DNA from: Steroidobacteraceae bacterium
GTDB taxonomy: Bacteria > Pseudomonadota > Gammaproteobacteria > Steroidobacterales > Steroidobacteraceae
DNA: 57,132 nt
Direction of reading: 5' to 3'
Assembly (NCBI GenBank): GCA_036497085.1
Contig: DASXKA010000187.1
Span: 1-57,132 of the forward strand
Part shown: positions 1-57,132 of the stretch, piece after piece
How positions within the stretch are numbered: position 1 is the first letter of the stretch
How the letters are laid out: each line of letters opens with the position of its first letter
Program-made: the position numbers and the translations under genes
The notes under the pieces: model-generated
Told to the model about the DNA's origin: nothing
Databases searched by the model: none
The model's input: the letters and a program-made list of their open reading frames with translations, nothing else

Positions 1-1
1 T

Positions 2-199
2 AGCCGTGCTGTCAAGGGAAAGTCGCCGCAGAGCACCGCCGTCTCCCCGGATGATCGGCGCTCGATGATCGCCGAAGCGGCATACCTGCGCGCCGAGCGC
101 CGCGGCTTTACACCCGGCTACGAGACCGAGGACTGGTTCGCGGCGGAGATCGAGGTGGACGCGCTGCTGAAGGCCGGGCCTGGAGGCGCGGCACAGTAG
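2..199 (+). CDS. DUF2934-domain protein, C-terminal part (5' end outside window)
   Basis: Frame 2 reads ...SPDDRRSMIAEAAYLRAERRGFTPGYETEDWFAAEIEVDALLKAGPGGAAQ with stop TAG 197-199. The AYxxAExRGFxPGxxxxDWxxAE signature is typical of DUF2934. It is absent from the ORF track because there is no start codon inside the window. Confidence 0.6.
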   Translation, partial: SRAVKGKSPQSTAVSPDDRRSMIAEAAYLRAERRGFTPGYETEDWFAAEIEVDALLKAGPGGAAQ

Positions 200-222
200 C
201 GGCGCGCGGGCGCCGCCCGCCA

Positions 223-1260
223 TCAGTGTGCGGGCGGTGAGGGATGCGAGTCCCGGCGCGGTGCCCCGGGCGGTCGCGGCTTGGGCGGCCGGAGTCCGTT
301 CGAGTAGAGCAGCCGGCCGGTCGGCGTGACGAACACTGCATCGAACTCCGGCATGCGGTTGATGATCTCGAGGGTCTTCTCGGGGCCCAACACGAAGGCG
401 GTCTTCGAAAGACCGTCGGTCTGCGTGGCGGTTGGGCCGATGATGGTGGCGCTGCGGACCTTGTTGGCCGAGTGGCCGGTGCGCGGATCGATGATGTGGT
501 GGTAGCGCACGCCCTGCTCGTCGAAGTAGCGCTCGTAGTCGCCCGAAGTTGAGACCGCGGCGTCGGACAGCGGAATCCGCGTCACTACCTTGTCGGGATT
601 GTGCGGGTCGTCCGGGTGGGCGATCGACACCAGCCAGGGACGGCCGAGACGATCGCCCAGCAGCCGGCTGTCACCTCCCGCGGTCACCAGCGCGTGCTGG
701 ATTCCCCGAGCCTTGAGGATCGCGACCCCGCGGTCGACCGCATACCCCTTGGCGATCCCCCCCAAGTCGATGCGCATGCCGGGATGACCGAAGCGGATCG
801 TGTGGCGCGCCGTGTCGAACTCCAGGTTGCGCCAGTTGACGCCGGGCAGCGCCGCCCTGATCTGCTCCTCCGTCGGATGGACGTGCAGGGGATAGTTATA
901 AAGGTAGCCGACGCTCGCGTAGGTGATGTCGAACGCCCCGAGCGTGATCTCGGAGAAGTGCGTCGACAGCCTGATCAGGTCAAAGAGCTCCGGATCGACC
1001 GGCACGGGCTCGTAGGCCGCACGCTGATTGATGTGCGAGAGCTGGCTGTCTGGCTTGTAGTGGCTCATGAGCGCATCGATGCGGCGCATCTCCGCCATGA
1101 CCGCCTCGATCGCCGCATTGCCCCTGTCGGGGTCGTCCTCCCACAGCTGCACGTACACGCGCGTACCCATGATCGCTTCGGTGCGATCGATCCAGGCGGC
1201 GCGCGCCGGCGCCAGGGCGAGCGCTGCGCAGAGACTCATCAGGCCTGCAACCCATCTCAT
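223..1260 (-). CDS. apbE: FAD:protein FMN transferase (ApbE family), exported
   Basis: ORF 223..1368 trimmed to ATG 1258-1260, which gives the signal peptide MRWVAGLMSLCAALALAPARAAW. ApbE-like blocks are present: IDLGGIAKGYAVD, TSGDYERYF, HHIIDPRTG. Confidence 0.85.
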   Translation of the reverse strand: MRWVAGLMSLCAALALAPARAAWIDRTEAIMGTRVYVQLWEDDPDRGNAAIEAVMAEMRRIDALMSHYKPDSQLSHINQRAAYEPVPVDPELFDLIRLSTHFSEITLGAFDITYASVGYLYNYPLHVHPTEEQIRAALPGVNWRNLEFDTARHTIRFGHPGMRIDLGGIAKGYAVDRGVAILKARGIQHALVTAGGDSRLLGDRLGRPWLVSIAHPDDPHNPDKVVTRIPLSDAAVSTSGDYERYFDEQGVRYHHIIDPRTGHSANKVRSATIIGPTATQTDGLSKTAFVLGPEKTLEIINRMPEFDAVFVTPTGRLLYSNGLRPPKPRPPGAPRRDSHPSPPAH

Positions 1261-1382
1261 GGCGCTAGCGTACCGAAGCTCGCACGGCCGTGTCTCAGCG
1301 CCGCTGCGCGTACCGCGAGGCATGGGATTGGGGTATTCTGCGGCTGGTCCGAATCGGCGGTCTCTCATAGGGGGAGTGACGC

Positions 1383-1886
1383 ATGAGACTCAGACTCAAC
1401 AGTTTTATATTCGGCGCACTGTGTGCGCTCGCACTGGGTGCGGCGCCCGCGGTGAGTGTTGCGCAGACGACGGCCGCGGCCCCCGACGCCACTGCGGTGA
1501 AGTGCAAGGACGGCAGCACCTCCGCGCACGGCGGCCGCGGTGCCTGCCGCGGCCACGGCGGCATCGACAAGTCAGCCTCGGCCGGCTCGACCGCGAGCGC
1601 GGCTGCGGCACCCGCCGCTCCGGCGGCTCCCGCGGCAGCCGCGGTACCGGCAACTCCGGCGGCCGCACCCGCGGCGGCTCCGGCCGCCAAAGCCTCCGCT
1701 CCGGCACCGGGGGCGCAGGCGGCCCCGGGCGGCGGCCCGGGCATGGTGTGGGTCAACACGGCAAGCAAGGTGTACCACTGCCCGAGTGACCGATGGTACG
1801 GCAAGACCAAGGCAGGCTCGTACATGACCGAAGCACAGGCGAAGGCGCAGGGAGCGCGTCCGGATCACGGCAAGCCGTGCTCGTGA
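1383..1886 (+). CDS. secreted two-module Cys-motif protein (DUF3761-like N-module, Ala/Pro linker, YHCP...YG.T..G.Y C-module)
   Basis: GGGGGAG RBS upstream and signal peptide ...[10 protein letters not shown]-module [21 protein letters not shown], then a ~50-aa Ala/Pro low-complexity linker. C-terminal [45 protein letters not shown]. Confidence 0.75.
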
Positions 1887-1892
1887 CCGGGC

Positions 1893-3080
1893 ATGCCGAG
1901 TCGGCGTGATCTGCTGCTGGCGGCGGCGGGCGGTGTCCTGGGCGGCGCCGCTCGTGGCCTGCTCGCCGCCGACGCCGCTCCCGGCGCTGGGGAACTCGGG
2001 CAGCTGCCCGGCAAGAAGCTTCTGATCCGCCGCTCGTGGCGGCCCCCGAACTACGAGACTCCGCTCGCCGATCTGGTGCCGGCCTTTACCTCGAACGACG
2101 CCTTCTTCGTGCGTTATCACCTCTCGGTCATTCCGGAGATCGACGCCGATACGTGGCGGCTCAAGATCGGCGGAGCCGGCGCACAGAAGCCGCTCATGCT
2201 GACCCTCCGGGACCTCCGGCACGATTTCAAACGCGTCACGCTTGTCGCCGTCAACCAGTGCTCGGGAAACCGGCGGGGACTGTTCTCACCAAGGGTGCCG
2301 GGCGTGCAGTGGGGCAACGGCGCGATGGGTAACGCCGAATGGACCGGCGTGCGACTGCGCGATGTGCTGACCCGCGCCGGCGTCGCGGGCGAGGCGGTCG
2401 AGGTGGTCTTCAACGGAGCCGATGCCCCGGTGTTGCCCGCTACCCCCGACTTCCTCAAGAGCATCCCCATCGAGCGCGCGCTGGATGAGAACACGCTGAT
2501 CGCCTTCGAGATGAACGGGCGTGCGCTGCCGCATTGGAACGGAGCGCCGGCGCGGCTGGTGGTGCCGGGATGGACCGGTACCTATTGGGTGAAGCACCTG
2601 ACCGAGATCCGCGTCGAGACCGCGCCGTTCGACGGTTTCTGGATGGCGGGCGCCTACAGGGTTCCCACGGGAGTCTTCCCTGGCGCCGTCTTCAAGACCC
2701 AGCAAACGCCCCAGACCACCCCGATCACCGAGATCCTGGTCAACTCGCTCGTCACCAGCCACGTATCGGGCGCGCGCGTCAAGACGGGCTCGAAGCTCGA
2801 GCTCGCCGGCAAGGCGTGGGACGGGGGCGCGGGAATCGCCGCCGTGGAGGTCTCGACCGACGGCCGGCAGACCTGGCGGACGGCGGCGCTCGGGAAGGAT
2901 CTCGGGCGGTTCGCCTGGCGCGAGTTCCGTTACCGGCTCGAGACCCAGACGCCGGGTCCGCTCGTGGTGGCGGTACGTGCCCGGAGCCTCGGCGGCGCGA
3001 CGCAGCCGGACAAGCTGACCTTCAACCCCGCCGGCTACCACGACAACATCGTGCAGACCGTCGCGCTGGAGATCGGGTGA
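1893..3080 (+). CDS. sorA: periplasmic sulfite-oxidase-family molybdoenzyme (SorA-like sulfite dehydrogenase catalytic subunit)
   Basis: Tat signal MPSRRDLLLAAAGG. Molybdenum-ligand Cys block VNQCSGNRRG. C-terminal Moco-dimerisation-like domain. A small cytochrome c gene follows directly. Confidence 0.8.
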   Translation: MPSRRDLLLAAAGGVLGGAARGLLAADAAPGAGELGQLPGKKLLIRRSWRPPNYETPLADLVPAFTSNDAFFVRYHLSVIPEIDADTWRLKIGGAGAQKPLMLTLRDLRHDFKRVTLVAVNQCSGNRRGLFSPRVPGVQWGNGAMGNAEWTGVRLRDVLTRAGVAGEAVEVVFNGADAPVLPATPDFLKSIPIERALDENTLIAFEMNGRALPHWNGAPARLVVPGWTGTYWVKHLTEIRVETAPFDGFWMAGAYRVPTGVFPGAVFKTQQTPQTTPITEILVNSLVTSHVSGARVKTGSKLELAGKAWDGGAGIAAVEVSTDGRQTWRTAALGKDLGRFAWREFRYRLETQTPGPLVVAVRARSLGGATQPDKLTFNPAGYHDNIVQTVALEIG

Positions 3081-3373
3081 GAGGCGCACTCGCGGGCGCG
3101 ATGCTCGTCGCGCTTGCCGGCGCGTGGGCGCCGGCGCTGGCGGATGAGGATGCGATCCAGCTGCGCGATGGCAGCTGGCGCGATCTCACCGCGGCACGGT
3201 GCGCCATCTGTCACAGCCTCGACTACATTCCGGGCAACGCGCCCGTCCTGGACCGCGGCGGGTGGCAGAAGGTCATCCTGAAGATGCGCGATCGCTTCGG
3301 CGCCCCGATCACCGACGAGGAGGCACAGCAGATCCTCGACTACCTCGCCGGGAGCTACGCGACCAAGCCGTAG
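3077..3373 (+). CDS. sorB: small mono-haem cytochrome c (SorB-like subunit)
   Basis: GTG 3077-3079 overlaps the sorA stop (GTGA). Signal peptide VRGALAGAMLVALAGAWAPALA, then a single CAICH haem-c motif. The upstream part of ORF 2534..3373 lies inside sorA in another frame and is discarded. ATG 3101 is an alternative start. Confidence 0.65.
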   Translation: MRGALAGAMLVALAGAWAPALADEDAIQLRDGSWRDLTAARCAICHSLDYIPGNAPVLDRGGWQKVILKMRDRFGAPITDEEAQQILDYLAGSYATKP

Positions 3374-3383
3374 CACGCAGCGC

Positions 3384-3797
3384 GTGGACGCCCCAGGCTT
3401 CAGTATCAGCGGTATCGATCACATCGTGCTGCGCGTGCAGGATGTAACTCGCGCGCTCGAGTTCTACCGTGACACGCTCGGCTGCACGGTGGAGCGCGAG
3501 CAGCGCGCGCAAGGTCTCACCCAGCTGCGCGCCGGACGCAGCCTCATCGATCTGGTGGCCGCGGACGGGCCGCTTGGAGGGCGCGCGGCGGCCGGCGCCC
3601 GGCGCGGGCCGAACGTCGAGCACTTCTGCCTCGCGATCGTGCCGTTCGATGAGGGGGCGCTGCGCGCCTATCTCGCGGCGCGCGGCGTCGAGGCCGGCGA
3701 GGCCGCCGTGCGCTATGGGGCGGAAGGCGAGGGGCGCTCTCTCTATATCGAGGATCCGGACGGCAACCGGGTCGAGCTCAAGGGCGCACGAACGTGA
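3384..3797 (+). CDS. VOC / glyoxalase-bleomycin-resistance family protein
   Basis: GIDHIVLRVQDVTRALEFYRDTLG and C-terminal SLYIEDPDGNRVEL are typical VOC-fold blocks. GTG start. Confidence 0.75.
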   Translation: MDAPGFSISGIDHIVLRVQDVTRALEFYRDTLGCTVEREQRAQGLTQLRAGRSLIDLVAADGPLGGRAAAGARRGPNVEHFCLAIVPFDEGALRAYLAARGVEAGEAAVRYGAEGEGRSLYIEDPDGNRVELKGART

Positions 3798-4660
3798 GCC
3801 TCAAAGGCAAGACACTCTTCATTACGGGCGCAAGCCGCGGCATCGGGCTGGCGATCGCGCTGCGCGCGGCGCGCGACGGTGCGAACGTCGCCGTCGCCGC
3901 CAAGACCGCCGAGCCGCACCCGAAGCTCGCCGGCACCGTCCATACCGCGGCCGCCGAGATCGAGCGCGCCGGCGGCAGGGCGCTGCCGCTGGTCGTGGAC
4001 GTGCGTGACGAGGCAAACGTGGTGGCGGCGGCGGGCCAATGCGCCGAGACCTTCGGCGGCATCGACATCTGCATCAACAACGCCTCGGCGATCAATCTGG
4101 CCGCGACCGAACAGATCGATATGCGCCGCTACGATCTCATCCAGCAGATCAACACCCGCGGCACTTTCGTGACTACGCGCGCCTGCATGCCGTTCCTGAA
4201 ACGCGCATCGAACCCGCACGTACTGACGCTGTCGCCACCGCTCGATCTGAGCCCGCGCTGGTTCGCTCCGCACCTCGCCTACTCGCTGTCGAAGTACGGG
4301 ATGTCGCTGTGCATGCTGGGCATGGCCGAGGAATATCGGGCGGCCGGCATCGCCTGCAACGCCCTCTGGCCGCGCACTACCATCGCCACGGCGGCGGTGG
4401 AGTTCGCCCTCGGCGGGCCGGCCATGATGCGCCGCTCGCGCAAGCCGGAGATCGTCGCGGATGCGGCCCACGTGATCCTGTCGCGGCCCGCGCGTGAATG
4501 CAGCGGGCGCTTCTTCATCGACGACAGCGTGCTCTACGAGGCGGGCGTGCGCGATTTCAGCGGCTACAGCGTCGAGCCCGGAGGTACGCTGCTCGCCGAC
4601 CTGTTCATCGCGCGCGACTCGCCGGCGCCGCCCGGGGTCACCCTGGAGTTCATGCGGTGA
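3794..4660 (+). CDS. SDR-family oxidoreductase
   Basis: GTG start overlaps the upstream stop (GTGA). TGASRGIG cofactor motif, NNAS, and the YSLSK catalytic Tyr/Lys block. Confidence 0.85.
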   Translation: MSLKGKTLFITGASRGIGLAIALRAARDGANVAVAAKTAEPHPKLAGTVHTAAAEIERAGGRALPLVVDVRDEANVVAAAGQCAETFGGIDICINNASAINLAATEQIDMRRYDLIQQINTRGTFVTTRACMPFLKRASNPHVLTLSPPLDLSPRWFAPHLAYSLSKYGMSLCMLGMAEEYRAAGIACNALWPRTTIATAAVEFALGGPAMMRRSRKPEIVADAAHVILSRPARECSGRFFIDDSVLYEAGVRDFSGYSVEPGGTLLADLFIARDSPAPPGVTLEFMR

Positions 4661-5676
4661 GCCCGGGCGCGATCAACCGCCGCATCGTCCTCGCACGGCG
4701 CCCGCAGGGTGCGCCGGTGGCGCAGGACTTTCGCCTCGAGGAAGTGCCGGTGCCGGTGCCGGCGCCGGGGCAGGTGCTGCTGCGCACGCGCTTTCTCTCG
4801 CTCGACCCCTACATGCGCGGCCGGATGAGCGATGCACCGTCGTACGCCCCGCCGGTCGCGCTCGGCGCGCCCATGACTGCGCAGACGGTGAGCGTGGTCG
4901 AGGCCTCCGGCAACCCGGCCTACCGCCCCGGCGAGCTGGTCGTCGCCAACGTCGGGTGGCAGGACTATGGAGTGTCCGACGGGCGCGATCTGATCCGGAT
5001 CGATCCCGGGCTCGAACGGCCTTCGTACGCGCTCGGTGTGCTCGGCATGCCGGGACTCACCGCGTACGTGGGACTGCTCGACATCGGCCAGCCCAAGGCG
5101 GGCGAGACGGTCGTGGTCGCCGCCGCCACCGGAGCGGTGGGCTCGGTGGTCGGACAGATCGCGAAGCTCAAGGGCTGTCGCGTCGTGGGTGTCGCCGGCG
5201 GCAAGGCCAAGTGCGACTATGCCGTAGACAGCCTCGGCTTCGATGCGTGCCTCGACCACCGCGCGCCGCAGCTGCGGGAGCGACTGACCACGGCGTGTCC
5301 GAAGGGGATCGACGTCTATTTCGAGAACGTGGGGGGCGAGGTACTCTACGCCGTGACGCCGCTCCTCAACGTCGGGGCCCGTGTGCCGCTCTGCGGCCTC
5401 ATCGCCTGGTACAACCTCGAGAAGCCGCCCGCCGGAGTCGATCGTGCGCCGGCGCTGCTCTCGGCGGTGCTGCGCCGGCGGATCAGGATTCAGGGATTCA
5501 TCATTTTCGACCACTACCATCGCCTGCCCGCCTTCGTCGAGGATATGAGTGAGTGGCTGCGCACGGGCCGCGTACGTTACCGCGAGCAAGTGATCGAAGG
5601 GTTGGAGAATGCGCCCCGCGGCCTCATCGGGCTGCTCGCGGGCGAGAACTTCGGCAAGCTCGTGGTGCGGGTCTGA
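4657..5676 (+). CDS. NADP-dependent medium-chain reductase (alkenal/enone reductase, YncB/CurA/PTGR1-like)
   Basis: ORF 4498..5676 trimmed to GTG 4657 (GTGA overlap with the SDR stop). RFLSLDPYMRGRM, AATGAVGSVVGQIAKLKGCRVVGVAG Rossmann block, C-terminal ENFGKLVVRV. Confidence 0.8.
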   Translation: MSPGAINRRIVLARRPQGAPVAQDFRLEEVPVPVPAPGQVLLRTRFLSLDPYMRGRMSDAPSYAPPVALGAPMTAQTVSVVEASGNPAYRPGELVVANVGWQDYGVSDGRDLIRIDPGLERPSYALGVLGMPGLTAYVGLLDIGQPKAGETVVVAAATGAVGSVVGQIAKLKGCRVVGVAGGKAKCDYAVDSLGFDACLDHRAPQLRERLTTACPKGIDVYFENVGGEVLYAVTPLLNVGARVPLCGLIAWYNLEKPPAGVDRAPALLSAVLRRRIRIQGFIIFDHYHRLPAFVEDMSEWLRTGRVRYREQVIEGLENAPRGLIGLLAGENFGKLVVRV

Positions 5677-5686
5677 GGATGACGCC

Positions 5687-6328
5687 ATGGCGGAGCGCAG
5701 CAAGATCTCCTGGGTGTTCGACGTCATCTCGCCCTTCGCCTACCTTGCCTTCCACGACCTCGCGCGGCTGCCGCCCGACGTCGAGCTCAGATTCGTGCCG
5801 GTGCTGCTCGCCGGCATGCTGTCGCACTTCGGACAGAAGGGGCCGGCGGAGATTCCCTCCAAGCGGCGCTTCACCTACCGCTTCGTGCTGTGGCGCGCGC
5901 GGCAGATGGGCCTGCCGCTACGCTTTCCGCCGGCGCATCCCTTCAACCCGCTCGCGGCACTGCGCCTGGTGATAGCGGCCGGGAGCGACCGCCGCGCCGC
6001 GTCGGTGGTTCTCGATGCAGTGTTCCATGACGGACGCGACGTGACTGACCCGCGGGTGATCGCCGATCTCGCACGGCGGCTCGAGCTCGCCGATGCCGAG
6101 CGCGCGGTGAGCGATCCGCGGGTAAAGCAGCAGCTGCGCGACAACACCGACTGGGCGATCTCGCTCGGTGTCTTCGGCGTGCCGACGCTGGTGATCGACG
6201 AGGAGCTGTTCTGGGGACACGACGCCTTCGAGATGGGGCTCGGCTACCTGGCCGATCGGGAAGCCTTTCGGGACCCTGAGATGCAAGCGGTCGAGACGCT
6301 GCGTGTCGGTGTGGAGCGCCGCCGATGA
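5687..6328 (+). CDS. DsbA-fold 2-hydroxychromene-2-carboxylate isomerase family protein
   Basis: ORF 5609..6328 trimmed to ATG 5687. FDVISPFAY N-terminus and GVFGVPTLVIDEELFWGHD C-terminal block are typical of the HCCA isomerase / kappa-GST-like family. Confidence 0.75.
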   Translation: MAERSKISWVFDVISPFAYLAFHDLARLPPDVELRFVPVLLAGMLSHFGQKGPAEIPSKRRFTYRFVLWRARQMGLPLRFPPAHPFNPLAALRLVIAAGSDRRAASVVLDAVFHDGRDVTDPRVIADLARRLELADAERAVSDPRVKQQLRDNTDWAISLGVFGVPTLVIDEELFWGHDAFEMGLGYLADREAFRDPEMQAVETLRVGVERRR

Positions 6329-7854
6329 CCCGCCTGGCGCGCCGCGGGCTCGCGCTGCTGCTCCTCATGGCGGGGCCGGCGGCAGCGGCCGCCACGGATT
6401 ACTGGGCCTACCAGTACAAGAACATCGATGTGACCGTGGCGGGCAGCAGCGAGTATGCGCGGCATGTCGCGCACAACGCCGACCGTCTTGGCACCGCGCT
6501 CGCTCAGATCCTCGCCTTCAGGGGCGATGCGCGCCCGCCCACTCACATCTATGTACTGCCCGACGAGGAGATCGTCCGGCTGTTGGGATCGAGCGGCCGC
6601 TCGAATTACAACAGCTCGGGCTACGATGCCACCGTGATCGCGAGCCGGGGGGAGGGCAGTGACGGGACGTACTGGGGCGTCTGTTTCGGCTACGTCGGCA
6701 GCGTGCTGGCCGACGAGGGCGCGGCGCGCTATCCGTACTGGCTCCGGCTCGGACTTCCGGAGTTGTTTGCGACGACCGAGTTCGACCACGACCACATCAG
6801 AACCGGCGGCATTGCTCTCGGCTACGCTGTCACGGTCGCGACTGGTTCGCTGATCCCGCTGCGGGCCTTTCTCGCCATGCAGGAGCAGGATCCGCAGCTC
6901 AAGTCCGGTGCGCTGAGCGAGATGTATGCGGCCGAGAGCTGGTATCTCACCCGGGAGATCCTGGCGGAGAGCCGCTATCGCAACGAGTTCGACCGCTACT
7001 TCGCGCTCCTGCGCCAGGGCACGAGTGAGCGGGCGGCGTTCGCCGCGAGCTTCAAGGTGAGCTACGAGGATCTCGACCGGATGCTGCGCGAGGACCGCAG
7101 CGCCCGCGCGCACATGTTTCTGTTGCCGAGCCCGGCGGGCGACGGCTCCGACGCCGTTCCCCCGCGCAAGCTCGCGCCGCCTGAGGTGCAGGCGCGGCTC
7201 GCGCTCGTCAACCTCAAGGTGGGACGGCGCGCCGAGGCACTGCGCCTCGCGGGTGGTGCGCTGCGCGATGACCCGGCCAATGAGCGCGCGTTGCGGGTCG
7301 CGGCACAGGCGCAGCTCGAGGCGGGAAACTATCCGGCGGCGTTTGCCGCGGTGGATGAGCTTTCCCGCAGTGCGCAGCTGTCGCCGGATGCCATGGCCGA
7401 GAGCGCCGCGATACTCACGGTGCTCGCCTCCGCAGTGACCGGCGGTGACGCAGCGCTCGCGGTGGATGCGCCGACGATGCTGCGCTACGCACGGCGCTAT
7501 TATGAGGCTGCCATCGCCGCCAACCCCGAGGACCTGCGTTCCTGGGCGGGGTTGGCGGGCCTGTACGGTGCGCAGCGCGACGGTGCCGCGGCCCACTCGC
7601 TGTTGCCGGCGGCCTCGCAGGCGCTCGCGCGGCACCCAGCCAACGCGAATCTCGCCTACGCCCTCGCACACATGTGCGCGCAGACTCAACAGTGGGATTG
7701 CGCACAGCAGTTCGCCGGCAGCTGGCGCGAGAACGCGCCGACCGAAGCCAGCCGCGCCGAGGCCGTCATCTTCGAGTCGCGCCTCAGCGCCTACCGGCAG
7801 CAACTCGCCAGCGCGCCGCCGGCGGAATCCGCCACGCCGCCGACGCGCAACTAG
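6325..7854 (+). CDS. secreted hypothetical protein with C-terminal TPR-like helical repeats
   Basis: ATGA overlap with the upstream gene. Signal peptide MTRLARRGLALLLLMAGPAAAAA. The ~270-aa N-domain has no motif I can name. The C-terminal half is Ala/Leu-rich helical repeats (LRLAGGALRDDPANERALRVAAQAQLEAGNY...). Confidence 0.7.
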   Translation: MTRLARRGLALLLLMAGPAAAAATDYWAYQYKNIDVTVAGSSEYARHVAHNADRLGTALAQILAFRGDARPPTHIYVLPDEEIVRLLGSSGRSNYNSSGYDATVIASRGEGSDGTYWGVCFGYVGSVLADEGAARYPYWLRLGLPELFATTEFDHDHIRTGGIALGYAVTVATGSLIPLRAFLAMQEQDPQLKSGALSEMYAAESWYLTREILAESRYRNEFDRYFALLRQGTSERAAFAASFKVSYEDLDRMLREDRSARAHMFLLPSPAGDGSDAVPPRKLAPPEVQARLALVNLKVGRRAEALRLAGGALRDDPANERALRVAAQAQLEAGNYPAAFAAVDELSRSAQLSPDAMAESAAILTVLASAVTGGDAALAVDAPTMLRYARRYYEAAIAANPEDLRSWAGLAGLYGAQRDGAAAHSLLPAASQALARHPANANLAYALAHMCAQTQQWDCAQQFAGSWRENAPTEASRAEAVIFESRLSAYRQQLASAPPAESATPPTRN

Positions 7855-7870
7855 CGAGCCTCACGCCGAC

Positions 7871-7880
7871 TGATATATCA
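7871..7880. promoter_or_regulatory. 10-bp perfect AT-rich palindrome TGATATATCA
   Basis: Read directly. It lies in the 146-bp intergenic gap upstream of the hydrolase-TBDR pair, one of the few AT-rich patches in the window. Confidence 0.3.
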
Positions 7881-7946
7881 CCCCGCGTGCGGCCGCCGCC
7901 CGCGCGGCGGTGGAACAACTATTGCGTGCGGCAACGGAGCCGCTAT

Positions 7947-7967
7947 ATATTATCGACAAGATAATAT
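7947..7967. promoter_or_regulatory. 21-bp inverted repeat ATATTATC-N5-GATAATAT (candidate operator; contains Fur-box-type GATAAT/ATTATC hexamers)
   Basis: Read directly: 8-bp perfect arms with a 5-bp spacer, 34 bp upstream of the TTG start at 8001. Confidence 0.4.
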
Positions 7968-8000
7968 TTACCACTGGCCGCAATTCCGACGCGTGTTAGC

Positions 8001-8984
8001 TTGAACCGCGACGCGACCTTCACCCCGGCTCCCCGGCTTACCGCGGCGCTTTGCCGCTGGTTGCTGCTCGCGTGCTCGCTGTTGGTGCCGGACCTCGCCG
8101 CGGCCGAGCCAGCGCCTTCCGCCCCGGCCCGAATCGATCTCGACGCCTTCGACGCCATGAAGAAGAGCGTCGCCCTTCCTGACGGCGAGACGCTCGCGTA
8201 CCTCACGCTGGGGGATCCGGCCGGTACACCGGTCGTGATGATTCACGGCTACACCGACAGCGCGCGCGACTGGGTGCCGCTCGTCCCGTACCTCGCGCCG
8301 GGCCTCAGGCTCATCCTGGTCGATCTGCGCGGCCACGGCCGCTCGGGCAAGCCCGAGTGCTGTTATACGCGGGTCGACTTCGCATACGACATCAAGCTGC
8401 TGCTCGATGCACTGAATATCGAGCACGCCGACATCGTCGGCCACTCGCTCGGCAGCATCATCGCGCAGACATTTGCGGAAGTCTGGCCGGAGCGCACCGG
8501 GCGGGTGGTGCTGATCTCATCGAGCGGGGGGCACCGCCCGGGCGCAGCGCCGCCGGCACCGAAGTTCGACTACGCGGCGGCCATCCGCGCGCTCAAGGAT
8601 CCTATCGACCCCGAGTCGCAGTTCATGCTCGACTGGTGGTCGTGTCCCACTCCGGTCGACCCCGATTTTCTGCGTCGCCAGCGCCAGGACGCGGCGGCGA
8701 TTCCGCTGCGGGTGTGGCTCGCCGTCCTCGACCAGGGATTGATAGACACGGACCTGCAGCGCACGCTCCCGCGGCTCAAGGCGCCGACGCTGCTCATATG
8801 GGGCGGGGCCGACCCCCTCATGGAGGAGGACGTGCGGCAGACACTGCGCGAGGCGTTGCCGCAGGCGCAGGTGAAGATATTCCCGGGTCTTGGGCACAAC
8901 CCGTTCTGGGAGCAGCCCGCGCAGTGCGCGCGGGCGATCAATGAGTTTCTGACGGCGGCGCCGTCGGGGAGGGGCAAGACATGA
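8001..8984 (+). CDS. exported alpha/beta-fold hydrolase
   Basis: TTG is the first possible start. Signal peptide ...LLLACSLLVPDLAAAEP. HGYTDS oxyanion region, nucleophile elbow GHSLGS, C-terminal GLGHNPFWE His block. Confidence 0.8.
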   Translation: MNRDATFTPAPRLTAALCRWLLLACSLLVPDLAAAEPAPSAPARIDLDAFDAMKKSVALPDGETLAYLTLGDPAGTPVVMIHGYTDSARDWVPLVPYLAPGLRLILVDLRGHGRSGKPECCYTRVDFAYDIKLLLDALNIEHADIVGHSLGSIIAQTFAEVWPERTGRVVLISSSGGHRPGAAPPAPKFDYAAAIRALKDPIDPESQFMLDWWSCPTPVDPDFLRRQRQDAAAIPLRVWLAVLDQGLIDTDLQRTLPRLKAPTLLIWGGADPLMEEDVRQTLREALPQAQVKIFPGLGHNPFWEQPAQCARAINEFLTAAPSGRGKT

Positions 8985-11389
8985 AATCCAACGGATCCCG
9001 GCACGAATCGAGGCATACGCTCCTGGCGGCGCGCACACTGGGCACGCTGGCGGCAGGCGTCGCGGCGGCGGTGGTGCTCGCAGTCGCGGCACCCGCGCTG
9101 GCCCAGGAGCAGTCGCAGAAGCAGGCTGAGACCAGCGCCGAACCCGGCGGCGAAGTCGCGACCATTATCGTCAGCGCGCGCAAGCGCGCGGAGTCGATCG
9201 CGGAGGTGCCAACCAGCATTACGGCCTTCACCGCCGAGACCATCAAGGACTACAACGTTCAATCGTTCGCCGATTACGCCACCAAGACGCCCGATCTGAC
9301 CTTCACCTACGGTGGTGGAGCGACCGGCTTCGCGGATTCGCGCACCGTCTCGGTGCGCGGTATCACCGGTCAAAACCTGTTCGGGACCGCGGGCGCTACC
9401 GGCTTCTACATAGACGATACGCCCGTGCCGGGGTCGATCGATCCGCGTGTGGTCGACCTCGCCAGCATCGAGGTCCTGAAGGGCCCACAGGGAACGCTCT
9501 ATGGGGAGAGCTCGCTCGGCGGCAACGTACGCCTCATCACCAGGGCGCCGGACACCGGCAACTCGGGTCTCGGCTATATGTACCAGGTGGGCGCAACCTC
9601 GGCCGGCGGCAGCCCGGATGGCGGCGGCGATCTGGTCGGGAACATCGTGCTGGTGCCCGGCACGGCGGCGCTGCGCTTCGTGGCGTTCGCCAACTGGGAC
9701 GCCGGCTATCTGAACCGCAGCTTTCCCACCTTGAGCAGCGGTCCGGGCGGGGGCGATCCCTTCGCGTCGGTGCCGCGGACCAGCAAGGGCGACCAGGGAC
9801 AGGTACAGACGCTCGGCGGCTCGGCGGCGCTGCTGGTGCACGCGACCGACCAGCTCGACATCAAGCTGCGGGTGATGTTCCAGGACTCCTACGACAAGGG
9901 CTTCCCGGCAACCTTCGCGCCGCTGCCGCAGTTCACGCCCATCTACACCCTGGACCGGGCCTTCGACGTTCAGCCGTGGGCGTCGGACAGCTGGACCATG
10001 CCGACCCTCGACTTGAAGTACTCGGGCTCCGGTTACCAGATCGTATGGGCCAACAGCTTCTTCTACCGTCACACCCACGACGTCGAGGATTCGAGCTACG
10101 GCACGCAGCAGGTCCTCACCGGCTCCTTCTACGGGGTGGCGGGCTTGCCGGCGCAACCGTATCTGTGGGTCGGCGAACGCTTTCACGACCAGGTGGCGAG
10201 CGAGGCGCGCATCTCCTTCGACCCGGTCCGCAACTGGAGCGGAACATTCGGTGTGTTCTATTCGAACACGCACACCCGCTTCACGATCCCGCCGACCTAT
10301 GCGCAGGGACTGACCAACGCCACCTCCTTCGGGGCGCCCGCGGAGAGTGTGTGTGGACCGAATCCCTGCCCGCCGGATGAGATCTGGACGCAGACCAACC
10401 CCGGCACCGAGGAGGACAAGTCGATCTTCGGCGAGGCCTACTGGAAGTTCGCGCCGCAGTGGACGCTGACCCTCGGCGGCCGCCAGTACTGGCTCGACCA
10501 GACCACCGACTATACCGCGGACGGTTTCCTCAACTTCGGCCAGACGGCGAGCGCACCGCAGTCCAACAGTGAGTCGGGCTTCAACCCGAAGGTCGCACTC
10601 TCCTGGCAGGCAACGGAAGCCACGATGGCGTACGCCTCGGCCTCGAAGGGATTCCGCGCCGGCGGCGCGCAGGCGAACTTCCCCGGCTGCTCGCTGCCGA
10701 GCCTCTCGGTGGACGCGATCACGCACATCCGCTCGGACACGCTGTGGACCTACGAAGTTGGCGCCAAGACGCAACTACCCTCGATGCTCATCTCGGCGGC
10801 GGCCTACGACATCGAGTGGAAGGACGTGCAGCAGCAAGTGGCTCTGGTATGCGGGTTCTACGCCCAGGTGAATGGCAACAAGGCGCGCGTGCGTGGCGCC
10901 GAGCTCGAGGCCAGCGGGCGCCTCATGCCGGGGCTGCAGTTCCGTCTGGGACTCGGCTACGAGGACACGGACATGACCGATCCGGGGAATCTCGCCCTCT
11001 TCGGCGTGACTTCCGGCACCCGCGTTTCCGGAGTCCCGGACTTCACCGGCTCCGCGGGCCTGGTCTACACGCAGTCGCTGACGACTGACACTCAGGGCTT
11101 CGTCTCGGCTGACTACAGCTACCAGGGCAACGCCATCTCGCTGCTGGTCGGCGGGGGCGGCGCGGAGGCGACACGACCGGGCTTCTCGCTCGTCAACCTG
11201 CGCTTCGGCGTCGACTGCGGTGACACCGAGGTCTCGCTCAACGTTCACAACGTGTTCAATGCCAAGCCGAACCTGGGCGATATCGGCTATATCGGTTACG
11301 CGCAGCTGAACGCAGCCGGTGGCGTGATCCCCCAGGTGGCGACTCTGCAGCCGCTCACCGTACTGCTGCGGGTGAGCAAGTCCTTCTGA
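8981..11389 (+). CDS. TonB-dependent receptor
   Basis: ATGA overlap with the hydrolase stop. Long signal peptide, plug start IIVSARKRAESIAEVPTSITAF, 802 aa, terminal ...RVSKSF aromatic residue. Confidence 0.9.
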   Translation: MKSNGSRHESRHTLLAARTLGTLAAGVAAAVVLAVAAPALAQEQSQKQAETSAEPGGEVATIIVSARKRAESIAEVPTSITAFTAETIKDYNVQSFADYATKTPDLTFTYGGGATGFADSRTVSVRGITGQNLFGTAGATGFYIDDTPVPGSIDPRVVDLASIEVLKGPQGTLYGESSLGGNVRLITRAPDTGNSGLGYMYQVGATSAGGSPDGGGDLVGNIVLVPGTAALRFVAFANWDAGYLNRSFPTLSSGPGGGDPFASVPRTSKGDQGQVQTLGGSAALLVHATDQLDIKLRVMFQDSYDKGFPATFAPLPQFTPIYTLDRAFDVQPWASDSWTMPTLDLKYSGSGYQIVWANSFFYRHTHDVEDSSYGTQQVLTGSFYGVAGLPAQPYLWVGERFHDQVASEARISFDPVRNWSGTFGVFYSNTHTRFTIPPTYAQGLTNATSFGAPAESVCGPNPCPPDEIWTQTNPGTEEDKSIFGEAYWKFAPQWTLTLGGRQYWLDQTTDYTADGFLNFGQTASAPQSNSESGFNPKVALSWQATEATMAYASASKGFRAGGAQANFPGCSLPSLSVDAITHIRSDTLWTYEVGAKTQLPSMLISAAAYDIEWKDVQQQVALVCGFYAQVNGNKARVRGAELEASGRLMPGLQFRLGLGYEDTDMTDPGNLALFGVTSGTRVSGVPDFTGSAGLVYTQSLTTDTQGFVSADYSYQGNAISLLVGGGGAEATRPGFSLVNLRFGVDCGDTEVSLNVHNVFNAKPNLGDIGYIGYAQLNAAGGVIPQVATLQPLTVLLRVSKSF

Positions 11390-12060
11390 GGCGCGGGAAC
11401 TGAAAGGCGGCGGCGGGAAGCTCTACGCGCCCGCCGCGCGCCGCGCCCGGGCGCGCCGGCCGAGCCCTCGGCCCAGGCGCGCAGCAACCTCAGCTGCAGC
11501 GAAAGCTGCTCGATCTGCGCGCGCGCGGGCCAGTCGCCGATGTTGGCGACCGCACTCGCGGTGAGCCCGTTGATGAAGGTCACGAGCGAGCGCAGCACGT
11601 GCTCGCGGGTGGCGGCCGGCCAGGGCGACCACTCCGGCCAGCAGCGCGCGAGGCAGCGCTCGAAGAGTCGCAGGTACTCGCGATGCACCCAGGCGTTGAT
11701 GCGCTTCAGGCGCCGGTCCGCCGAGACCTGTCCCCAGAACGTGGTCCAGAAGGCGCACTCGACGCGCCGCTGCGCATCGAGCGGCAGCGCCTCGGCGAGC
11801 AGCGTCAACAGGTCGGGGGGCGCACCGACCGGTGCCGGGCGCGACAGCCGCTCCTCGATCCGGCGCAGGATGAGGCGCAGCGCCGCGATGATGATGTCCT
11901 GCTTGCTATCGAAGTAGTGCGCCAGCATGCCGGTGGTGTAGCCCGCCTCGCGGGCGATACGCACCATGCTCGCCTGATCGAAGCCGTGCTCGGCCACAAC
12001 CCGGCAGGCGACGAGCGCGATCTCGTCACGACGCTGCGCGTGGTCGACGATCTTGGGCAT
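11296..12060 (-). CDS. TetR-family transcriptional regulator
   Basis: N-terminal HTH RRDEIALVACRVVAEHGFDQASMVRIAREAGYTTGMLAHYF. Starts 9 nt after the NCS1 stop. A ~60-aa Arg-rich tail runs 94 nt into the convergent TBDR 3' end. Confidence 0.8.
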   Translation of the reverse strand: MPKIVDHAQRRDEIALVACRVVAEHGFDQASMVRIAREAGYTTGMLAHYFDSKQDIIIAALRLILRRIEERLSRPAPVGAPPDLLTLLAEALPLDAQRRVECAFWTTFWGQVSADRRLKRINAWVHREYLRLFERCLARCWPEWSPWPAATREHVLRSLVTFINGLTASAVANIGDWPARAQIEQLSLQLRLLRAWAEGSAGAPGRGARRARRASRRRLSVPAPQKDLLTRSSTVSGCRVATWGITPPAAFSCA

Positions 12061-12069
12061 CGCGCGATC

Positions 12070-13509
12070 CTAGCCCGGCGCGCCCACGCGATCGTCGGGA
12101 TCGAGGCCGACGTCGGCGGCTGCCGCCCGTCGCCGGTCGTGTTCGAGATCCAGCGAGCGACAGCTGAGCAGGTAGACCGCGGCTGCTACCGGCAAGCCCA
12201 CCAGCATGGCGATGTCGGCCCTGCCGAGAGCGCGCGCCACCGGGCCGGTGTAGATCTCGGTGCTGAAGAACGGAATCATCACGATGAAGCCCGTGAGGTA
12301 GGCGGTGAGGCCGCGCCAGTTCCAGTGGCCGTACATGCCGCGGGAGTTGAAGATCTCCCGGATCGAGTAGTGCCCTTTGCGCACCAGATAGAAATCCACC
12401 AGGTTGATCGCGGTCCAGGGCGTGAACAGGTAGAGCAGCAGCGCGAGGTAATCCTGGAAGCGGGCCACGAAATTGCCGGAGGACTTCAGGGCGAGCACCG
12501 TGCTCGCGAGCAGCGCGACGCCGAGGCTCGCCAGGCGCTTGGCCGCCGTGCACCTGAGCGGCCGCACGGTATCGGCAACTGAGAGCAGCGTGAGCGAGGC
12601 GCCGTAGAAGTTGAGGGAGGTGATCGTGACCAGGCCGAGCAGGGCACCGGCGATCAGCACTCTGCCGAGGCCCGGAATGACCGCATCGGCGGCGCGCTCC
12701 ATGGCGGCGGCCACGTCCAACTGCGGCGCCAGCGCCGCCGCCACCGTTCCGACCAGCATCATCCACGCGCCGCCGATGAAGGCGCCGAGGTAGGTCCACC
12801 AGAACGACGCGCGCACGCCGACGTCGCGTGGCAGGTAGCGAGAGTAGTCCGACACGTAGATCGACCAGCTGAGCTGATAGGAAGCCGCGGCGAACACCTG
12901 TGCGAGGAAGGGCACGGCGCGAAAGCCGCCGGCGTCCCACTGCACCGCCGGGAAGCGCAACGTGACCAGGCCGCCGAGCGAGAACACCGTGAGAATCGCG
13001 ATCATGAGGTAGGCGAAGGCGCGCTGAGCGCGGTGGATCTGGTCGTAGCCGACCGCGGCGAGGCTCACCGCGACCAGCGCAAACGCGACGATGGCCCCGG
13101 CGGAGGTCGCGGAGATCGCCGGCGTCAGCTGGTGGAGCGCCTGTGCGGCGAGCACCTGGTTGAAGGCGTTGTAGCCGACGTAGGCGACGAGCGCGACGGC
13201 CCAGACGAGCAGCGCCCCCGTGTAGCCGAACTGCGGACGGGACTGGATCATCTGCGGTAGCCCGAGCTGCGGCCCCTGCGTCGAATGGAACGCCATGAAA
13301 AAGGTGCCGAGCGCGTTGCCGAGCACGACCGCAACGCTGGTCCAGAGCAGATTGCCGCCGAGCGTGATGCCGAGCACCCCGACGGCGAGCGTGGCGAGGT
13401 GCGCGTCGCCCGAGAACCACACGGGCCAGAGGTGCCAGACCTTGCCGTGCCGCTCGGCAAGCGGCACGTAGTCGATCGAACGCGTCTCGATGAGCCTGCG
13501 TTTAGCCAT
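12070..13509 (-). CDS. NCS1-family (purine-cytosine/nucleobase-type) permease
   Basis: 479 aa with ~12 hydrophobic segments. N-terminal SIDYVPLAERHG and FHSTQGPQLGLPQMIQSRPQFG blocks are typical of cytosine/purine permeases. Confidence 0.8.
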   Translation of the reverse strand: MAKRRLIETRSIDYVPLAERHGKVWHLWPVWFSGDAHLATLAVGVLGITLGGNLLWTSVAVVLGNALGTFFMAFHSTQGPQLGLPQMIQSRPQFGYTGALLVWAVALVAYVGYNAFNQVLAAQALHQLTPAISATSAGAIVAFALVAVSLAAVGYDQIHRAQRAFAYLMIAILTVFSLGGLVTLRFPAVQWDAGGFRAVPFLAQVFAAASYQLSWSIYVSDYSRYLPRDVGVRASFWWTYLGAFIGGAWMMLVGTVAAALAPQLDVAAAMERAADAVIPGLGRVLIAGALLGLVTITSLNFYGASLTLLSVADTVRPLRCTAAKRLASLGVALLASTVLALKSSGNFVARFQDYLALLLYLFTPWTAINLVDFYLVRKGHYSIREIFNSRGMYGHWNWRGLTAYLTGFIVMIPFFSTEIYTGPVARALGRADIAMLVGLPVAAAVYLLSCRSLDLEHDRRRAAAADVGLDPDDRVGAPG

Positions 13510-13610
13510 ACCCCTCGGATCGCCGGCCGTGGTGGGGCGCTTTTTATATCATGTCGCCAACATTATAGGGGCACGGGCTCCAAGGGGGTGGGCTCGCGCA
13601 GTACCAGTCG

Positions 13611-14015
13611 CTACTGCCTGGCGATCACTTCCAGGCCGGCTTCCGGCCTCGTCATGACGTAACTGCAGGCCCCGGGGGTACGTCTCACGGTGGCGACCGC
13701 CTCGGCGTCGCTGCCGGCGACGACCGGCGGATTGATGCCGTCCCGGAAGGACTTCTTGATCCAGGTGACCGAATACTTCGCGGCCGTCATCTTCAGGATC
13801 CGGTCGAGGAACAGGGCCTGCGCGGCGCTGTTGTCGATGGGAACCAGCTTCACCGCTCCGGCGAACTGCTTCTCGCCGACGAACAGGTCGCGCACGTCGG
13901 CGGCCGTGATCGACGGCTGCACGTTGCAGATGATGTAAAGCTCGTCGGCATGGGCTGCGCTGCCGGCCGTGGCGAGCAGCGTCGCGAGCAGAAGCTTTAC
14001 AGGGATTCGCGTCAT
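13611..14015 (-). CDS. small exported PstS-like (type-2 periplasmic binding fold, half-size) protein
   Basis: Signal peptide MTRIPVKLLLATLLATAGSAAHA. SITAADVRDLFVGEK...W.KK.F..GINPP...TPGACSYV resembles the PBP_like_2 pattern, but the protein is only 134 aa. Confidence 0.6.
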   Translation of the reverse strand: MTRIPVKLLLATLLATAGSAAHADELYIICNVQPSITAADVRDLFVGEKQFAGAVKLVPIDNSAAQALFLDRILKMTAAKYSVTWIKKSFRDGINPPVVAGSDAEAVATVRRTPGACSYVMTRPEAGLEVIARQ

Positions 14016-14032
14016 GCCTGACTGGTGCGCCT

Positions 14033-15481
14033 TCAGAAGCGGATGGCGTATTGGACGAGCGCTTCGCCGTAGGTCCGTATGATCCGGTCGGTGAAGCTGG
14101 TCTTGGCAAATTCCATCTTGAGGGCGGACGACAGATCGATGTCGAATCGCACGCCGAGCGCCTCGCGATTGTAGGAATTACCGTTGATCTGAGCGGCGAA
14201 GTACGGGTCCGACTGCTGGAACGATCCGCGCTCGTAACGCGCGTACGGAGTGTAGCGGCCGCCGCGGTAGCCCATCTGGATGAAGCCGGCATCGCTGTGG
14301 TGCGAGCCGGTATTCCCCGTGAGATCCGTGTTGTCGAAGAAATGCAGCTCCGCGATGTCTTCCCAGCGGTCGGTGTCGTAAACGGCGTAGGCGCCGTAGC
14401 TCTTCACCCGGGTGAAGTAGGGGCTGACCTGCGGAAACGCCGTCGGCGTCGGGTCCTGGTCCTCGATGCGCGTCTGGAAAGCATCGACCCCGACCTTCAG
14501 GCCGTCGAGCACCCCGCCCGGCAGCAGGCCCAGATTGCCACCGACGATCGCGCTGCCGCGGGACACGCCCGCGTTATTCATGTCGAGGATGCCGTTGAAG
14601 ATCCGCTGACTGTTGCCGACATAGGCGTCATACGTGACTTTCATGTCGCCAAGGCGCTCCGATCCCGTGAGCCACAGTCCCACCGTATGCGCCGGCATGA
14701 TTCCGCCGTGATCCTCGAACTCGATGAAGCGCGGGCGGCGCAGGCCGATCGCGATCCATTGCCCGTGGTGGAAGGCGGTGTTGTAGAAGCCGTACGGCGT
14801 ATGAAAACGCCCGACCCATATGGTGGCTGAATCCGAGAACTGGTAGCCGATCTGCGCGCGCTCGAGGTCGACGCCGACCGTGCCGTCCGAGCCAACCTCG
14901 AAGTTCAGCTCGAACAGCGCACGGGTGCGCGCACCGAGCCGCGGCGTCAGGAAGAAATCCAGCTCCGCTATATCGGCTCCGCGGTAGTTGGGAAACTCGG
15001 CGTTGTGCGTGCCGACGCCGACGTCCGCAAAGCCGTGCATCGGCATGCCGGTGTCCTCAGCGCGCTGCCAGGCGTTGGCGGCCATCTGGGCAATCGTCTG
15101 CTCGAGTTGAGTCAGACGTGAGGCCTCGGCGGTCGCCGGGGCCGCCGGCGGCGCGCCCGCCGCCACGGCCGGCGCAGGCGCGGCGGGAGCGGGGGACGCG
15201 GGAGCAGCCGGGACCTGGGCGGCGGCCGGTGCTGCAGGCGTGCTGCCCGGGGTGGTTGCGGGTGTCGTCGACTGCTGAGCGGCGCGGGCCTCGAGGTCGT
15301 GAACCTTCTGCGACAACTCGCGGATCATCTGCATGCTCTGCTCGAGCTCTTTGCGAAGCTCGGCGATCTGATCGGCCTCGGTGTCCGCCGCGGCGGGCAC
15401 AGAATGACCAAGGCAGGCGACCAGCAGCACGCAGGGCCAGGAGCGGACGCGCGCGACACGCAGGTTTCCCTTGATACCCAT
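14033..15481 (-). CDS. outer-membrane beta-barrel (porin-like) with N-terminal coiled coil and Ala/Pro linker
   Basis: GAGGT RBS and a signal peptide. Heptad segment ADQIAELRKELEQSMQMIRELSQKVHDLEARAAQQ, then an Ala/Pro-rich linker. The body alternates Tyr/Gly-rich strands and ends ...LVQYAIRF. Confidence 0.65.
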   Translation of the reverse strand: MGIKGNLRVARVRSWPCVLLVACLGHSVPAAADTEADQIAELRKELEQSMQMIRELSQKVHDLEARAAQQSTTPATTPGSTPAAPAAAQVPAAPASPAPAAPAPAVAAGAPPAAPATAEASRLTQLEQTIAQMAANAWQRAEDTGMPMHGFADVGVGTHNAEFPNYRGADIAELDFFLTPRLGARTRALFELNFEVGSDGTVGVDLERAQIGYQFSDSATIWVGRFHTPYGFYNTAFHHGQWIAIGLRRPRFIEFEDHGGIMPAHTVGLWLTGSERLGDMKVTYDAYVGNSQRIFNGILDMNNAGVSRGSAIVGGNLGLLPGGVLDGLKVGVDAFQTRIEDQDPTPTAFPQVSPYFTRVKSYGAYAVYDTDRWEDIAELHFFDNTDLTGNTGSHHSDAGFIQMGYRGGRYTPYARYERGSFQQSDPYFAAQINGNSYNREALGVRFDIDLSSALKMEFAKTSFTDRIIRTYGEALVQYAIRF

Positions 15482-15489
15482 GAAAGCAG

Positions 15490-16065
15490 CTACCTCAGTG
15501 TGAAGCGCAGCCCTGCCGCTGCGTCGGTTGCGATGAGCGTCCCGTGCTCATCGAAGCGGACGATGCGCGAGTCGTGGATCACGTGCTCGTCCATCTTCCA
15601 GAATTCGAAGCCAAGTTGACGCGCGATGCGCTGCACGTCGGCGGGTGTGCCTACGAGGAAGTGCCAGTTCTCGCGCGTCAGATGCCGGGTGCGGCGGTAC
15701 TGATGCCAGGCGGCGGGATCGTCGGCGTCGGGGTCGTAGCCGACGACGATGAACTCGGCCCTGAGGCCGCGCCGGTCGAAATCCTGTTGCAGCTGCTGGA
15801 GGTCACGGATCGTGACCGGGCACACGCGATGACAGGTCGCGTACGCCATGGTGAGCACGACCGCCCGGCCCTGCATCGCGTGCAGATCGAAGGCCCGGCC
15901 GAGATCGTCGCGCCAGCTCGCGGGCAGATCGCCGAGCCGCATCGGCGGAAGGTCGGAGTGTCCGGACGCGCTAGCCACGGTCGCCATTGCCGCCAGCAGC
16001 GCAAGCAACGCCCGACCAGCCGCCCGCGGCGGCGCGCGTCGTGCGTCGACAGATCCCGTCTGCAT
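15490..16065 (-). CDS. Sco1/SenC-family thioredoxin-fold copper chaperone / thiol-disulfide protein
   Basis: ORF 15490..16137 trimmed to ATG 16065, which gives the signal/anchor RALLALLAAMATVASA. CxxxC motif MAYATCHRVCP. Downstream EHVIHDSRIVRFDEHG His block. Confidence 0.75.
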   Translation of the reverse strand: MQTGSVDARRAPPRAAGRALLALLAAMATVASASGHSDLPPMRLGDLPASWRDDLGRAFDLHAMQGRAVVLTMAYATCHRVCPVTIRDLQQLQQDFDRRGLRAEFIVVGYDPDADDPAAWHQYRRTRHLTRENWHFLVGTPADVQRIARQLGFEFWKMDEHVIHDSRIVRFDEHGTLIATDAAAGLRFTLR

Positions 16066-16167
16066 GCGAGCGACCCCCCACTCGTGGTGGGCAAAGTATG
16101 TGCACAAGCGAGCTATGTCAAACGCAACCGTCGTCACATGCCGTGCTGCAGCGCGGGCAGGCAGGTC

Positions 16168-17727
16168 TCAGTTCGCAGAAGCGGCGAGCGCTTCGAAGTA
16201 CGCAACGAGCGCCTGCCGCTCGGCATCGGGGAGATTCAATCCGAGCGGCATGCGGTGTGCGCCCGCTTCGGGCGACAGCCGGAAGCGGATCTCGTCCTGC
16301 AGTGTGGTGCGGGGCGCGGAGCGGTCGCGCAGCCGCTGTGCGAGCAGTTTCGGATTCGAGAAGGGGATGAGCGGGGCGGCGCCGGTCTCGTGGCAGCCGA
16401 CGCACACCTGCAGCGCCGGCGGCGGCGCCGCTGAGCCGTCGCCGCTCGCCTGAGGCCGGTCACTCAGCGCGAGCGCCGCGGGGGAGGGAGCCACCGTGCC
16501 TGCGGTACTCCCGGCGCGCGCAAGCGCCGCCCGGCTGCGTCGCTTGAGGTAACTGCAGTAACGATCGCCGTCGGCCGGAGTCGCGGAGTAGCTCAGCGTC
16601 TCGAGCGCGCGGTCTCCCGGGGCGATGGCCGCCAGCAGTGAGGTCCGCAGCGGCAACGCAGCGGCAGGCGGCCGGGTGAAGTCGTAGGTGCCGCTCTCGA
16701 GAGCGAGCGTCCAGCTGCGCGTCGGAATACCGAGCGCCGACTCGGCCACGAAGCGCAGCGGCAGCAGGGTATCGGACCCGGCGGGGGCGGGTGCCGTAAC
16801 GCCCGAGGCAAGCCGCTGCGCCTTGAGCTGCGCCTCCCGGGCATTTCCGCCGGCCGTGTCGCGCGCGAAGCGCTCGAACGCCGCGCGCTGCGTGCGCCAG
16901 AGCGTTTCCGGATAGAAGTCGGCGAGCGGCGCGCAGCCGCCGTCGGCGACTCCGAGGAGCGCGTACCGATAGACTGCAAAGGCCGGCTGGTGCATGAGAC
17001 GCGCGGCGATCGCCTGAAACTGGAGGTTGCCGAGATCGGCCGAGAGCTCCGCGTTCGGCGGCTCACGCCGGACGGCCGCGTACTGAGCTCCCGCGCCCGG
17101 GCGGAAGGTGCGGGCGTCAGCGTAGCGGGCGACATCCAGCAGGTGGCGGTAGCGTGGGTGGCTCGGCTGTTGTGCGAGAAAGCGCTCGAGTCCCGCGCGC
17201 TCGGGTTCCGAGAGAGTGGCGCCGTAGCGCTCGCCGTAGGCACCTGGCCACAGCGGAAAGCTATCCCAGACCGGGTGCGGCGGATTCCCGTGGCAGCGCA
17301 TGCAACGCTCGGGGTTGGTTTCCGAAACCCGCACGGCGGCGGCGCCCGCCGGCCGGTCGGGGAACTCGAGTTCGCGCAGGCGGAACTCGCGGGCGACGAT
17401 GTCGAACTCCAGGGTCTCGAGCACGCGAAAGCCGCGCTGCGCTATGTCGCCGTTGAAGGTCAGAACGAAGCGCGCGTCCGGGCCGTAGAGGATGACGCGC
17501 GGATTGTCGAAACTCGCTGCCTGCAGGCTGCGGCTGTCGAACATCAGGGCGTAGTTGCGACGTTGCGCCTCGGGGAGCGCGACGAGCAGCTCCTCGACCG
17601 TGCCAACGTCGCCTGTCCGGATGAGGGCCTGCAGCGATTCGAACCCGAAGCTGTCGGCGTGCACGGCGGGAATAGCCAGCGCGAGCAGCAGCGGCAGGTA
17701 CGGTATGCGGCGCACGGTAGCGATCAT
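16168..17727 (-). CDS. exported di-haem c-type protein; C-terminal class-I cytochrome c domain, large unassigned N-domain
   Basis: ORF 16168..17769 trimmed to ATG 17727 (MIATVRRIPYLPLLLALAIPAVHA signal peptide). CMRCH is encoded at 17290-17304 and CVGCH at 16390-16404. The distal HRMPLG provides a Met ligand. Confidence 0.7.
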   Translation of the reverse strand: MIATVRRIPYLPLLLALAIPAVHADSFGFESLQALIRTGDVGTVEELLVALPEAQRRNYALMFDSRSLQAASFDNPRVILYGPDARFVLTFNGDIAQRGFRVLETLEFDIVAREFRLRELEFPDRPAGAAAVRVSETNPERCMRCHGNPPHPVWDSFPLWPGAYGERYGATLSEPERAGLERFLAQQPSHPRYRHLLDVARYADARTFRPGAGAQYAAVRREPPNAELSADLGNLQFQAIAARLMHQPAFAVYRYALLGVADGGCAPLADFYPETLWRTQRAAFERFARDTAGGNAREAQLKAQRLASGVTAPAPAGSDTLLPLRFVAESALGIPTRSWTLALESGTYDFTRPPAAALPLRTSLLAAIAPGDRALETLSYSATPADGDRYCSYLKRRSRAALARAGSTAGTVAPSPAALALSDRPQASGDGSAAPPPALQVCVGCHETGAAPLIPFSNPKLLAQRLRDRSAPRTTLQDEIRFRLSPEAGAHRMPLGLNLPDAERQALVAYFEALAASAN

Positions 17728-17797
17728 TCTGGCGACGGGGCGCAGCGCAGATGCCCCAGGATTCCCCATTAGTGTTCAGGGAGTCACGGTGCCGCGA

Positions 17798-17819
17798 TGT
17801 TACATCGTGTTACTTGACA
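17798..17819. promoter_or_regulatory. direct repeat TGTTAC-N4-TGTTAC abutting a TTGACA hexamer in the divergent promoter region
   Basis: Read directly: TGTTAC at 17798-17803 and 17808-17813 (10-bp phasing), TTGACA at 17814-17819. No convincing -10 box at 17+/-1 spacing. Confidence 0.25.
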
Positions 17820-17941
17820 AAGCGTGACCAGGGTCTCGACCACTACCCCCTGAAGGTGCTATTCGATCCCTTGTTTGACGGGCAGTTATCCGGCCCGCGT
17901 CGCGTGGGCCGGGCGTAACGGAACGCACCTCGGGATTGTCT

Positions 17942-19906
17942 ATGCTTGCAGTGGGTGAAATCGCACCCTCGGACATATTGCCGGCGGCCGGGGCGGCCGC
18001 TCGGTCATCGGCTGAACCCGCAGCCCGGACGGTCGTGGGTGCGCGCGGTTTCAAGCTCACGGGCATCACCGAGCGGCTGATCGCCCTGCAGTTTCTCGCA
18101 GTCGTGGTGCCGATCGCCTTCGTGCTGCTCGCACAGATGGTGGCGGACGCACGACGTGCGGCCGCGCTGGAAGCGTCGCGCCCGTTGCGCACGCTCGCCA
18201 ACGACGCACGCGCCGACTACCGCACCTTCACCAATGGTGCCGCCGATGCGGTCGATACCGGAACGCTCGGCCGGCAGTCGGCCGAGGCACTGAAGAGCGC
18301 TGCCGACCGGCTGCAGCGGCTGGCCGTCCGCGGTGGCGAGCCGGCGCTCGGCGATGCTGCCAGACAGGTGGGGGACCTCGCCGCCAGGATCGGCAATGGC
18401 GCGACACTCGACAAGCTGATGGGGCTGCGGGCGCAGATCGCCGAAGCCGACCGCGCGACGCGCACCATCGATGAGGACTTCGAGCGGCGCGATGCCGCGG
18501 CGACTCTGGATGCGGTCGACTCGGCGCGTGTGCAGAAGCGCGCCGTGACGGCGGCGTTGTTCATCAGCCTGATCCTGTCGGTGGTGTTCGTACTGGCGAC
18601 GCGGCTACGCCTCAAACGCCAGCTCGAGGCCGACGCCGCCATCGAGCGGCGCAGGAGGGCTGAGCTCGAGACCATCTCGATCCGCTTCGGCATGGCGACA
18701 CGCGCGGCACACGCCGGCGTATACGAAGTGCAGGAGGGCGACGGCAGCGTGTGGTGGAGCGACACGATGCACGAGCTCTACGGTCAGCCGCCGCAGGGCT
18801 TCCGTCCGACACTCGAGGGCTGGCTCGAGCTCATCTACCCGGCCGACCGCGCCGCCGCGGAAGCGGCCATGACCGGCGCGATGCGCGAGGGCCGCCCGCT
18901 GCATTCGCAGCACCGGGTCGCACGGGCCGACGGCAGCTTCCGTCATATCGAGTCGGTGGGCGCCGTAGTCGGCGACTCTGCCGATGGCACGGCGCGGGTG
19001 GTCGGCATCGACCTCGACGTCACCGAGCGGGTCGCAGCCGCATCACGCGAAGAGACGCTGCAGCATCAGCTGCGCGATGCATCGCGGCAGGCGGGCATGG
19101 CCGACGTGGCGACCAGCGTGCTGCACAACGTCGGCAATGTGCTCAACAGCGTCAACATCTCGGCCAACCTCGTGAGCGAAAGCCTGAAGCGCTCGCGCGT
19201 TCAAGGGCTCGAGCAGGTGGCGGCGCTCTTGAAGGAGCACGAGGGTGATCTCGGCGCCTTCGTGGCTCACGATCAGCGCGGCCGGGTGCTGCCGGTTTAC
19301 CTGGCGGAGCTCTCGCGGCACGTCAACGCGGACAACCAGGCCGCATTGCGCGAGCTCGACTCGCTGCGCAACAACATCGACCACATCAAGGACGTCGTGA
19401 CCACGCAGCAGCGCTACGCCAAACTGGGTGGTTTCGCCGAGCGCATCGACGTGCGCCACCTGGTCGATGAGAGCGTGCGCATCAACGGCCACGCGCTCGA
19501 GCGGCACGGCGTGAAACTCGAGCGCGAATTCGGCCAGGTCGCGGAGATCGTGGTCGACAAGCACAAGGTGCTGCAGATCGTGGTGAACCTGCTGCGCAAC
19601 GCGAAGGACGCCTGCCAGGAGTACACCGACCGGGAGAAGCTGGTCCGGATCCAAATCGAGAAGTGCGCGCTCGGTGTGCGCATCTCGGTCGCCGACAACG
19701 GCGCCGGCATCACCGCCGGGAACATGAGCCGCATCTTCACGCACGGCTTCACCACCAAGAAAGCGGGCCACGGATTCGGCCTGCACAGCGGCGCGCTGGC
19801 AGCCAAGGAGATGGGCGGAGTGCTGCGCGCCGAGAGTGCCGGTGCCGGGTGCGGGGCCACGTTCGTGCTGGAGCTACCCCTGAAGCCCCCCGAGAGATCC
19901 AGATGA
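17942..19906 (+). CDS. membrane sensor histidine kinase (2 TM + periplasmic domain, PAS, HK core)
   Basis: ATG 17942 (TTG 17936 also possible). TM segments LIALQFLAVVVPIAFVLLAQMV and AVTAALFISLILSVVFVLA. PAS (WWSDTMHELYG...). H-box ATSVLHNVGNVLNSV, N-box NLLRNAKDA, G-boxes DNGAGI and GHGFGLH. Confidence 0.85.
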   Translation: MLAVGEIAPSDILPAAGAAARSSAEPAARTVVGARGFKLTGITERLIALQFLAVVVPIAFVLLAQMVADARRAAALEASRPLRTLANDARADYRTFTNGAADAVDTGTLGRQSAEALKSAADRLQRLAVRGGEPALGDAARQVGDLAARIGNGATLDKLMGLRAQIAEADRATRTIDEDFERRDAAATLDAVDSARVQKRAVTAALFISLILSVVFVLATRLRLKRQLEADAAIERRRRAELETISIRFGMATRAAHAGVYEVQEGDGSVWWSDTMHELYGQPPQGFRPTLEGWLELIYPADRAAAEAAMTGAMREGRPLHSQHRVARADGSFRHIESVGAVVGDSADGTARVVGIDLDVTERVAAASREETLQHQLRDASRQAGMADVATSVLHNVGNVLNSVNISANLVSESLKRSRVQGLEQVAALLKEHEGDLGAFVAHDQRGRVLPVYLAELSRHVNADNQAALRELDSLRNNIDHIKDVVTTQQRYAKLGGFAERIDVRHLVDESVRINGHALERHGVKLEREFGQVAEIVVDKHKVLQIVVNLLRNAKDACQEYTDREKLVRIQIEKCALGVRISVADNGAGITAGNMSRIFTHGFTTKKAGHGFGLHSGALAAKEMGGVLRAESAGAGCGATFVLELPLKPPERSR

Positions 19907-21855
19907 GCAGCGCGACCTCACAGCTGCGGCGACGATTACTCGTCATCGACGACAACCCGGCCATCCACGAGGACTTCAAGAAGATTCTCCCCTCCGGCAC
20001 CGGCGCGCAGGACAGCTCCGCGCTGTTGGCGGCCGAGCTGCTGCTGCTCGGTGAACCGAAGGCGCTCGCACCACGGCCAACCTTCGAAATTGACACCGCG
20101 CTGCAGGGCCAGGCGGGCGTCGAGTGCGTCAAGCAGGCCCTGGCCGAGGGCCGGCCGTACGCGATGGCGTTCGTCGACATGCGCATGCCCCCGGGTTGGG
20201 ACGGGCTCGAGACGATCCAGCACCTGTGGGCGGTCGACCCGCACGTGCAGGTAGTCATCTGCTCCGCGCACAGCGACTACGACTGGACGGAGGTGGTGGC
20301 GCGACTCGATCACTCCGACAGGCTGCTGGTCGTCAAGAAGCCGTTCGAGGCGATCGAGGTGCTGCAGTGCGCCAACGCGCTCACCCGCAAGTGGGACAAC
20401 GAGCGCATCCTGCGCCAGCAGGTCGAGCAGCTCGGGGAGCTGGTTGAGGCGCGCACTCAGGGGCTCGAGGCCGCCAACAAGCAGTTGCGGCATCTCGCCA
20501 CCCACGATTCGCTCACGGGTCTGCCGAACCGGGTGCTGCTCGACGACCGCCTCACCCAGGCGGCAGTCCACGCCGAGCGCGACGGCCACTCCTTCGCCGT
20601 CGCAATGTTCGATCTCGACCGCTTCAAAGTCGTCAATGACTCCTTCGGTCACCGCGCCGGCGACCAGCTCATCAAGGAGGTGGCTCACCGCCTCCAGGGC
20701 GTCGCCCGCAGCACCGACACCGTGGCACGCCTCGGCGGTGACGAGTTCCTGTTCATCATGAACCGGCTCGCACAGCGTGACGACGCGGTGCAGATCGCGC
20801 GCCGCGCGGCCGAGGCGCTGGCGCAGCCGATCCGGATCGGTGACGTGGACATTCACGCCTCGGCGAGCATTGGCATCGCCATGTTTCCCGGCGACGGCAA
20901 GGGGATCGACACCCTGATGGCCAACGCCGACGCGGCCATGTACTGCGCCAAGCAGCGTGGCCGCAACAACATCCAGTGTTACGCCTCGGGCATGAATGCC
21001 ATCACCCAGGACAAGGTGAAGCTCGAGAGCGACCTGCATGCGGCACTTACGCTCAAGCAGCTCGAGCTGCACTTCCAGCCGAAGATCGAGACCCTGAGCG
21101 GCGCCATTCACGGCGCCGAGGCGCTGGTGCGCTGGCGGCACCCGGAGCGGGGGCTGGTTCCGCCGGGCGAGTTCATTCCGCTGGCGGAGGCCTGCGGCCT
21201 GATCGATAAGATCGGCGCGTGGGTGGTGAACGAGGCGTGCCGGCAGGCACGCGCCTGGCAGCTGCAGGGACTGCCGTCGCTGCGCGTGGCGGTGAACCTC
21301 TCGGCGCTGCAGTTCCGAAACGGCAACCTGCACCAGATGATAGCCGAGGCCCTGCGGGCCGCCGAGCTGGAGCCCCGTTTCCTCGAAGTAGAGATCACCG
21401 AGAGCGCGCTGATGAGCGATCCGGAGGAGTCGGTGAAGATCCTCGAGCAGCTCAGTCGCATGGGCGTCGTGGTGTCGGTCGATGACTTCGGCACCGGCTA
21501 CTCGAGCATGGCGTATCTGCGCCGCTTCCCGATCGACAAGCTGAAGATCGATCGCACCTTCATCGCCGAGCTCATCTCACGCGCCGACGACGCCTCGATC
21601 GTGCGCGCCATCGTGTCGCTGGCGCACAACCTGCGCCTCAAGGTGGTCGCCGAAGGCGTCGAGACCACGGAGCAGCTCGAGCTGCTGCGCTCGCTCGGCT
21701 GCGACCAGTATCAGGGCTTCTGTTTCAGCCCGGCGGTGCCGGCGCCGCAGTTCGCGGAGCTGCTGGTCGAGTCACGCAAGAAGGCGGAGGCCGAGACGGA
21801 CGCCATGGCCGAGCGCACTCACAGCAAGCTCTCCTTCTTTCGCCCGCGCGCCTAG
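19903..21855 (+). CDS. response regulator REC-GGDEF-EAL (c-di-GMP synthase/phosphodiesterase)
   Basis: ORF 19663..21855 trimmed to ATG 19903 (ATGA overlap with the kinase stop). REC LLVIDDN...FVDMRMP. I-site RSTD five residues before GGDEF. EAL blocks EALVRW, EVEITES, DDFGTGYSS, KIDRTF. Confidence 0.9.
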   Translation: MSSATSQLRRRLLVIDDNPAIHEDFKKILPSGTGAQDSSALLAAELLLLGEPKALAPRPTFEIDTALQGQAGVECVKQALAEGRPYAMAFVDMRMPPGWDGLETIQHLWAVDPHVQVVICSAHSDYDWTEVVARLDHSDRLLVVKKPFEAIEVLQCANALTRKWDNERILRQQVEQLGELVEARTQGLEAANKQLRHLATHDSLTGLPNRVLLDDRLTQAAVHAERDGHSFAVAMFDLDRFKVVNDSFGHRAGDQLIKEVAHRLQGVARSTDTVARLGGDEFLFIMNRLAQRDDAVQIARRAAEALAQPIRIGDVDIHASASIGIAMFPGDGKGIDTLMANADAAMYCAKQRGRNNIQCYASGMNAITQDKVKLESDLHAALTLKQLELHFQPKIETLSGAIHGAEALVRWRHPERGLVPPGEFIPLAEACGLIDKIGAWVVNEACRQARAWQLQGLPSLRVAVNLSALQFRNGNLHQMIAEALRAAELEPRFLEVEITESALMSDPEESVKILEQLSRMGVVVSVDDFGTGYSSMAYLRRFPIDKLKIDRTFIAELISRADDASIVRAIVSLAHNLRLKVVAEGVETTEQLELLRSLGCDQYQGFCFSPAVPAPQFAELLVESRKKAEAETDAMAERTHSKLSFFRPRA

Positions 21856-22856
21856 CGCCGACCCTGGTCGATTCCCGGGGAAGGTTGCGGGCGCCGCGCC
21901 CGCGGCACCACCTCGCTACCCGGGACCTTCGGCTCATCGTCCACCATCTGCGGCGGGAAGCCCTCGCCAAGCACCCGCACGCCGCAGGCCTCCTCGAGGC
22001 GGCGGATGATGTTGGGCGAGTGCTCGCGCGGACCGTAACGGCGCACGCCGTCCTCGAACAGGCCGAGCACCAGCGGTGAGAGCTCGAGCGGCACCCGATG
22101 GGCGCGCGCCAGAGCGTCGAACAGGCCCACGTCCTTCACCACGAGGTCCATGGTGAAGTTGATATCGCGGCTGCCGTTCAGGATCACCTGCGATTCGGTC
22201 TCGTGCACGAAGGAGTTGCCGGAAGAGATGCGGATGCCCTCGTAAGTCATGTTGAGATCGAGGCCCGCCACCCTGGCCACGGTGAGCGCCTCGGCGAGCG
22301 CCGCCAGGTGCACCGTGCTCAGGTAGTTGGTGATCACCTTCAGGACCGAGGCGGAGCCCACCGGACCGGTGTGCAGAATCCGCCGACCGACGATGGCGAG
22401 CACCGGGAGGACACGTTCGAACGCCGCGCGGCTGCCGCCGGCGAAGATCGAGATGTTGCCGGTAGCAGCACGATGGCAGCCGCCGGAGACCGGGCAGTCC
22501 ATCGCGGTCGCCCCGAGGGCCTCGACGCGCGCGGCGAGCCGCCGCACCTCGGCGGCGTCCGTGGTGCTCATCTCCAGCCAGATCTTCCCCGGCGCCAGGC
22601 CCGCGAGTACGCCGTCCGGCGCCTCCATCACCGCGGCGCATACGGCCGGGGAAGGCAGGCAGGTAATGACGAGATCGACGCGCCCGGCGAGCTCGCGCGG
22701 CGAGGCGGCGGCCCGCGCACCGCGCGCCACCAGCGCTGCTACGCGCCTGGGATCGAGGTCCCGCACCGTGAGATTCACGCCGTGGCGCAGCAGGTTCTGG
22801 GCCAGCTGCCCGCCGACGTTGCCGAGGCCGATGAAACCGAGAGCGAGGTCAGTCAT
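21852..22856 (-). CDS. NAD(P)-dependent beta-hydroxyacid dehydrogenase (3-hydroxyisobutyrate dehydrogenase family)
   Basis: ORF 21852..23060 trimmed to ATG 22856. GFIGLGNVGGQLAQNL Rossmann motif, DCPVSGG, VLKVITNY blocks. Confidence 0.8.
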   Translation of the reverse strand: MTDLALGFIGLGNVGGQLAQNLLRHGVNLTVRDLDPRRVAALVARGARAAASPRELAGRVDLVITCLPSPAVCAAVMEAPDGVLAGLAPGKIWLEMSTTDAAEVRRLAARVEALGATAMDCPVSGGCHRAATGNISIFAGGSRAAFERVLPVLAIVGRRILHTGPVGSASVLKVITNYLSTVHLAALAEALTVARVAGLDLNMTYEGIRISSGNSFVHETESQVILNGSRDINFTMDLVVKDVGLFDALARAHRVPLELSPLVLGLFEDGVRRYGPREHSPNIIRRLEEACGVRVLGEGFPPQMVDDEPKVPGSEVVPRARRPQPSPGIDQGRR

Positions 22857-22920
22857 CGGGGTAAGATACCTCACGCTCATCGCCTTCCGATCACCGGCAA
22901 GTAAAAGAAGGAGCACCGCC

Positions 22921-23466
22921 ATGTCCTGGAGGCTCACTCTGACCACGGTACTTCTGGCCATCTTTGCGGCGGGCACCGCCTCGAGCGGCGCGCAGTCGCC
23001 GCCCGCGGCGCCTGCGCCGTATGCGCTCGACAACGTTCCGGACAAGATGCCTTTCGACATTCCCTACGGGACGCCGATCGCGCTCGAGCGCGCCATGGTC
23101 GCCATCGCCGCCACCGCCGCCGAAGCCCGCAGGCACGACTGGAAGCTCTGCATCGCGGTGGTCGACTCGGGCGGCAACCTGGTGGCTTTTCAGCGCATGG
23201 ACGGAGCGCAGCTCGCCTCGGTACAGATCTCCGAGCACAAGGCGCGCGCGTCGGCCACGTTCCGCCGCGAGACCAGGGTATTCGAGACGGGTATTCAGCA
23301 GAGCGGCTACAACTACGTCCTGACTCTCGACGGCATGATCGGCTCGCGCGGCGGCATCCCGCTGGTCGAGGGCGGCAAGCTCATCGGCGCCATCGGTTGC
23401 TCCGGCGGCACGGGCTCGCAGGACGAGGTCGCCTGCAAGGCGGGCGTCGCCGCCATCACCAAGTGA
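22921..23466 (+). CDS. exported GlcG/HbpS-like (DUF336) haem-binding-family protein
   Basis: ORF 22327..23466 trimmed to ATG 22921 (signal peptide MSWRLTLTTVLLAIFAAGTASSGA). VVDSGGNLVAFQRMDGA, SRGGIPL..GGKLIGAIGCSGGTGSQDE blocks. Confidence 0.8.
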   Translation: MSWRLTLTTVLLAIFAAGTASSGAQSPPAAPAPYALDNVPDKMPFDIPYGTPIALERAMVAIAATAAEARRHDWKLCIAVVDSGGNLVAFQRMDGAQLASVQISEHKARASATFRRETRVFETGIQQSGYNYVLTLDGMIGSRGGIPLVEGGKLIGAIGCSGGTGSQDEVACKAGVAAITK

Positions 23467-23473
23467 GGGACCT

Positions 23474-23851
23474 ATGCAACAAGCCGTGCACAAGTATCTG
23501 GCGGCGCTCGAGGCGGGCGATGCCGAGCGCGCCGCAGCCCTGTTCGTTCCCGAGGGTTGGGTGCAGTCACCTTTCCTCGGCAAGCTTCCGGTGCGGGCCT
23601 TCGTGGCGAAGGTGGCGAGCGCCTCGCAGGGCTCCAGGCTCACCGTGCACGACGTGCTGGTGAGCGCCGAGGGACATCTGCGGGCGGTCGCCTACTATCT
23701 CTACGACTGGACGCTCAAGGACGGCTCGCACGTCGCCTTCGACTGCGCCGACGTGTTCAACTTCGATAGTGCGACCGGCAAGATCGAGTCGATCGTGCTG
23801 GTCTACGACACGCAGCCGGTGCGCGGCGTGATCGAGAACAGATATCCCTGA
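23474..23851 (+). CDS. SnoaL-like / NTF2-fold protein
   Basis: 125 aa. N-terminal YLAALEAGDAERAAALF pattern and overall size and alternation are typical of SnoaL/NTF2-like proteins. Confidence 0.65.
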   Translation: MQQAVHKYLAALEAGDAERAAALFVPEGWVQSPFLGKLPVRAFVAKVASASQGSRLTVHDVLVSAEGHLRAVAYYLYDWTLKDGSHVAFDCADVFNFDSATGKIESIVLVYDTQPVRGVIENRYP

Positions 23852-23971
23852 CGCGACGGCGCTCGCGCTCATCGCCTGCGCGGCCGTCGCCACCGGCCGC
23901 GCGGTGCCGGGGCCGAGCTGCTGCACGATGCCGCCTGCGGGGTCCTGGTCCCGGGCAGACTGAACCGACTG

Positions 23972-24002
23972 CGCAGTTCTGCTTATGGTTAAGAGAACTG
24001 CG
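23972..24002 (+). other. hairpin-capable inverted repeat CGCAGTTCT-N13-AGAACTGCG
   Basis: Read directly: 9-bp perfect arms and an AT-rich 13-nt loop, with no U-tract. Lies between the SnoaL gene and the GGDEF-EAL gene. Confidence 0.35.
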
Positions 24003-24057
24003 TCACGCGGGGGTATTCTCTCCTAGCACCGGCGGCAATTTAGCCTCAAATTTACCT

Positions 24058-24096
24058 CCGGGCGGCCGACTCTTCGACAGAGGCAGGCCGCCTCGG
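24058..24096 (+). other. GC-rich two-tier hairpin in the 5' leader of the PAS-GGDEF-EAL gene
   Basis: Read directly: CCGGGCGGCC pairs with GGCCGCC(U)CGG (10 bp, one bulge). An inner CUCU/AGAG stem has a 5-nt loop. Ends 30 nt before GTG 24126. Confidence 0.35.
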
Positions 24097-24125
24097 CTCG
24101 GGCACCTTTCGCCACCAAGACGGCC

Positions 24126-26936
24126 GTGGACACAGCAAAAGCAACAGCACGAGACAAACCCGTCGAGACGGCGCCCCGCTCGGTCAACCGGCTGTTTATC
24201 GGGCTGGTCGTCTACTGCGCCGTGGGTGCCGTGTTGATGCTCACCGGCTTCGGCGGCCCGACTATCGCGCACTACATTGCGCTGACCTGCTCGTTGCCCG
24301 CCTCGCTGACCGCCGTCATCATCTGTGCGATCACGGCGCGTCACGCACCCGCCGGCGACCTGCGCCGCGCCTGGATCTCGCTCAGCTGCGCGCTCTTGCT
24401 CTATTTCGTCGGCGAATGCATCGGCGCCACCTCGTGGCTGTGCGGTTTCGGCGACCCCTTCCCGGGTCCGGCAGACTTCTGCTACGTGGGGTTCTACCTG
24501 GCGCTGTCGGCCGCGGCGATCTTCCTGATCCGCGCGGCGGCGGTACGCGTGCCCTGGATCCAGCTCTCCATGGACGCGACCATCTTCGCGGTGGGCTTCG
24601 GCGCCTTCTTCTGGTTCCTGGTGCTGCATCCGGCCGGGCAGCAGCACCAGGCCTCGGTGCTCAAGGAGGTGCTGAGCCAGGCCTACCTCACCCTCGACTG
24701 TGTGCTGCTGCTGATGCTCGGCGTGCTGCTGCTCACCGGCTCGGGGAACCTCGGCGGGCAGCGCGTACCGCTGCTGCTGCTCACGGGCTTCGCCACCATG
24801 TTTGCCGGCGACATCGTCTGGTCGCTCGCCAAGATCCGCGGCTACTACCTGCCGGGTGACAGCTCCGAGATCATGTACCTCATCTGCTACGTGCCGCTCG
24901 CCGCCGCCGCGCGTGCGCAGCTCAAGTGGATAAGGGCGCCGTCGCCGGCGACTTCGGCCAGGGTCGACGCGCTGGCGCGCGGGCTGCCCTATGCGGCAAT
25001 GCTGGCCGCGTTCCTCATGCTGGTCTACCTGAGCGGCGGCGAGGCGAGCGGGCCGGCGAGCATGATGATCATGGTGGTGTTCGCGTTGACGCTGCTTCTC
25101 ATGGTGCGGCAGAGCGTCGTGCTCAGGGGCGATGCGCTGGTGCGCGAGCGGCGCGCCGCGCGCATGGTGGAGGACCGCTACGCCTCGCTCATCGCCAATG
25201 CCTCGGACGTCATCATGATCGTGGACGAGGACGGGGCGCTGCGCTTCGCGTCGCCGGCGTCCGAGCGCACGCTCGGGCTTACTCCCGCGGCAATCACCGG
25301 CAAGAGGCTGCCGGAACTGTGGGCGGGCGAAGACGGGGAGAAGCTGCGCGCGTTTCTCGCCGAGGTAGCCGCGACGCCCGCGGGCACGGTCGGGCCGGTG
25401 GAGCTGCGGTTCGAGCGCGGCGCGCAGCGCTATGTCGTCGAGACCGTCGGCAGCAACCTGATGCAGGACCCGGCGGTGCAGGGCCTGGCGCTCAACTTCC
25501 GCGACATCAGTGAGCGCAAGGCGCTCGAGGAGCAGCTGCGGCAGCTCGCCTTCCACGACCCGCTCACCATGCTCGCCAACCGTAACCTGTTTCGCGACCG
25601 GGTGCAGCACGCGCTCACCCTCGCACAGCGCGGCCCCAACTGCCTGGCGGTCATGTTTCTCGACCTCGACAACTTCAAGAACATCAACGACTCTCTCGGA
25701 CACGACGCCGGCGACCGGCTGCTGCAGGCAGTGGCGCACCGGGTCATGCAGGCCACCCGCTCCTCCGACACCGTGGCGCGCCTCGGCGGCGATGAGTTTG
25801 CGGTGCTGATGGAGGGGGTCGAGCGCTCGAGCGAGGTGGGATGCGTCGCCGATGCGCTGATCGCCACTCTCAACGTGCCGTTCCAGCTGGACGGCCGCGA
25901 AGTGCGCGTCGGGGCGAGCGTTGGCGTGGCGATTTCCGCCGCAGAGGCGGGCGCGGAGGCGCTGCTCAGCAATGCCGACATCGCCATGTACCACGCCAAG
26001 GCTGCCGGTAAGAACCGCCACGTCACCTTCCAGCCGCAGATGCAGGCGGTGCTGCACGAGCGGCTGCGGCTCGAGGCGGACATCTCGCGCGCGCTCGCCA
26101 ACCAGGAATTCTTTCTCGAGTATCAGCCGATCGTGGACCTCGGCACCAGGAGCCTGCTCGGTGTCGAGGCGCTGGTGCGCTGGCGCCATCCCGAGGCCGG
26201 CGTCCTGTTGCCGGGGCGCTTCATCCAGGTGGTCGAGGAATCGGGTCAGATCGTCAAGCTCGGCTGCTGGGTCCTGAAGCAGGCCTGTCGCGACCTGTGC
26301 GCGTGGCGTCGGTCGGTCGCGGGCGGCACGGGACTGCGGCTCGCGGTGAACATCTCCGCCCGCCACATGCAGCACGGCGACCTGGTGCACGATGTGGCAC
26401 AGGCGCTCGCCGAGTCCGGGCTCGAGCCGGGCAACCTCGTGATCGAGCTCACCGAGAGCACGATCATGTACAACACCGATGCGAACCTCGAGCGGTTCCA
26501 CAGCCTCAAGGCGCTCGGTGTGCGGCTTGCCATCGACGACTTCGGCACGGGCTATTCCTCGCTCTCCTACCTGCACCGCTTCCCGATCGACATCCTGAAG
26601 ATCGACCGTTCCTTCGTCGGCAGCCTCACGAACAGCGACAACGGGCCGGAGCTCGCACGCGCGGTCATCACGCTCGGCGAGACGCTCGGGCTGGAGACGG
26701 TGGCCGAGGGCGTCGAGTACGAGCCGCAGGTCGCCGCGCTCCTCGCGCTCGGTTGCGTGGCCGGGCAGGGGTTCCTGTTCGCCAAGTCGAGCTCGCTCGA
26801 GCAGCTCTCGAAGAGCCCGTTCGTCGCCCGGCGCAACGCGCTGTGGAACGCGCAGGCCCGTACCGAGGAGCTCTCTCCGACCGGGCGCTTCAAGGCCCTG
26901 AAGTCGGTCCCCGGACGCAGCGCCGGCACGGGCTGA
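24126..26936 (+). CDS. integral-membrane sensor, PAS-GGDEF-EAL c-di-GMP enzyme
   Basis: GTG start. The ~330-aa N-terminal region has ~9-10 hydrophobic helices. PAS (ASDVIMIVDEDGALRFASPASERTLG). I-site RSSD plus GGDEF. EAL blocks EALVRW, ELTES, DDFGTGYSS, KIDRSF. Confidence 0.9.
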   Translation: MDTAKATARDKPVETAPRSVNRLFIGLVVYCAVGAVLMLTGFGGPTIAHYIALTCSLPASLTAVIICAITARHAPAGDLRRAWISLSCALLLYFVGECIGATSWLCGFGDPFPGPADFCYVGFYLALSAAAIFLIRAAAVRVPWIQLSMDATIFAVGFGAFFWFLVLHPAGQQHQASVLKEVLSQAYLTLDCVLLLMLGVLLLTGSGNLGGQRVPLLLLTGFATMFAGDIVWSLAKIRGYYLPGDSSEIMYLICYVPLAAAARAQLKWIRAPSPATSARVDALARGLPYAAMLAAFLMLVYLSGGEASGPASMMIMVVFALTLLLMVRQSVVLRGDALVRERRAARMVEDRYASLIANASDVIMIVDEDGALRFASPASERTLGLTPAAITGKRLPELWAGEDGEKLRAFLAEVAATPAGTVGPVELRFERGAQRYVVETVGSNLMQDPAVQGLALNFRDISERKALEEQLRQLAFHDPLTMLANRNLFRDRVQHALTLAQRGPNCLAVMFLDLDNFKNINDSLGHDAGDRLLQAVAHRVMQATRSSDTVARLGGDEFAVLMEGVERSSEVGCVADALIATLNVPFQLDGREVRVGASVGVAISAAEAGAEALLSNADIAMYHAKAAGKNRHVTFQPQMQAVLHERLRLEADISRALANQEFFLEYQPIVDLGTRSLLGVEALVRWRHPEAGVLLPGRFIQVVEESGQIVKLGCWVLKQACRDLCAWRRSVAGGTGLRLAVNISARHMQHGDLVHDVAQALAESGLEPGNLVIELTESTIMYNTDANLERFHSLKALGVRLAIDDFGTGYSSLSYLHRFPIDILKIDRSFVGSLTNSDNGPELARAVITLGETLGLETVAEGVEYEPQVAALLALGCVAGQGFLFAKSSSLEQLSKSPFVARRNALWNAQARTEELSPTGRFKALKSVPGRSAGTG

Positions 26937-27036
26937 CGCCGCGGCGGCGGCGGCCCGCCAGCTCTCGCCCGGCTCCCCGGGGAGTGGACACGTCGGGGCG
27001 CCGGCGGTAGCTTCTTCTGCCGCCAGGAGGGTCCCC

Positions 27037-27717
27037 ATGCGACGCTACATTCCGCTTGCCGCCCTGCTCACGCTCACGGGCTGCTACAACATGCCGGGAG
27101 GCGACGTCACCGCGGATGGCAGCGGGGCGAACACGGTCAACGGCTCGATCCACGTGCCCGCCGGCACCCATAGCGGCGCCGTGGGCACGGTCAACGGCTC
27201 GATCCGCATCGACGACGATGCGACGGTCGCCAGCGCGGGCACCGTAAACGGCTCGGTCACGCTCGGCGCGCACGCCACTGCCGACACGGTCGGCACGGTC
27301 AACGGCTCGATCAGCCTCGGCGAGGGAGCGCATGTTACCCGCGATGTGACCACGGTGAACGGCTCGATGACCCTGAAGAGCGGTGCCGATGTCGGCGGCC
27401 CGCTGTCGAACGTGAACGGCCGTATCGCGTTGAACGATGCCCACGTCGCCGGCGGACTGCACACCGTGGACGGCGACATCGATGTCGGCGGCGACTCGCA
27501 CGTCGAGGGCGGCATCCTGGTCAAGCACGGCGGGGGCGGGTGGTTCAACTTCAGCACCCACAAGCCGCGCATCGTGATCGGCCCGGGCGCGGTGGTGCAG
27601 GGCGATCTGCGCTTCGAGCGCGCGGTCGAGCTCTACGTGAGCGAGTCGGCGACCACGGGCCCGATCACGGGCGCGACCGCCATCCGCTTCTCGGGCACGA
27701 GCCCTCCGCAGGGCTGA
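27037..27717 (+). CDS. lipoprotein built from ~7 x 18-19-aa TVNGSI repeats (beta-helix / bactofilin-like repeat architecture)
   Basis: GGAGGG RBS. Lipobox LLTLTGC. Repeats TVNGSIHVPAGTHSGAVG / TVNGSIRIDDDATVASAG / TVNGSVTLGAHATADTVG / TVNGSISLGEGAHVTRDVT / TVNGSMTLKSGADVGGPLS / NVNGRIALNDAHVAGGLH / TVDGDIDVGG... Confidence 0.8.
   Translation: MRRYIPLAALLTLTGCYNMPGGDVTADGSGANTVNGSIHVPAGTHSGAVGTVNGSIRIDDDATVASAGTVNGSVTLGAHATADTVGTVNGSISLGEGAHVTRDVTTVNGSMTLKSGADVGGPLSNVNGRIALNDAHVAGGLHTVDGDIDVGGDSHVEGGILVKHGGGGWFNFSTHKPRIVIGPGAVVQGDLRFERAVELYVSESATTGPITGATAIRFSGTSPPQG
27133..27426 (+). repeat. intragenic tandem repeat, 54-57-nt period, near-identical 18-nt cores ACGGTCAACGGCTCGATC
   Basis: Cores read at 27133, 27187 and 27295 (identical), and at 27241, 27352 and 27409 (variants). 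All are in frame inside the lipoprotein gene. Confidence 0.85.
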
Positions 27718-27727
27718 GAGGCTCCGG

Positions 27728-28378
27728 TCAGCGGACCGCGGGCTTGGCGCGCAGCAGCGCGAGCGGATTCGGCCCGGGCTCGGCGACCCTCACCAGAGTA
27801 TTGCGGTCGCGGTGCATGAAGGGCTCCTCGCGCCCGTGCACCTTGAGCACGGTGTCGAGCACGTAGCTCCAGCTGCCGTCCGGGTTGAAGACGACCTCGA
27901 TCCGATAGGATTCAGTGCGGAACGCATATTCGAGGAACGCGGTGGAGCAGATGCCGTACTCGGTCTGGCCGCGCTGCGCCGTAAGCACGAGCTCGGTGGC
28001 ATCCGCTGCCGCGTGCCCGGCGGCGATCGCCACCTGGCCGCGGGGGATGCTGAGTGTCTGCATCACCAGCCCCGTGGCGGGCTCCCACAGCCAGTAGCCG
28101 GTCTGATCGTGGAAGGTAGCGTCCTCATCGGACGCGAGGATGCGAGTGTGATAGCGCAGGCCGTAGAAGAGCTGCGGACCATTCGACTGGGCGTCGATCG
28201 GTTGCAGGTCGATGCGCTCGCTGTACTCGCGGCGCTGCGGCCCCTCGGGCTTCGGATTGATGTCGATGCCCGCACGGCTCTCCCAGGTGCCCGCCAGGCG
28301 GCGCAGCGGTCCGAGGTTAGCGAGGGTGTCGGGGCTCGCTTCCTGTTCGGTGAATACGTCTTCGGGAAAGGTGCTCAT
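27728..28378 (-). CDS. nitrobindin-like haem-binding beta-barrel (DUF1794/THAP4-type) protein
   Basis: LGPLRRLAGTWES..GIDINP, YGLRYHT, DQTGYWLWEP blocks. 216 aa. Confidence 0.65.
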   Translation of the reverse strand: MSTFPEDVFTEQEASPDTLANLGPLRRLAGTWESRAGIDINPKPEGPQRREYSERIDLQPIDAQSNGPQLFYGLRYHTRILASDEDATFHDQTGYWLWEPATGLVMQTLSIPRGQVAIAAGHAAADATELVLTAQRGQTEYGICSTAFLEYAFRTESYRIEVVFNPDGSWSYVLDTVLKVHGREEPFMHRDRNTLVRVAEPGPNPLALLRAKPAVR

Positions 28379-28473
28379 GCGGAGGCTCCTCAGGCTCAGC
28401 GGCAGTCTACGCGATGTCGAAGGAGCGTAGACTCCGCCCTAACAGGCGGCAGTGCGCCGGAAAGGGGAGAGCA

Positions 28474-28866
28474 ATGAGCCCGGAACTTAAATATCTGGCG
28501 CTGGTGAGCGTGCTGACGGCCGTGCTGTGGGTACCCTACATTCTCAACGAAGTCATGGTGCGCGGTCTCATGGACGCGGTCGCGTATCCCGAGAATCCCA
28601 GGCCGCTCGCGCGCTGGGCGCAGCGCCTGAAGTCCGCGCACTACAACGCCGTCGAGAATCTGGTGGTATTTGCCGCGCTCGTGCTGGTCGCGGCCGTGGC
28701 GGGCATCCACGATCCTGCGATCGCGACCGCCGCCGCGATCTATTTCTGGGCACGCGTGGTGCACGCGGTGGTCTACACGCTCGCCATACCCTGGCTGCGA
28801 ACGCTCTCCTTCGTGGTCGGTTTCGCGATGCAGATCTGGATCGCGTGTGTGATCTTCCGGCATTAG
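28474..28866 (+). CDS. MAPEG-family membrane protein
   Basis: ORF 28414..28866 trimmed to ATG 28474 (AAGGGGAGA RBS). 130 aa, 3-4 TM. HYNAVENLVVFAALVLV and RVVHAVVY blocks. Confidence 0.7.
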   Translation: MSPELKYLALVSVLTAVLWVPYILNEVMVRGLMDAVAYPENPRPLARWAQRLKSAHYNAVENLVVFAALVLVAAVAGIHDPAIATAAAIYFWARVVHAVVYTLAIPWLRTLSFVVGFAMQIWIACVIFRH

Positions 28867-30104
28867 TCGCGAGCTGCGGGCCACTCGAGCGGGGCGACTC
28901 TCGGGATCATCAACACCCAGCCTACCACCCCAAGAACGCTGACGACCGCGGCGACGAGGAAGGCCGAGGTGAAGTGATTGCTCGCCGCGACCAGAAACCC
29001 GGTGAGCGCCGGGGCGATGACGCCGGCGAAATTCCCGAGGCCGTTCTGGATCCCGACCCAACGGCCGGTGGCGCGCGGCCCTGCCAGGATCTGCGGTATT
29101 CCGAACACCCCGGGTGAGTTGGCGCCATCGAGGATCTGGTACGCGAAGATCGCCGCAAGGGCCCACGAGGCCGGCGCCAGGGCGATGCACACCATGCACA
29201 CCACGAAGCCGACGTGGGTGGCCCCCATGACCACCTTGTAGACGAGATTGGCACGCCCCGCGCGTGCGACCATGCGGTCGATGAGCCAGCCCGCGACGAG
29301 TGCGCTGACGGCGTGCACGAGGTAGGCGAGGGCGGTGAACCCCGCCATCTTCTCGGTCGAGAAGCCGTGCTCACGCACCACGTAGAAGGGCAGCCAGGTC
29401 AGCGTGAAATAAAAGGCATAGTTGACCGAGAAGAGCCCGAGGCTCGTCCCCCAGAGCTCGGGCCGGCGCAGCAGCGCGCGCAGGGGAGGATCGGCGCCCC
29501 CGCTCACCGTGACCGGCGGCGGTGGTAATCGCACCCGCGACCAGGGCAGGAGCCAAAGCAGCGACAGGGCTCCGAACACCCAGAAGGCGCTGCGCCAGCC
29601 GTAGCTCGCCATAAGCATGCCGCCGACCAGCGTGCCTACCGCGGGTCCCGAGAGGTAGCCGAACGCGACGATGCCGTTGGCGTGCCCGATGCTCTTTACC
29701 GGCACGACCGTCGCCAGCACCTTTGATACGGAGGGAAAGCCGACGCTCTCGCCGATACCGAGCAGCAGCCGCAGCGCGAGCAGCGCGGCGAAGGAGTGCG
29801 CGACCCCGACCAGCATCGTGGCGCAGGCCCACACCGCGAGCCCCGCGCCGAGGAGGCGCGGCGCGCCGAAGCGCTCGACGAGCCATCCAACCGGGAACTG
29901 CAGGAGCGTGTACAGCCACCAGAACGCCGACATCAGCAGGCCGAGTTGCTGCGGCGATAGGCGGAGGTCGTCCTGAATCAGGTGCGCGGCCGTCGGCAGC
30001 GCGCCGCGATCGATGTAGTTGATGAAGAGCGCCGTGGCGACCAGTCCGACGATCGTCCAGCGCTCGCGGGCGCCGAGATCGGCGGCTGTCCCGCTCTCGG
30101 TCAA
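28863..30104 (-). CDS. MFS transporter (anion:cation symporter/ACS-like)
   Basis: ORF 28863..30194 trimmed to the in-frame TTG 30104 that overlaps the aldolase stop (TTGA). FINYIDRGALPTAA...LSPQQLGLLMSAFWWLYTLLQFPVGWLVERFG. 12 TM. Confidence 0.8.
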   Translation of the reverse strand: MTESGTAADLGARERWTIVGLVATALFINYIDRGALPTAAHLIQDDLRLSPQQLGLLMSAFWWLYTLLQFPVGWLVERFGAPRLLGAGLAVWACATMLVGVAHSFAALLALRLLLGIGESVGFPSVSKVLATVVPVKSIGHANGIVAFGYLSGPAVGTLVGGMLMASYGWRSAFWVFGALSLLWLLPWSRVRLPPPPVTVSGGADPPLRALLRRPELWGTSLGLFSVNYAFYFTLTWLPFYVVREHGFSTEKMAGFTALAYLVHAVSALVAGWLIDRMVARAGRANLVYKVVMGATHVGFVVCMVCIALAPASWALAAIFAYQILDGANSPGVFGIPQILAGPRATGRWVGIQNGLGNFAGVIAPALTGFLVAASNHFTSAFLVAAVVSVLGVVGWVLMIPRVAPLEWPAARD

Positions 30105-30871
30105 TCCGCGTAGTCCGCGAGCTGACGATCCAGCATGCGTCTGAGCGCCTCGAAGTGCAGTTGCGCGCGATCCTGGCCGCCGACGCTGCCGCAATGACTG
30201 AACTGCTCGAGCGTCGCACGCACCACGGGTTCCGGGAGAACGTGCAAGCCTCGCCCGGTCGCGAGCGCCAGGACCTGGACGTGGCAGGCGCGCTCGAGGA
30301 AGTACAGCCGCTCGAACGCCTGGGCCGCCGAGTCTCCGGTCACGAGCACGCCGTGGTTGCGCAGCAGCGCCACCGACTTGCCGCCGAGTGCGCGCGCCAG
30401 ACGCTCGCCTTCGGCAAAGTCGAGCGCGAGGCCGTTATAGTCGACGTAGGCGATGTCGCCGTGGAAGCCGATGGCGCTCTGCGACGCCGTCTCGAGACGC
30501 CCGTCGGCGAGCATGCCAAGCGCGGTCGCATAGGGCATGTGCGTGTGCAGTACGCAGCGCGGCTGCGGTGCGAGCCGGTGAGTCGACGCGTGGATATAGA
30601 GCGCGGTGTCCTCGACCAGCCCGCGGCCGGCGAGGAGCTTGCCGGTGAAGTCGACCTCGAGCAGGTGGCTCGCCTTCACTTCCGCCCACAGCAGCCCGAA
30701 GGGCGCGAGATAGAAGCGGTCGGTAAAGCCCGGCACGAGCATCGTCATGTGGTTGTCGATGCCCTCGTTGTAGCCGAAGTGCGCCGCGAGGCGGTGACAG
30801 GCCGCGAGGTCGATGCGCGCCCGGCGCTGGGCCTCGCTTTGCCTCGAAGAGAGTTGCGGTGAGGCGCTCAT
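30101..30871 (-). CDS. class II aldolase/adducin-domain protein
   Basis: ORF 30101..30904 trimmed to ATG 30871 (ATGA overlap with the upstream stop). HTHMPY, LLRNHGVLVTG and metal-His blocks. Confidence 0.8.
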   Translation of the reverse strand: MSASPQLSSRQSEAQRRARIDLAACHRLAAHFGYNEGIDNHMTMLVPGFTDRFYLAPFGLLWAEVKASHLLEVDFTGKLLAGRGLVEDTALYIHASTHRLAPQPRCVLHTHMPYATALGMLADGRLETASQSAIGFHGDIAYVDYNGLALDFAEGERLARALGGKSVALLRNHGVLVTGDSAAQAFERLYFLERACHVQVLALATGRGLHVLPEPVVRATLEQFSHCGSVGGQDRAQLHFEALRRMLDRQLADYAD

Positions 30872-31554
30872 TTCATCTCGAACTTTATCGCAAGCTGCGC
30901 GCACCCGGTTGCCGCAGTCGCGCCGGCGGGCCGGTAGTAGGCCGCCCCCGCGCGGGCGATCCTGAGCGCGGCCTCATCGAGGCCGGCGTCGCCCGACGAG
31001 CGGGTGATGACCGGGTCCTGGGTGAGCTTGCCGGACTCGTCGGCGCACACACGCACCTCGGCGCCACCCGATGCGGCGTGCGGCCCTGACGACCCCGAAG
31101 CAGCCGCGCCGCCCGCACCCGGAGTCGCGGCGGCGGCGGGCGGTATACCCGAGGCGGGCGGACCCTGCGCGAGGTGTTCGCGGCCCCACTTCCAGGCGAT
31201 CTCCTGCCAGGACGCCATCGCCGATCCCTCGCCGGCGCGCACCGCCGGGAGGTAGCGCAACTGCATGACACAGCTCAAGGCCGCGGCGTCCAGGCTTTCG
31301 GAGCCGGAGGACGACTTGATCGAGGGCTGCGAAGGTACGCCGCTCGGACCGACCACCAGGACGATCAGCGCTGCCGAAGGCTCCTGGACGTCCGACTGGA
31401 TCAGACCCGGACAGCGTCCCTTGGGCTCGTAGCCGACCGCCACATTGGCCTCGCGCAACTCAGCCCCCGCCGGGGGACCGGCCCGGGCCGCAGCCGCGAG
31501 GCCAGCGAGGAGGAACGCCGCACAGGCGAGGGATGCAGACCGCCGCATATCCAT
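30868..31554 (-). CDS. exported protein with two TonB-C-terminal-like domains, no TM anchor or Pro-rich spacer
   Basis: Signal peptide MDMRRSASLACAAFLLAGLAAAARA. Two copies of the SSG..(S/A)LD.AAL....Y.PA pattern (KSSSGSESLDAAALSCVMQLRYLPA and TRSSGDAGLDEAALRIARAGAAYYRPA), separated by a Gly/Ala/Pro linker. Confidence 0.6.
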   Translation of the reverse strand: MDMRRSASLACAAFLLAGLAAAARAGPPAGAELREANVAVGYEPKGRCPGLIQSDVQEPSAALIVLVVGPSGVPSQPSIKSSSGSESLDAAALSCVMQLRYLPAVRAGEGSAMASWQEIAWKWGREHLAQGPPASGIPPAAAATPGAGGAAASGSSGPHAASGGAEVRVCADESGKLTQDPVITRSSGDAGLDEAALRIARAGAAYYRPAGATAATGCAQLAIKFEMK

Positions 31555-31590
31555 CGAGTGACCCCTTTGGCTCCCATTCTAACGTGCCGG

Positions 31591-32577
31591 CTAGGGGCCA
31601 GCCGGCCCGCACCCCGGGGTCTCGCAGTCACCCTCCTCCTCGATCTGCACGGTGGTGTGCTCGACCCGCAGACGCTGCTCGAGGCGCGTATGGATGGCGG
31701 CAACTACCTCGCCATGCCGGATGCCGGTCCTGAGGTTGGCATGGAGCGTGACCGTGGGGCGCTCGCCAGTCATCGACCACACGTGCACATGGTGCACGCC
31801 GATGAGGCCGGGTACGTGCCCGATCAGCTCCGACTCGATGGCTTGCTCATCGCAGCCGCTCGGGGCCCCCTCGAGCAGCACGTGGGCCGACTCGCGCGTG
31901 AGCCCCCAGGCAGAGCGGAGGATGAGCGCCGAAACGACCAGCGAGAGCAGCGGATCGGCGAGGCTCCAGCCGCGCGCGATGATCATGAGCGCCGCGATGC
32001 TCGCGGCCACGGAGCCCAGCAGATCACTCAGCACATGCGCCCGCGCACCACGCTCGTTGAGGGAGCGCGCACCGGCGAGCGCAAAAAAAGCGGCAAGGTT
32101 GGCCGCGCCTCCGATGAGGGCGATTTCGAGCATGAGGCGGCCGTCGACCCTGGGAAGCGCCACGATGCGCACCGCCGCCTCGTATACGACCCACGCCGTG
32201 AGCAGCAGCAGCACCTGGCCGTTCACGAAGGCGGCGAGCGGCTGGTAGCGGCGGTGGCCGTAGGTACGGCGCATGCTGGGCGCACGCCGCCCGACCCGGA
32301 TCGCGACGATCGCGAGCAGCAGCGAAGCCGAGTCGGCCAGCATGTGCGCCGCCTCGGCGAGCAACGCGATCGAGTTGGCGAAGTATCCGCCCAGCGCCTC
32401 GACCAGTGTGAAGCTGCCGAGGATGAGCAACGCGATGGTGAGCCGGCGCTCGCCGGCCTCGGTGCCGTGCGGGTGGCCTGCGTGCCCGTGGCGGTGATCG
32501 TGGCCGGGATGGTCCTGATGCGTGCGCCGGCCTGCGGCCGGGTGCGCGTGCTCGTGATGGTGGAGTGGGTCGCTCAT
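31591..32577 (-). CDS. cation diffusion facilitator (CzcD/ZitB-like) metal efflux transporter
   Basis: His-rich N-terminus HHHEHAHP...HDHRHGHAGHPHG. TM2 HMLADS and TM5 HVLSDLLGS metal-site motifs. C-terminal cytoplasmic domain ending CETPGC. Confidence 0.85.
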   Translation of the reverse strand: MSDPLHHHEHAHPAAGRRTHQDHPGHDHRHGHAGHPHGTEAGERRLTIALLILGSFTLVEALGGYFANSIALLAEAAHMLADSASLLLAIVAIRVGRRAPSMRRTYGHRRYQPLAAFVNGQVLLLLTAWVVYEAAVRIVALPRVDGRLMLEIALIGGAANLAAFFALAGARSLNERGARAHVLSDLLGSVAASIAALMIIARGWSLADPLLSLVVSALILRSAWGLTRESAHVLLEGAPSGCDEQAIESELIGHVPGLIGVHHVHVWSMTGERPTVTLHANLRTGIRHGEVVAAIHTRLEQRLRVEHTTVQIEEEGDCETPGCGPAGP

Positions 32578-32776
32578 GCTGCCGGAGGCTCGCCCGTGGT
32601 GCCTGCCACGATACGACGGCAGGTGGGCGCGGGCAAGTGGTCAGCCGCACAGATACGGTTGGGGGGTATGGTATACAGGGCGCGGGCGGCAACCCGCGAG
32701 ACGCCGCCGGCGGACCGGGCCCCGGACCGCCGGCCGCGGGGTGCCGCCCGCGGGCTTTGCGGCTATTCTTGGCGGC

Positions 32777-34696
32777 GTGACCACGCCCCTCGATCTCGTC
32801 GCGATCGGCCGCGTCAGCGTCGATCTCTATGGGCAGCAGCTTGGCAGCCGGCTCGAGGACGTCGCGAGCTTCGCCAAGGGGGTGGGCGGCTGCCCGGCCA
32901 ACGTAGCCATCGGCGCGGCGCGCCTCGGGCTCAAGGCCGCGCTCATCACGCGGGTGGGGGATGAGCCCATGGGACGCTTCGTGCGCGAGCAGCTCGAGCG
33001 CGAGGGTGTCGACACGCGCGGCGTGCATGTCGACCGCGAGCGGCTGACCCCGCTCGTGCTGCTCAGCGTGCGCGACCGGGAGACCCTTCCCCTTATCTTC
33101 TACCGCGAGAACTGCGCCGACAGCGCGCTCAGCCCCGCCGACATCGATCCGGGCCTGATCGCCTCCGCCCGCGCGCTGCTCGTCACCGGCACGCACTTCT
33201 CCCTGCCGGGGGGCGCGCGCGCCCAGCGCAAGGCGATCGACGCTGCCCGCAGCCATGCCGCGCGGGTCGTGCTCGACGTCGACTACCGGCCAAATCTCTG
33301 GGGAATCGGCGGACACGGCGCGGGCGCGAGCCGCTATGCCCGCTCGGCCCGCGTAACCGAGGCGCTCGCCGCCGTCCTCGGGGATTGCGATCTCATCGTA
33401 GGGACCGAGGAGGAGCTGCACATCGCCGCCGGCGTCGAGGACACGCTGGCGGCCGTGCACCATATCCGCGAACGGTCGCCCGCCGTGATCGTCTGCAAGC
33501 GCGGCGCGCAGGGCTGCGTGGTGTTTGAGGGGCGCGCACCCAGGCGGCTCGAGGACGCGCTGGTGGTGCGCGGCATGGACATCGAGGTCTGCAACGTGCT
33601 GGGCGCGGGGGATGCGTTTCTCGCGGGCTATCTGCTCGGCTATCTGCGCGACGAGCCGCACGAGAGAAGCGCGCGCTACGGGAATGCGTGCGGTGCCCTG
33701 GCAGCATCGCGCCTGCTGTGCTCAGCGGAGTTTCCCTCGCGCCAGGAGCTCGATTACTACCTCTACTACGGCAGCGAGCGGCGCGCCCTGCGCACCGACC
33801 AGCAGCTCAACCATCTGCACTGGGTGACGACGCAAAGGCACGGTCCGGGCAGCGTGTGGGCGCTGACGATTCCTGCGCGCGCGGCGAGCGGCGCGGCCAC
33901 GGAGGAAGCGGCGGAGCGGCGCGCGCAGCTCGAGCTGCTGGCCGTCGAGGCCACCGCGCAGGCCGCGGTGGCAGGCGAACGCTGCGGCGTGCTGCTCGAG
34001 GGTCCCGCGGTCCCGGCGACGCTGCGCCGGGTGCAGGAGGCGAGCCTGTGGCTCGCGCGGCAGGTGGCACAGCCGCCGTCGCGGCCGCTCGAGTTCGCGG
34101 GCGCGGCGAGTCTCGCGGTGCATCTCAGCGAGTGGCCGACCGGCGTCACGGCCGCGTGCCGCTGTCAGTATCATCTCCAGGATCCGCGCGAGCTGCGCGA
34201 GGCGCAGGAGCGCAACCTCCTGCGGCTCGCCGCGGCCTGCCGCGCGCAGGGACGCGAGCTGCTGCTCGAGATCAGCTCGGGCGGTGCCGGCGCGTTGCAG
34301 GGCGACACCGACGCCCGCGCCCTTACGCGGCTCTACGAGCTCGGCATCCGCCCGGACTGGTGGGCACTCGAGCCGCAGCGACGCGACACGAGCTGGGAGA
34401 GTTGCGCGCGAGTGATCGGGGCGAGCGACCCCTACTGCCGCGGCATCCTGGTCACGCTGCGTGTGCCGCCCGTGGAGCAGGTGCCGCTCGTCACGACCGC
34501 CGCCGCGAGCCCTGTGGTGCGCGGCTTCATCGCCGGCAGTAGCATAATCGACGATGTCGCCGCGGCGTGGCTCTCTGGACAGAGGTCTGCCGAGTCGGTG
34601 ACCGCAGAAATTGCAGGGCGTTTTCGCGCTTTGGTCGAGGCCTGGAGCGCAATACGCGATCCGCGGCTCGACCGGGGGGATGGGGGCGGGCGTTGA
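32777..34696 (+). CDS. iolC: 5-dehydro-2-deoxygluconokinase fused to a DUF2090 (IolJ-type aldolase-like) domain
   Basis: ORF 32576..34696 trimmed to GTG 32777. PfkB kinase blocks LDLVAIGRVSVDLYG and GAGDAF, then a ~300-aa C-terminal extension of the kind fused to proteobacterial IolC. Confidence 0.8.
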   Translation: MTTPLDLVAIGRVSVDLYGQQLGSRLEDVASFAKGVGGCPANVAIGAARLGLKAALITRVGDEPMGRFVREQLEREGVDTRGVHVDRERLTPLVLLSVRDRETLPLIFYRENCADSALSPADIDPGLIASARALLVTGTHFSLPGGARAQRKAIDAARSHAARVVLDVDYRPNLWGIGGHGAGASRYARSARVTEALAAVLGDCDLIVGTEEELHIAAGVEDTLAAVHHIRERSPAVIVCKRGAQGCVVFEGRAPRRLEDALVVRGMDIEVCNVLGAGDAFLAGYLLGYLRDEPHERSARYGNACGALAASRLLCSAEFPSRQELDYYLYYGSERRALRTDQQLNHLHWVTTQRHGPGSVWALTIPARAASGAATEEAAERRAQLELLAVEATAQAAVAGERCGVLLEGPAVPATLRRVQEASLWLARQVAQPPSRPLEFAGAASLAVHLSEWPTGVTAACRCQYHLQDPRELREAQERNLLRLAAACRAQGRELLLEISSGGAGALQGDTDARALTRLYELGIRPDWWALEPQRRDTSWESCARVIGASDPYCRGILVTLRVPPVEQVPLVTTAAASPVVRGFIAGSSIIDDVAAAWLSGQRSAESVTAEIAGRFRALVEAWSAIRDPRLDRGDGGGR

Positions 34697-36531
34697 CGGC
34701 AACTCGGCTGACGACGGCGCAGGCACTGGTGCGGGCCATGGCCGCGCAGTGGACCGAGCTCGGCGGCGAGCGCCGGCGCGTGTTCGCCGGTGTGTGGGCC
34801 ATCTTCGGGCATGGCAACGTGGCCGCCCTCGGTGAAGCGCTGTACGCGGCGCGCGACGTTCTGCCCACGCTCCGGGCCCATAACGAGCAGGCCATGGGCC
34901 ACGCGGCCGTCGCCTACGCCAAGGCCACGCAGCGGCGCCGCATGATGGCGTGCACCACCTCGATCGGCCCGGGCGCCACCAACCTCGTGACCGCGGCGGC
35001 GGTCGCGCACGTCAACCGCCTGCCGCTGCTGCTCCTGCCGGGCGACGTGTTTGCGAGTCGTGCGCCCGACCCGGTGCTACAGCAGGTCGAGGACTTCGGC
35101 GACGGGCTGCTCACGGCCAACGACTGCCTGCGACCGGTGTCGCGCTATTTCGACCGCATCACCCGGCCGGAGCAGCTGCTGAGCGCGCTGCCGCGTGCCA
35201 TGCAGGTGCTCACGGACCCGGCGAGCTGCGGTCCCGTCACCCTCGCGCTCTGCCAGGATGTGCAGGCCGAGGCGTACGACTGGCCGCAGAGTTTTTTCGC
35301 GGAGCGCATGTGGATCGCGCGGCGCCCGCCGCCCGATCAGCGCGAGCTCGCGCAGGTCGCGCAGGTGATGCGCACCGCGCGCCGGCCGCTGATAGTCTGC
35401 GGCGGAGGCGTGCTCTATTCCGGGGCGGGGGAGGCGCTCGGCGCCTTCTGCGAGCGCCACGGCGTACCGAGTTGCGAGACGCAGGCGGGCAAGTCCGCCC
35501 TCACCGCCGGCCATCCGCTGAATCTCGGCGGCATCGGCGTCACCGGTACCACGGCCGCCAACACGCTCGCCGCCGAGGCTGACGTGATCGTCGCGGTGGG
35601 GACGCGCTTGCAGGACTTCACCACCGGCTCCGCTACGCTGTTCGCGGCGCGGGGACGCCGCATCGTCGCGCTCAACGTGCAGCCCTTCGATGCCGCCAAG
35701 CACGATGCGCTGCCGCTGGTCGCGGATGCGCGCGAGGGTCTCACGCGTCTCAGCGGGGAGCTCGGCGACTGGCACGCTCCGGGCGCCTGGAGCGAGCGTG
35801 CGCAGGGCGCGCGGGCGCAGTGGCTGCAGACCGCGGCATCGTTCACCGCGCCGCCCGCCGCGGCGGTGCTTCCCTCTGACGCGCACGTGATCGGCGCGGT
35901 GCAACGAGCGGGTACGCCTTCCGACATCGTAGTGTGCGCCGCGGGCGGCCTGCCGGGAGAGCTGCACCGGCACTGGCAGGCCGGGGAGCCGGGCGGCTAT
36001 CACCTCGAGTATGGCTATTCCTGCATGGGCTACGAGATCGCCGGCGCCCTCGGCGTAAAGCTCGCGCACCCGGAGCGCGAGGTGATCGTCATGGTGGGCG
36101 ATGGCTCCTATCTCATGCTGAACAGCGAGATCGCGACCTCAGTGCGCCTCGGCGCCAGGCTCATCATCGTGCTGCTCGACAACGGTGGCTTCGGCTGCAT
36201 CGAGCGGCTGCAGCGCTCGACCGGGAATGCGAGCTTCAACAATCTGCGCGCGGACGCTGCTCAGGCGCCCGATCTCGTGGCGCACGCGCGCAGCCTCGGA
36301 GCGCTCGCGAGCTCCGTGCCGGGTATCGCCGAGCTCGAGAGCGCTATCGCCGCCGCGCGCCGCGCCGACCGCACCTCGGTGATCCGCATCGAGACCGACG
36401 CGGCCGCGAGCACCAGCGCCGGTGGCTGCTGGTGGGACGTCCCGGTCCCCGAGGTGTCGGCGCGCGCCGAGGTGCGCACGGCGCACGCTACGTACGCCGC
36501 GGCCCGCAGGCGGCGCGCGGACGAGGCGTGA
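34693..36531 (+). CDS. iolD: 3D-(3,5/4)-trihydroxycyclohexane-1,2-dione acylhydrolase (ThDP enzyme)
   Basis: ORF 34567..36531 trimmed to TTG 34693 (TTGA overlap with the iolC stop), giving N-terminus LTATRLTTAQALVRAM. ThDP motif GDGSYLMLNSE...LDN. Context is consistent. Confidence 0.8.
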   Translation: MTATRLTTAQALVRAMAAQWTELGGERRRVFAGVWAIFGHGNVAALGEALYAARDVLPTLRAHNEQAMGHAAVAYAKATQRRRMMACTTSIGPGATNLVTAAAVAHVNRLPLLLLPGDVFASRAPDPVLQQVEDFGDGLLTANDCLRPVSRYFDRITRPEQLLSALPRAMQVLTDPASCGPVTLALCQDVQAEAYDWPQSFFAERMWIARRPPPDQRELAQVAQVMRTARRPLIVCGGGVLYSGAGEALGAFCERHGVPSCETQAGKSALTAGHPLNLGGIGVTGTTAANTLAAEADVIVAVGTRLQDFTTGSATLFAARGRRIVALNVQPFDAAKHDALPLVADAREGLTRLSGELGDWHAPGAWSERAQGARAQWLQTAASFTAPPAAAVLPSDAHVIGAVQRAGTPSDIVVCAAGGLPGELHRHWQAGEPGGYHLEYGYSCMGYEIAGALGVKLAHPEREVIVMVGDGSYLMLNSEIATSVRLGARLIIVLLDNGGFGCIERLQRSTGNASFNNLRADAAQAPDLVAHARSLGALASSVPGIAELESAIAAARRADRTSVIRIETDAAASTSAGGCWWDVPVPEVSARAEVRTAHATYAAARRRRADEA

Positions 36532-36534
36532 CCC

Positions 36535-37416
36535 ATGAAGGTTCGCCTCGGCGCCAATCCCATCATCTGGTCGAACGACGATCTCCGCGAGCTCGGCGCC
36601 GACATTACGCTCGAGACCTGCCTCGCCGAGGCACGGACGGTGGGCTTCGAGGGCATGGAGCTCGGGCACAAGTTTCCACGCCAGCCGGATGTGCTCGCCG
36701 CGGTGCTGGGGCGTTTCGGCCTGCAGTGCGTCTCGGGCTGGCATTCGGCCGAGCTCCTGGTGTGGGGAGCGCGCGAAGAGCTGTCGCGGCTGCGTCCGCA
36801 TCTCGAGCTCCTCAAGGCAATGGGAAGCCCGGTGCTGGTGTTCGCGGAGGTGAGCCAGGCCGTGCACGGCGACCTGGAGCGCCCGCTGTCCGAGCGGCCG
36901 TTGCTCAACGCGCGCGACTGGCGTGAGCTGGGCGCGCGGCTGACCGAGGTGGCCGCGGTGACCGCGGCGGAGGGCGTGCGTCTCGCCTATCACCATCACA
37001 TGGGGACGGTGGTTCAGAGCGAGGAAGACATCGACGCGCTGATGGCAGCGACCGGCCCCGAGGTGGGGTTGCTGCTCGACACCGGACATGCGGCGTTTGC
37101 TGGAGCGGATCCCGTGGCGCTCGCGCGGCGTTATGCGTCGCGGATCGTGCACGTGCATGCCAAGGATGTGCGCCCCGAAGTCTGCGCGCGGGCGCGCAGC
37201 GGCAATTGGAGCTTCCTGCGCGCCGTACTCGCGGGCGTTTTCACGGTGCCGGGGGACGGCGGCGTCGCCTTCGAGGCGGTGTTCGCGGAGCTCGCCGACT
37301 ATTCCGGCTGGGTGGTGCTCGAGGCTGAGCAGGATCCGCGGGTCGCCGATCCCCTGACCTATGCCACGCTTGGCCATCGAAACCTCGAGCGCCTCTTGTC
37401 GGGGGGTGGCCGGTGA
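36535..37416 (+). CDS. iolE: inosose dehydratase (xylose-isomerase-like TIM barrel)
   Basis: MKVRLGANPIIWSNDDL N-terminus. Sits between iolD and iolB. Confidence 0.85.
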   Translation: MKVRLGANPIIWSNDDLRELGADITLETCLAEARTVGFEGMELGHKFPRQPDVLAAVLGRFGLQCVSGWHSAELLVWGAREELSRLRPHLELLKAMGSPVLVFAEVSQAVHGDLERPLSERPLLNARDWRELGARLTEVAAVTAAEGVRLAYHHHMGTVVQSEEDIDALMAATGPEVGLLLDTGHAAFAGADPVALARRYASRIVHVHAKDVRPEVCARARSGNWSFLRAVLAGVFTVPGDGGVAFEAVFAELADYSGWVVLEAEQDPRVADPLTYATLGHRNLERLLSGGGR

Positions 37417-38213
37417 CCTCGAGACTCCTCGTCAGGCCGGATCTCTCGGCCAACGCCCCGCAGGTGCACCTGGTTACCCCCCAGAGCGCGGGCTGGCGCT
37501 ACGTCGGCTTCGAAGTATTCGACCTCGCTCCGGGGCAAGCGCTCGCGCGCCGGCTCCCCGATCGCGAGCAGTGCCTGGTGTTGCTGTCGGGTCGCTCGAG
37601 CGTGCGCGTGGCGAGCGCCGACTGTGGCACGCTCGGCGCGCGCGCGCATCCCTTCGACGGCAAGCCGTTCGCGGTCTACGTGCCGCCGCGGACCGAGGTG
37701 CACCTCACGGCCGAGAGCCACTGCGAGCTCGCCGTGGGCTCGGCGCCAGCCCAGGGCCGGTTCCGCGCGCGCGTGATCAGTCCGGACGACGTACGGGAGG
37801 AGGTGCGGGGCACCGGCACCAACACCCGCTACGTGTACGACATACTTCCCGAGGGCACCGAGGCCGAGTCGCTCCTCGTGGTCGAGGTGCGCACCCCCGG
37901 CGGGCATTGGTCGAGCTACCCGCCCCACAAGCACGATTCCGCCGCCGGAGGAGAGAGTCAGCTCGAGGAGATCTACTACCATCGATTGTCGCGCCCGGGC
38001 GGTTTTGCCTTCCAGCGCGTTTTTACCGACGATCGCTCGCTCGACGAGACGATGTCGGTGGAGGATCGCGACCTGGTGCTGGTACCGCGCGGTCACCACC
38101 CGGTAAGCGCCCCGCACGGCTTTGACCTCTACTATCTGAACGTCATGGCAGGACCGGTGCGGCGCTGGCGCGTCACTTACGCGCCCGGCTACGAGTTCCT
38201 GACCCGGCGCTGA
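37413..38213 (+). CDS. iolB: 5-deoxy-glucuronate isomerase (cupin)
   Basis: GTGA overlap with the iolE stop. GHWSSYPPHKHD and EEIYYHR blocks. Confidence 0.85.
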   Translation: MTSRLLVRPDLSANAPQVHLVTPQSAGWRYVGFEVFDLAPGQALARRLPDREQCLVLLSGRSSVRVASADCGTLGARAHPFDGKPFAVYVPPRTEVHLTAESHCELAVGSAPAQGRFRARVISPDDVREEVRGTGTNTRYVYDILPEGTEAESLLVVEVRTPGGHWSSYPPHKHDSAAGGESQLEEIYYHRLSRPGGFAFQRVFTDDRSLDETMSVEDRDLVLVPRGHHPVSAPHGFDLYYLNVMAGPVRRWRVTYAPGYEFLTRR

Positions 38214-38225
38214 CGGCGGAAGGGT

Positions 38226-39227
38226 ATGGCGACGCTCGGCACGGCGGTACTCGGATGCGGGCGCATCGGCCGCCTGCATGCGCGCAATCTCGCGCGGCAC
38301 CCGCGCGCGCGGCTCGCGATGGTGTTCGACGTGGCCGGCGAGGTGGCACAGCAGGTCGCGGCCGGGATCGGCGTCCGCAGCGCCCGTAGCCTGGATGAGG
38401 TGTGGGACGAGCGCACCGTCCGCGCGGTGGTGATCGCTACACCCACCGACACCCACGTGCCGCTGATCGTCGCGGCGGTCAAGGCCGGCAAGGCGGTTTT
38501 CTGCGAGAAGCCGATCGACATGAGCCTCGAGCGCGCGCGCGCCTGCTGGGGTGAGATCGCCGCCGACAAGCCGAGCGTGATGATCGGCTTCAACCGCCGC
38601 TTCGATCCCTCCTACCGCGCCTTGCGCGAACGGCTCAAGCTCGGCGAGATCGGCAGCCTCGAGCTCGCGGTCATCACCAGCCGCGATCCGGCGCCGCCGC
38701 CGGCCGGCTACATCCTGAGCTCGGGCGGGCTGTTCCGCGACATGACCATTCACGACTTCGACATGGCGCGCTATCTCGCGGGCGACATCGCCAGGGTGCA
38801 TGCCTTCGGTGCGAACCTCGTCGACGCGGAGATCGGCAGGCTCGGTGACATCGATACCTGCGCGATCGCGCTGCGCGCCAAGTCCGGCGCGCTCATACAG
38901 ATCAACAACAGCCGCCGCTGCGTGTACGGCTACGATCAGCGCCTCGAGGCCTTCGGGTCGGGCGGCATGCTGCAGGCGGGCAATCGCCACGAGACCTCGG
39001 TCTCATCCTGGAGCGCCGAGCGCACCGCGGGACGCGACGCTGTGCTTCACTCCTTCATCGAGCGCTACGCGCAGGCCTATGAGGCCGAGATGGATGCCTT
39101 CGTCGCCGCGCTCGCGGAAGGCAGGCCGATGAGCCCGGACTTCGCCGACGGCGTGGAAGCGCTCAGACTCGCCGTGGCGGCGGGCGAGAGTCTGCGCACC
39201 GGGCGCGTGGTCGACGTCGGTCCTTAG
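38226..39227 (+). CDS. iolG: inositol 2-dehydrogenase (Gfo/Idh/MocA family)
   Basis: VLGCGRIGRLHARNL Rossmann motif and the GKAVFCEKP block. Context is consistent. Confidence 0.8.
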   Translation: MATLGTAVLGCGRIGRLHARNLARHPRARLAMVFDVAGEVAQQVAAGIGVRSARSLDEVWDERTVRAVVIATPTDTHVPLIVAAVKAGKAVFCEKPIDMSLERARACWGEIAADKPSVMIGFNRRFDPSYRALRERLKLGEIGSLELAVITSRDPAPPPAGYILSSGGLFRDMTIHDFDMARYLAGDIARVHAFGANLVDAEIGRLGDIDTCAIALRAKSGALIQINNSRRCVYGYDQRLEAFGSGGMLQAGNRHETSVSSWSAERTAGRDAVLHSFIERYAQAYEAEMDAFVAALAEGRPMSPDFADGVEALRLAVAAGESLRTGRVVDVGP

Positions 39228-40108
39228 AGCGGCCGCAGGGCGAGCCGGCGACGCGTCTCGGCCGGGGAGAGTACCCGTGCCCCGAGCAGCTCGACGATCT
39301 TCACGGCACGCTCGACCAGTTGCGCGTTGGTCGCCAGCACGCCCTTCTCGAGGTAGAGGTTGTCCTCGAGGCCGACCCGTACGTTGCCCCCGAGCAGCAC
39401 CGCCTGTGCGACCATCGGCATCTGCAGCCGGCCGACCCCGAAGGCCGACCACTGGACGTCGCGTGGCAGGGCGTCGCGCATCGCCAGCATGGCCTGTGCG
39501 GTCGCGGGGGCGCCGTAGCGAACGCCGAGGCACAGCTGAAAGAGTGCGGGCGCGGCGAACAGCCCCTCGCCGATCAGCTGCCGGGCGAGCTCGATGTGCC
39601 CGAGCTCGAAGACCTCGATCTCCGGGCGCACGCCGCGCGCGCGGTACTCCGCGGCGATGTCGCGCAGATAGCGTGGCGTAGTGCCGTACAGGGCCTCGTC
39701 GAAATTGAGCGATCCGCAGTCGAGGCTGCCGATCTCGGGACGCAGCTCGACGATGTGGGCGATGCGCTCGCGCGGGCCGACGAAGTCCGTCCCCTTGCCG
39801 AAGGAGAGCGGCGTCTCATCCGGTCCGAGCACCAGGTCGCCACCCATGCCGCCGGTGAGGTTGAGGATCACCTCGGCGTTGCGGCTGCGGATCCGGTCGA
39901 CGACCTCGCGATAGAGGGCGGTCGCGCGGCTCGGCGCGCCCGAGGCGGGATCCCGCACGTGGATGTGCACGATGGCCGCCCCGGCGGCATGGGCATCGAG
40001 AGCCGCCGTCGCAATCTGCGCGGGCGTCACCGGAACGCGCGGGCTTTTCCTGAGCGAATCGCCCGAGCCGGTGACCGCGCAGGTGATGAAAACCGCCTCG
40101 CTCGGCAC
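39224..40108 (-). CDS. BKACE-family (3-keto-5-aminohexanoate cleavage enzyme-like, DUF849) protein
   Basis: VFITCAVTG...VPVTPAQIA..A..A..AGAAIVHIHVRDP and GGNVRVGLEDNLYL blocks. Confidence 0.8.
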   Translation of the reverse strand: MPSEAVFITCAVTGSGDSLRKSPRVPVTPAQIATAALDAHAAGAAIVHIHVRDPASGAPSRATALYREVVDRIRSRNAEVILNLTGGMGGDLVLGPDETPLSFGKGTDFVGPRERIAHIVELRPEIGSLDCGSLNFDEALYGTTPRYLRDIAAEYRARGVRPEIEVFELGHIELARQLIGEGLFAAPALFQLCLGVRYGAPATAQAMLAMRDALPRDVQWSAFGVGRLQMPMVAQAVLLGGNVRVGLEDNLYLEKGVLATNAQLVERAVKIVELLGARVLSPAETRRRLALRPL

Positions 40109-40197
40109 TGCCGCCCTCCGCCGTCCCGGGACTCGAGCAGCATAGCGCCAAAGCCCTCACAATAGCGCCGTCGCAACGCGACTCTCGCGAGAGGATC

Positions 40198-41526
40198 ATG
40201 ACCAGGAACCGCTCGGTCGGCTGGGGGATGGGAGCGCTGCCGCGCATCGCGCGCGGCGAGGGCAGTTACCTCTACGACGCCGCCGGCCGCCGCTATCTCG
40301 ACGGCTCGGGCGGACCGGCCGCCTTTAGCATCGGGCACGGCAACCGTGAGGTGAATGCCGCGATTGCTGCGCAGCTCGAGCGGGTGGCGTGCGGCTATCG
40401 GTATCTGTTCACCAGCGAGCCGCTCGAGGAGCTGACGAGCCTGCTGCTCGCGCTCTGCGGGCCAGAGTTCGGGCACATCGTCTACTCGGGCAGCGGCTCG
40501 GAAGCGGTGGAGTCGGCGCTCAAGGTAGCGCTGCAATACTGGGACGCCCGCGGGTTCACGGGCAAGAAGCATTTCATCGCGCGCGAGCGCTCCTATCACG
40601 GCAACACGCTCGGGGCGCTCTCGGTGTCGGGATTTCTCGAGCGGCGGCGCCCGTTCACGGGTAGCCTGCTCGACGCATCCTTCGTGTCCGCGGCCAACGC
40701 CTATCGGCCGCTGCGTGGGCTCGCGGGCGCGGCGCTCACCGAGGCTCTCGCGGACGAGCTCGAGAAGAAGATCGGGGCACTCGGCGCCGAGCGGGTGGCC
40801 GGCTTCATCTTCGAGCCCGTCGTCGGAGCGGCGGGCGCAGCGGTGCCGGCGCCGGAGGGTTACGCACGCGCGGTGCAGGCCGTGTGCGCGCGGCACGGGG
40901 TGCTGCTAATCGCCGACGAGGTGATGTGCGGCTCCGGCCGCTGCGGCACGTGGCGCGCGCTCGAGCATGACGCGACGGTCCCCGACATCACGGCGGTGGG
41001 CAAGGGACTCGCGGGTGGCTATATCCCGCTCGCGGCGACGATCATCAGGCGCGAGGTCGGCGAGACGATTCTCGCTCAGCAGGGGGCCATCCTCACCGGA
41101 CACACCTACTCGGGCCACACCACCGCCTGTGCGGCGGCCCTCGCGGTCCAGCGCATCATTCAGCGCGAGGCGCTCGTCAGCCGGGTCCGGGAGCGCGGCG
41201 CGGTGTTGCTCGCGGAGCTGCAGGCCGCGCTCGGACGCTTTCGCCAGGTCGGGGACGTGCGCGGCCGGGGCTATCTCATCGGCATCGAGTTCGTGCGCGA
41301 TCGCGCCACGCGCACACCGTTGCCTCGCGAGCGCGCCTTCGCCCAGGCGCTCGGGCAGCGCGCGTTCGCAGACGGCCTCATCATCTACCCGTGCACCGGG
41401 AACGTCGGCGGCACCGCGGGCGACACCGTGATCGTGGCGCCGCCCTACAACGCGAGCGAGGCGGAGCTCGCCGAGCTGGTCGAGAAGCTCACGCGCGCCA
41501 TCGAGCGCACGCTCACAGGCGGGTGA
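40198..41526 (+). CDS. class III (omega-type) PLP aminotransferase
   Basis: GAGAGGA RBS. YLYDAAGRRYLDGSGG, SGSEAVESALK, IADEV, and AVGKGLAGGY (PLP Lys) blocks. Confidence 0.85.
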   Translation: MTRNRSVGWGMGALPRIARGEGSYLYDAAGRRYLDGSGGPAAFSIGHGNREVNAAIAAQLERVACGYRYLFTSEPLEELTSLLLALCGPEFGHIVYSGSGSEAVESALKVALQYWDARGFTGKKHFIARERSYHGNTLGALSVSGFLERRRPFTGSLLDASFVSAANAYRPLRGLAGAALTEALADELEKKIGALGAERVAGFIFEPVVGAAGAAVPAPEGYARAVQAVCARHGVLLIADEVMCGSGRCGTWRALEHDATVPDITAVGKGLAGGYIPLAATIIRREVGETILAQQGAILTGHTYSGHTTACAAALAVQRIIQREALVSRVRERGAVLLAELQAALGRFRQVGDVRGRGYLIGIEFVRDRATRTPLPRERAFAQALGQRAFADGLIIYPCTGNVGGTAGDTVIVAPPYNASEAELAELVEKLTRAIERTLTGG

Positions 41527-41546
41527 CCGCCGCTCTGCGGCCACCC
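41521..41546. terminator. hairpin between convergent genes (possible bidirectional terminator, no U-tract)
   Basis: GGGTGACCGC-CGCTCT-GCGGCCACCC: a 10-bp stem with one mismatch and a 6-nt loop. It overlaps the aminotransferase stop codon. Confidence 0.3.
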
Positions 41547-41556
41547 TCCGTGACCG

Positions 41557-44283
41557 TCAGAACGTCTGTGCGATCTTCAGGGAGATCGTCCGCGGCTGGG
41601 TCGGAATCACGTACGGCTGCGGTCCGCAGGTCGTCGTCGCGCATTCCACGTAGCGGGTCAGTTCGGCGCGCTTGTCCGCAATGTTGTTGACGATGAGCTG
41701 CAGCGACAGGTTGTCTTTCGAAACGCCAGCCGAGAAGTCGAACAACTCGTAGGCCGCCATCTGTCCGAGCGAGATTTGATCGACGCGCCGCAACAATGGC
41801 TCGGTGCTGGTCTGGTACATCCCGGAGAGCTGCGTGAAGCCCTCCCACGATCCGAGCGGGAACGAGTAGCGCGCGACCAGGTTCAGCTTGAGCTCCGGAG
41901 CTACCGGCAGCCGGCTGCCCGACGGTGCTTCGGGACCCGTGAGCGTGATGCCATCGGCGTAGGTGATCACCTGGTTGGGGCAATTGGTCGTCAGAGTGGT
42001 GGTGTTCCCGATGTAATTACTCGCTCCGCCGGTGCCGACTGGACCGCAATAGTCAACCGTGGTCACCGCATGCAGATAGGTGAGCCCACTGGAGAGCAGC
42101 AGGCCGTTCACCGGTGCCCACTGCAGATCCGACTCGAAGCCTTTTATCTGCGCCGAGGCCGCATTCTGCACGACCGTCACGCTGTTGGGTCCGAGGAACA
42201 GGAACTGGAAATTGTCCCAGTTCTCGAGGAACGCCGCGGCGTTCCAGCGCAACCGGTGATCGAGCCACTGAGTCTTCCAGCCGATCTCCCAATTGACCAG
42301 AGTGTCGGCCTTGTATGGCGGATATACCGCGTTCAGAGCCACGTTGTACACCCGGTTCACACCGCCCGGGCGGAAGCCGGTGGAGTAGGTGAAATACAGG
42401 AGCTTGTCGGGATCAAGCTTGTAGGTGAGATTGGCTCGATACGTACGACCACTGTCGGAGACGTCCTGGTTGAGGTCGGTGCAGGGCGCGCCATGGAACG
42501 GCAGGTAATTCGGGTTTCCACCCACACCGACAGGTCCGCAGGCCCACTGCCCCGATGCGTGCGCGGTTTGCGGCGGACCGGAGGTATAGCCGCCCGCACC
42601 GATGTACGCCTGATAATTGGCCGAGTAGCCGTAAAAGCCCTGTATCGAATTGTCGTAGTGGTAGAAGCGCAGGCCGCCGGTGACCGACCACTGGTTGGTG
42701 ATGTCCCAGACCACCTGGCCGAACGCCGCGCTGTCACGGTCGACGCGCTCCTCGTCGGTGAGCCAAACCGAGTTTCCGTTGACCCCGGGGATGCTGAAGC
42801 TCTGGGCAAGGCCCGCCGCGGTGAAGGTCTCGGGAGAGTCAGTGCCGGGGATGGTGTACTGCTCCCAGATCTCGTGCACCTGGCGCTCGGCGAACAGGCC
42901 GACGATTCCCTTGACCGGCCGATCCTTCGGTGTAGCGAGCCGCAGCTCGTGACTCCATTTCGTGTAGGTTCCGTTGGTGATCACGAACTCCTGCGGATTC
43001 GCCACGAACGAGCCCGGGGGGAAGCTGGACGCCGGAGCGCCGCTGCAGTAGCCGCCTATTCCGTTTGCCTGCACGTAGTTGTAACCGGTCTGAGTCAGCC
43101 AGTTACATCCTGACCCGAAGAATTTGTCGTAGAAGTAGCTGTAGTCGCTGTAGTCGCTGACGGTGTGCTCTCTGCGATCGAACCAGCCGCCCGCATACGT
43201 GATGTCGAAGTCGCTGATCTTGCCTTCGATCGTGAGCGAGGTCTGCGTGAGACTGTCGTGGTCCCCTTCCGGACCGTAGTGCACCAGGGCGAGATCGCCT
43301 ACCACCGGGTCAAAGGCGAACACGCCGTTGGACGACTGCCGTTGTCCGAGGAATTGCGGCGTGATGGTCCAGTTGTCCCCGATTTTAGCCAGCACGGATG
43401 CGCGGCCGCCGATTGTGGCGACGGTGTTGTACTGGCTGTTCACGAAGGCGGCATTGCTGATCGAGTCCCCCGAGGTCGGAAACGTCCTGACACCGTTGAG
43501 GATGCCGGCCGTCACGTTGGTCCCCTGAACATTGCGAATATATCCCGCGTCGTGCTCGTCCCAGGCGACCAGGCGGATGGCCGCGGTCGGGGACAGCGGC
43601 ACGTTGACGTAACCCTCGGCAATCCACCCCTGACCGCCGTGATCCACCGTGTTGCCGGTGAGGTCGTAGCCCGCGGAGAACTTGTTGGGATCGGGCTTGT
43701 TGGTGATGATGCGGATGGTGCCGGCTTCCGAGCTCGCGCCATACAACGTGCCCTGCGGGCCTTCCAGTACCTCGATACGCGCGATGTCATAGACGTGGAT
43801 GTCGGGCGTACCGTCGATGGTCGTGATCGGCAGCTCGTCCAGGTAGGTGCCGACGCTCGGCTGCGCAGCCGAGTGGTTGCCGTCCTGGCCGCTCACCACC
43901 CCGCGCATGTAGACGTGCGTCGTGCCGATGCCGGTGCCGCCCTGGCCGAGCCCCTTGACGGTCGTGACGCCAGAGAGGGACTTGACGTAGTCGTCGATGT
44001 CCGTGATGTGCAGCTGCTCCAGCTTCTCGGAGCTCAGAGTCTGGATGCTGATCGGCACGTTCTGCAGGTTCTCGGCGCGCTTCTCCGCGGTGACCACGAT
44101 CTCCTCGAGAGCGCCGGCGGCGGCAGCGCCGGCCTGTGGGGCCGGCTGGGCCTGCTGTGCAAATGCGGCCGGAATGGCCGCCAGCACTGCGGAGGCCAGA
44201 GGCAGGCCAGCGCGGACCGGCACGCGCGAATGGGGCGAAGCGGCCGCTGCACGCATGAGTTTTCTGCGACGACTACGTGTCAT
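41557..44283 (-). CDS. TonB-dependent receptor
   Basis: ATGA overlap with the upstream sulfotransferase stop. Plug start EEIVVTAEKRAENLQNVPISIQTL. 908 aa, terminal ...KIAQTF. Confidence 0.9.
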   Translation of the reverse strand: MTRSRRRKLMRAAAASPHSRVPVRAGLPLASAVLAAIPAAFAQQAQPAPQAGAAAAGALEEIVVTAEKRAENLQNVPISIQTLSSEKLEQLHITDIDDYVKSLSGVTTVKGLGQGGTGIGTTHVYMRGVVSGQDGNHSAAQPSVGTYLDELPITTIDGTPDIHVYDIARIEVLEGPQGTLYGASSEAGTIRIITNKPDPNKFSAGYDLTGNTVDHGGQGWIAEGYVNVPLSPTAAIRLVAWDEHDAGYIRNVQGTNVTAGILNGVRTFPTSGDSISNAAFVNSQYNTVATIGGRASVLAKIGDNWTITPQFLGQRQSSNGVFAFDPVVGDLALVHYGPEGDHDSLTQTSLTIEGKISDFDITYAGGWFDRREHTVSDYSDYSYFYDKFFGSGCNWLTQTGYNYVQANGIGGYCSGAPASSFPPGSFVANPQEFVITNGTYTKWSHELRLATPKDRPVKGIVGLFAERQVHEIWEQYTIPGTDSPETFTAAGLAQSFSIPGVNGNSVWLTDEERVDRDSAAFGQVVWDITNQWSVTGGLRFYHYDNSIQGFYGYSANYQAYIGAGGYTSGPPQTAHASGQWACGPVGVGGNPNYLPFHGAPCTDLNQDVSDSGRTYRANLTYKLDPDKLLYFTYSTGFRPGGVNRVYNVALNAVYPPYKADTLVNWEIGWKTQWLDHRLRWNAAAFLENWDNFQFLFLGPNSVTVVQNAASAQIKGFESDLQWAPVNGLLLSSGLTYLHAVTTVDYCGPVGTGGASNYIGNTTTLTTNCPNQVITYADGITLTGPEAPSGSRLPVAPELKLNLVARYSFPLGSWEGFTQLSGMYQTSTEPLLRRVDQISLGQMAAYELFDFSAGVSKDNLSLQLIVNNIADKRAELTRYVECATTTCGPQPYVIPTQPRTISLKIAQTF

Positions 44284-46355
44284 GGAAGCTCCCCCGGATT
44301 GAGCGCGGCGCTCAGGGCCGCTTGCAATTCTATTGTCACATCAGAAGGTACGTTCGGGTAGGAGGTCGGCACCGATCCCAGCGCGGCGCGGAGCGGCTCG
44401 AGCCACGGCTCGTAATGTCGCCATTGTTCAAGGCCGGTCGTGAAGATCGGCTGGCGCACCTGCTCGGAGCTCGCAGTGCGCACCGCCCGCTCGTTGTCGT
44501 AGAACCTGAGGCAACTCGCCTCGAATTCCAGGCCGCAATTCGCCAGCAGCCGTCGCACCTCCTTCTCGGTGTCGACGACCATGTTCTCATAGAAGACGCG
44601 ATGCACTCTCCCGGGGAGCACTGTATCAAAGTGGTGCATGAGCGCGACGTAGTCACGGTAGTAGGAGCCTAAGTCCTGCAGCGCGTAGGTAAAGCTCTGG
44701 CCGCGGGCGAAGTGCTGCTTGAAGCAGGAGAAGCAGCACCCCATGGGGTGGCGCCGTGCATCGATGATGGTGGCGTTCGGGAGTATGAGATGAATGAGGC
44801 CGACATAGAGGCAGTTGTTCGGCATCTTGTCGATGAAGAACGGCGCGGCGCCCTTGCGCAGATGGCGGGTGCCGTCGAGATAACGTTCGCCGAGCACGCG
44901 CAGCTCCGTGCTGCTCAGACTGGCCAGCGCCTCGAAGAAGCCCGTACCGCGTTCCGAGCCGCCGCGCTCGGCCAGCTCGCGCGCGATCTGCGGCACATCC
45001 GGCAGCTCCATGGTCCCCTCGACGCACGAGTGGCTCGCGAGAATCTGCTCGAGCAGCGTCGAGCCGGCGCGCGGCAGGCCGAGAATGAAGATCGGGTCCC
45101 GGGCGGCGACCCCGGCGCCGGCGCGGGCGGCGAAAAACTCGCGGGTGAAAAGCTCGCGCGAGCGGCTCACGAACTCGGAATTCTCGGCGGCGCTGTAGGG
45201 CAGGGACTTCAGCCGCAGGGCATTGCCCGCCGCGTAGTGACGGAAGGACTCCTCATAGGACTCCTGGTCCTCGAGCGCCTTGCCGAGCGCGAACTCGAAG
45301 TGCAGCCGGTCCTCGTCACTCAGGTCGGTGCGCGCGAGCGCCGCACGCAGCGCCCCCACGTCGGCCGGCGAGAAAGCGAAGGTCTTGAGGTTCGCGAGGC
45401 TCCACCACGCCTCACCGAGGGCTGGCTCGCGGGCGATCGCGCCCCGGTACGCCGCGATGGCCTCGTCGGTGCGGCCGGTGGTCTTGAGCGAGTGCCCGTA
45501 GCTCATCCAGACCTTCGGCTGCTGCGGGAACTCCGCCAGCACCCGCTCGTAGATGCGGGCGGACTCCGCGTATTCGCCCAGGTTGACGAGCACTGCGGCC
45601 TTGAGATTCCGATAGCCGGGATTACGTGGCTCGCGGGCGAGCAGCTGCTCGACCTGCGGGAGCGCGGCGGCCGCCTTTCCCTGACGGTTGAGCACGACGG
45701 CGTAGTTGTGGCGCGCGGCGTCGAAGCCGGGTGCGAGCTCGAGGCAGCTCTCGAGCAGCGTCTGCGAGTCCCGCCAGCGCCGCAGCCGTGCGGCGACCTC
45801 CGCCAGCATGCGCAGCGCCGCGACATCGGTCGGGTAAGCCCGCAGGTGCGCCCGCAGCAGTGCTTCTGCTTCGGGAATGCGGTTCTCGACCAGGGCCGCC
45901 GCCGGGGCCAGCAGGCGTGGATCGCGCGTCGCGGCCTTGATGTGCCGCGCATAGGCCTCGTCCGCGCCCGTGACATCGCCCGCTCCCGCAAGGTGGTCGG
46001 CGAGCGCGCGCCAGGCGTCCGGCAGGTCGGGCTTGAGTGCAACGGCCCGGCGCAGCGCGGCGATCGCGGCTTCGCCCTGTCCGGCGCTCGCGAACGTCAT
46101 TCCGAGCTCGAACTGTGCCTCGGCCCATGCCGGCTGCCGGCGACAGAGCTCCTCCAGCCCGGTGAGCGCCGCTGGCAGGTCGCCGCTGGCGCGCTGCGCC
46201 ACCGCGAGCAACAGCCGTGCGCCGGGATGCCCGGGCACGACCTTGAGGATCTCAGAGGCCTGTTCGGCGGCGAGCACCGGCTGGGAAGAAAGCAGGCGCG
46301 CGGCGTGCTTCAGCGCGACCTCGAGCGAGCCTACGGGTTGCGACTCGCCGCTCAC
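44280..46355 (-). CDS. cytoplasmic TPR-repeat + PAPS-type sulfotransferase fusion protein
   Basis: ORF 44280..46397 trimmed to GTG 46355 (GTGA overlap with the ureohydrolase stop). ~400 aa of TPRs, then the 5'-PSB loop ILGLPRAGSTLLEQIL and a sulfotransferase-like C-domain. No signal peptide. Confidence 0.8.
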   Translation of the reverse strand: MSGESQPVGSLEVALKHAARLLSSQPVLAAEQASEILKVVPGHPGARLLLAVAQRASGDLPAALTGLEELCRRQPAWAEAQFELGMTFASAGQGEAAIAALRRAVALKPDLPDAWRALADHLAGAGDVTGADEAYARHIKAATRDPRLLAPAAALVENRIPEAEALLRAHLRAYPTDVAALRMLAEVAARLRRWRDSQTLLESCLELAPGFDAARHNYAVVLNRQGKAAAALPQVEQLLAREPRNPGYRNLKAAVLVNLGEYAESARIYERVLAEFPQQPKVWMSYGHSLKTTGRTDEAIAAYRGAIAREPALGEAWWSLANLKTFAFSPADVGALRAALARTDLSDEDRLHFEFALGKALEDQESYEESFRHYAAGNALRLKSLPYSAAENSEFVSRSRELFTREFFAARAGAGVAARDPIFILGLPRAGSTLLEQILASHSCVEGTMELPDVPQIARELAERGGSERGTGFFEALASLSSTELRVLGERYLDGTRHLRKGAAPFFIDKMPNNCLYVGLIHLILPNATIIDARRHPMGCCFSCFKQHFARGQSFTYALQDLGSYYRDYVALMHHFDTVLPGRVHRVFYENMVVDTEKEVRRLLANCGLEFEASCLRFYDNERAVRTASSEQVRQPIFTTGLEQWRHYEPWLEPLRAALGSVPTSYPNVPSDVTIELQAALSAALNPGELP

Positions 46356-47341
46356 GCACGCCGCGCGGCGCCGAAGTGACGGTCGGCGATGACGCACAGG
46401 ATCTCGTACATCATCGTGGCGCCGACGAGGGCGGTGTTGCCACTCTGGTCGTAGGGCGGGGCGACCTCGACGACGTCGCCGCCGATCAGGTTGAGACCGC
46501 GGAGCCCGCGCAGCAGGCGCTGCGCCTCGAGCGTCGTGATGCCGCCGACCTCGGGCGTGCCGGTGCCGGGGGCGTACACGGGATCGAGCCCGTCGACGTC
46601 GAAGGAAATGTAGGTCGGGCCGTCACCCACGATCGAGCGCGCCAGCGCGATCACCTTCTCGACGCCGAGCTCGGCGAACTCGTCCATGAACACGACGCGC
46701 ATGCCATGCGACTTCGAGAACTCGATGCCGTCGAGGAAATTCTGTGCGCCGCGGATCCCGATCTGGATGGTGCGCTTAGGGTCAAGCACGCCCGCCTCGA
46801 CCGCCAGGCGAAACGGCGCGCCGTGCGTGAACTTCGAGCCGAAGAATTCCCCCCAGGTGTCGCAATGTGCATCCACGTGCACCATGCCGACCGGCTGCTT
46901 CGCTCCCAGCGCCCTGAAGATCGGGTAGGTGATCGAGTGATCGCCACCGGCGCTCACCGGCAGGATGCCGGCCGCCTTCACCCGGCGGTAGAAGGCCTCG
47001 ATGTCCTCGTTCTGCCGCTCCAGGTCGTAGCGATGGGAGATATGGACGTCGCCGAGGTCGGCGACGCGGCACAGCTCATAAGGGTTGACGCCGAGCGCGA
47101 CGTTGTAGCCGCGCATCAGGCTCGAGGAATTGCGGATCTCGCGCGGGCCGTGGCGCGCGCCCGGCCGGTTGGTGACCGCGATGTCGGTCGGAACGCCGAT
47201 CAGCCCGATGTCGACGTTGTCGAGCGCGTGGGCGAGCGGACAGCGCATGAAGGTCGCGATCTCGGTGAAGCGCGGCTCGCTCATCGGATCGTAGGGCTTG
47301 CCGTCGCCCAGGGCTCGCTGCTCGTAGTCTTTGCTGCTCAT
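46352..47341 (-). CDS. agmatinase/guanidino-acid hydrolase (ureohydrolase family)
   Basis: ORF 46352..48295 trimmed to ATG 47341 (MSSKDYEQ...). Mn-site motifs SAGGDHSITYP, VHVDAHCDTW and SFDVDGLDPVYAPGTGTPEVGG are all intact. Confidence 0.85.
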   Translation of the reverse strand: MSSKDYEQRALGDGKPYDPMSEPRFTEIATFMRCPLAHALDNVDIGLIGVPTDIAVTNRPGARHGPREIRNSSSLMRGYNVALGVNPYELCRVADLGDVHISHRYDLERQNEDIEAFYRRVKAAGILPVSAGGDHSITYPIFRALGAKQPVGMVHVDAHCDTWGEFFGSKFTHGAPFRLAVEAGVLDPKRTIQIGIRGAQNFLDGIEFSKSHGMRVVFMDEFAELGVEKVIALARSIVGDGPTYISFDVDGLDPVYAPGTGTPEVGGITTLEAQRLLRGLRGLNLIGGDVVEVAPPYDQSGNTALVGATMMYEILCVIADRHFGAARRA

Positions 47342-47391
47342 GGTGCATCGCCCGAGCGGGTTGGATCTGAGGACACTATCGTGTGCGCCCC

Positions 47392-48420
47392 TCAGGTGGC
47401 CGTCAATCGACGGCGGCGCCGGTACTGGTCGGCGACCACGGCTGCGACGATGATCCCGCCCTTGACGATCTCCTGGTAGTAGGCGTCGATCCGCAGGAAC
47501 GTGAAGCCCGAGGTCACGACCCCAAGGATCAGCGTGCCTATCACCGTGCCGGTCATGCGCCCGACGCCGCCGGAGAGCGACGCGCCGCCGATCACCGCGG
47601 CGGCAATCGCATCGAGCTCGTACATGAGCCCCATGCCGGCCTGGCCCGAGACGGCGCGTGCCGAGGTGAGGACGCCTGCGAGGCCCGAGAGCAGCCCCGC
47701 AATGGAGTAGACCACGATCAGGTGCCGACCGACGCGGATCCCGGCGACGCGCGCCGCCTCGCGGTTGGCGCCGATCGCGTAGGTGAACTTGCCATAGCGT
47801 GTGTAGCGCAGCGCCACGTGAAAGAGCAGCGCGGTAGCGAGAAAGATGACGACCGGAACCGCACCGCTGCCGATGGCGGCATAGGAGTCGGTGAGCATGC
47901 TGACCGGCTGGCCGCGGGTGTACCACCTGGCGAGGCCGCGGGAACTCACCATGACCCCGAGAGTTGCGATGAAAGGCGGAATGCCGGTTGCGGCGATCAG
48001 CGTGCCGTTGACGAGACCGGCTGCGGCCCCGACCGCCAGTCCCGCGGCGACCGGCACGATGACCGGAAGATCGGTGAGCGCGGGATAGACCGCGCGCACC
48101 GCCTCCGAGGACTGGGCGAGGCTGGCGGCAACCATCGCGCTGAGAGCCACCACCGAGCCCGATGAGAGGTCGATGCCGCCGGTGATGATGACCTGGGTAA
48201 CGCCGACGGCGATGACGCCGACCACCGAGACCTGCAGGATCATTACCACCAGCCGCTGCTCGTTGGCGAGGAAGCTCTGATGGACGAAGATCCACCCGAG
48301 CAGCTCGAAGGCGAGCGCCAGTGCGATCAGCACCAGCGCAATTCCGGCCTCGGGCGGCAGGCGCCGCAGCCGCGCTGGTGCGGCGGATGGGGCGCTGCGG
48401 TCTGCCACGGACTGCCGCAT
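47392..48420 (-). CDS. CUT2 (ribose/inositol-type) sugar ABC transporter permease
   Basis: 342 aa, ~10 [15 protein letters not shown] and [10 protein letters not shown] blocks are typical of RbsC-like permeases. Confidence 0.85.
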
Positions 48421-48424
48421 GCGC

Positions 48425-49936
48425 TCAGCGTGCGGCCAGGTCCATGATCCGGACCGGGGTGGCTTCGTCGCGCCCGAGAATCCCGGCGACGTGCCCCTCG
48501 TGCATCACCATGATGCGGTGGCTGAGCGCGAGGATCTCGGGCATCTCGGAAGAGATCATCAGCACCGCAGTGCCCTCGGTCAGCAGGCGTCCAATGAGCT
48601 GGTGGATCTCCGCCTTGGCGCCTACATCCACCCCGCGAGTCGGCTCATCGAGGATCAGGACCTTCGGGCCCAGCAGGAGCCAGCGGCCGAGCAACACCTT
48701 CTGCTGGTTGCCGCCGGAGAGAGCCTCGATGCGTTCGCCGAGATCCGGGGTCTTGACCCGCAGTGCGCTCGCCATTGCGGCACACGCCCGCCGCGCGGCG
48801 CCCGCGCGCACGAAGCCAAGTCGGACGAAGTCGCGGGCGAGCGCCGAGATCTCCAGGTTCTCGAGCACGCTCAGCCCGACAAGGCAGCCGGTTTCCTTGC
48901 GATCCTCGGTCACGAAGCCGAGGCCGCGGGAGATCGCCGCCGCCGGTGAGTCGAGGTGTACCGTACTGCCCCCGATGCGGATCTCACCCGCCGTCGGGCG
49001 CAGCAGTCCAAATAGCGTCTCGGCGAGCTTGCTGCGTCCCGAGCCCACGAGCCCGGCGACGCCGACGATCTCCCCGGCGTGCAGCTCGAAGCTCACGTCG
49101 TAAAACGCGCCCTCCAGGCTCAGGCCGTGCGCCGACAAGGCGACCGGACCCGCCGGCGCCGGCACCCCCGCGGGCGGCGGCGCGAGCTCGCGCCCCACCA
49201 TCATGCGGATGAGGTCGCCGCGCGTGAGCTGGCGCGGGCTCGCGGTGCCAATGTGCCGGCCGTCACGCAGCACGGAGATCTCGTCCGCGAGCGCGAACAG
49301 CTCCTCGATCCGGTGGGTGACGTAGAAGATGCCGACGCCGCGCGCCCGCAGGTCGCGAATCAGTGCAAACAGCCGCTCGGCGTCGCGCTCAGTGAGCGCC
49401 GAGGTCGGCTCATCCATGATGAGGACCCGCGAATCGTAGGACAGCGCGCGTGCGATCTCGACCATCTGGCGCGCGGCGAGCGGCAGCGTCCGCAGCGGCG
49501 CCTCCGGATCGAGGTCGATGCCCAGCCGCTCGAGCAGGGTGCGCGTGCGGCGGTGGAGCTCGCGATGACGGACCAACCCCAGGGCATTCACCGGCTCGCG
49601 GCGGATCCAGATGTTCTCGGCGACGCTCATCGAAGGCAGCAGGTTCAGCTCCTGATGGATCATGGCGATGCCCGCCTCGAGCGCCTGTCCCGGGGAGCCG
49701 AGGCGCAGCGCGCGCCCCTCGAGGCGCAGCTCGCCGGCATCCGGCGTGCACGCGCCCGCGATTATCCTCATCAGCGTCGACTTGCCGGCTCCGTTTTCGC
49801 CGAGCAGCGCGTGCACCGTGCCGTGCCTGAGGCGCAGGGTCACGTCCTCGAGCGCGGCGACGCCGGGGAAACTCTTCGAGACCCTGCTCACTTCGAGCAG
49901 GTCGGGTCTCACGGGGGGAGCGATGGCAGCTCCCAT
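48425..49936 (-). CDS. CUT2 sugar ABC transporter ATP-binding protein (two fused NBDs)
   Basis: Walker [10 protein letters not shown], signature LSGGNQQK, Walker B ILDEPT. 503 aa. Confidence 0.9.
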
Positions 49937-50863
49937 CTAGTGCCGCCCGAGGTAGCCCGCGAGGTTGTCGCGCGTCACCAGCTCGAACGGTACCCATACG
50001 AAGGACGGCACCGGCTCGTGCCGCACGAGCTTGAGAGCGGTTTCCAGGGCGCCGCGGCCCTGTGCGGGCGCGTTCTGGAACACCGTCAGCCGCAGCGCCC
50101 CGGCCTTCATCTCGGCGAGCGCATCCGGGGTTGCGTCGACTCCGGCAACGATGGTGCTGCCGAGCAGGTTTGCCTGCCTGAGCGCCTGAATGGCGCCGAT
50201 CGCCATCTCATCGTCGTTGGCGACCACGGCGGCCGGATGCAGGCCCGCGCTCAGCCAGTTGGTCACGAGGTCAGCCGCCGCGGTGCGTTTCCAGTCCGCG
50301 GCCTGCCGGTCGACGACGCGGATGCCACGGCAGGCGGGCCGGGCGATCACGTCGTCGATATCCCGGGTGCGCTGGCGCGCCGACTGGTTCGTGAGCTCGC
50401 CCATCAGCACGACGATGTCCCCCTTGCCCCCGAGGAGCCGGCAGACCTCGGTCATCTGCAGCGTGCCGGACTCGGTCTCGTCCGAGCCAACGAAGGAGAC
50501 CCGCGGCGGCAGCTGCCTGTCGGCCGGCATGCGGTTCACGTACACGAGCGGAATGCCGGCGTTCACCACCAGGCGCGTCATGCGCGGAGTTGCGTCGGTG
50601 TCGACCGGATTGACGATGATGGCGTCGACGTGCTGGGCGATGAAGTTCTGGATTTGATTGAGCTGCCGGCCGATGTCGTTGCCGGCGTCCTCGAACTGAA
50701 TCTGCACGCCGAGCTGCTGCGCGCGCTCCTTCATGCTGGCACGCACCGCGGTCAGGAAGTTATCGTCGAACAGGGCCATCGATACACCCACCGTGGCTGC
50801 CTGCACGGTGGGGAACAGTGCCGCCAGGGTACCGACGAGCAACACCAGCGATACGGGCTTCAT
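49937..50863 (-). CDS. CUT2 sugar ABC transporter periplasmic substrate-binding protein (RbsB-like)
   Basis: Signal peptide MKPVSLVLLVGTLAALFPTVQA. NDIGRQLNQIQNFIAQHVDAIIVNPVD block. The stop abuts the ATPase start. Confidence 0.85.
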   Translation of the reverse strand: MKPVSLVLLVGTLAALFPTVQAATVGVSMALFDDNFLTAVRASMKERAQQLGVQIQFEDAGNDIGRQLNQIQNFIAQHVDAIIVNPVDTDATPRMTRLVVNAGIPLVYVNRMPADRQLPPRVSFVGSDETESGTLQMTEVCRLLGGKGDIVVLMGELTNQSARQRTRDIDDVIARPACRGIRVVDRQAADWKRTAAADLVTNWLSAGLHPAAVVANDDEMAIGAIQALRQANLLGSTIVAGVDATPDALAEMKAGALRLTVFQNAPAQGRGALETALKLVRHEPVPSFVWVPFELVTRDNLAGYLGRH

Positions 50864-50934
50864 GCCTCATTCTAATGCCCGGGCGGCGGCAAGCTCTAAC
50901 CGCGCGGTCGCCATGTGTGGTAGCGTCCCCTGCC

Positions 50935-51519
50935 GTGGACCGGCGCGAGTTCCTCGGATCGATCGCGGGCATTTCCGCATTACTGCCGGGACTGTCGCTG
51001 CTGTCGTTGCAGCAGCCGTCCTTCGCCGCGGCGCTGCACACGCGCGCTGCAGCGGCGGGTCTGCGCACGCTCAGCCCCGAGCAGGACGCGGCCGTCACCT
51101 GCATCGCAGAGATCCTCCTGCCCCAGACCGACAGCGTCGGGGCAACCCAGGTGGGTGTAAACCGCTTCATCGATCTGCTGCTGACCGAGTCGATGCCGGA
51201 GCGCGATCGCGCGCGTTTCCTCGAGGGGCTTGCGGCCATCGACGCGCGCAGCCGCCTGCTCGGCGGTGCACCGGTCGCAGCCGCCAGCCGGCAGGACCAG
51301 GAGTCGCTGATCCGCTCCCTCGACGGGCAGCTGCCCGCGTACCCTCCGACCCGGGCCGAGCAGGCGCTGCTCGAGCGGCAGCCGATGACGGCGGAGCGCG
51401 GTTACGAGCTCCTGAAGCATCTGGTGGTCTTCGCCTACTTCACCTCCGAGCCGGTGGCGAAGGATCTCATCAACGCTCCGATCATTCCCGGAAGGTACGA
51501 TGGCTGTGTCAGCGTCTGA
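50935..51519 (+). CDS. Tat-signal small subunit (gluconate 2-dehydrogenase subunit 3 family)
   Basis: The ORF is 50818..51519. I prefer GTG 50935 (VDRREFLGSIAG..., Tat motif); GTG 50917 or ATG 50875 are possible. C-terminal HLVVFAYFTSE block. Confidence 0.65.
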   Translation: MDRREFLGSIAGISALLPGLSLLSLQQPSFAAALHTRAAAAGLRTLSPEQDAAVTCIAEILLPQTDSVGATQVGVNRFIDLLLTESMPERDRARFLEGLAAIDARSRLLGGAPVAAASRQDQESLIRSLDGQLPAYPPTRAEQALLERQPMTAERGYELLKHLVVFAYFTSEPVAKDLINAPIIPGRYDGCVSV

Positions 51520-53209
51520 GCCGAAGTCCGGGAGCTACGACGCGATCGTCGTGGGTTCCGGGATCTCCGGCGGCTGGGCCGCCAAAGAGCTCACCGAGAA
51601 CGGGCTCAGAACGCTGTTGCTCGAGGCCGGACCGCCGATCGTGCCTGAGCGGGACTTCGTCGAGCACGTGCAGGATTATTCGCTCCCGTACCGGGGCTAC
51701 GGCAACCTGCGCAAGCTGCACGCCGAGCGGCCCATTCAGTCGCAGGCCGGTGCCTGCGATGAGTGGGTCTCAAAATGGTTCGTCGACGACCACGAGAACC
51801 CCTACCACAACGACAGCGACAAGCCGTTCCTGTGGATCCGCGGGCGTCACGTCGGTGGCCGCTCCCTCATGTGGGGGCGGCAGGTCTACCGCTGGAGCGA
51901 CCTCGACTTCGAAGCCAACGCGCGCGAGGGCATCGGTGTCGACTGGCCGATCCGCTACGCGGATATCGCCCCCTGGTACAGTCATGTCGAGAAATTCATA
52001 GGCGTGAGCGGCCAGGCGGAGGGGCTGGCGCAGCTTCCCGACGGGGAATTTCTGCCGCCCATGCAGCTCAACTGCGCGGAGCTGCACGTGCGCGAGGCGA
52101 TGAGCAGGCGCTGGGGGCGCGAGCGCGTGCTCACCATCGGCCGCGCGGCGATCCTTACCCAGCCGCACCTCGGGCGCGCCGCCTGTCACTACTGCGGGCC
52201 GTGCTGGCGCGGGTGCATCACCCACTCGTATTTCAACAGCGTCGGCTCGACGCTGCCGGCGGCGGCGGCCACCGGGCGCCTGACGCTGCGGCCCAACAGT
52301 GTGGTCGCGGAGGTGCTTTACGACGAGCGCACCAACCGCGCGAGCGGCGTGCGCGCGGTCGATGCCGATACGCTCGAGACGCTCGAGTTCCGTGCGCGGC
52401 TGGTGTTCGTGTGCGCCTCGGCGCTCGAGAGCGCCCGGATACTCCTCAACTCGAAGAGCGCTCACTTCCCGGCGGGACTCGCCAACTCGAGCGGGGAGCT
52501 CGGCCGCAACCTCATGGACCATACCTTTGGCGCGGGCGCCGAGGCGACCATCCCGGGCATGGAAGACCACAAGACGTTCGGCCACCGGCCGAACGGTATC
52601 TACGTACCGCGTTTTCGCAACGTGACCGACAAGCACGCGAAGTTCGTGCGCGGCTATGGTTTCCAGGGCGGCGGCGGCCGCGGAGGCTGGGAGCGCGGTG
52701 CGCGCCAGAAGGGCTTCGGCGCGGCCTTCAAGAGCTCGCTGCTGCGCGAGTTCGGTCCGTGGCGCGTCGGCCTGGGCGGCTTCGGCGAGTGTCTGCCGCG
52801 CTCCGACAACTCCTGCACGCTCCACCCGACGCTGAAGGACAAGTGGGGCGTACCGGCGCTGCACATCCAGTGCACCCTCGGACCGAACGAGCTCGAGATC
52901 CTCAAGGACATGCAGGTGACGGCAGCGGAGATCCTGGAGGCGGCCGGGGCGAAAGGGATCCGCACCTTCAACGATGAGCTCGCGCCGGGACTGTGCATCC
53001 ACGAGATGGGAACGGCGCGCATGGGACGGGATCCGAAGACCTCGGTACTGAACGGGTGGAATCAGGCGCACGACGTGCCGAACGTATTCGTGACCGACGG
53101 TGCCTGCATGACGTCCTCGGGGAATCAGAACCCGTCGATCACCTACATGGCGCTCACCGCACGCGCCTGTGAATACGCCGTCCAGCAGCTCAAGCGCGGA
53201 GATATCTAA
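51500..53209 (+). CDS. GMC-family FAD oxidoreductase
   Basis: YDAIVVGSGISGGWAAKEL FAD motif. C-terminal HEMGTARMG and NVFVTDGA blocks. No own signal peptide. 20-nt overlap with the small subunit. Confidence 0.85.
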   Translation: MAVSASEPKSGSYDAIVVGSGISGGWAAKELTENGLRTLLLEAGPPIVPERDFVEHVQDYSLPYRGYGNLRKLHAERPIQSQAGACDEWVSKWFVDDHENPYHNDSDKPFLWIRGRHVGGRSLMWGRQVYRWSDLDFEANAREGIGVDWPIRYADIAPWYSHVEKFIGVSGQAEGLAQLPDGEFLPPMQLNCAELHVREAMSRRWGRERVLTIGRAAILTQPHLGRAACHYCGPCWRGCITHSYFNSVGSTLPAAAATGRLTLRPNSVVAEVLYDERTNRASGVRAVDADTLETLEFRARLVFVCASALESARILLNSKSAHFPAGLANSSGELGRNLMDHTFGAGAEATIPGMEDHKTFGHRPNGIYVPRFRNVTDKHAKFVRGYGFQGGGGRGGWERGARQKGFGAAFKSSLLREFGPWRVGLGGFGECLPRSDNSCTLHPTLKDKWGVPALHIQCTLGPNELEILKDMQVTAAEILEAAGAKGIRTFNDELAPGLCIHEMGTARMGRDPKTSVLNGWNQAHDVPNVFVTDGACMTSSGNQNPSITYMALTARACEYAVQQLKRGDI

Positions 53210-54090
53210 TGGCCGGCAGGCTTTCCCGACGGCGCTTCCTCGGCGCCGCGGCAGGCTCGGTCGCGGCCCTCGGCCCGGCCGCCGCGCTCGCGAGTGGCAG
53301 GGTGGAAACCACGGCGCTACCCGCGGCCCCGGGGCGGCTCAAGCAGTCGGTATGCCGCTGGACGCTGCCGGGGGCGCTGCCGGAAGTATGTCGGCGCGTG
53401 CGCGGACTCGGGCTCCAGGCGATCGACCTTCTCCATATCGACGAGTGGGAAGTTGCCCGCGCTGCGGGCCTCACCTGCTCGATGGGATACGCGAGTCGCC
53501 GCGATCACTTCATCGATAAGGGCTTCAGCGACCCGGCGAACCACGCCCTGTTGATCGAGGAGCTGAGCGCCGCGATTCCACTCGCCGCCAGGGCGGGCGT
53601 TCCCAACGTCATCGCGATGTTCGGCAACCGGCGGGGCCTGAGCGATTCCGAGGGAATCGCCAACTGCGCCGCGGGACTCAGCGGGGTGGCGCCGATCGCC
53701 GAGCGGCACGGCGTCACCGTGTGCGTCGAGCTCCTCAACAGCAAGGTCGATCACCCGGACTACCAGGGCGATCACGCGGCCTTCGGCGTGGCGGTGATGG
53801 AGAAGGTGGGATCGCCGCGCGTCAAGCTCCTCTATGACATCTATCACATGCAGATCATGGAGGGGGATATCATCCGCACCGTCGGCCAGCACCGGCGGTG
53901 GATCGGCCATTTCCATACCGGCGGGGTGCCCGGCCGGCACGACATCGACGAAACGCAGGAGCTCAACTATCGCGCGGTGGCTGGAGCGATCGCCGACGGC
54001 AAGTTCGAGGGCTACGTCGCGCACGAGTTCACGGCGAAAGGAGATCCCTACGCGGGGCTCGCCGCGGCCTGCCGGATCTGTCAGGTATGA
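53209..54090 (+). CDS. Tat-exported xylose-isomerase-like TIM-barrel protein (hydroxypyruvate-isomerase-like family)
   Basis: TAATG overlap with the GMC stop. Tat signal SRRRFLGAAAG. KQSVCRW, VELLNSK, YDIYHMQIMEGD, HFHTGG blocks. Confidence 0.8.
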   Translation: MAGRLSRRRFLGAAAGSVAALGPAAALASGRVETTALPAAPGRLKQSVCRWTLPGALPEVCRRVRGLGLQAIDLLHIDEWEVARAAGLTCSMGYASRRDHFIDKGFSDPANHALLIEELSAAIPLAARAGVPNVIAMFGNRRGLSDSEGIANCAAGLSGVAPIAERHGVTVCVELLNSKVDHPDYQGDHAAFGVAVMEKVGSPRVKLLYDIYHMQIMEGDIIRTVGQHRRWIGHFHTGGVPGRHDIDETQELNYRAVAGAIADGKFEGYVAHEFTAKGDPYAGLAAACRICQV

Positions 54091-54121
54091 AGGAAACGCG
54101 CGTCAGGCGCAAACACCGCAC

Positions 54122-55267
54122 GTGAAATATCTGCCACTCATCTGGTCCGGCATCTGGCGCAAGCCCGGGCGCACCATCCTGATCTTTCTCCAGGTAGCAG
54201 TCGCCTTCGTGCTCTTCGGCGTGCTGCAGGGCCTGAGGACCGGGGTGCAGCACGCGGTCGATGCGGCGCGTGCGGACCTGCTGATCGTGCACACCCGCGA
54301 GAATTTCTTCTCGCCCCTTCCTCTCGGACTCCTCGAGCAGATCCGCTCGGTGCCGGGCGTGAAGGTGGTCGTGCCCGTGGAGCTCTTCATCGGTTGGTAT
54401 CAGAAGCCGGAAGAGGCAACAATCGTCGTCGCGGTGAGCCCTGAGGGAGACTGGACCGACGCGTTCACCTTCAATATTTCGCCCCAGCACCTCGCTGCGT
54501 TCAACGCCAACCGCACGGCGGCCCTGGTCACCGAATTCGCCGCGGAGAAGTATCACTGGAAGATCGGGGATCACATCCCGCTGATGAGCAACACGAAGCA
54601 GAAGAATGGCTCGACGACCTGGACTTCCGACGTCGCCGGGACCTTCACCGACAGCGACGTCGGCGTCGGGTTGCGCTCCAAGATCATCATGCACTATGCC
54701 TACTACGACGAAGCACGCGCGAGCGGCACGGGCACCGTGAACCACTTCAACCTGGCGGTGACCGATGACAACCTGGCGGTGACCGTCGCGGATGCGATCG
54801 ACCGGCGCTTTGCCAACTCCTCGCACGAGACCAAGACCGAGTCGCTGCGCGAGCTCGCGCAGACCCAGGTGCAGCGGATTGGCGATCTCGACTTCCTCAT
54901 CCGGGCGGTGGTGAGCGCGGTGCTCGCGGCGCTGCTGTTTGCGACGGCGACGATGATGATGCAGTCGGTCAGGGAGCGGACACCCGAGCTCGCGGTCCTC
55001 AAGACCATCGGCTTCACCGATCGCGCCGTGTTCCTTCTCATCCTTGCCGAGGCGATCGTCGTGTGCGTGGCCGCTGCTGCGTGCGGGCTGGCGCTGGCGA
55101 CACTCGTGTTCCCACTCGCGGCACGGTTCGTCGTCGGGCTCGCGATGCCGAACGCCACCGTCGCGCTAGGCCTGGCGCTCGGGGCGACGCTCGCGGTCGT
55201 GAGCGCGGCGATTCCGGCGATTCGTGCTGCGCGACTGCGCGTGGTGAGCGCGCTCGCGGCGCGCTGA
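54122..55267 (+). CDS. FtsX/MacB-type ABC transporter permease
   Basis: ORF 53834..55267 trimmed to GTG 54122 (VKYLPLIWSGIWRKPGRT...). Layout is TM1, ~240-aa periplasmic domain, then three C-terminal TMs with the RTPELAVLKTIGF block. Confidence 0.8.
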   Translation: MKYLPLIWSGIWRKPGRTILIFLQVAVAFVLFGVLQGLRTGVQHAVDAARADLLIVHTRENFFSPLPLGLLEQIRSVPGVKVVVPVELFIGWYQKPEEATIVVAVSPEGDWTDAFTFNISPQHLAAFNANRTAALVTEFAAEKYHWKIGDHIPLMSNTKQKNGSTTWTSDVAGTFTDSDVGVGLRSKIIMHYAYYDEARASGTGTVNHFNLAVTDDNLAVTVADAIDRRFANSSHETKTESLRELAQTQVQRIGDLDFLIRAVVSAVLAALLFATATMMMQSVRERTPELAVLKTIGFTDRAVFLLILAEAIVVCVAAAACGLALATLVFPLAARFVVGLAMPNATVALGLALGATLAVVSAAIPAIRAARLRVVSALAAR

Positions 55268-55272
55268 GGGCT

Positions 55273-56436
55273 ATGAATTTCTTCCGGCAATTCCTGGCAC
55301 TGCTGCGCATGAATCTCGGGGGCGAGGGCGCGCGGCTGGGCTCGGTTCTAACGATCATCGTCGGTGTGACCTGCACGGTCGCCGTGCTCGTCTCGATGCT
55401 CGCCATGGGAACGGGCGCGCACAGCCAAGCAGTAGGCGATGTGCACGACGACGAGGTCGTGGTCCAGGCCAAGGGCTCGCGGTTCACGGAGAGCGACATC
55501 ACGAGAGACGAGATGGTCACGCTCCGCGACCTGCCGGGCATCGCCCGGGACAAGGATGGCGAGCCGCACGTCGCCGGGATCGTGCTGGTCCCCTTCGAGG
55601 GGCACCGGCGCGGCACCGGCCGGCGCGTCTTCTTTCCGCTCCTCGGCAGCAGCGATGCGAAGTTCGAGCTGCGGCCGCCGGCGCATCTCACCGAGGGCCG
55701 CCTCTTCGAGCCGGGTCTTCACGAGATGATCGCCACCAATGCCTGCGTGCGGCAGTTCGACGGATTCGAGCTCGGAGCCAGGCGCGACGTGCACGGCGCC
55801 CAGTGGACCATCGTCGGGCACTACGACCCGGGCCAGAGCCTGCAGTGCATCGTCCTCAGCGACGCCGCGACTCTCATGAGCCTCTTTGGCCGCAACGGCT
55901 ACAACCGGATCAACGTGCGCCTCCAGGCGCCTTCCGACTTCGAGACGTTCAACCGCGCCCTCGAGGCCAATCCGAGTCTCAAGCTCGAGGCCAAGACGGC
56001 GCGTGAGGCGACCGAGGCAGACTTCCAGCAGTTCAACGGGCTCCTCAACTTCGTGAGCTACTTCATCGGCTCGATCATGGCGATCGGCGCGACCTTCGGC
56101 GCGGTGAATTCGCTCTACTCGATCGTCGACGCGCGCCGCCGGGAGCTCGCGACGCTGCGCGCGATCGGCTTCGGGTCGGGAGCTATTGTGGCCGCGACCC
56201 TCCTCGAGTCGATCCTCCTGGCGCTGCCCGGCGCGCTGCTCGGCGCCGCGCTCGCATGGCTGCTCTTCCACGGCATGGCGGTGAGCCCCTTCGGCTTCAA
56301 CTTCAGACTCGACGTCACGCCGAGGCTCGTCGAGATCGGCATCGCCTGGGCCCTGTTCATGGGTCTGATCGGCGGGCTCCTGCCCGCGCTGCGGGCGGCG
56401 CGCGTGCCGGTGACGACGGCACTGCGCGCCACCTGA
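55273..56436 (+). CDS. FtsX/MacB-type ABC transporter permease (paralogue)
   Basis: ORF 55063..56436 trimmed to ATG 55273. Same architecture as the preceding gene, with the RRRELATLRAIGF block. Confidence 0.8.
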   Translation: MNFFRQFLALLRMNLGGEGARLGSVLTIIVGVTCTVAVLVSMLAMGTGAHSQAVGDVHDDEVVVQAKGSRFTESDITRDEMVTLRDLPGIARDKDGEPHVAGIVLVPFEGHRRGTGRRVFFPLLGSSDAKFELRPPAHLTEGRLFEPGLHEMIATNACVRQFDGFELGARRDVHGAQWTIVGHYDPGQSLQCIVLSDAATLMSLFGRNGYNRINVRLQAPSDFETFNRALEANPSLKLEAKTAREATEADFQQFNGLLNFVSYFIGSIMAIGATFGAVNSLYSIVDARRRELATLRAIGFGSGAIVAATLLESILLALPGALLGAALAWLLFHGMAVSPFGFNFRLDVTPRLVEIGIAWALFMGLIGGLLPALRAARVPVTTALRAT

Positions 56437-56478
56437 GCGACCCGGATCAGCCGTCGGCGCGCGGCCGGGGCGCGCGCC

Positions 56479-57132
56479 TCATTTGCCCGGCGTAGTGGGG
56501 TAGGGCGGCGCGCTCTTCAGCTGCACGGGCTTGAAGTCCTTGAGCTGCGTGAGCACGGTTGCGATTGCGGCGTCGAGCTGCGGGTCCTCGCCACGGTTGA
56601 CGGCTGCGGGGTCGAGCGTCACCTCGATGTCGGGCGCGACGCCTTCGTTCTCGACGCGCCACTCGCCCTCGGGCGTGAAGAAGCGGAAGAAGGGCACGGT
56701 GAGCTGCCCGCCGTCGATCAGGTCGGGGTTCGAGCGGATGCCGATCAACCCGCCCCAGGTGCGCGTGCCGATGAGGGTGCCGAGCTTCTGATGCTTGAAA
56801 GCCCAGGGCAGGAAGTCTCCGCCCGAGCCGGCGTCCTGATCGGCCAGCATGACCTTCGGTCCGTAGATGCCGCCGCCCGGGGTGCTGAAGACCTGCGCGT
56901 CGCGGTCCTTCCAGCCGGCGAGATAGGGGCGGCTGAGGATCTCGATGATGTAGTTCGCCGCCTGGCCGCCGCTGTTCCGGCGCTCGTCGACGATGAGCGC
57001 GGGCTTGTCGATCTGGGCGAAGAACATGCGGTTGAAGTACTGGAAGCCGTCGGCGGCGGTGTTGGGCAGATAGACATAGGCCACCTTGCCGCCGGTCTTC
57101 TTCTCCACGTACTCGCGGTTGTGCTCGAGCCA
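56479..57132 (-). CDS. S41-family (tricorn-protease-like) peptidase, C-terminal part (5' end outside window)
   Basis: The reading frame stays open to the window edge. LIVDERRNSGGQ, TLIGTRTWGG and GVAPDIEV blocks. Confidence 0.75.
   Translation of the reverse strand, partial: WLEHNREYVEKKTGGKVAYVYLPNTAADGFQYFNRMFFAQIDKPALIVDERRNSGGQAANYIIEILSRPYLAGWKDRDAQVFSTPGGGIYGPKVMLADQDAGSGGDFLPWAFKHQKLGTLIGTRTWGGLIGIRSNPDLIDGGQLTVPFFRFFTPEGEWRVENEGVAPDIEVTLDPAAVNRGEDPQLDAAIATVLTQLKDFKPVQLKSAPPYPTTPGK

Follow-up and report, generated by a model that had tools for sequence, protein, structure and literature searches.

Genes and features of the locus

The window, a 57,132-nt stretch of DNA from a Steroidobacteraceae bacterium, was analysed around four adjacent minus-strand genes, termed G1 to G4, and a divergent plus-strand pair encoding signalling proteins. 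The features are as follows.

16168–17727, minus: G1, exported two-haem protein, 519 aa from the ATG at 17727 (ORF 16168–17769)
17290–17304, minus: CMRCH, haem-1 attachment motif of G1 (C142, C145, H146)
16390–16404, minus: CVGCH, haem-2 attachment motif of G1 (C442, C445, H446)
15490–16065, minus: G2, Sco/SenC-like protein with a thioredoxin fold, 191 aa from the ATG at 16065 (ORF 15490–16137)
15820–15834, minus: CHRVC, ligand motif of G2
15574–15585, minus: HVIH of G2
14033–15481, minus: G3, predicted outer-membrane barrel, 482 aa
15278–15385, minus: coiled coil of G3
15131–15277, minus: Ala/Pro linker of G3
13611–14015, minus: G4, exported protein modelled as a single PstS-like lobe, 134 aa
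17768–17840, no strand: conserved non-coding block of the divergent intergenic region (12-locus alignment)
18035–19906, plus: sensor histidine kinase (ORF opens at 17936; the GTG at 18035 agrees with homologues)
18056–18655, plus: sensor domain within the kinase, also present in chemoreceptors of related clusters
19903–21855, plus: REC-GGDEF-EAL response regulator, ~650 aa

The ORF list and translation placed the four minus-strand ORFs and both CXXCH motifs of G1 where the first-pass annotation had located them, with the motifs exactly 300 residues apart as it had claimed. The spacers it had given, 8 nt (15482–15489) and 17 nt (14016–14032), were likewise obtained. For the gap between G1 and G2, put at 102 nt or less, the length depends on the start of G2: 30 nt if the long ORF is taken, 102 nt if translation begins at the ATG at 16065; the latter is the likely start, giving a protein of 191 aa that matches those of loci L006 and L007. 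The ATG at 17727 is the likely start of G1, since its homologues are 515–520 aa long. An export signal had been assigned to every product, and all four N-termini, judged by eye, were of the Sec type, with a basic n-region, a hydrophobic core and an AxA-like site; the cleavage-like sites were ...AVHA/DS, ...ASA/SG, ...PAAA/DT and ...AAHA/DE.

The layout had been described as different from that of cox/cco, nos, sox or Sco-PCuAC loci, and none of these was found within ~8 kb on each side. The locus also contained no pstCAB or phoBR genes and no recognisable Pho box. In the order of the G1 strand, the intergenic block reads TCACGCTTTGTCAAG ... GTAACATC ... CGTGA ... CTGAACAC and occurs once in the window. 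It showed no RNA covariation and no sigma-70 match.

The four exported proteins

G1 begins with an alpha/beta domain, continues with haem 1 and a helical domain, and ends in a class-I-like cytochrome c domain. Apart from a weak match of the last (Cytochrome_CBB3, aa 454–524 of the 533-aa ORF, the sole Pfam match), no relatives were found in Pfam, NCBIfam or the PDB. The family searches gave no name to the ~400-aa N-domain, for which the first-pass annotation could not name a family either, and no characterised family matched, for example MauG/CCP or a thiosulfate/sulfite dehydrogenase. The family to which G1 belongs has no name but is large, with 3,211 clusters at 50% identity. A Foldseek search with the structure model (pLDDT 74, moderate, haem left out) returned no fold match, which is weak evidence since the protein's own cytochrome c domain was also missed.

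The first CXXCH was present in 113 of 113 family representatives, and the second, together with a Met-Pro, was invariant in all members having the C-terminal domain (88 of the 113); the codon for Met493 of G1 lies at 16249–16251. Being kept in this way across the family, the two motifs are not chance occurrences. No conserved His or Met was found as a sixth ligand of haem 1 in the 113 representatives. S65, S67, R77, R192 and Y193 were conserved in the family alignment. The predicted haem-1 pocket residues were Ser, Arg, Tyr and Trp, with extra cysteines not conserved throughout, and the alignment contained no conserved His/Met/Cys cluster able to form a copper site. G1 and Sco are sometimes a single polypeptide, as G1-Sco fusions (P0086, P0088) or in the reverse order (P0421).

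The identification of G2 as a Sco protein was supported by Pfam (SCO1-SenC, E 7e-16) and by the alignment of its Cys-Cys-His ligands with those of Bacillus subtilis Sco (1XZO). These ligands (Cys-x3-Cys and His) were invariant in 55–58 orthologues, which shared one more invariant His and frequently had a His within the motif itself, CHR[VI]C.

The coiled coil (aa 33–68), the Ala/Pro-rich linker (aa 69–117) and the C-terminal ...YAIRF reported for G3 were all present, and its sequence suggests a beta-barrel. G3 of the window gave no Pfam match itself; its description as a porin was upheld by transitive homology, as cluster-linked homologues exceeded the Pfam cut-off for Porin_O_P (29–31 bits against 20.9, with only 60–80 profile positions aligned). 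It is probably a distant OprO/OprP-type porin.

For G4, a half-size PstS-like fold had been proposed, and the top 25 Foldseek matches of its AF2 model (pLDDT 73) were all PstS-type phosphate-binding proteins. The protein models as one PstS-like lobe, and one of its motifs was aligned with E. coli PstS by hhalign. Its invariant residues include C30, C117 and the motif RTPGACSY, and the Ser-Gly-Thr (phosphate) loop of PstS is missing. With the one lobe predicted, G4 cannot enclose a ligand in the manner of PstS.

The sensor domain and conservation of the cluster

The kinase consists of TM1, a ~135-aa helical periplasmic domain, TM2, PAS_3, an H-box and HATPase, and its stop codon is overlapped by the ATG of the response regulator (ATGA), in which GGDEF, RxxD, EAL and DDFGTG motifs were all found. 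The sensor domain (TM–helical–TM) had no match in Pfam or the PDB. Its periplasmic part carries the motif Y..F.NG..DAVD.G.L, with Tyr, Phe, Asn and Asp as conserved residues. The same domain was found in kinases and in chemoreceptors (phmmer E 1e-36 to 1e-46), and at three loci (L018, L020, L022) a kinase and a chemoreceptor sharing it are encoded together.

Co-occurrence of the four genes beyond this genome, on which the proposal of a module depended, was widespread in the neighbourhood survey. The set is kept across many uncultured soil bacteria; Gamma- and Betaproteobacteria have it in at least seven different arrangements, and Oligoflexia retain it partially. Among 34 species-level genomes surveyed from G1, 19 had G1–G4 and the sensor domain, six more had the sensor domain with an incomplete set (contig end within the cluster in three), and seven had G1 alone with unrelated neighbours. 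A metagenome survey anchored independently on the sensor motif revealed at least one of G1–G4 on 64 of 80 contigs, mostly short, with G4 directly upstream of the sensor gene on 26. All matches were to MAGs or metagenome contigs, none to a cultured organism, and no characterised counterpart of the cluster was found. As many of the loci come from related Steroidobacteraceae-like genomes, the counts are not of independent events.

The single-strand order G1>G2>G3>G4>HK>RR was seen at L071, L073 and L075, with G4–sensor spacers down to 0–12 nt, and the order G2>G3>G4>MCP>G1 at L031, L038, L108 and L110. Sub-modules also occurred: G1+HK+RR by itself (L056), G3+G4+MCP without G1 (L114) and G3+G4+G1 with no sensor gene nearby (L033). 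In myxobacterial loci, a G1 homologue lacking the cytochrome c domain adjoins CheX and a HAMP-Hpt-HATPase protein. Four kinase-regulator loci (L078, L083, L086, L097) had none of G1–G4 within the 4–8 kb flank.

One specific sensor domain therefore remains linked to the gene set through many rearrangements. The view of the module as self-contained was not sustained, its best-conserved partner being the periplasmic sensor domain of the adjoining kinase, which is found in chemoreceptors too. The pairing with c-di-GMP signalling is consequently the core of the finding and not a side remark.

A postulated envelope system, its alternatives and its closest relatives

The module appears to be a so far undescribed system for sensing at the envelope and not a copper-delivery operon. 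On the best reading, it handles a small solute, probably anionic and redox-active, and feeds c-di-GMP and chemotaxis signalling. With a probability of roughly 0.5, G1–G4, the kinase with its REC-GGDEF-EAL regulator and, elsewhere, a chemoreceptor were postulated to form one system working as follows. The OprO/OprP-like barrel G3 would admit the solute to the periplasm, where G1 would hold it beside haem 1, which has no conserved sixth ligand, in a pocket lined by Ser, Arg, Tyr and Trp residues that are conserved throughout the family. G1 would then oxidise or reduce it, its His/Met cytochrome c domain carrying electrons to or from the respiratory chain, and the Sco-like G2 may assist as a thiol/disulfide partner or copper donor. 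G4, with or without solute or product, would dock on the kinase or chemoreceptor at its helical periplasmic domain, resulting in c-di-GMP turnover and/or chemotaxis. The anion theme comes from the Porin_O_P matches of G3 homologues, the PstS-matching G4 model and S65, S67, R77, R192 and Y193 of G1; that the solute might be an oxyanion is an idea drawn from remote fold and family resemblance. Since the outputs are c-di-GMP and chemotaxis and not DNA binding, the signalling proteins cannot simply be operon regulators; they would be clients of the G1–G4 module rather than its transcriptional regulators.

The lack of a conserved sixth ligand would also suit a possible, if rather unlikely, alternative in which G1 is not an enzyme but a haem-based periplasmic redox, oxidant or gas sensor serving energy or oxidant taxis. 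The ligand of haem 1 would be NO, O2, H2O2 or sulfide; alternatively, the redox state of the periplasmic cytochrome pool would be read out through the cytochrome c domain. Together with the Sco-like protein, G1 would relay its state to the kinase or chemoreceptor, the porin and G4 being accessory. Kinases linked to G1 alone (L056-type loci) and the myxobacterial G1 beside CheX and CheA-like genes are consistent with this, as is the Rhodobacter Sco homologue PrrC/SenC, reportedly described by Eraso and Kaplan in 2000 as encoded with the PrrB/RegB kinase and proposed as the signal giver. NO-binding periplasmic c-type-haem modules are also known (sCache_heme/DUF3365; PMC12889525). However, the tightly conserved G3–G4 pair and its OprP/PstS flavour are left unexplained, G3+G4+G1 is seen without a nearby sensor gene and G3+G4+MCP without G1, and a cytochrome c domain for electron transfer is found more typically in enzymes than in gas sensors.

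Copper handling, towards which the first-pass annotation leaned, appears improbable. In that case copper would enter via the barrel and be bound by Sco, G1 would reduce, oxidise or accept it, G4 would be a metal-binding protein and the sensor would respond to copper in the periplasm. The invariant Cys-x3-Cys and His, the extra invariant His, the frequent His in CHR[VI]C and the existence of G1-Sco fusions can be explained in this way, but the neighbours that were scanned did not include cox, cco, nos, PCuAC, CopA/B/C/D or multicopper oxidase genes, and G1 lacks a conserved His/Met/Cys cluster for a copper site. The sensor residues are Tyr, Phe, Asn and Asp, compared to His and Met in known copper sensors, and the porin and the binding protein both have anion-type folds. 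The case for copper comes down to the Sco ligands, and the OprP-like porin and PstS-like protein would favour an oxyanion at least as strongly. A catabolic or respiratory module merely adjoining the signalling genes and functionally uncoupled from them would fit the seven G1 homologues with unrelated neighbours and the kinase loci lacking G1–G4, but is very unlikely given that the linkage persists in at least seven gene orders and in two independently anchored searches, that two different output proteins recruit the same rare sensor domain, and that the G4–sensor spacers are only 0–12 nt at L071, L073 and L075.

The postulated envelope system resembles the binding-protein-dependent sensing systems TorT-TorS, LuxP-LuxQ and AioX-AioS in pairing a periplasmic PBP-fold protein with a membrane sensor whose periplasmic domain is helical. 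The same likeness extends to the Pseudomonas aeruginosa chemoreceptor CtpL, which recognises phosphate-loaded PstS (PMC4926252). There the partner of the sensor is PstS itself, whereas G4 models as a single 134-aa lobe instead of two and lacks the phosphate loop. The cluster differs further in having no ABC transporter and an unannotated sensor domain, and in including a haem protein and Sco. OprO/OprP and PstS of the Pho regulon (phosphate/pyrophosphate) likewise combine an anion-porin family member with a PstS-fold periplasmic protein; however, this resemblance is very remote, with the window porin below the Pfam threshold and bearing a coiled-coil N-terminal extension, and with no pstCAB/phoBR or recognised Pho box at the locus.

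PrrC/SenC-PrrB/RegB also places a Sco-family gene beside a redox-responsive kinase, with a proposed relay of a respiratory signal. In Rhodobacter the partner is said to be the cbb3 oxidase and the regulator DNA-binding, whereas in the cluster Sco accompanies, and in some cases is fused to, an unclassified two-haem protein, with c-di-GMP and chemotaxis as outputs. The periplasmic two-haem enzymes bacterial cytochrome c peroxidase/MauG and thiosulfate dehydrogenase TsdA have one catalytic haem with an open or unusual distal side plus a His/Met class-I-type haem for electron transfer, as postulated for G1. No sequence or fold similarity of G1 to them was found, and it differs in its unnamed 400-aa N-terminal family and its predicted Ser/Arg/Tyr/Trp haem-1 pocket. 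The sCache_heme modules (DUF3365/Tll0287) are extracytoplasmic CXXCH-haem modules, often stand-alone, that occur with kinases, cyclases and chemoreceptors (PMC12889525). G1 had no match to DUF3365 in the Pfam search; it is roughly three times their size, contains a second haem domain and is accompanied by Sco, the porin and the mini binding protein.

Gene layout and its conservation

The positions that the first-pass annotation had claimed for four minus-strand ORFs (G1–G4), their spacers, the CXXCH motifs and the export signals were all recovered on translation of the region, the signals being judged by eye. The divergent plus-strand genes encode a sensor histidine kinase (HK) and its response regulator (RR).

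Genes and motifs of the cluster and its flank (position, strand, feature)
16168–17769, minus: ORF of G1, two-haem protein; likely ATG at 17727, 519 aa (start taken from homologues of 515–520 aa)
17290–17304, minus: CMRCH of G1 (haem 1), from translation
16390–16404, minus: CVGCH of G1 (haem 2), from translation
15490–16137, minus: ORF of G2, Sco-like protein; likely ATG at 16065, 191 aa (start as in the 191-aa orthologues of loci L006 and L007)
15820–15834, minus: CHRVC of G2, from translation
15574–15585, minus: HVIH of G2, from translation
14033–15481, minus: G3, porin-like barrel, 482 aa, starting at the ORF start
13611–14015, minus: G4, half-size PstS-like protein, 134 aa, starting at the ORF start
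17936 to 19906, plus: ORF of the sensor kinase; probable GTG at 18035
19903 onwards, plus: REC-GGDEF-EAL regulator, ATG at 19903
8981–11389, plus: TonB-dependent receptor, far side of G4
11296–12060, minus: TetR/BetI-type repressor, far side of G4
12070–13509, minus: cytosine/purine-type permease, far side of G4

The spacers were 8 nt (G2–G3), 17 nt (G3–G4) and either 30 or 102 nt (G1–G2), depending on the choice of G2 start, and all four N-termini look like Sec signals. The kinase stop codon and the regulator ATG overlap in the sequence ATGA (19903–19906), and the translated regulator has intact GGDEF, RxxD, EAL and DDFGTG motifs. Read from their mechanical starts (17936 for the kinase, 19663 for the regulator), both proteins were about 35–80 residues too long compared with homologues. 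None of the receptor, repressor and permease genes (8981–13509) was kept beside the cluster in the other loci compared.

A neighbourhood survey, as proposed in the first-pass annotation, was performed using HMMs of G1–G4 and single-sequence probes for the signalling domains, with the six-frame ORFs of every fetched locus scanned. Anchoring on G1 gave 34 species-level genomes, all MAGs, from Steroidobacteraceae, other Gammaproteobacteria, Burkholderiaceae and other Betaproteobacteria, Oligoflexia and Polyangiaceae. Outside the window genome, G1–G4 did co-occur with the sensor domain: 19 of the 34 encoded all four together with a signalling protein whose N-terminus is homologous to residues 1 to ~200 of the window kinase. 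Six more had the sensor domain with a partial G1–G4 set, the contig ending inside the cluster in three of these, and G1 stood alone in seven. The earlier description of the module as self-contained was not borne out, given this linkage to the sensor domain in 19+6 of 34 genomes. With the sensor motif as an independent anchor, at least one of G1–G4 was found on 64 of 80 metagenome contigs, mostly short, and in 26 contigs the sensor gene was immediately preceded by G4. The gene cluster is real, conserved and uncharacterised.

Gene orders, sub-modules and related loci (L-numbers denote the homologous loci compared; MCP, chemoreceptor)
G1–G4 divergent from HK-RR: window
G1>G2>G3>G4>HK>RR on one strand, G4-to-kinase spacers down to 0–12 nt: L071, L073, L075
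G2>G3>G4>MCP>G1
G2>G3>G4>MCP>HK>RR opposite G1
G1 and inverted G2, then G3>G4>MCP: Burkholderiaceae
HK>RR>G2>G3>G4
G1+HK+RR alone: L056
G3+G4+MCP alone: L114
G3+G4+G1 alone: L033
Loci with two G4 copies: L021, 7142–7558; L023, 6884–7288 and 9073–9840; L082, 5812–6216; L090, 5600–6061
Myxobacterial G1 homologues: L035, 9189–11119; L036, 9237–11119

In the Polyangiaceae-type MAGs, the G1 homologue has no cytochrome c domain; it directly follows a CheX-like gene and adjoins a HAMP-Hpt-HATPase protein. These myxobacterial loci, where Sco, porin and G4 are absent, tie the haem family to chemosensory genes.

The four exported proteins

The N-terminal ~400 aa of G1, for which no family could be named from the sequence, also found none in Pfam, NCBIfam or the PDB sequences. 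The sole library match (Pfam, NCBIfam) was a sub-threshold cytochrome c in the last 70 residues, with Cytochrome_CBB3 at 21.6 bits against a cut-off of 27 and Cytochrom_C at 15.6 against 21.3. Among PDB sequences a cytochrome c-552 matched at E 0.55, and a family profile of 36 homologues gave no significant match there. The proposal that the last ~80 aa form a class I cytochrome c was upheld in its motif layout (C442, C445, H446 and M493-P494 are invariant) and in the helices modelled by AF2 at 439–516, an ~80-aa helical domain with a distal Met some 45–50 residues after the CXXCH as in that class, but not by the profile scores, which stayed below their cut-offs.

The AF2 model of G1 (pLDDT 74, pTM 0.68), a step suggested by the first-pass annotation, is divided into four parts: an alpha/beta part (~29–121), the haem-1 helix, a long helical region and the small C-terminal helical domain. 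A Foldseek search of this model against the PDB returned nothing with an E below 1, a weak negative since the protein's own cytochrome c domain was also missed; for the same reason, a new fold is put forward only as possible. There was no match to CCP_MauG in Pfam, NCBIfam or PDB sequences or by Foldseek, and none to DUF3365 (sCache_heme) in Pfam. For TsdA and SoxAX, the only match, at chance level, paired the cytochrome c domain with SoxX (E 2, PDB sequences). Judged by these searches, G1 belongs to no named family.

At 50% identity, exhaustive HMMER searching recovered 3,211 clusters (E ≤ 1e-3), 1,144 of them at E ≤ 1e-30, indicating a family that is large and unnamed; all ten of the distant clusters that were checked were metagenome proteins without a name. 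Roughly one in five of the representatives sampled lacked the cytochrome c domain. Across 112 representatives, the first CXXCH, S65, S67, P76-R77, E104, W154, W160, G162, Y164, R192 and Y193 were invariant or nearly so, and no conserved His or Met was found among family representatives as a sixth ligand for haem 1. For haem 2, the CXXCH is accompanied by an invariant Met-Pro. Two-haem periplasmic enzymes combine an open or unusual distal haem with a His/Met electron-transfer haem. G1 would share this pattern, with haem 1 lined by Ser, Arg, Tyr and Trp, and haem 2 of the His/Met type.

C265 and C391 were rejected as a universal disulfide or haem ligand, being present in ~77–86% of representatives and not strictly paired. 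Fusions of G1 with Sco occurred in both orders (homologous proteins P0086, P0088 and P0421); in P0421 the Sco part is N-terminal and the G1 part lacks the cytochrome c domain. A further fusion, NAD_binding_9+DUF6356+G1 (P0371), was left out as a probable gene-calling artefact.

The Sco/SenC fold anticipated for G2, with CHRVC and a distal His, was confirmed by Pfam (PF02630, 58.8 bits against a cut-off of 22.8, E 7e-16) and by matches to Bacillus subtilis Sco in the PDB (1XZO/1ON4, E 4e-7). In the B. subtilis protein, CETIC lines up with CHRVC and the QVIHQ histidine with the second His of HVIH, so that both Cys residues and the ligand His coincide. In orthologues these residues were retained in 57/57 (C102), 57/58 (C106) and 55/55 (H188), within an unusual motif, CHR[VI]C. 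G2 thus belongs to the Sco family. As to the part of that family in assembling the CuA site of cytochrome oxidase, the scanned neighbourhoods contained no oxidase genes.

For G3, neither Pfam or NCBIfam nor a profile search of PDB sequences gave a significant match to the window protein, and the beta-barrel porin that had been proposed is made plausible by its homologues. Those in cluster context passed the cut-off of 20.9 for Porin_O_P (PF07396), the phosphate-selective porin family, in L024 (30.6 bits) and L090 (29.2 bits), with those of L021 and L023 just under it, and these distant homologues matched the G3 profile with E values of around 1e-76 to 1e-85. Because they pass, G3 would by transitive homology be a remote OprO/OprP-type barrel. 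A C-terminal Phe, the lack of Cys and an abundance of Gly and aromatic residues are as expected of an outer-membrane protein; an amphipathicity scan, too crude for a strand count, was weakly supportive. The coiled-coil extension appears optional, as shorter homologues are without it.

G4, ~110 aa when mature, had no sequence-level match in Pfam or NCBIfam scans or in a PDB profile search. The suggestion of a half-size PstS-like domain held up in its AF2 model (pLDDT 73), for which the top 25 Foldseek matches were all PstS-type phosphate-binding proteins, including Xanthomonas citri PhoX (probability 0.80–1.00, E 1e-3 to 1.4e-1). TM-scores of 0.43–0.60 on the query against 0.19–0.32 on the target, with about half of each target covered, correspond to one lobe; the model is a single lobe and not a two-lobe type II periplasmic binding fold. 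G4 is thus predicted to share the fold of one PstS lobe. By hhalign, RTPGACSYV aligned with RLPGAIGYV of Escherichia coli PstS. Where by spacing the phosphate-ligating Ser-Gly-Thr loop of PstS would fall, G4 reads D-N-S-A-A-Q, a presumed equivalence in a stretch that hhalign left unaligned; D61, N62, A65 and Q66 are invariant. Some database copies already carry the name ‘phosphate ABC transporter substrate-binding protein’. In some loci two copies of G4 were seen, one within a G2-G3-G4-G1 operon and the other directly upstream of the kinase gene.

Sensor domain and intergenic region

The region common to the kinases and chemoreceptors consists of TM1, a helical periplasmic segment of ~135 residues and TM2, with the conserved periplasmic motif Y..F.NG..DAVD.G.L. 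It occurs in PAS kinases (then REC-GGDEF-EAL) and in methyl-accepting chemotaxis proteins, with E values of 1e-36 to 1e-46, and the two types are at times present in one locus (L018, L020, L022). Neither Pfam nor the PDB gave a match to this domain, Pfam and NCBIfam scans of the kinase N-terminus returning nothing above threshold.

Between G1 and the kinase lies a non-coding block (17768–17840) that reads TCACGCTTTGTCAAG ... GTAACATC ... CGTGA ... CTGAACAC and is kept as DNA across loci whose proteins are only 56–81% identical. Additional conserved pieces lie near 17858–17868 and 17932–17950. An RNA leader was rejected, covariation being absent (term 0.02) and Rfam giving no match. A scan for promoters and terminators found no sigma-70-like sites, and terminator-like sites at chance level. 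Two candidates were discarded by eye: a sigma-54 promoter, whose GG-N9-GC is one short of the usual spacing and whose GG is often GA, and a Pho box, whose second repeat is not conserved. The block probably serves as an operator or as a promoter of unusual type.

A candidate envelope sensing system

At a probability of roughly 0.65–0.7, G1–G4 and the signalling genes form one envelope system coupled to signalling. The signalling genes cannot be there as regulators of the operon, since GGDEF-EAL and MCP outputs do not bind DNA. In the simplest reading of the linkage, the exported proteins would supply the input to the sensor domain. The best candidate docking partner would be G4, given its habitual place next to the sensor gene and the precedent of PstS-CtpL, in which PstS is the partner of a chemoreceptor (PMC4926252). 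G1 may also contact the sensor or act upstream, because it is linked to the sensor even where G4 is missing. The full mechanism as proposed is given an even chance.

Tentatively, the cue may be a small anion that G1 converts by redox chemistry, as suggested by the OprP-like porin and PstS-like fold together with a Ser/Arg-rich pocket by an open haem and an electron-transfer cytochrome domain. Equally speculative is the wider proposal that G1 establishes a new fold family among periplasmic c-type-haem proteins and that G1, with a dedicated Sco, an anion-type porin and a one-lobe binding protein, would make up a hitherto unrecognised sensory class, where periplasmic redox conversion, not mere ligand binding, makes the signal read by the new sensor domain of kinases and chemoreceptors.

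A pure redox, oxidant or gas sensor is considered unlikely. Copper handling, raised earlier for this module and touching on its Sco protein, is improbable and not the best-supported theme, the porin and binding protein pointing to an anion. Mere adjacency to signalling genes, as might be imagined from the seven genomes with G1 alone, is very improbable.

No description of this gene combination was found in the literature and, as far as such searches reach, no characterised system has this composition. In most periplasmic sensing known, the ligand is bound by a Cache or four-helix-bundle domain itself, or else a transporter lends its full-size binding protein. The nearest analogues of the coupled envelope system are binding-protein-dependent sensors, the Rhodobacter PrrC/SenC-PrrB pair and two-haem periplasmic enzymes; further ones are the OprP-PstS pair of the Pho regulon and sCache_heme modules (PMC12889525). 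The cluster would be a new form of accessory-protein-dependent periplasmic sensing. In it, three proteins are genetically linked to a single unannotated sensor domain with c-di-GMP and chemotaxis outputs: a Sco away from oxidase assembly, a half-size binding protein and a haem protein whose family numbers thousands of sequence clusters and has neither a name nor a solved relative. Should the coupling be real, a haem family of great size and so far ‘hypothetical’ would gain a function, Sco signalling to a kinase would have its second example, and there would be a tractable system for how an envelope redox or anion cue reaches the motile-sessile decision in soil Gammaproteobacteria. The G1 N-domain and the sensor domain are two new families for domain databases.

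Elsewhere in the window, which held no tRNA or Rfam match over its whole length, a second, larger PAS-GGDEF-EAL protein is encoded 2.3 kb downstream of the regulator (24126–26936, plus strand). It may belong to the conserved neighbourhood, as L006, L007 and L009 also have GGDEF-EAL proteins of this kind close to the cluster. A THAP4-like (nitrobindin-type) haem-binding beta-barrel protein (27728–28378, minus strand; Pfam E 1e-22) is encoded 6 kb from the cluster; it is the cluster that may sense a redox or gas signal. The segment 42001–44000 has a G+C content of 0.625, against ~0.68–0.70 in the rest of the window.

Follow-up and report, generated by a model that had tools for sequence, protein, structure and literature searches.

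Genes and features of the locus

The window, a 57,132-nucleotide stretch of DNA from a Steroidobacteraceae bacterium, carries six minus-strand genes between positions 50863 and 41557. Gene calls combined with Pfam and NCBIfam searches confirm the domains, gaps and 4-nt overlaps that the initial annotation had given for them. From the binding protein down to the ureohydrolase, the genes are spaced by 0, 4 and 50 nt. The ureohydrolase and sulfotransferase genes share a GTGA overlap at 46352-46355, and the sulfotransferase and TonB-dependent receptor (TBDR) genes share an ATGA overlap at 44280-44283. The GTG start of the sulfotransferase gene is backed by the N-termini of homologues, whose consensus is MSGxSQxxGSLEVAL. 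The genes of interest are listed here, with the module to which we assign them.

49937..50863, minus strand: CUT2 periplasmic sugar/polyol-binding protein, module 1 (Peripla_BP_4, 1.7e-57)
48425..49936, minus strand: fused double ABC ATPase, module 1 (two ABC_tran domains, AraG/RbsA-like)
47392..48420, minus strand: CUT2 permease, module 1 (BPD_transp_2, 7e-41)
46352..47341, minus strand: GpuA-type guanidino-acid amidinohydrolase of the ureohydrolase superfamily, module 2 (PF00491, 2e-88)
44280..46355, minus strand: cytoplasmic TPR plus PAPS-type sulfotransferase, cassette gene 1, module 3 (Sulfotransfer_3, 9.8e-45, and TPR families)
41557..44283, minus strand: TonB-dependent receptor, cassette gene 2, module 3 (Plug and barrel)
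40198..41526, plus strand: class-III (omega) aminotransferase, convergent with the operon, module 2 (Aminotran_3, 2e-86)
39224..40108, minus strand: BKACE (beta-keto acid cleavage enzyme), module 2 (PF05853, 2e-94; PDB 3C6C, 282 bits)
32558..39227, plus strand: iolC(+DUF2090)-iolD-iolE-iolB-iolG, inositol catabolism (PfkB and DUF2090, TPP enzyme, AP_endonuc_2, KduI/IolB, GFO_IDH_MocA)
30101..30904, minus strand: class-II aldolase/adducin-family protein, module 2, displaced (Aldolase_II, 4e-39)
28863..30062, minus strand: MFS transporter, module 2 (MFS_1, 2e-61)
50935..54090, plus strand: divergent operon of a TAT-signal small subunit, a GMC oxidoreductase and a xylose-isomerase-like TIM barrel (GMC_oxred_N/C, AP_endonuc_2)

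Part of this context had been overlooked earlier, namely the flanking iolCDEBG, BKACE and class-III aminotransferase genes and the aldolase-II/MFS pair at 28.9-30.9 kb. The small subunit of the divergent GMC operon was read from the sequence, and is homologous to a gene with PF13618 in locus L001.

No terminator-like site lies between the six genes; the only three matches are all intragenic, and their number is below the shuffle expectation. This lack of intergenic sites makes co-transcription of the string from 50863 to 41557 plausible, as far as sequence can indicate.

A CUT2 importer in an inositol locus

A Peripla_BP_4 binding protein, a fused double ATPase and a BPD_transp_2 permease are encoded in one operon and constitute a CUT2 importer. 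The ATPase is AraG- and RbsA-like (536 and 514 bits) and the permease is MglC-like (244 bits), with all of these scores under the NCBIfam cut-offs (equivalog cut-offs in the case of the ATPase); the binding protein reached no NCBIfam equivalog cut-off either. Among solved structures, the binding protein matches 4YO7 best (195 bits), an entry deposited just as a sugar-binding protein that presumably holds myo-inositol.

The ABC genes neighbour iolCDEBG, with the GMC-dehydrogenase operon on the other side. A CUT2 architecture beside iolCDEBG is shared with the Caulobacter inositol importer IbpA-IatA-IatP and iol operons. However, the similarity of the binding protein to IbpA is remote (4IRX, 93 bits), and in the window the transporter and iol genes have five unrelated genes between them. 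We suggest that the importer would serve sugars or polyols as part of the surrounding inositol/sugar catabolic locus.

A probable guanidino-acid hydrolase and its partner genes

The ureohydrolase has the arginase fold, and its metal-ligand motifs (GGDHS, VDAHCDT, SFDVDGLDP and VVEVAPPYD) are all intact in the translation. Its best PDB matches, over ~307 residues, are the Pseudomonas aeruginosa 3-guanidinopropionase GpuA (3NIP/3NIQ; 381 bits with 3NIP) and guanidinobutyrase GbuA (3NIO, 302 bits), followed by PAH (219), agmatinases (199-207) and arginases (<100). Residue R77 (SSLMRGYN) aligns with R72 of GbuA (VMIRPYN) and with SLMRKV of GpuA. The human counterpart of GbuA R72, R105, has been modelled as contacting the acidic end group of the substrate (PMC9772407). 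Scores with the NCBIfam agmatinase models fall below the cut-off for NF002564 (281.9 versus 302) and above it for TIGR01230 (189.4 versus 174.3). JGI annotates homologues as guanidinopropionase, and the window genes that were scanned revealed neither speA nor any other gene for polyamine biosynthesis. The enzyme thus belongs, by sequence similarity, to the guanidino-acid hydrolase branch and most resembles P. aeruginosa GpuA; in line with the initial annotation, it is probably not a housekeeping polyamine agmatinase.

Orthologues that are 80-85% identical occur with SSF or MFS carriers and without iol or ABC genes. SSF-gpuA pairs are present in three loci (L088, L130 and L167), an order that we take to be that of P. 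aeruginosa gpuP-gpuA. In contrast to the P. aeruginosa genes, gpuA in the window lies behind a CUT2 ABC operon within an iol locus, and the class-II aldolase, MFS, BKACE and amine oxidase genes that accompany gpuA in relatives have no counterpart in the described gpu system. The guanidino-sugar or cyclitol-like substrate proposed earlier now appears unlikely, because the enzyme scores highest with GpuA and GbuA, keeps the arginine aligned with GbuA R72 and has 80%-identical orthologues beside SSF carriers.

Genes for GpuA, aldolase II, MFS, aminotransferase, BKACE and amine oxidase stay grouped in four or more gene orders, whether ABC and iol genes are present or not; the ABC and the iol genes are both missing from this island in L004, L086 and the loci of arrangement type E. 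The aminotransferase gene directly adjoins gpuA in relatives that lack the sulfotransferase and TBDR genes, and BKACE accompanies gpuA in arrangement types A, C and E. The aldolase of the window is 72-83% identical to the product of the gene after gpuA in L004, L005, L086 and other loci, and the MFS protein is 65% identical to one whose gene separates those for the aldolase and the sulfotransferase in L005. The gene at 28863..30062 likely encodes the inner-membrane carrier of module 2.

In the pathway that we propose, the GpuA-type enzyme would release urea from a guanidino acid, the convergent class-III aminotransferase would deaminate the resulting omega-amino acid, and BKACE and the class-II aldolase would work further downstream. 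Uptake across the inner membrane would use the MFS transporter at 28.9-30.1 kb rather than the ABC system. With 3-guanidinopropionate as the substrate, the route would pass via beta-alanine to malonate semialdehyde. Because the iol pathway also ends in malonate semialdehyde, this shared product would account for the co-location of module 2 with the iol genes.

A cassette inserted between gpuA and the aminotransferase gene

The sulfotransferase and TBDR genes form a 4.8-kb cassette that occupies precisely the junction at which gpuA and the aminotransferase gene converge. When the window is compared with L103 and L108, homology ends at the gpuA stop codon and restarts at the aminotransferase stop codon, with the cassette exactly missing. 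Among 27 informative metagenome loci that have both gpuA and the aminotransferase gene, the cassette is present in 16 and absent from 11. Other alleles occupy the same slot, with sulfotransferase/TBDR identities of 86/62, 76/50 and 60/36% between flanks that are 84-97% identical; for relatives with the 60%/36% alleles, the flanks are still 88-95% identical. The two genes are exchanged together. On this comparison, the cassette is optional at the junction. Three contigs have lost the sulfotransferase gene while the neighbouring TBDR reading frame is intact, and these natural deletions suggest that the receptor may not need the enzyme.

The initial annotation considered the enzymes to be locked to the receptor by overlapping codons. 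This view does not survive the absence of the cassette from L103 and L108, nor the existence of ~70 other genome loci that have the cassette without any ureohydrolase. A survey of neighbourhoods shows that the triad of ureohydrolase, TPR-sulfotransferase and TBDR does recur, in at least four gene orders, and is no one-off adjacency, but it is confined to one Steroidobacteraceae subclade.

These findings bear on whether the six genes make up a single pathway, in which the TBDR and the CUT2 system would import a guanidino-sugar or cyclitol, the ureohydrolase would remove the amidino group, the aminotransferase and iol products would finish degradation, and the sulfotransferase would modify the substrate. 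The lack of terminator-like sites within the string is consistent with such a pathway, and the neighbouring aminotransferase and iolG could in principle convert an inosamine to an inosose. The ABC and gpuA genes also stay adjacent (gaps of 50-87 nt) in arrangement types A, B and C, although the gpuA-seeded loci contain gpuA by construction and ABC/iol loci were sampled only together with gpuA. Because this adjacency persists in L124 and L126, from which the aminotransferase, BKACE and cassette genes are gone, the ABC system and gpuA may be linked in some way. However, the ureohydrolase is closest to enzymes acting on guanidino acids and keeps the arginine whose human counterpart was modelled at an acidic group, its near orthologues manage without iol or ABC genes, and the cassette is optional. 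Moreover, the aminotransferase is a class-III omega-transaminase, whereas known scyllo-inosose aminotransferases are of the DegT type. We consider a single pathway quite unlikely. The TBDR and the ABC system, previously proposed as one import route, probably do not act as such, since the island carrier of relatives is MFS or SSF and islands without ABC and iol genes exist.

We agree with the initial annotation that a CUT2 importer, an amidinohydrolase and a sulfotransferase do not correspond in combination to any described pathway. Our preferred reading, to which we assign a probability of roughly 70%, is that the six genes are probably co-transcribed and yet constitute three separable modules: an importer, a set of genes for guanidino-acid catabolism, and a sulfotransferase-TBDR cassette. 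These modules adjoin each other in one soil-bacterial lineage. The new element is an outer-membrane receptor paired with a TPR-sulfotransferase, a combination that is widespread and undescribed.

Conservation of the sulfotransferase-receptor pair

A homologous TBDR gene adjoins the sulfotransferase gene in all 74 informative genome loci, which come from Gamma- and Alphaproteobacteria. It lies directly downstream on the same strand in 70 of them, as it does in the window with a 4-nt overlap, and is adjacent in another order in 4. The TBDR homologues that follow the sulfotransferase in other genomes are 36-83% identical, and sulfotransferase paralogues with just 43-45% identity are also paired with TBDRs. 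Pairwise distances of the two proteins are correlated (r = 0.76; Mantel 0/999). No other neighbour of the cassette is conserved, the next commonest being found in just 10-14 of 79 loci. In other taxa, the cassette lies near genes for Rieske oxygenases, APC permeases, amine oxidases, amidohydrolases, aminotransferases and M20 peptidases, and each nitrogen-catabolism family occurs in at most 18% of loci (raw, uncorrected shares). Through this complete change of neighbouring catabolic genes, the sulfotransferase remains 54-88% identical with invariant motifs.

That the two genes are neighbours by descent only and functionally unlinked would agree with the natural deletions of the sulfotransferase, and plain co-inheritance would also yield the observed distance correlation. 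Nevertheless, this explanation is strongly disfavoured, because the pair persists in every informative locus of two proteobacterial classes despite the turnover of everything else around it, is retained in distant paralogues and in reversed order, and is replaced jointly in the same slot. We infer that the cassette would be an ancient, widely spread two-gene unit that lands at operon 3' ends, often in operons for the catabolism of nitrogen compounds.

A literature search for the sulfotransferase-TBDR pair found no description. TBDR-centred nutrient (CUT) loci of Xanthomonas and Caulobacter likewise have catabolic enzymes and carriers of the inner membrane encoded beside a TBDR. Genes for TonB-type receptors have been noted together with those for halogenases, dioxygenases and, in some cases, sulfotransferases, in neighbourhoods interpreted as directing the biosynthesis of siderophore-like metabolites (Iyer et al. 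2010; PMC2938197). Unlike both of these, the loci analysed here contain a fixed two-gene unit, and the cassette of the window has catabolic rather than biosynthetic surroundings.

Possible roles of the sulfotransferase

The receptor has Plug (1.7e-15) and barrel (2.5e-33) domains, a signal-like N-terminus and a TonB-box-like segment, EEIVVTAEKR. It reached no NCBIfam cut-off for siderophore, haem or B12 subfamilies, the best score being 105 bits for TIGR01783 against a cut-off of 223.5. The TBDR would provide TonB-powered uptake across the outer membrane.

Its partner is a PAPS-dependent sulfotransferase (PF13469, 9.8e-45), whose translation contains LPRAGSTLLEQ and whose PSB (PRxGST) and PB (RR.P...S) motifs are invariant in three alignments. 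The catalytic domain follows an N-terminal TPR array, ~400 residues long with about 19 helices, that matches the TPR array of O-GlcNAc transferase (OGT; 3e-25). A model of the sulfotransferase domain (pLDDT 79.8, pTM 0.80) was compared with the PDB by using Foldseek, and each of the top 13 matches is to TPST1, TPST2 or tick TPST (E from 7.6e-9 to 2e-7), with CurM/OLS and Stf sulfotransferases next. The similarity to the TPST-like fold is modest, with TM scores of 0.52-0.66 and 16-20% identity. The best PDB matches by sequence are of the CurM/OLS type.

One possibility is that the cassette works within the guanidino/amine island, with the TBDR importing the island substrate and the sulfotransferase O- or N-sulfating that substrate, an intermediate or a toxic analogue. 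The four gene orders that combine the cassette with the gpuA island, the catabolic neighbours of the cassette in other taxa and the sequence similarity to CurM/OLS-type enzymes are consistent with this role. However, sulfating a nutrient with PAPS would be expensive, a TPR array of this length is unusual for an enzyme acting on small molecules, and the top structural matches are protein sulfotransferases. The enzyme also changes little while the catabolic neighbours, and hence the presumed substrates, change completely. This role is therefore doubtful, if conceivable.

The long TPR array and the resemblance of the catalytic-domain model to tyrosylprotein sulfotransferases favour a protein or peptide client. 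Thus, the imported nutrient would be a less likely target of the enzyme than a protein or peptide, for which the receptor precursor or a ligand may be candidates. It has the PAPS-type fold of the TPSTs, and shares the Pfam family Sulfotransfer_3 with TPST and RaxST, but its sequence has diverged far from TPST and its TPR array is absent from TPST; to our knowledge, RaxST also lacks an N-terminal TPR array. OGT-type enzymes are likewise organized with a TPR superhelix at the N-terminus and a transferase at the C-terminus, and FlmG follows the same logic of a TPR array fused to a protein-modifying transferase. The catalytic domain here differs from these in being a sulfotransferase, not a glycosyltransferase. 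A bacterial precedent is the cytoplasmic RaxST of Xanthomonas, for which sulfation of RaxX and of the outer-membrane protein Omp1X has been reported (PMC4892823). In contrast to the RaxST system, the loci examined showed neither a raxX-type substrate gene nor a RaxA/RaxB exporter, and the invariable partner is a TBDR.

A more specific proposal is that the TPR-sulfotransferase is a bacterial protein (tyrosine) sulfotransferase whose client is the co-encoded TBDR precursor or a peptide recognized by the receptor. In this exact form the proposal is unlikely. If it is true, thousands of Gamma- and Alphaproteobacteria would use sulfation to mature an outer-membrane transporter or to set its specificity.

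The six-gene string and its surroundings

Gene calls together with Pfam and NCBIfam assignments bear out the string of six minus-strand genes that the initial annotation had described. The gene for the arginase-family ureohydrolase is called gpuA below, and the last two genes, which encode a TPR-containing sulfotransferase and a TonB-dependent receptor (TBDR), are called the cassette. The names that homologs carry assign the window to Steroidobacteraceae.

Genes of the string (first six lines; Pfam/NCBIfam) and of its surroundings
49937-50863, minus strand, Peripla_BP_4 binding protein
48425-49936, minus strand, fused double ABC ATPase
47392-48420, minus strand, BPD_transp_2 permease
46352-47341, minus strand, arginase-family enzyme (gpuA)
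44280-46355, minus strand, TPR plus Sulfotransfer_3 protein
41557-44283, minus strand, plug-and-barrel TBDR
50935-54090, plus strand, upstream and divergent, operon of TAT-signal small subunit, GMC oxidoreductase, and xylose-isomerase-like TIM barrel
40198-41526, convergent with the string and adjoining the TBDR gene, class-III aminotransferase
39224-40108, BKACE enzyme
32558-39227, complete iolC-iolD-iolE-iolB-iolG block
28.9-30.9 kb, class-II aldolase and MFS transporter

Gaps between the genes measure 0, 4, and 50 nt; these, as well as a GTGA overlap (46352-46355) and an ATGA overlap (44280-44283), are legible in the sequence. Both the metal-ligand motifs of the ureohydrolase and the LPRAGSTLLEQ motif of the sulfotransferase are found in the translations. 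The GTG start of the sulfotransferase is backed by the N-termini of homologs. No terminator-like sites lie between the six genes, and their co-transcription is plausible. A promoter scan gave no match with the sigma-70 consensus, which may not suit this organism, and a hairpin spanning the gpuA stop and the sulfotransferase start does not exceed what shuffled sequence gives (z = -0.66).

Other features of the window were also observed. The divergent operon, which resembles glycoside 3-dehydrogenase-type systems, begins only 71 nt from the start of the ABC operon. The iolC-like PfkB kinase (32558-34696, plus strand) is fused to a DUF2090 domain, and an aldehyde dehydrogenase (iolA) was not found among the scanned window genes. 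Positions 17879-26936 encode a PAS histidine kinase and then two large GGDEF-EAL proteins, of which one has a receiver domain and the other PAS domains; a 3-hydroxyisobutyrate-dehydrogenase-like gene is located between them. A second set (6280-11389, plus strand) encodes a TBDR that is 24% identical to the cassette TBDR, an alpha/beta hydrolase, and a 524-aa TPR protein devoid of a sulfotransferase domain; this TPR protein and TBDR were ruled out as relatives of the cassette and are unrelated to it.

The ureohydrolase and its probable substrate

The best solved relatives of the ureohydrolase are Pseudomonas aeruginosa GpuA (3-guanidinopropionase, 381 bits) and GbuA (guanidinobutyrase, 302 bits), compared with about 200 bits for agmatinases, and its homologs are named guanidinopropionase by JGI. 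As the initial interpretation implied, it is probably something other than a housekeeping agmatinase. Residue R77 aligns with GbuA R72, whose human counterpart makes a modeled contact with the acidic group of the substrate (PMC9772407). For enzymes of the guanidino-acid branch, the end group must carry a negative charge, and agmatine is not hydrolyzed (PMC9772407). This requirement, coupled with the R77 alignment, argues that the substrate is probably a guanidino acid and not the guanidino-cyclitol first proposed.

Gene orders around gpuA in relatives

By using tblastn, we mapped several long contigs and 80 metagenome loci seeded on the window ureohydrolase (79-97% identical); all 80 contain gpuA because they were seeded on it. 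Labels such as L001 denote the loci compared with the window.

Gene orders around gpuA (minus sign in brackets, minus strand)
Type A (window-like): ABC, gpuA, sulfotransferase, TBDR, aminotransferase(-), BKACE, iolGBE; L001, L006, L090, L093, L096-L098
Type B: as type A, without sulfotransferase or TBDR; L103, L107-L109, L128, L129
Type C: ABC, gpuA, aldolase, MFS, sulfotransferase, TBDR, aminotransferase(-), MFS(-), BKACE; L005, L100-L102, L105
Type D: gpuA, aldolase, MFS, sulfotransferase, TBDR, with no ABC and no iol genes; L004, L086
Type E: BKACE(-), amine oxidase, gpuA ... aminotransferase, TBDR(-), sulfotransferase(-), MFS(-), aldolase(-); L132-L154, the cassette being present in some and absent in others
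Type F: SSF carrier, gpuA; L088, L130, L167

In these gpuA-seeded loci, gpuA and the genes for the aldolase, MFS transporter, aminotransferase, BKACE enzyme, and amine oxidase stay together through rearrangements, which is good evidence, from gene order, that they serve a shared pathway. The carrier of this set is an MFS or SSF protein, and the ABC system occurs only where the gpuA island sits within an iol locus. The pairing of the TBDR with the ABC system that was initially supposed is thus improbable. In L124 and L126, the ABC and iol genes are separated by a single additional gene, gpuA. Upstream of the gpuA-aldolase-MFS-cassette operon of L086 lies a gamma-glutamyl-polyamine-type gene set (181-9266) comprising Gln-synt_C, two aldehyde dehydrogenases, Fe-ADH, and Peptidase_C26.

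The triad of ureohydrolase, sulfotransferase, and TBDR does recur within a Steroidobacteraceae subclade (types A, C, D, and E). However, the idea that the whole string forms one pathway does not survive the comparison, because its module sets separate in relatives (types B, D, E, and F).

The cassette as an insertion with divergent alleles

When the window is aligned with L103 and L108 by blastn, homology stops at the gpuA stop codon and restarts at the aminotransferase stop codon. In L103 and L108, from which the 4.8 kb carrying the sulfotransferase and TBDR genes is exactly absent, just 3-4 nt separate these stop codons. This comparison of sequences marks the cassette as an insert separating gpuA from the aminotransferase gene. 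We counted it as present in 16 and absent in 11 of 27 informative metagenome loci. Repeats flanking the cassette, sought as a sign of mobility, gave only chance-level matches.

Alleles in the same slot show sulfotransferase/TBDR identities to the window of 86/62, 76/50, and 60/36%, between gpuA and aminotransferase flanks that are 84-97% identical. The strongly divergent alleles, down to 60%/36% against window positions 41557-46355, are those of L097, L098, L096, and L093. Either replacement of the cassette or diversifying selection acting on a receptor at the cell surface could account for such divergence. The window cassette is itself mixed: its sulfotransferase is closest to that of L001 (88%) and its TBDR to those of L004 and L086 (81-83%). 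The absences, the allele divergence, and this mixed makeup indicate that the overlapping codons are local and do not form a conserved lock of enzymes to receptor, as had been claimed.

In three contigs (L111, at 13059-13511, L113, and L117), deletions of ~1.8 kb relative to L086:13100-14880 remove most of the sulfotransferase gene. What remains is ~110 codons at its end and a 901-aa TBDR frame that is intact; the flanks of L111 and L086 are 98-99% identical. The surviving TBDR frame counts against strict dependence.

A widespread sulfotransferase-TBDR pair

The sulfotransferase alignment was scanned against one genome per species, and the best 80 loci from at least 600 matching stretches were analyzed. 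Represented among them are Steroidobacteraceae, Lysobacteraceae, Rhodanobacteraceae, Caulobacterales, Rhizomicrobium, and other groups; culturable carriers include Steroidobacter flavus, Lysobacter dokdonensis, and Caulobacter sp. KR2-114 (L046, L075, and L071). Among these 80, 74 are informative, having enough downstream sequence. A homologous TBDR (36-70% identical) lies directly downstream on the same strand in 70 of the 74, and is adjacent in another order in the remaining four; the genes of a pair have a median gap of about 45 nt. Clustering of all flanking reading frames in this set did not reveal a further conserved partner; the next most common family occurs in at most 14 of 79 loci. 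Paralogs of the sulfotransferase that are only 43-45% identical also occur in sulfotransferase-TBDR arrays. Pairwise distances of the two proteins are correlated (r = 0.76, Mantel 0/999), which co-inheritance alone could yield.

Recurrent but non-universal neighbors include Rieske oxygenases, APC permeases, flavin amine oxidases, amidohydrolases, OYE/TMADH-like flavoproteins, M20 peptidases, aminotransferases, aldehyde dehydrogenases, and thiolases. By raw occurrence, they suggest a flavor of nitrogen-compound catabolism.

Arrays such as sulfotransferase-TBDR-TBDR-sulfotransferase, or a TBDR then two sulfotransferases, were seen at L026:9959-20027, L171:1-9028, and L170:1732-9010. One array sulfotransferase carries a SEC-C motif, and the L171 array is followed by MFS, SGL, TauD, and Asp/Arg-hydroxylase genes.

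We found no relevant paper on the combination of sulfotransferase, TBDR, and TPR. In biosynthetic contexts, Iyer et al. (2010) described TonB-type receptors next to modifying enzymes that at times included sulfotransferases (PMC2938197). As a gene pair, the cassette is both real and widespread.

A possible client of the sulfotransferase

The sulfotransferase lacks a signal peptide. Its TPR-like repeats (roughly 19 predicted helices, about 400 residues) resemble the O-GlcNAc transferase array (3e-25), and its PAPS-binding motifs are invariant in alignments. A full-length model from 14 sequences was rejected for fold searches because its catalytic domain was poor (pLDDT <50 in key segments). A domain-only model built on a two-subfamily alignment (pLDDT 79.8, pTM 0.80) is closest to tyrosylprotein sulfotransferases (TPSTs), which make up all of the top 13 PDB matches; CurM/OLS and Stf enzymes rank after them. 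In a sequence-profile search of the PDB, TPR matches were set aside, and only weak CurM and TPST matches were usable.

To our knowledge, bacterial protein sulfation is so far known essentially from RaxST. This is the one characterized bacterial tyrosine sulfotransferase. Its reported substrates are RaxX and a protein of the outer membrane (PMC4892823). This precedent, together with the cytoplasmic TPR array, the PAPS motifs, and the modeled fold, weakly favors a protein or peptide as client. The obvious candidate may be the receptor itself or a ligand of the receptor.

The TBDR motif DYxDYxxxYD (residues 377-386; window 43126-43155) looked like a sulfation site. Its three tyrosines are invariant in 74/74 main-group receptors, and it directly precedes a highly variable, insertion-prone segment. 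The motif is absent from the window's other TBDR and from receptors paired with paralogous sulfotransferases. Because of the latter absence, which also counts against strict dependence, we dropped it and do not count it as evidence.

The sulfotransferase domain family comprises 9,931 representatives of 50%-identity clusters (E <= 1e-30). Giant proteins with two to five copies of the domain were observed, for example P0361 (2492 aa) and P0368 (2819 aa).

Conclusions

The string is best explained as a mosaic in which an ABC importer of the inositol locus, a set of genes for guanidino-acid catabolism, and the sulfotransferase-TBDR cassette, as an insert, have come together. Malonate semialdehyde is an end point shared by the iol pathway and by the 3-guanidinopropionate route, which passes through beta-alanine. 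It is a reasonable proposal that this shared end point would explain the co-location of guanidino-acid and iol genes. Of the initial interpretation, the recurring triad, the distinction from housekeeping agmatinases, and the lack of a fitting described pathway stand, but the single pathway does not, and the ABC-TBDR partnership and the guanidino-cyclitol probably do not either.

All families in the string are familiar, and the string itself is ordinary. Because the guanidino-cyclitol pathway does not hold up, the string is a local mosaic of limited importance. The locus does allow cassette turnover to be tested at one fixed slot of the chromosome, where conserved flanks enclose the cassette, no cassette, or a divergent allele of it, and the natural sulfotransferase deletions can be compared with intact carriers. 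The importance rests with a by-product of the analysis, a TPR-fused, TPST-like sulfotransferase tied to a TBDR in all 74 informative loci among the best 80. If this family sulfates proteins or peptides, the field of bacterial protein sulfation would be greatly enlarged and linked to outer-membrane transport.
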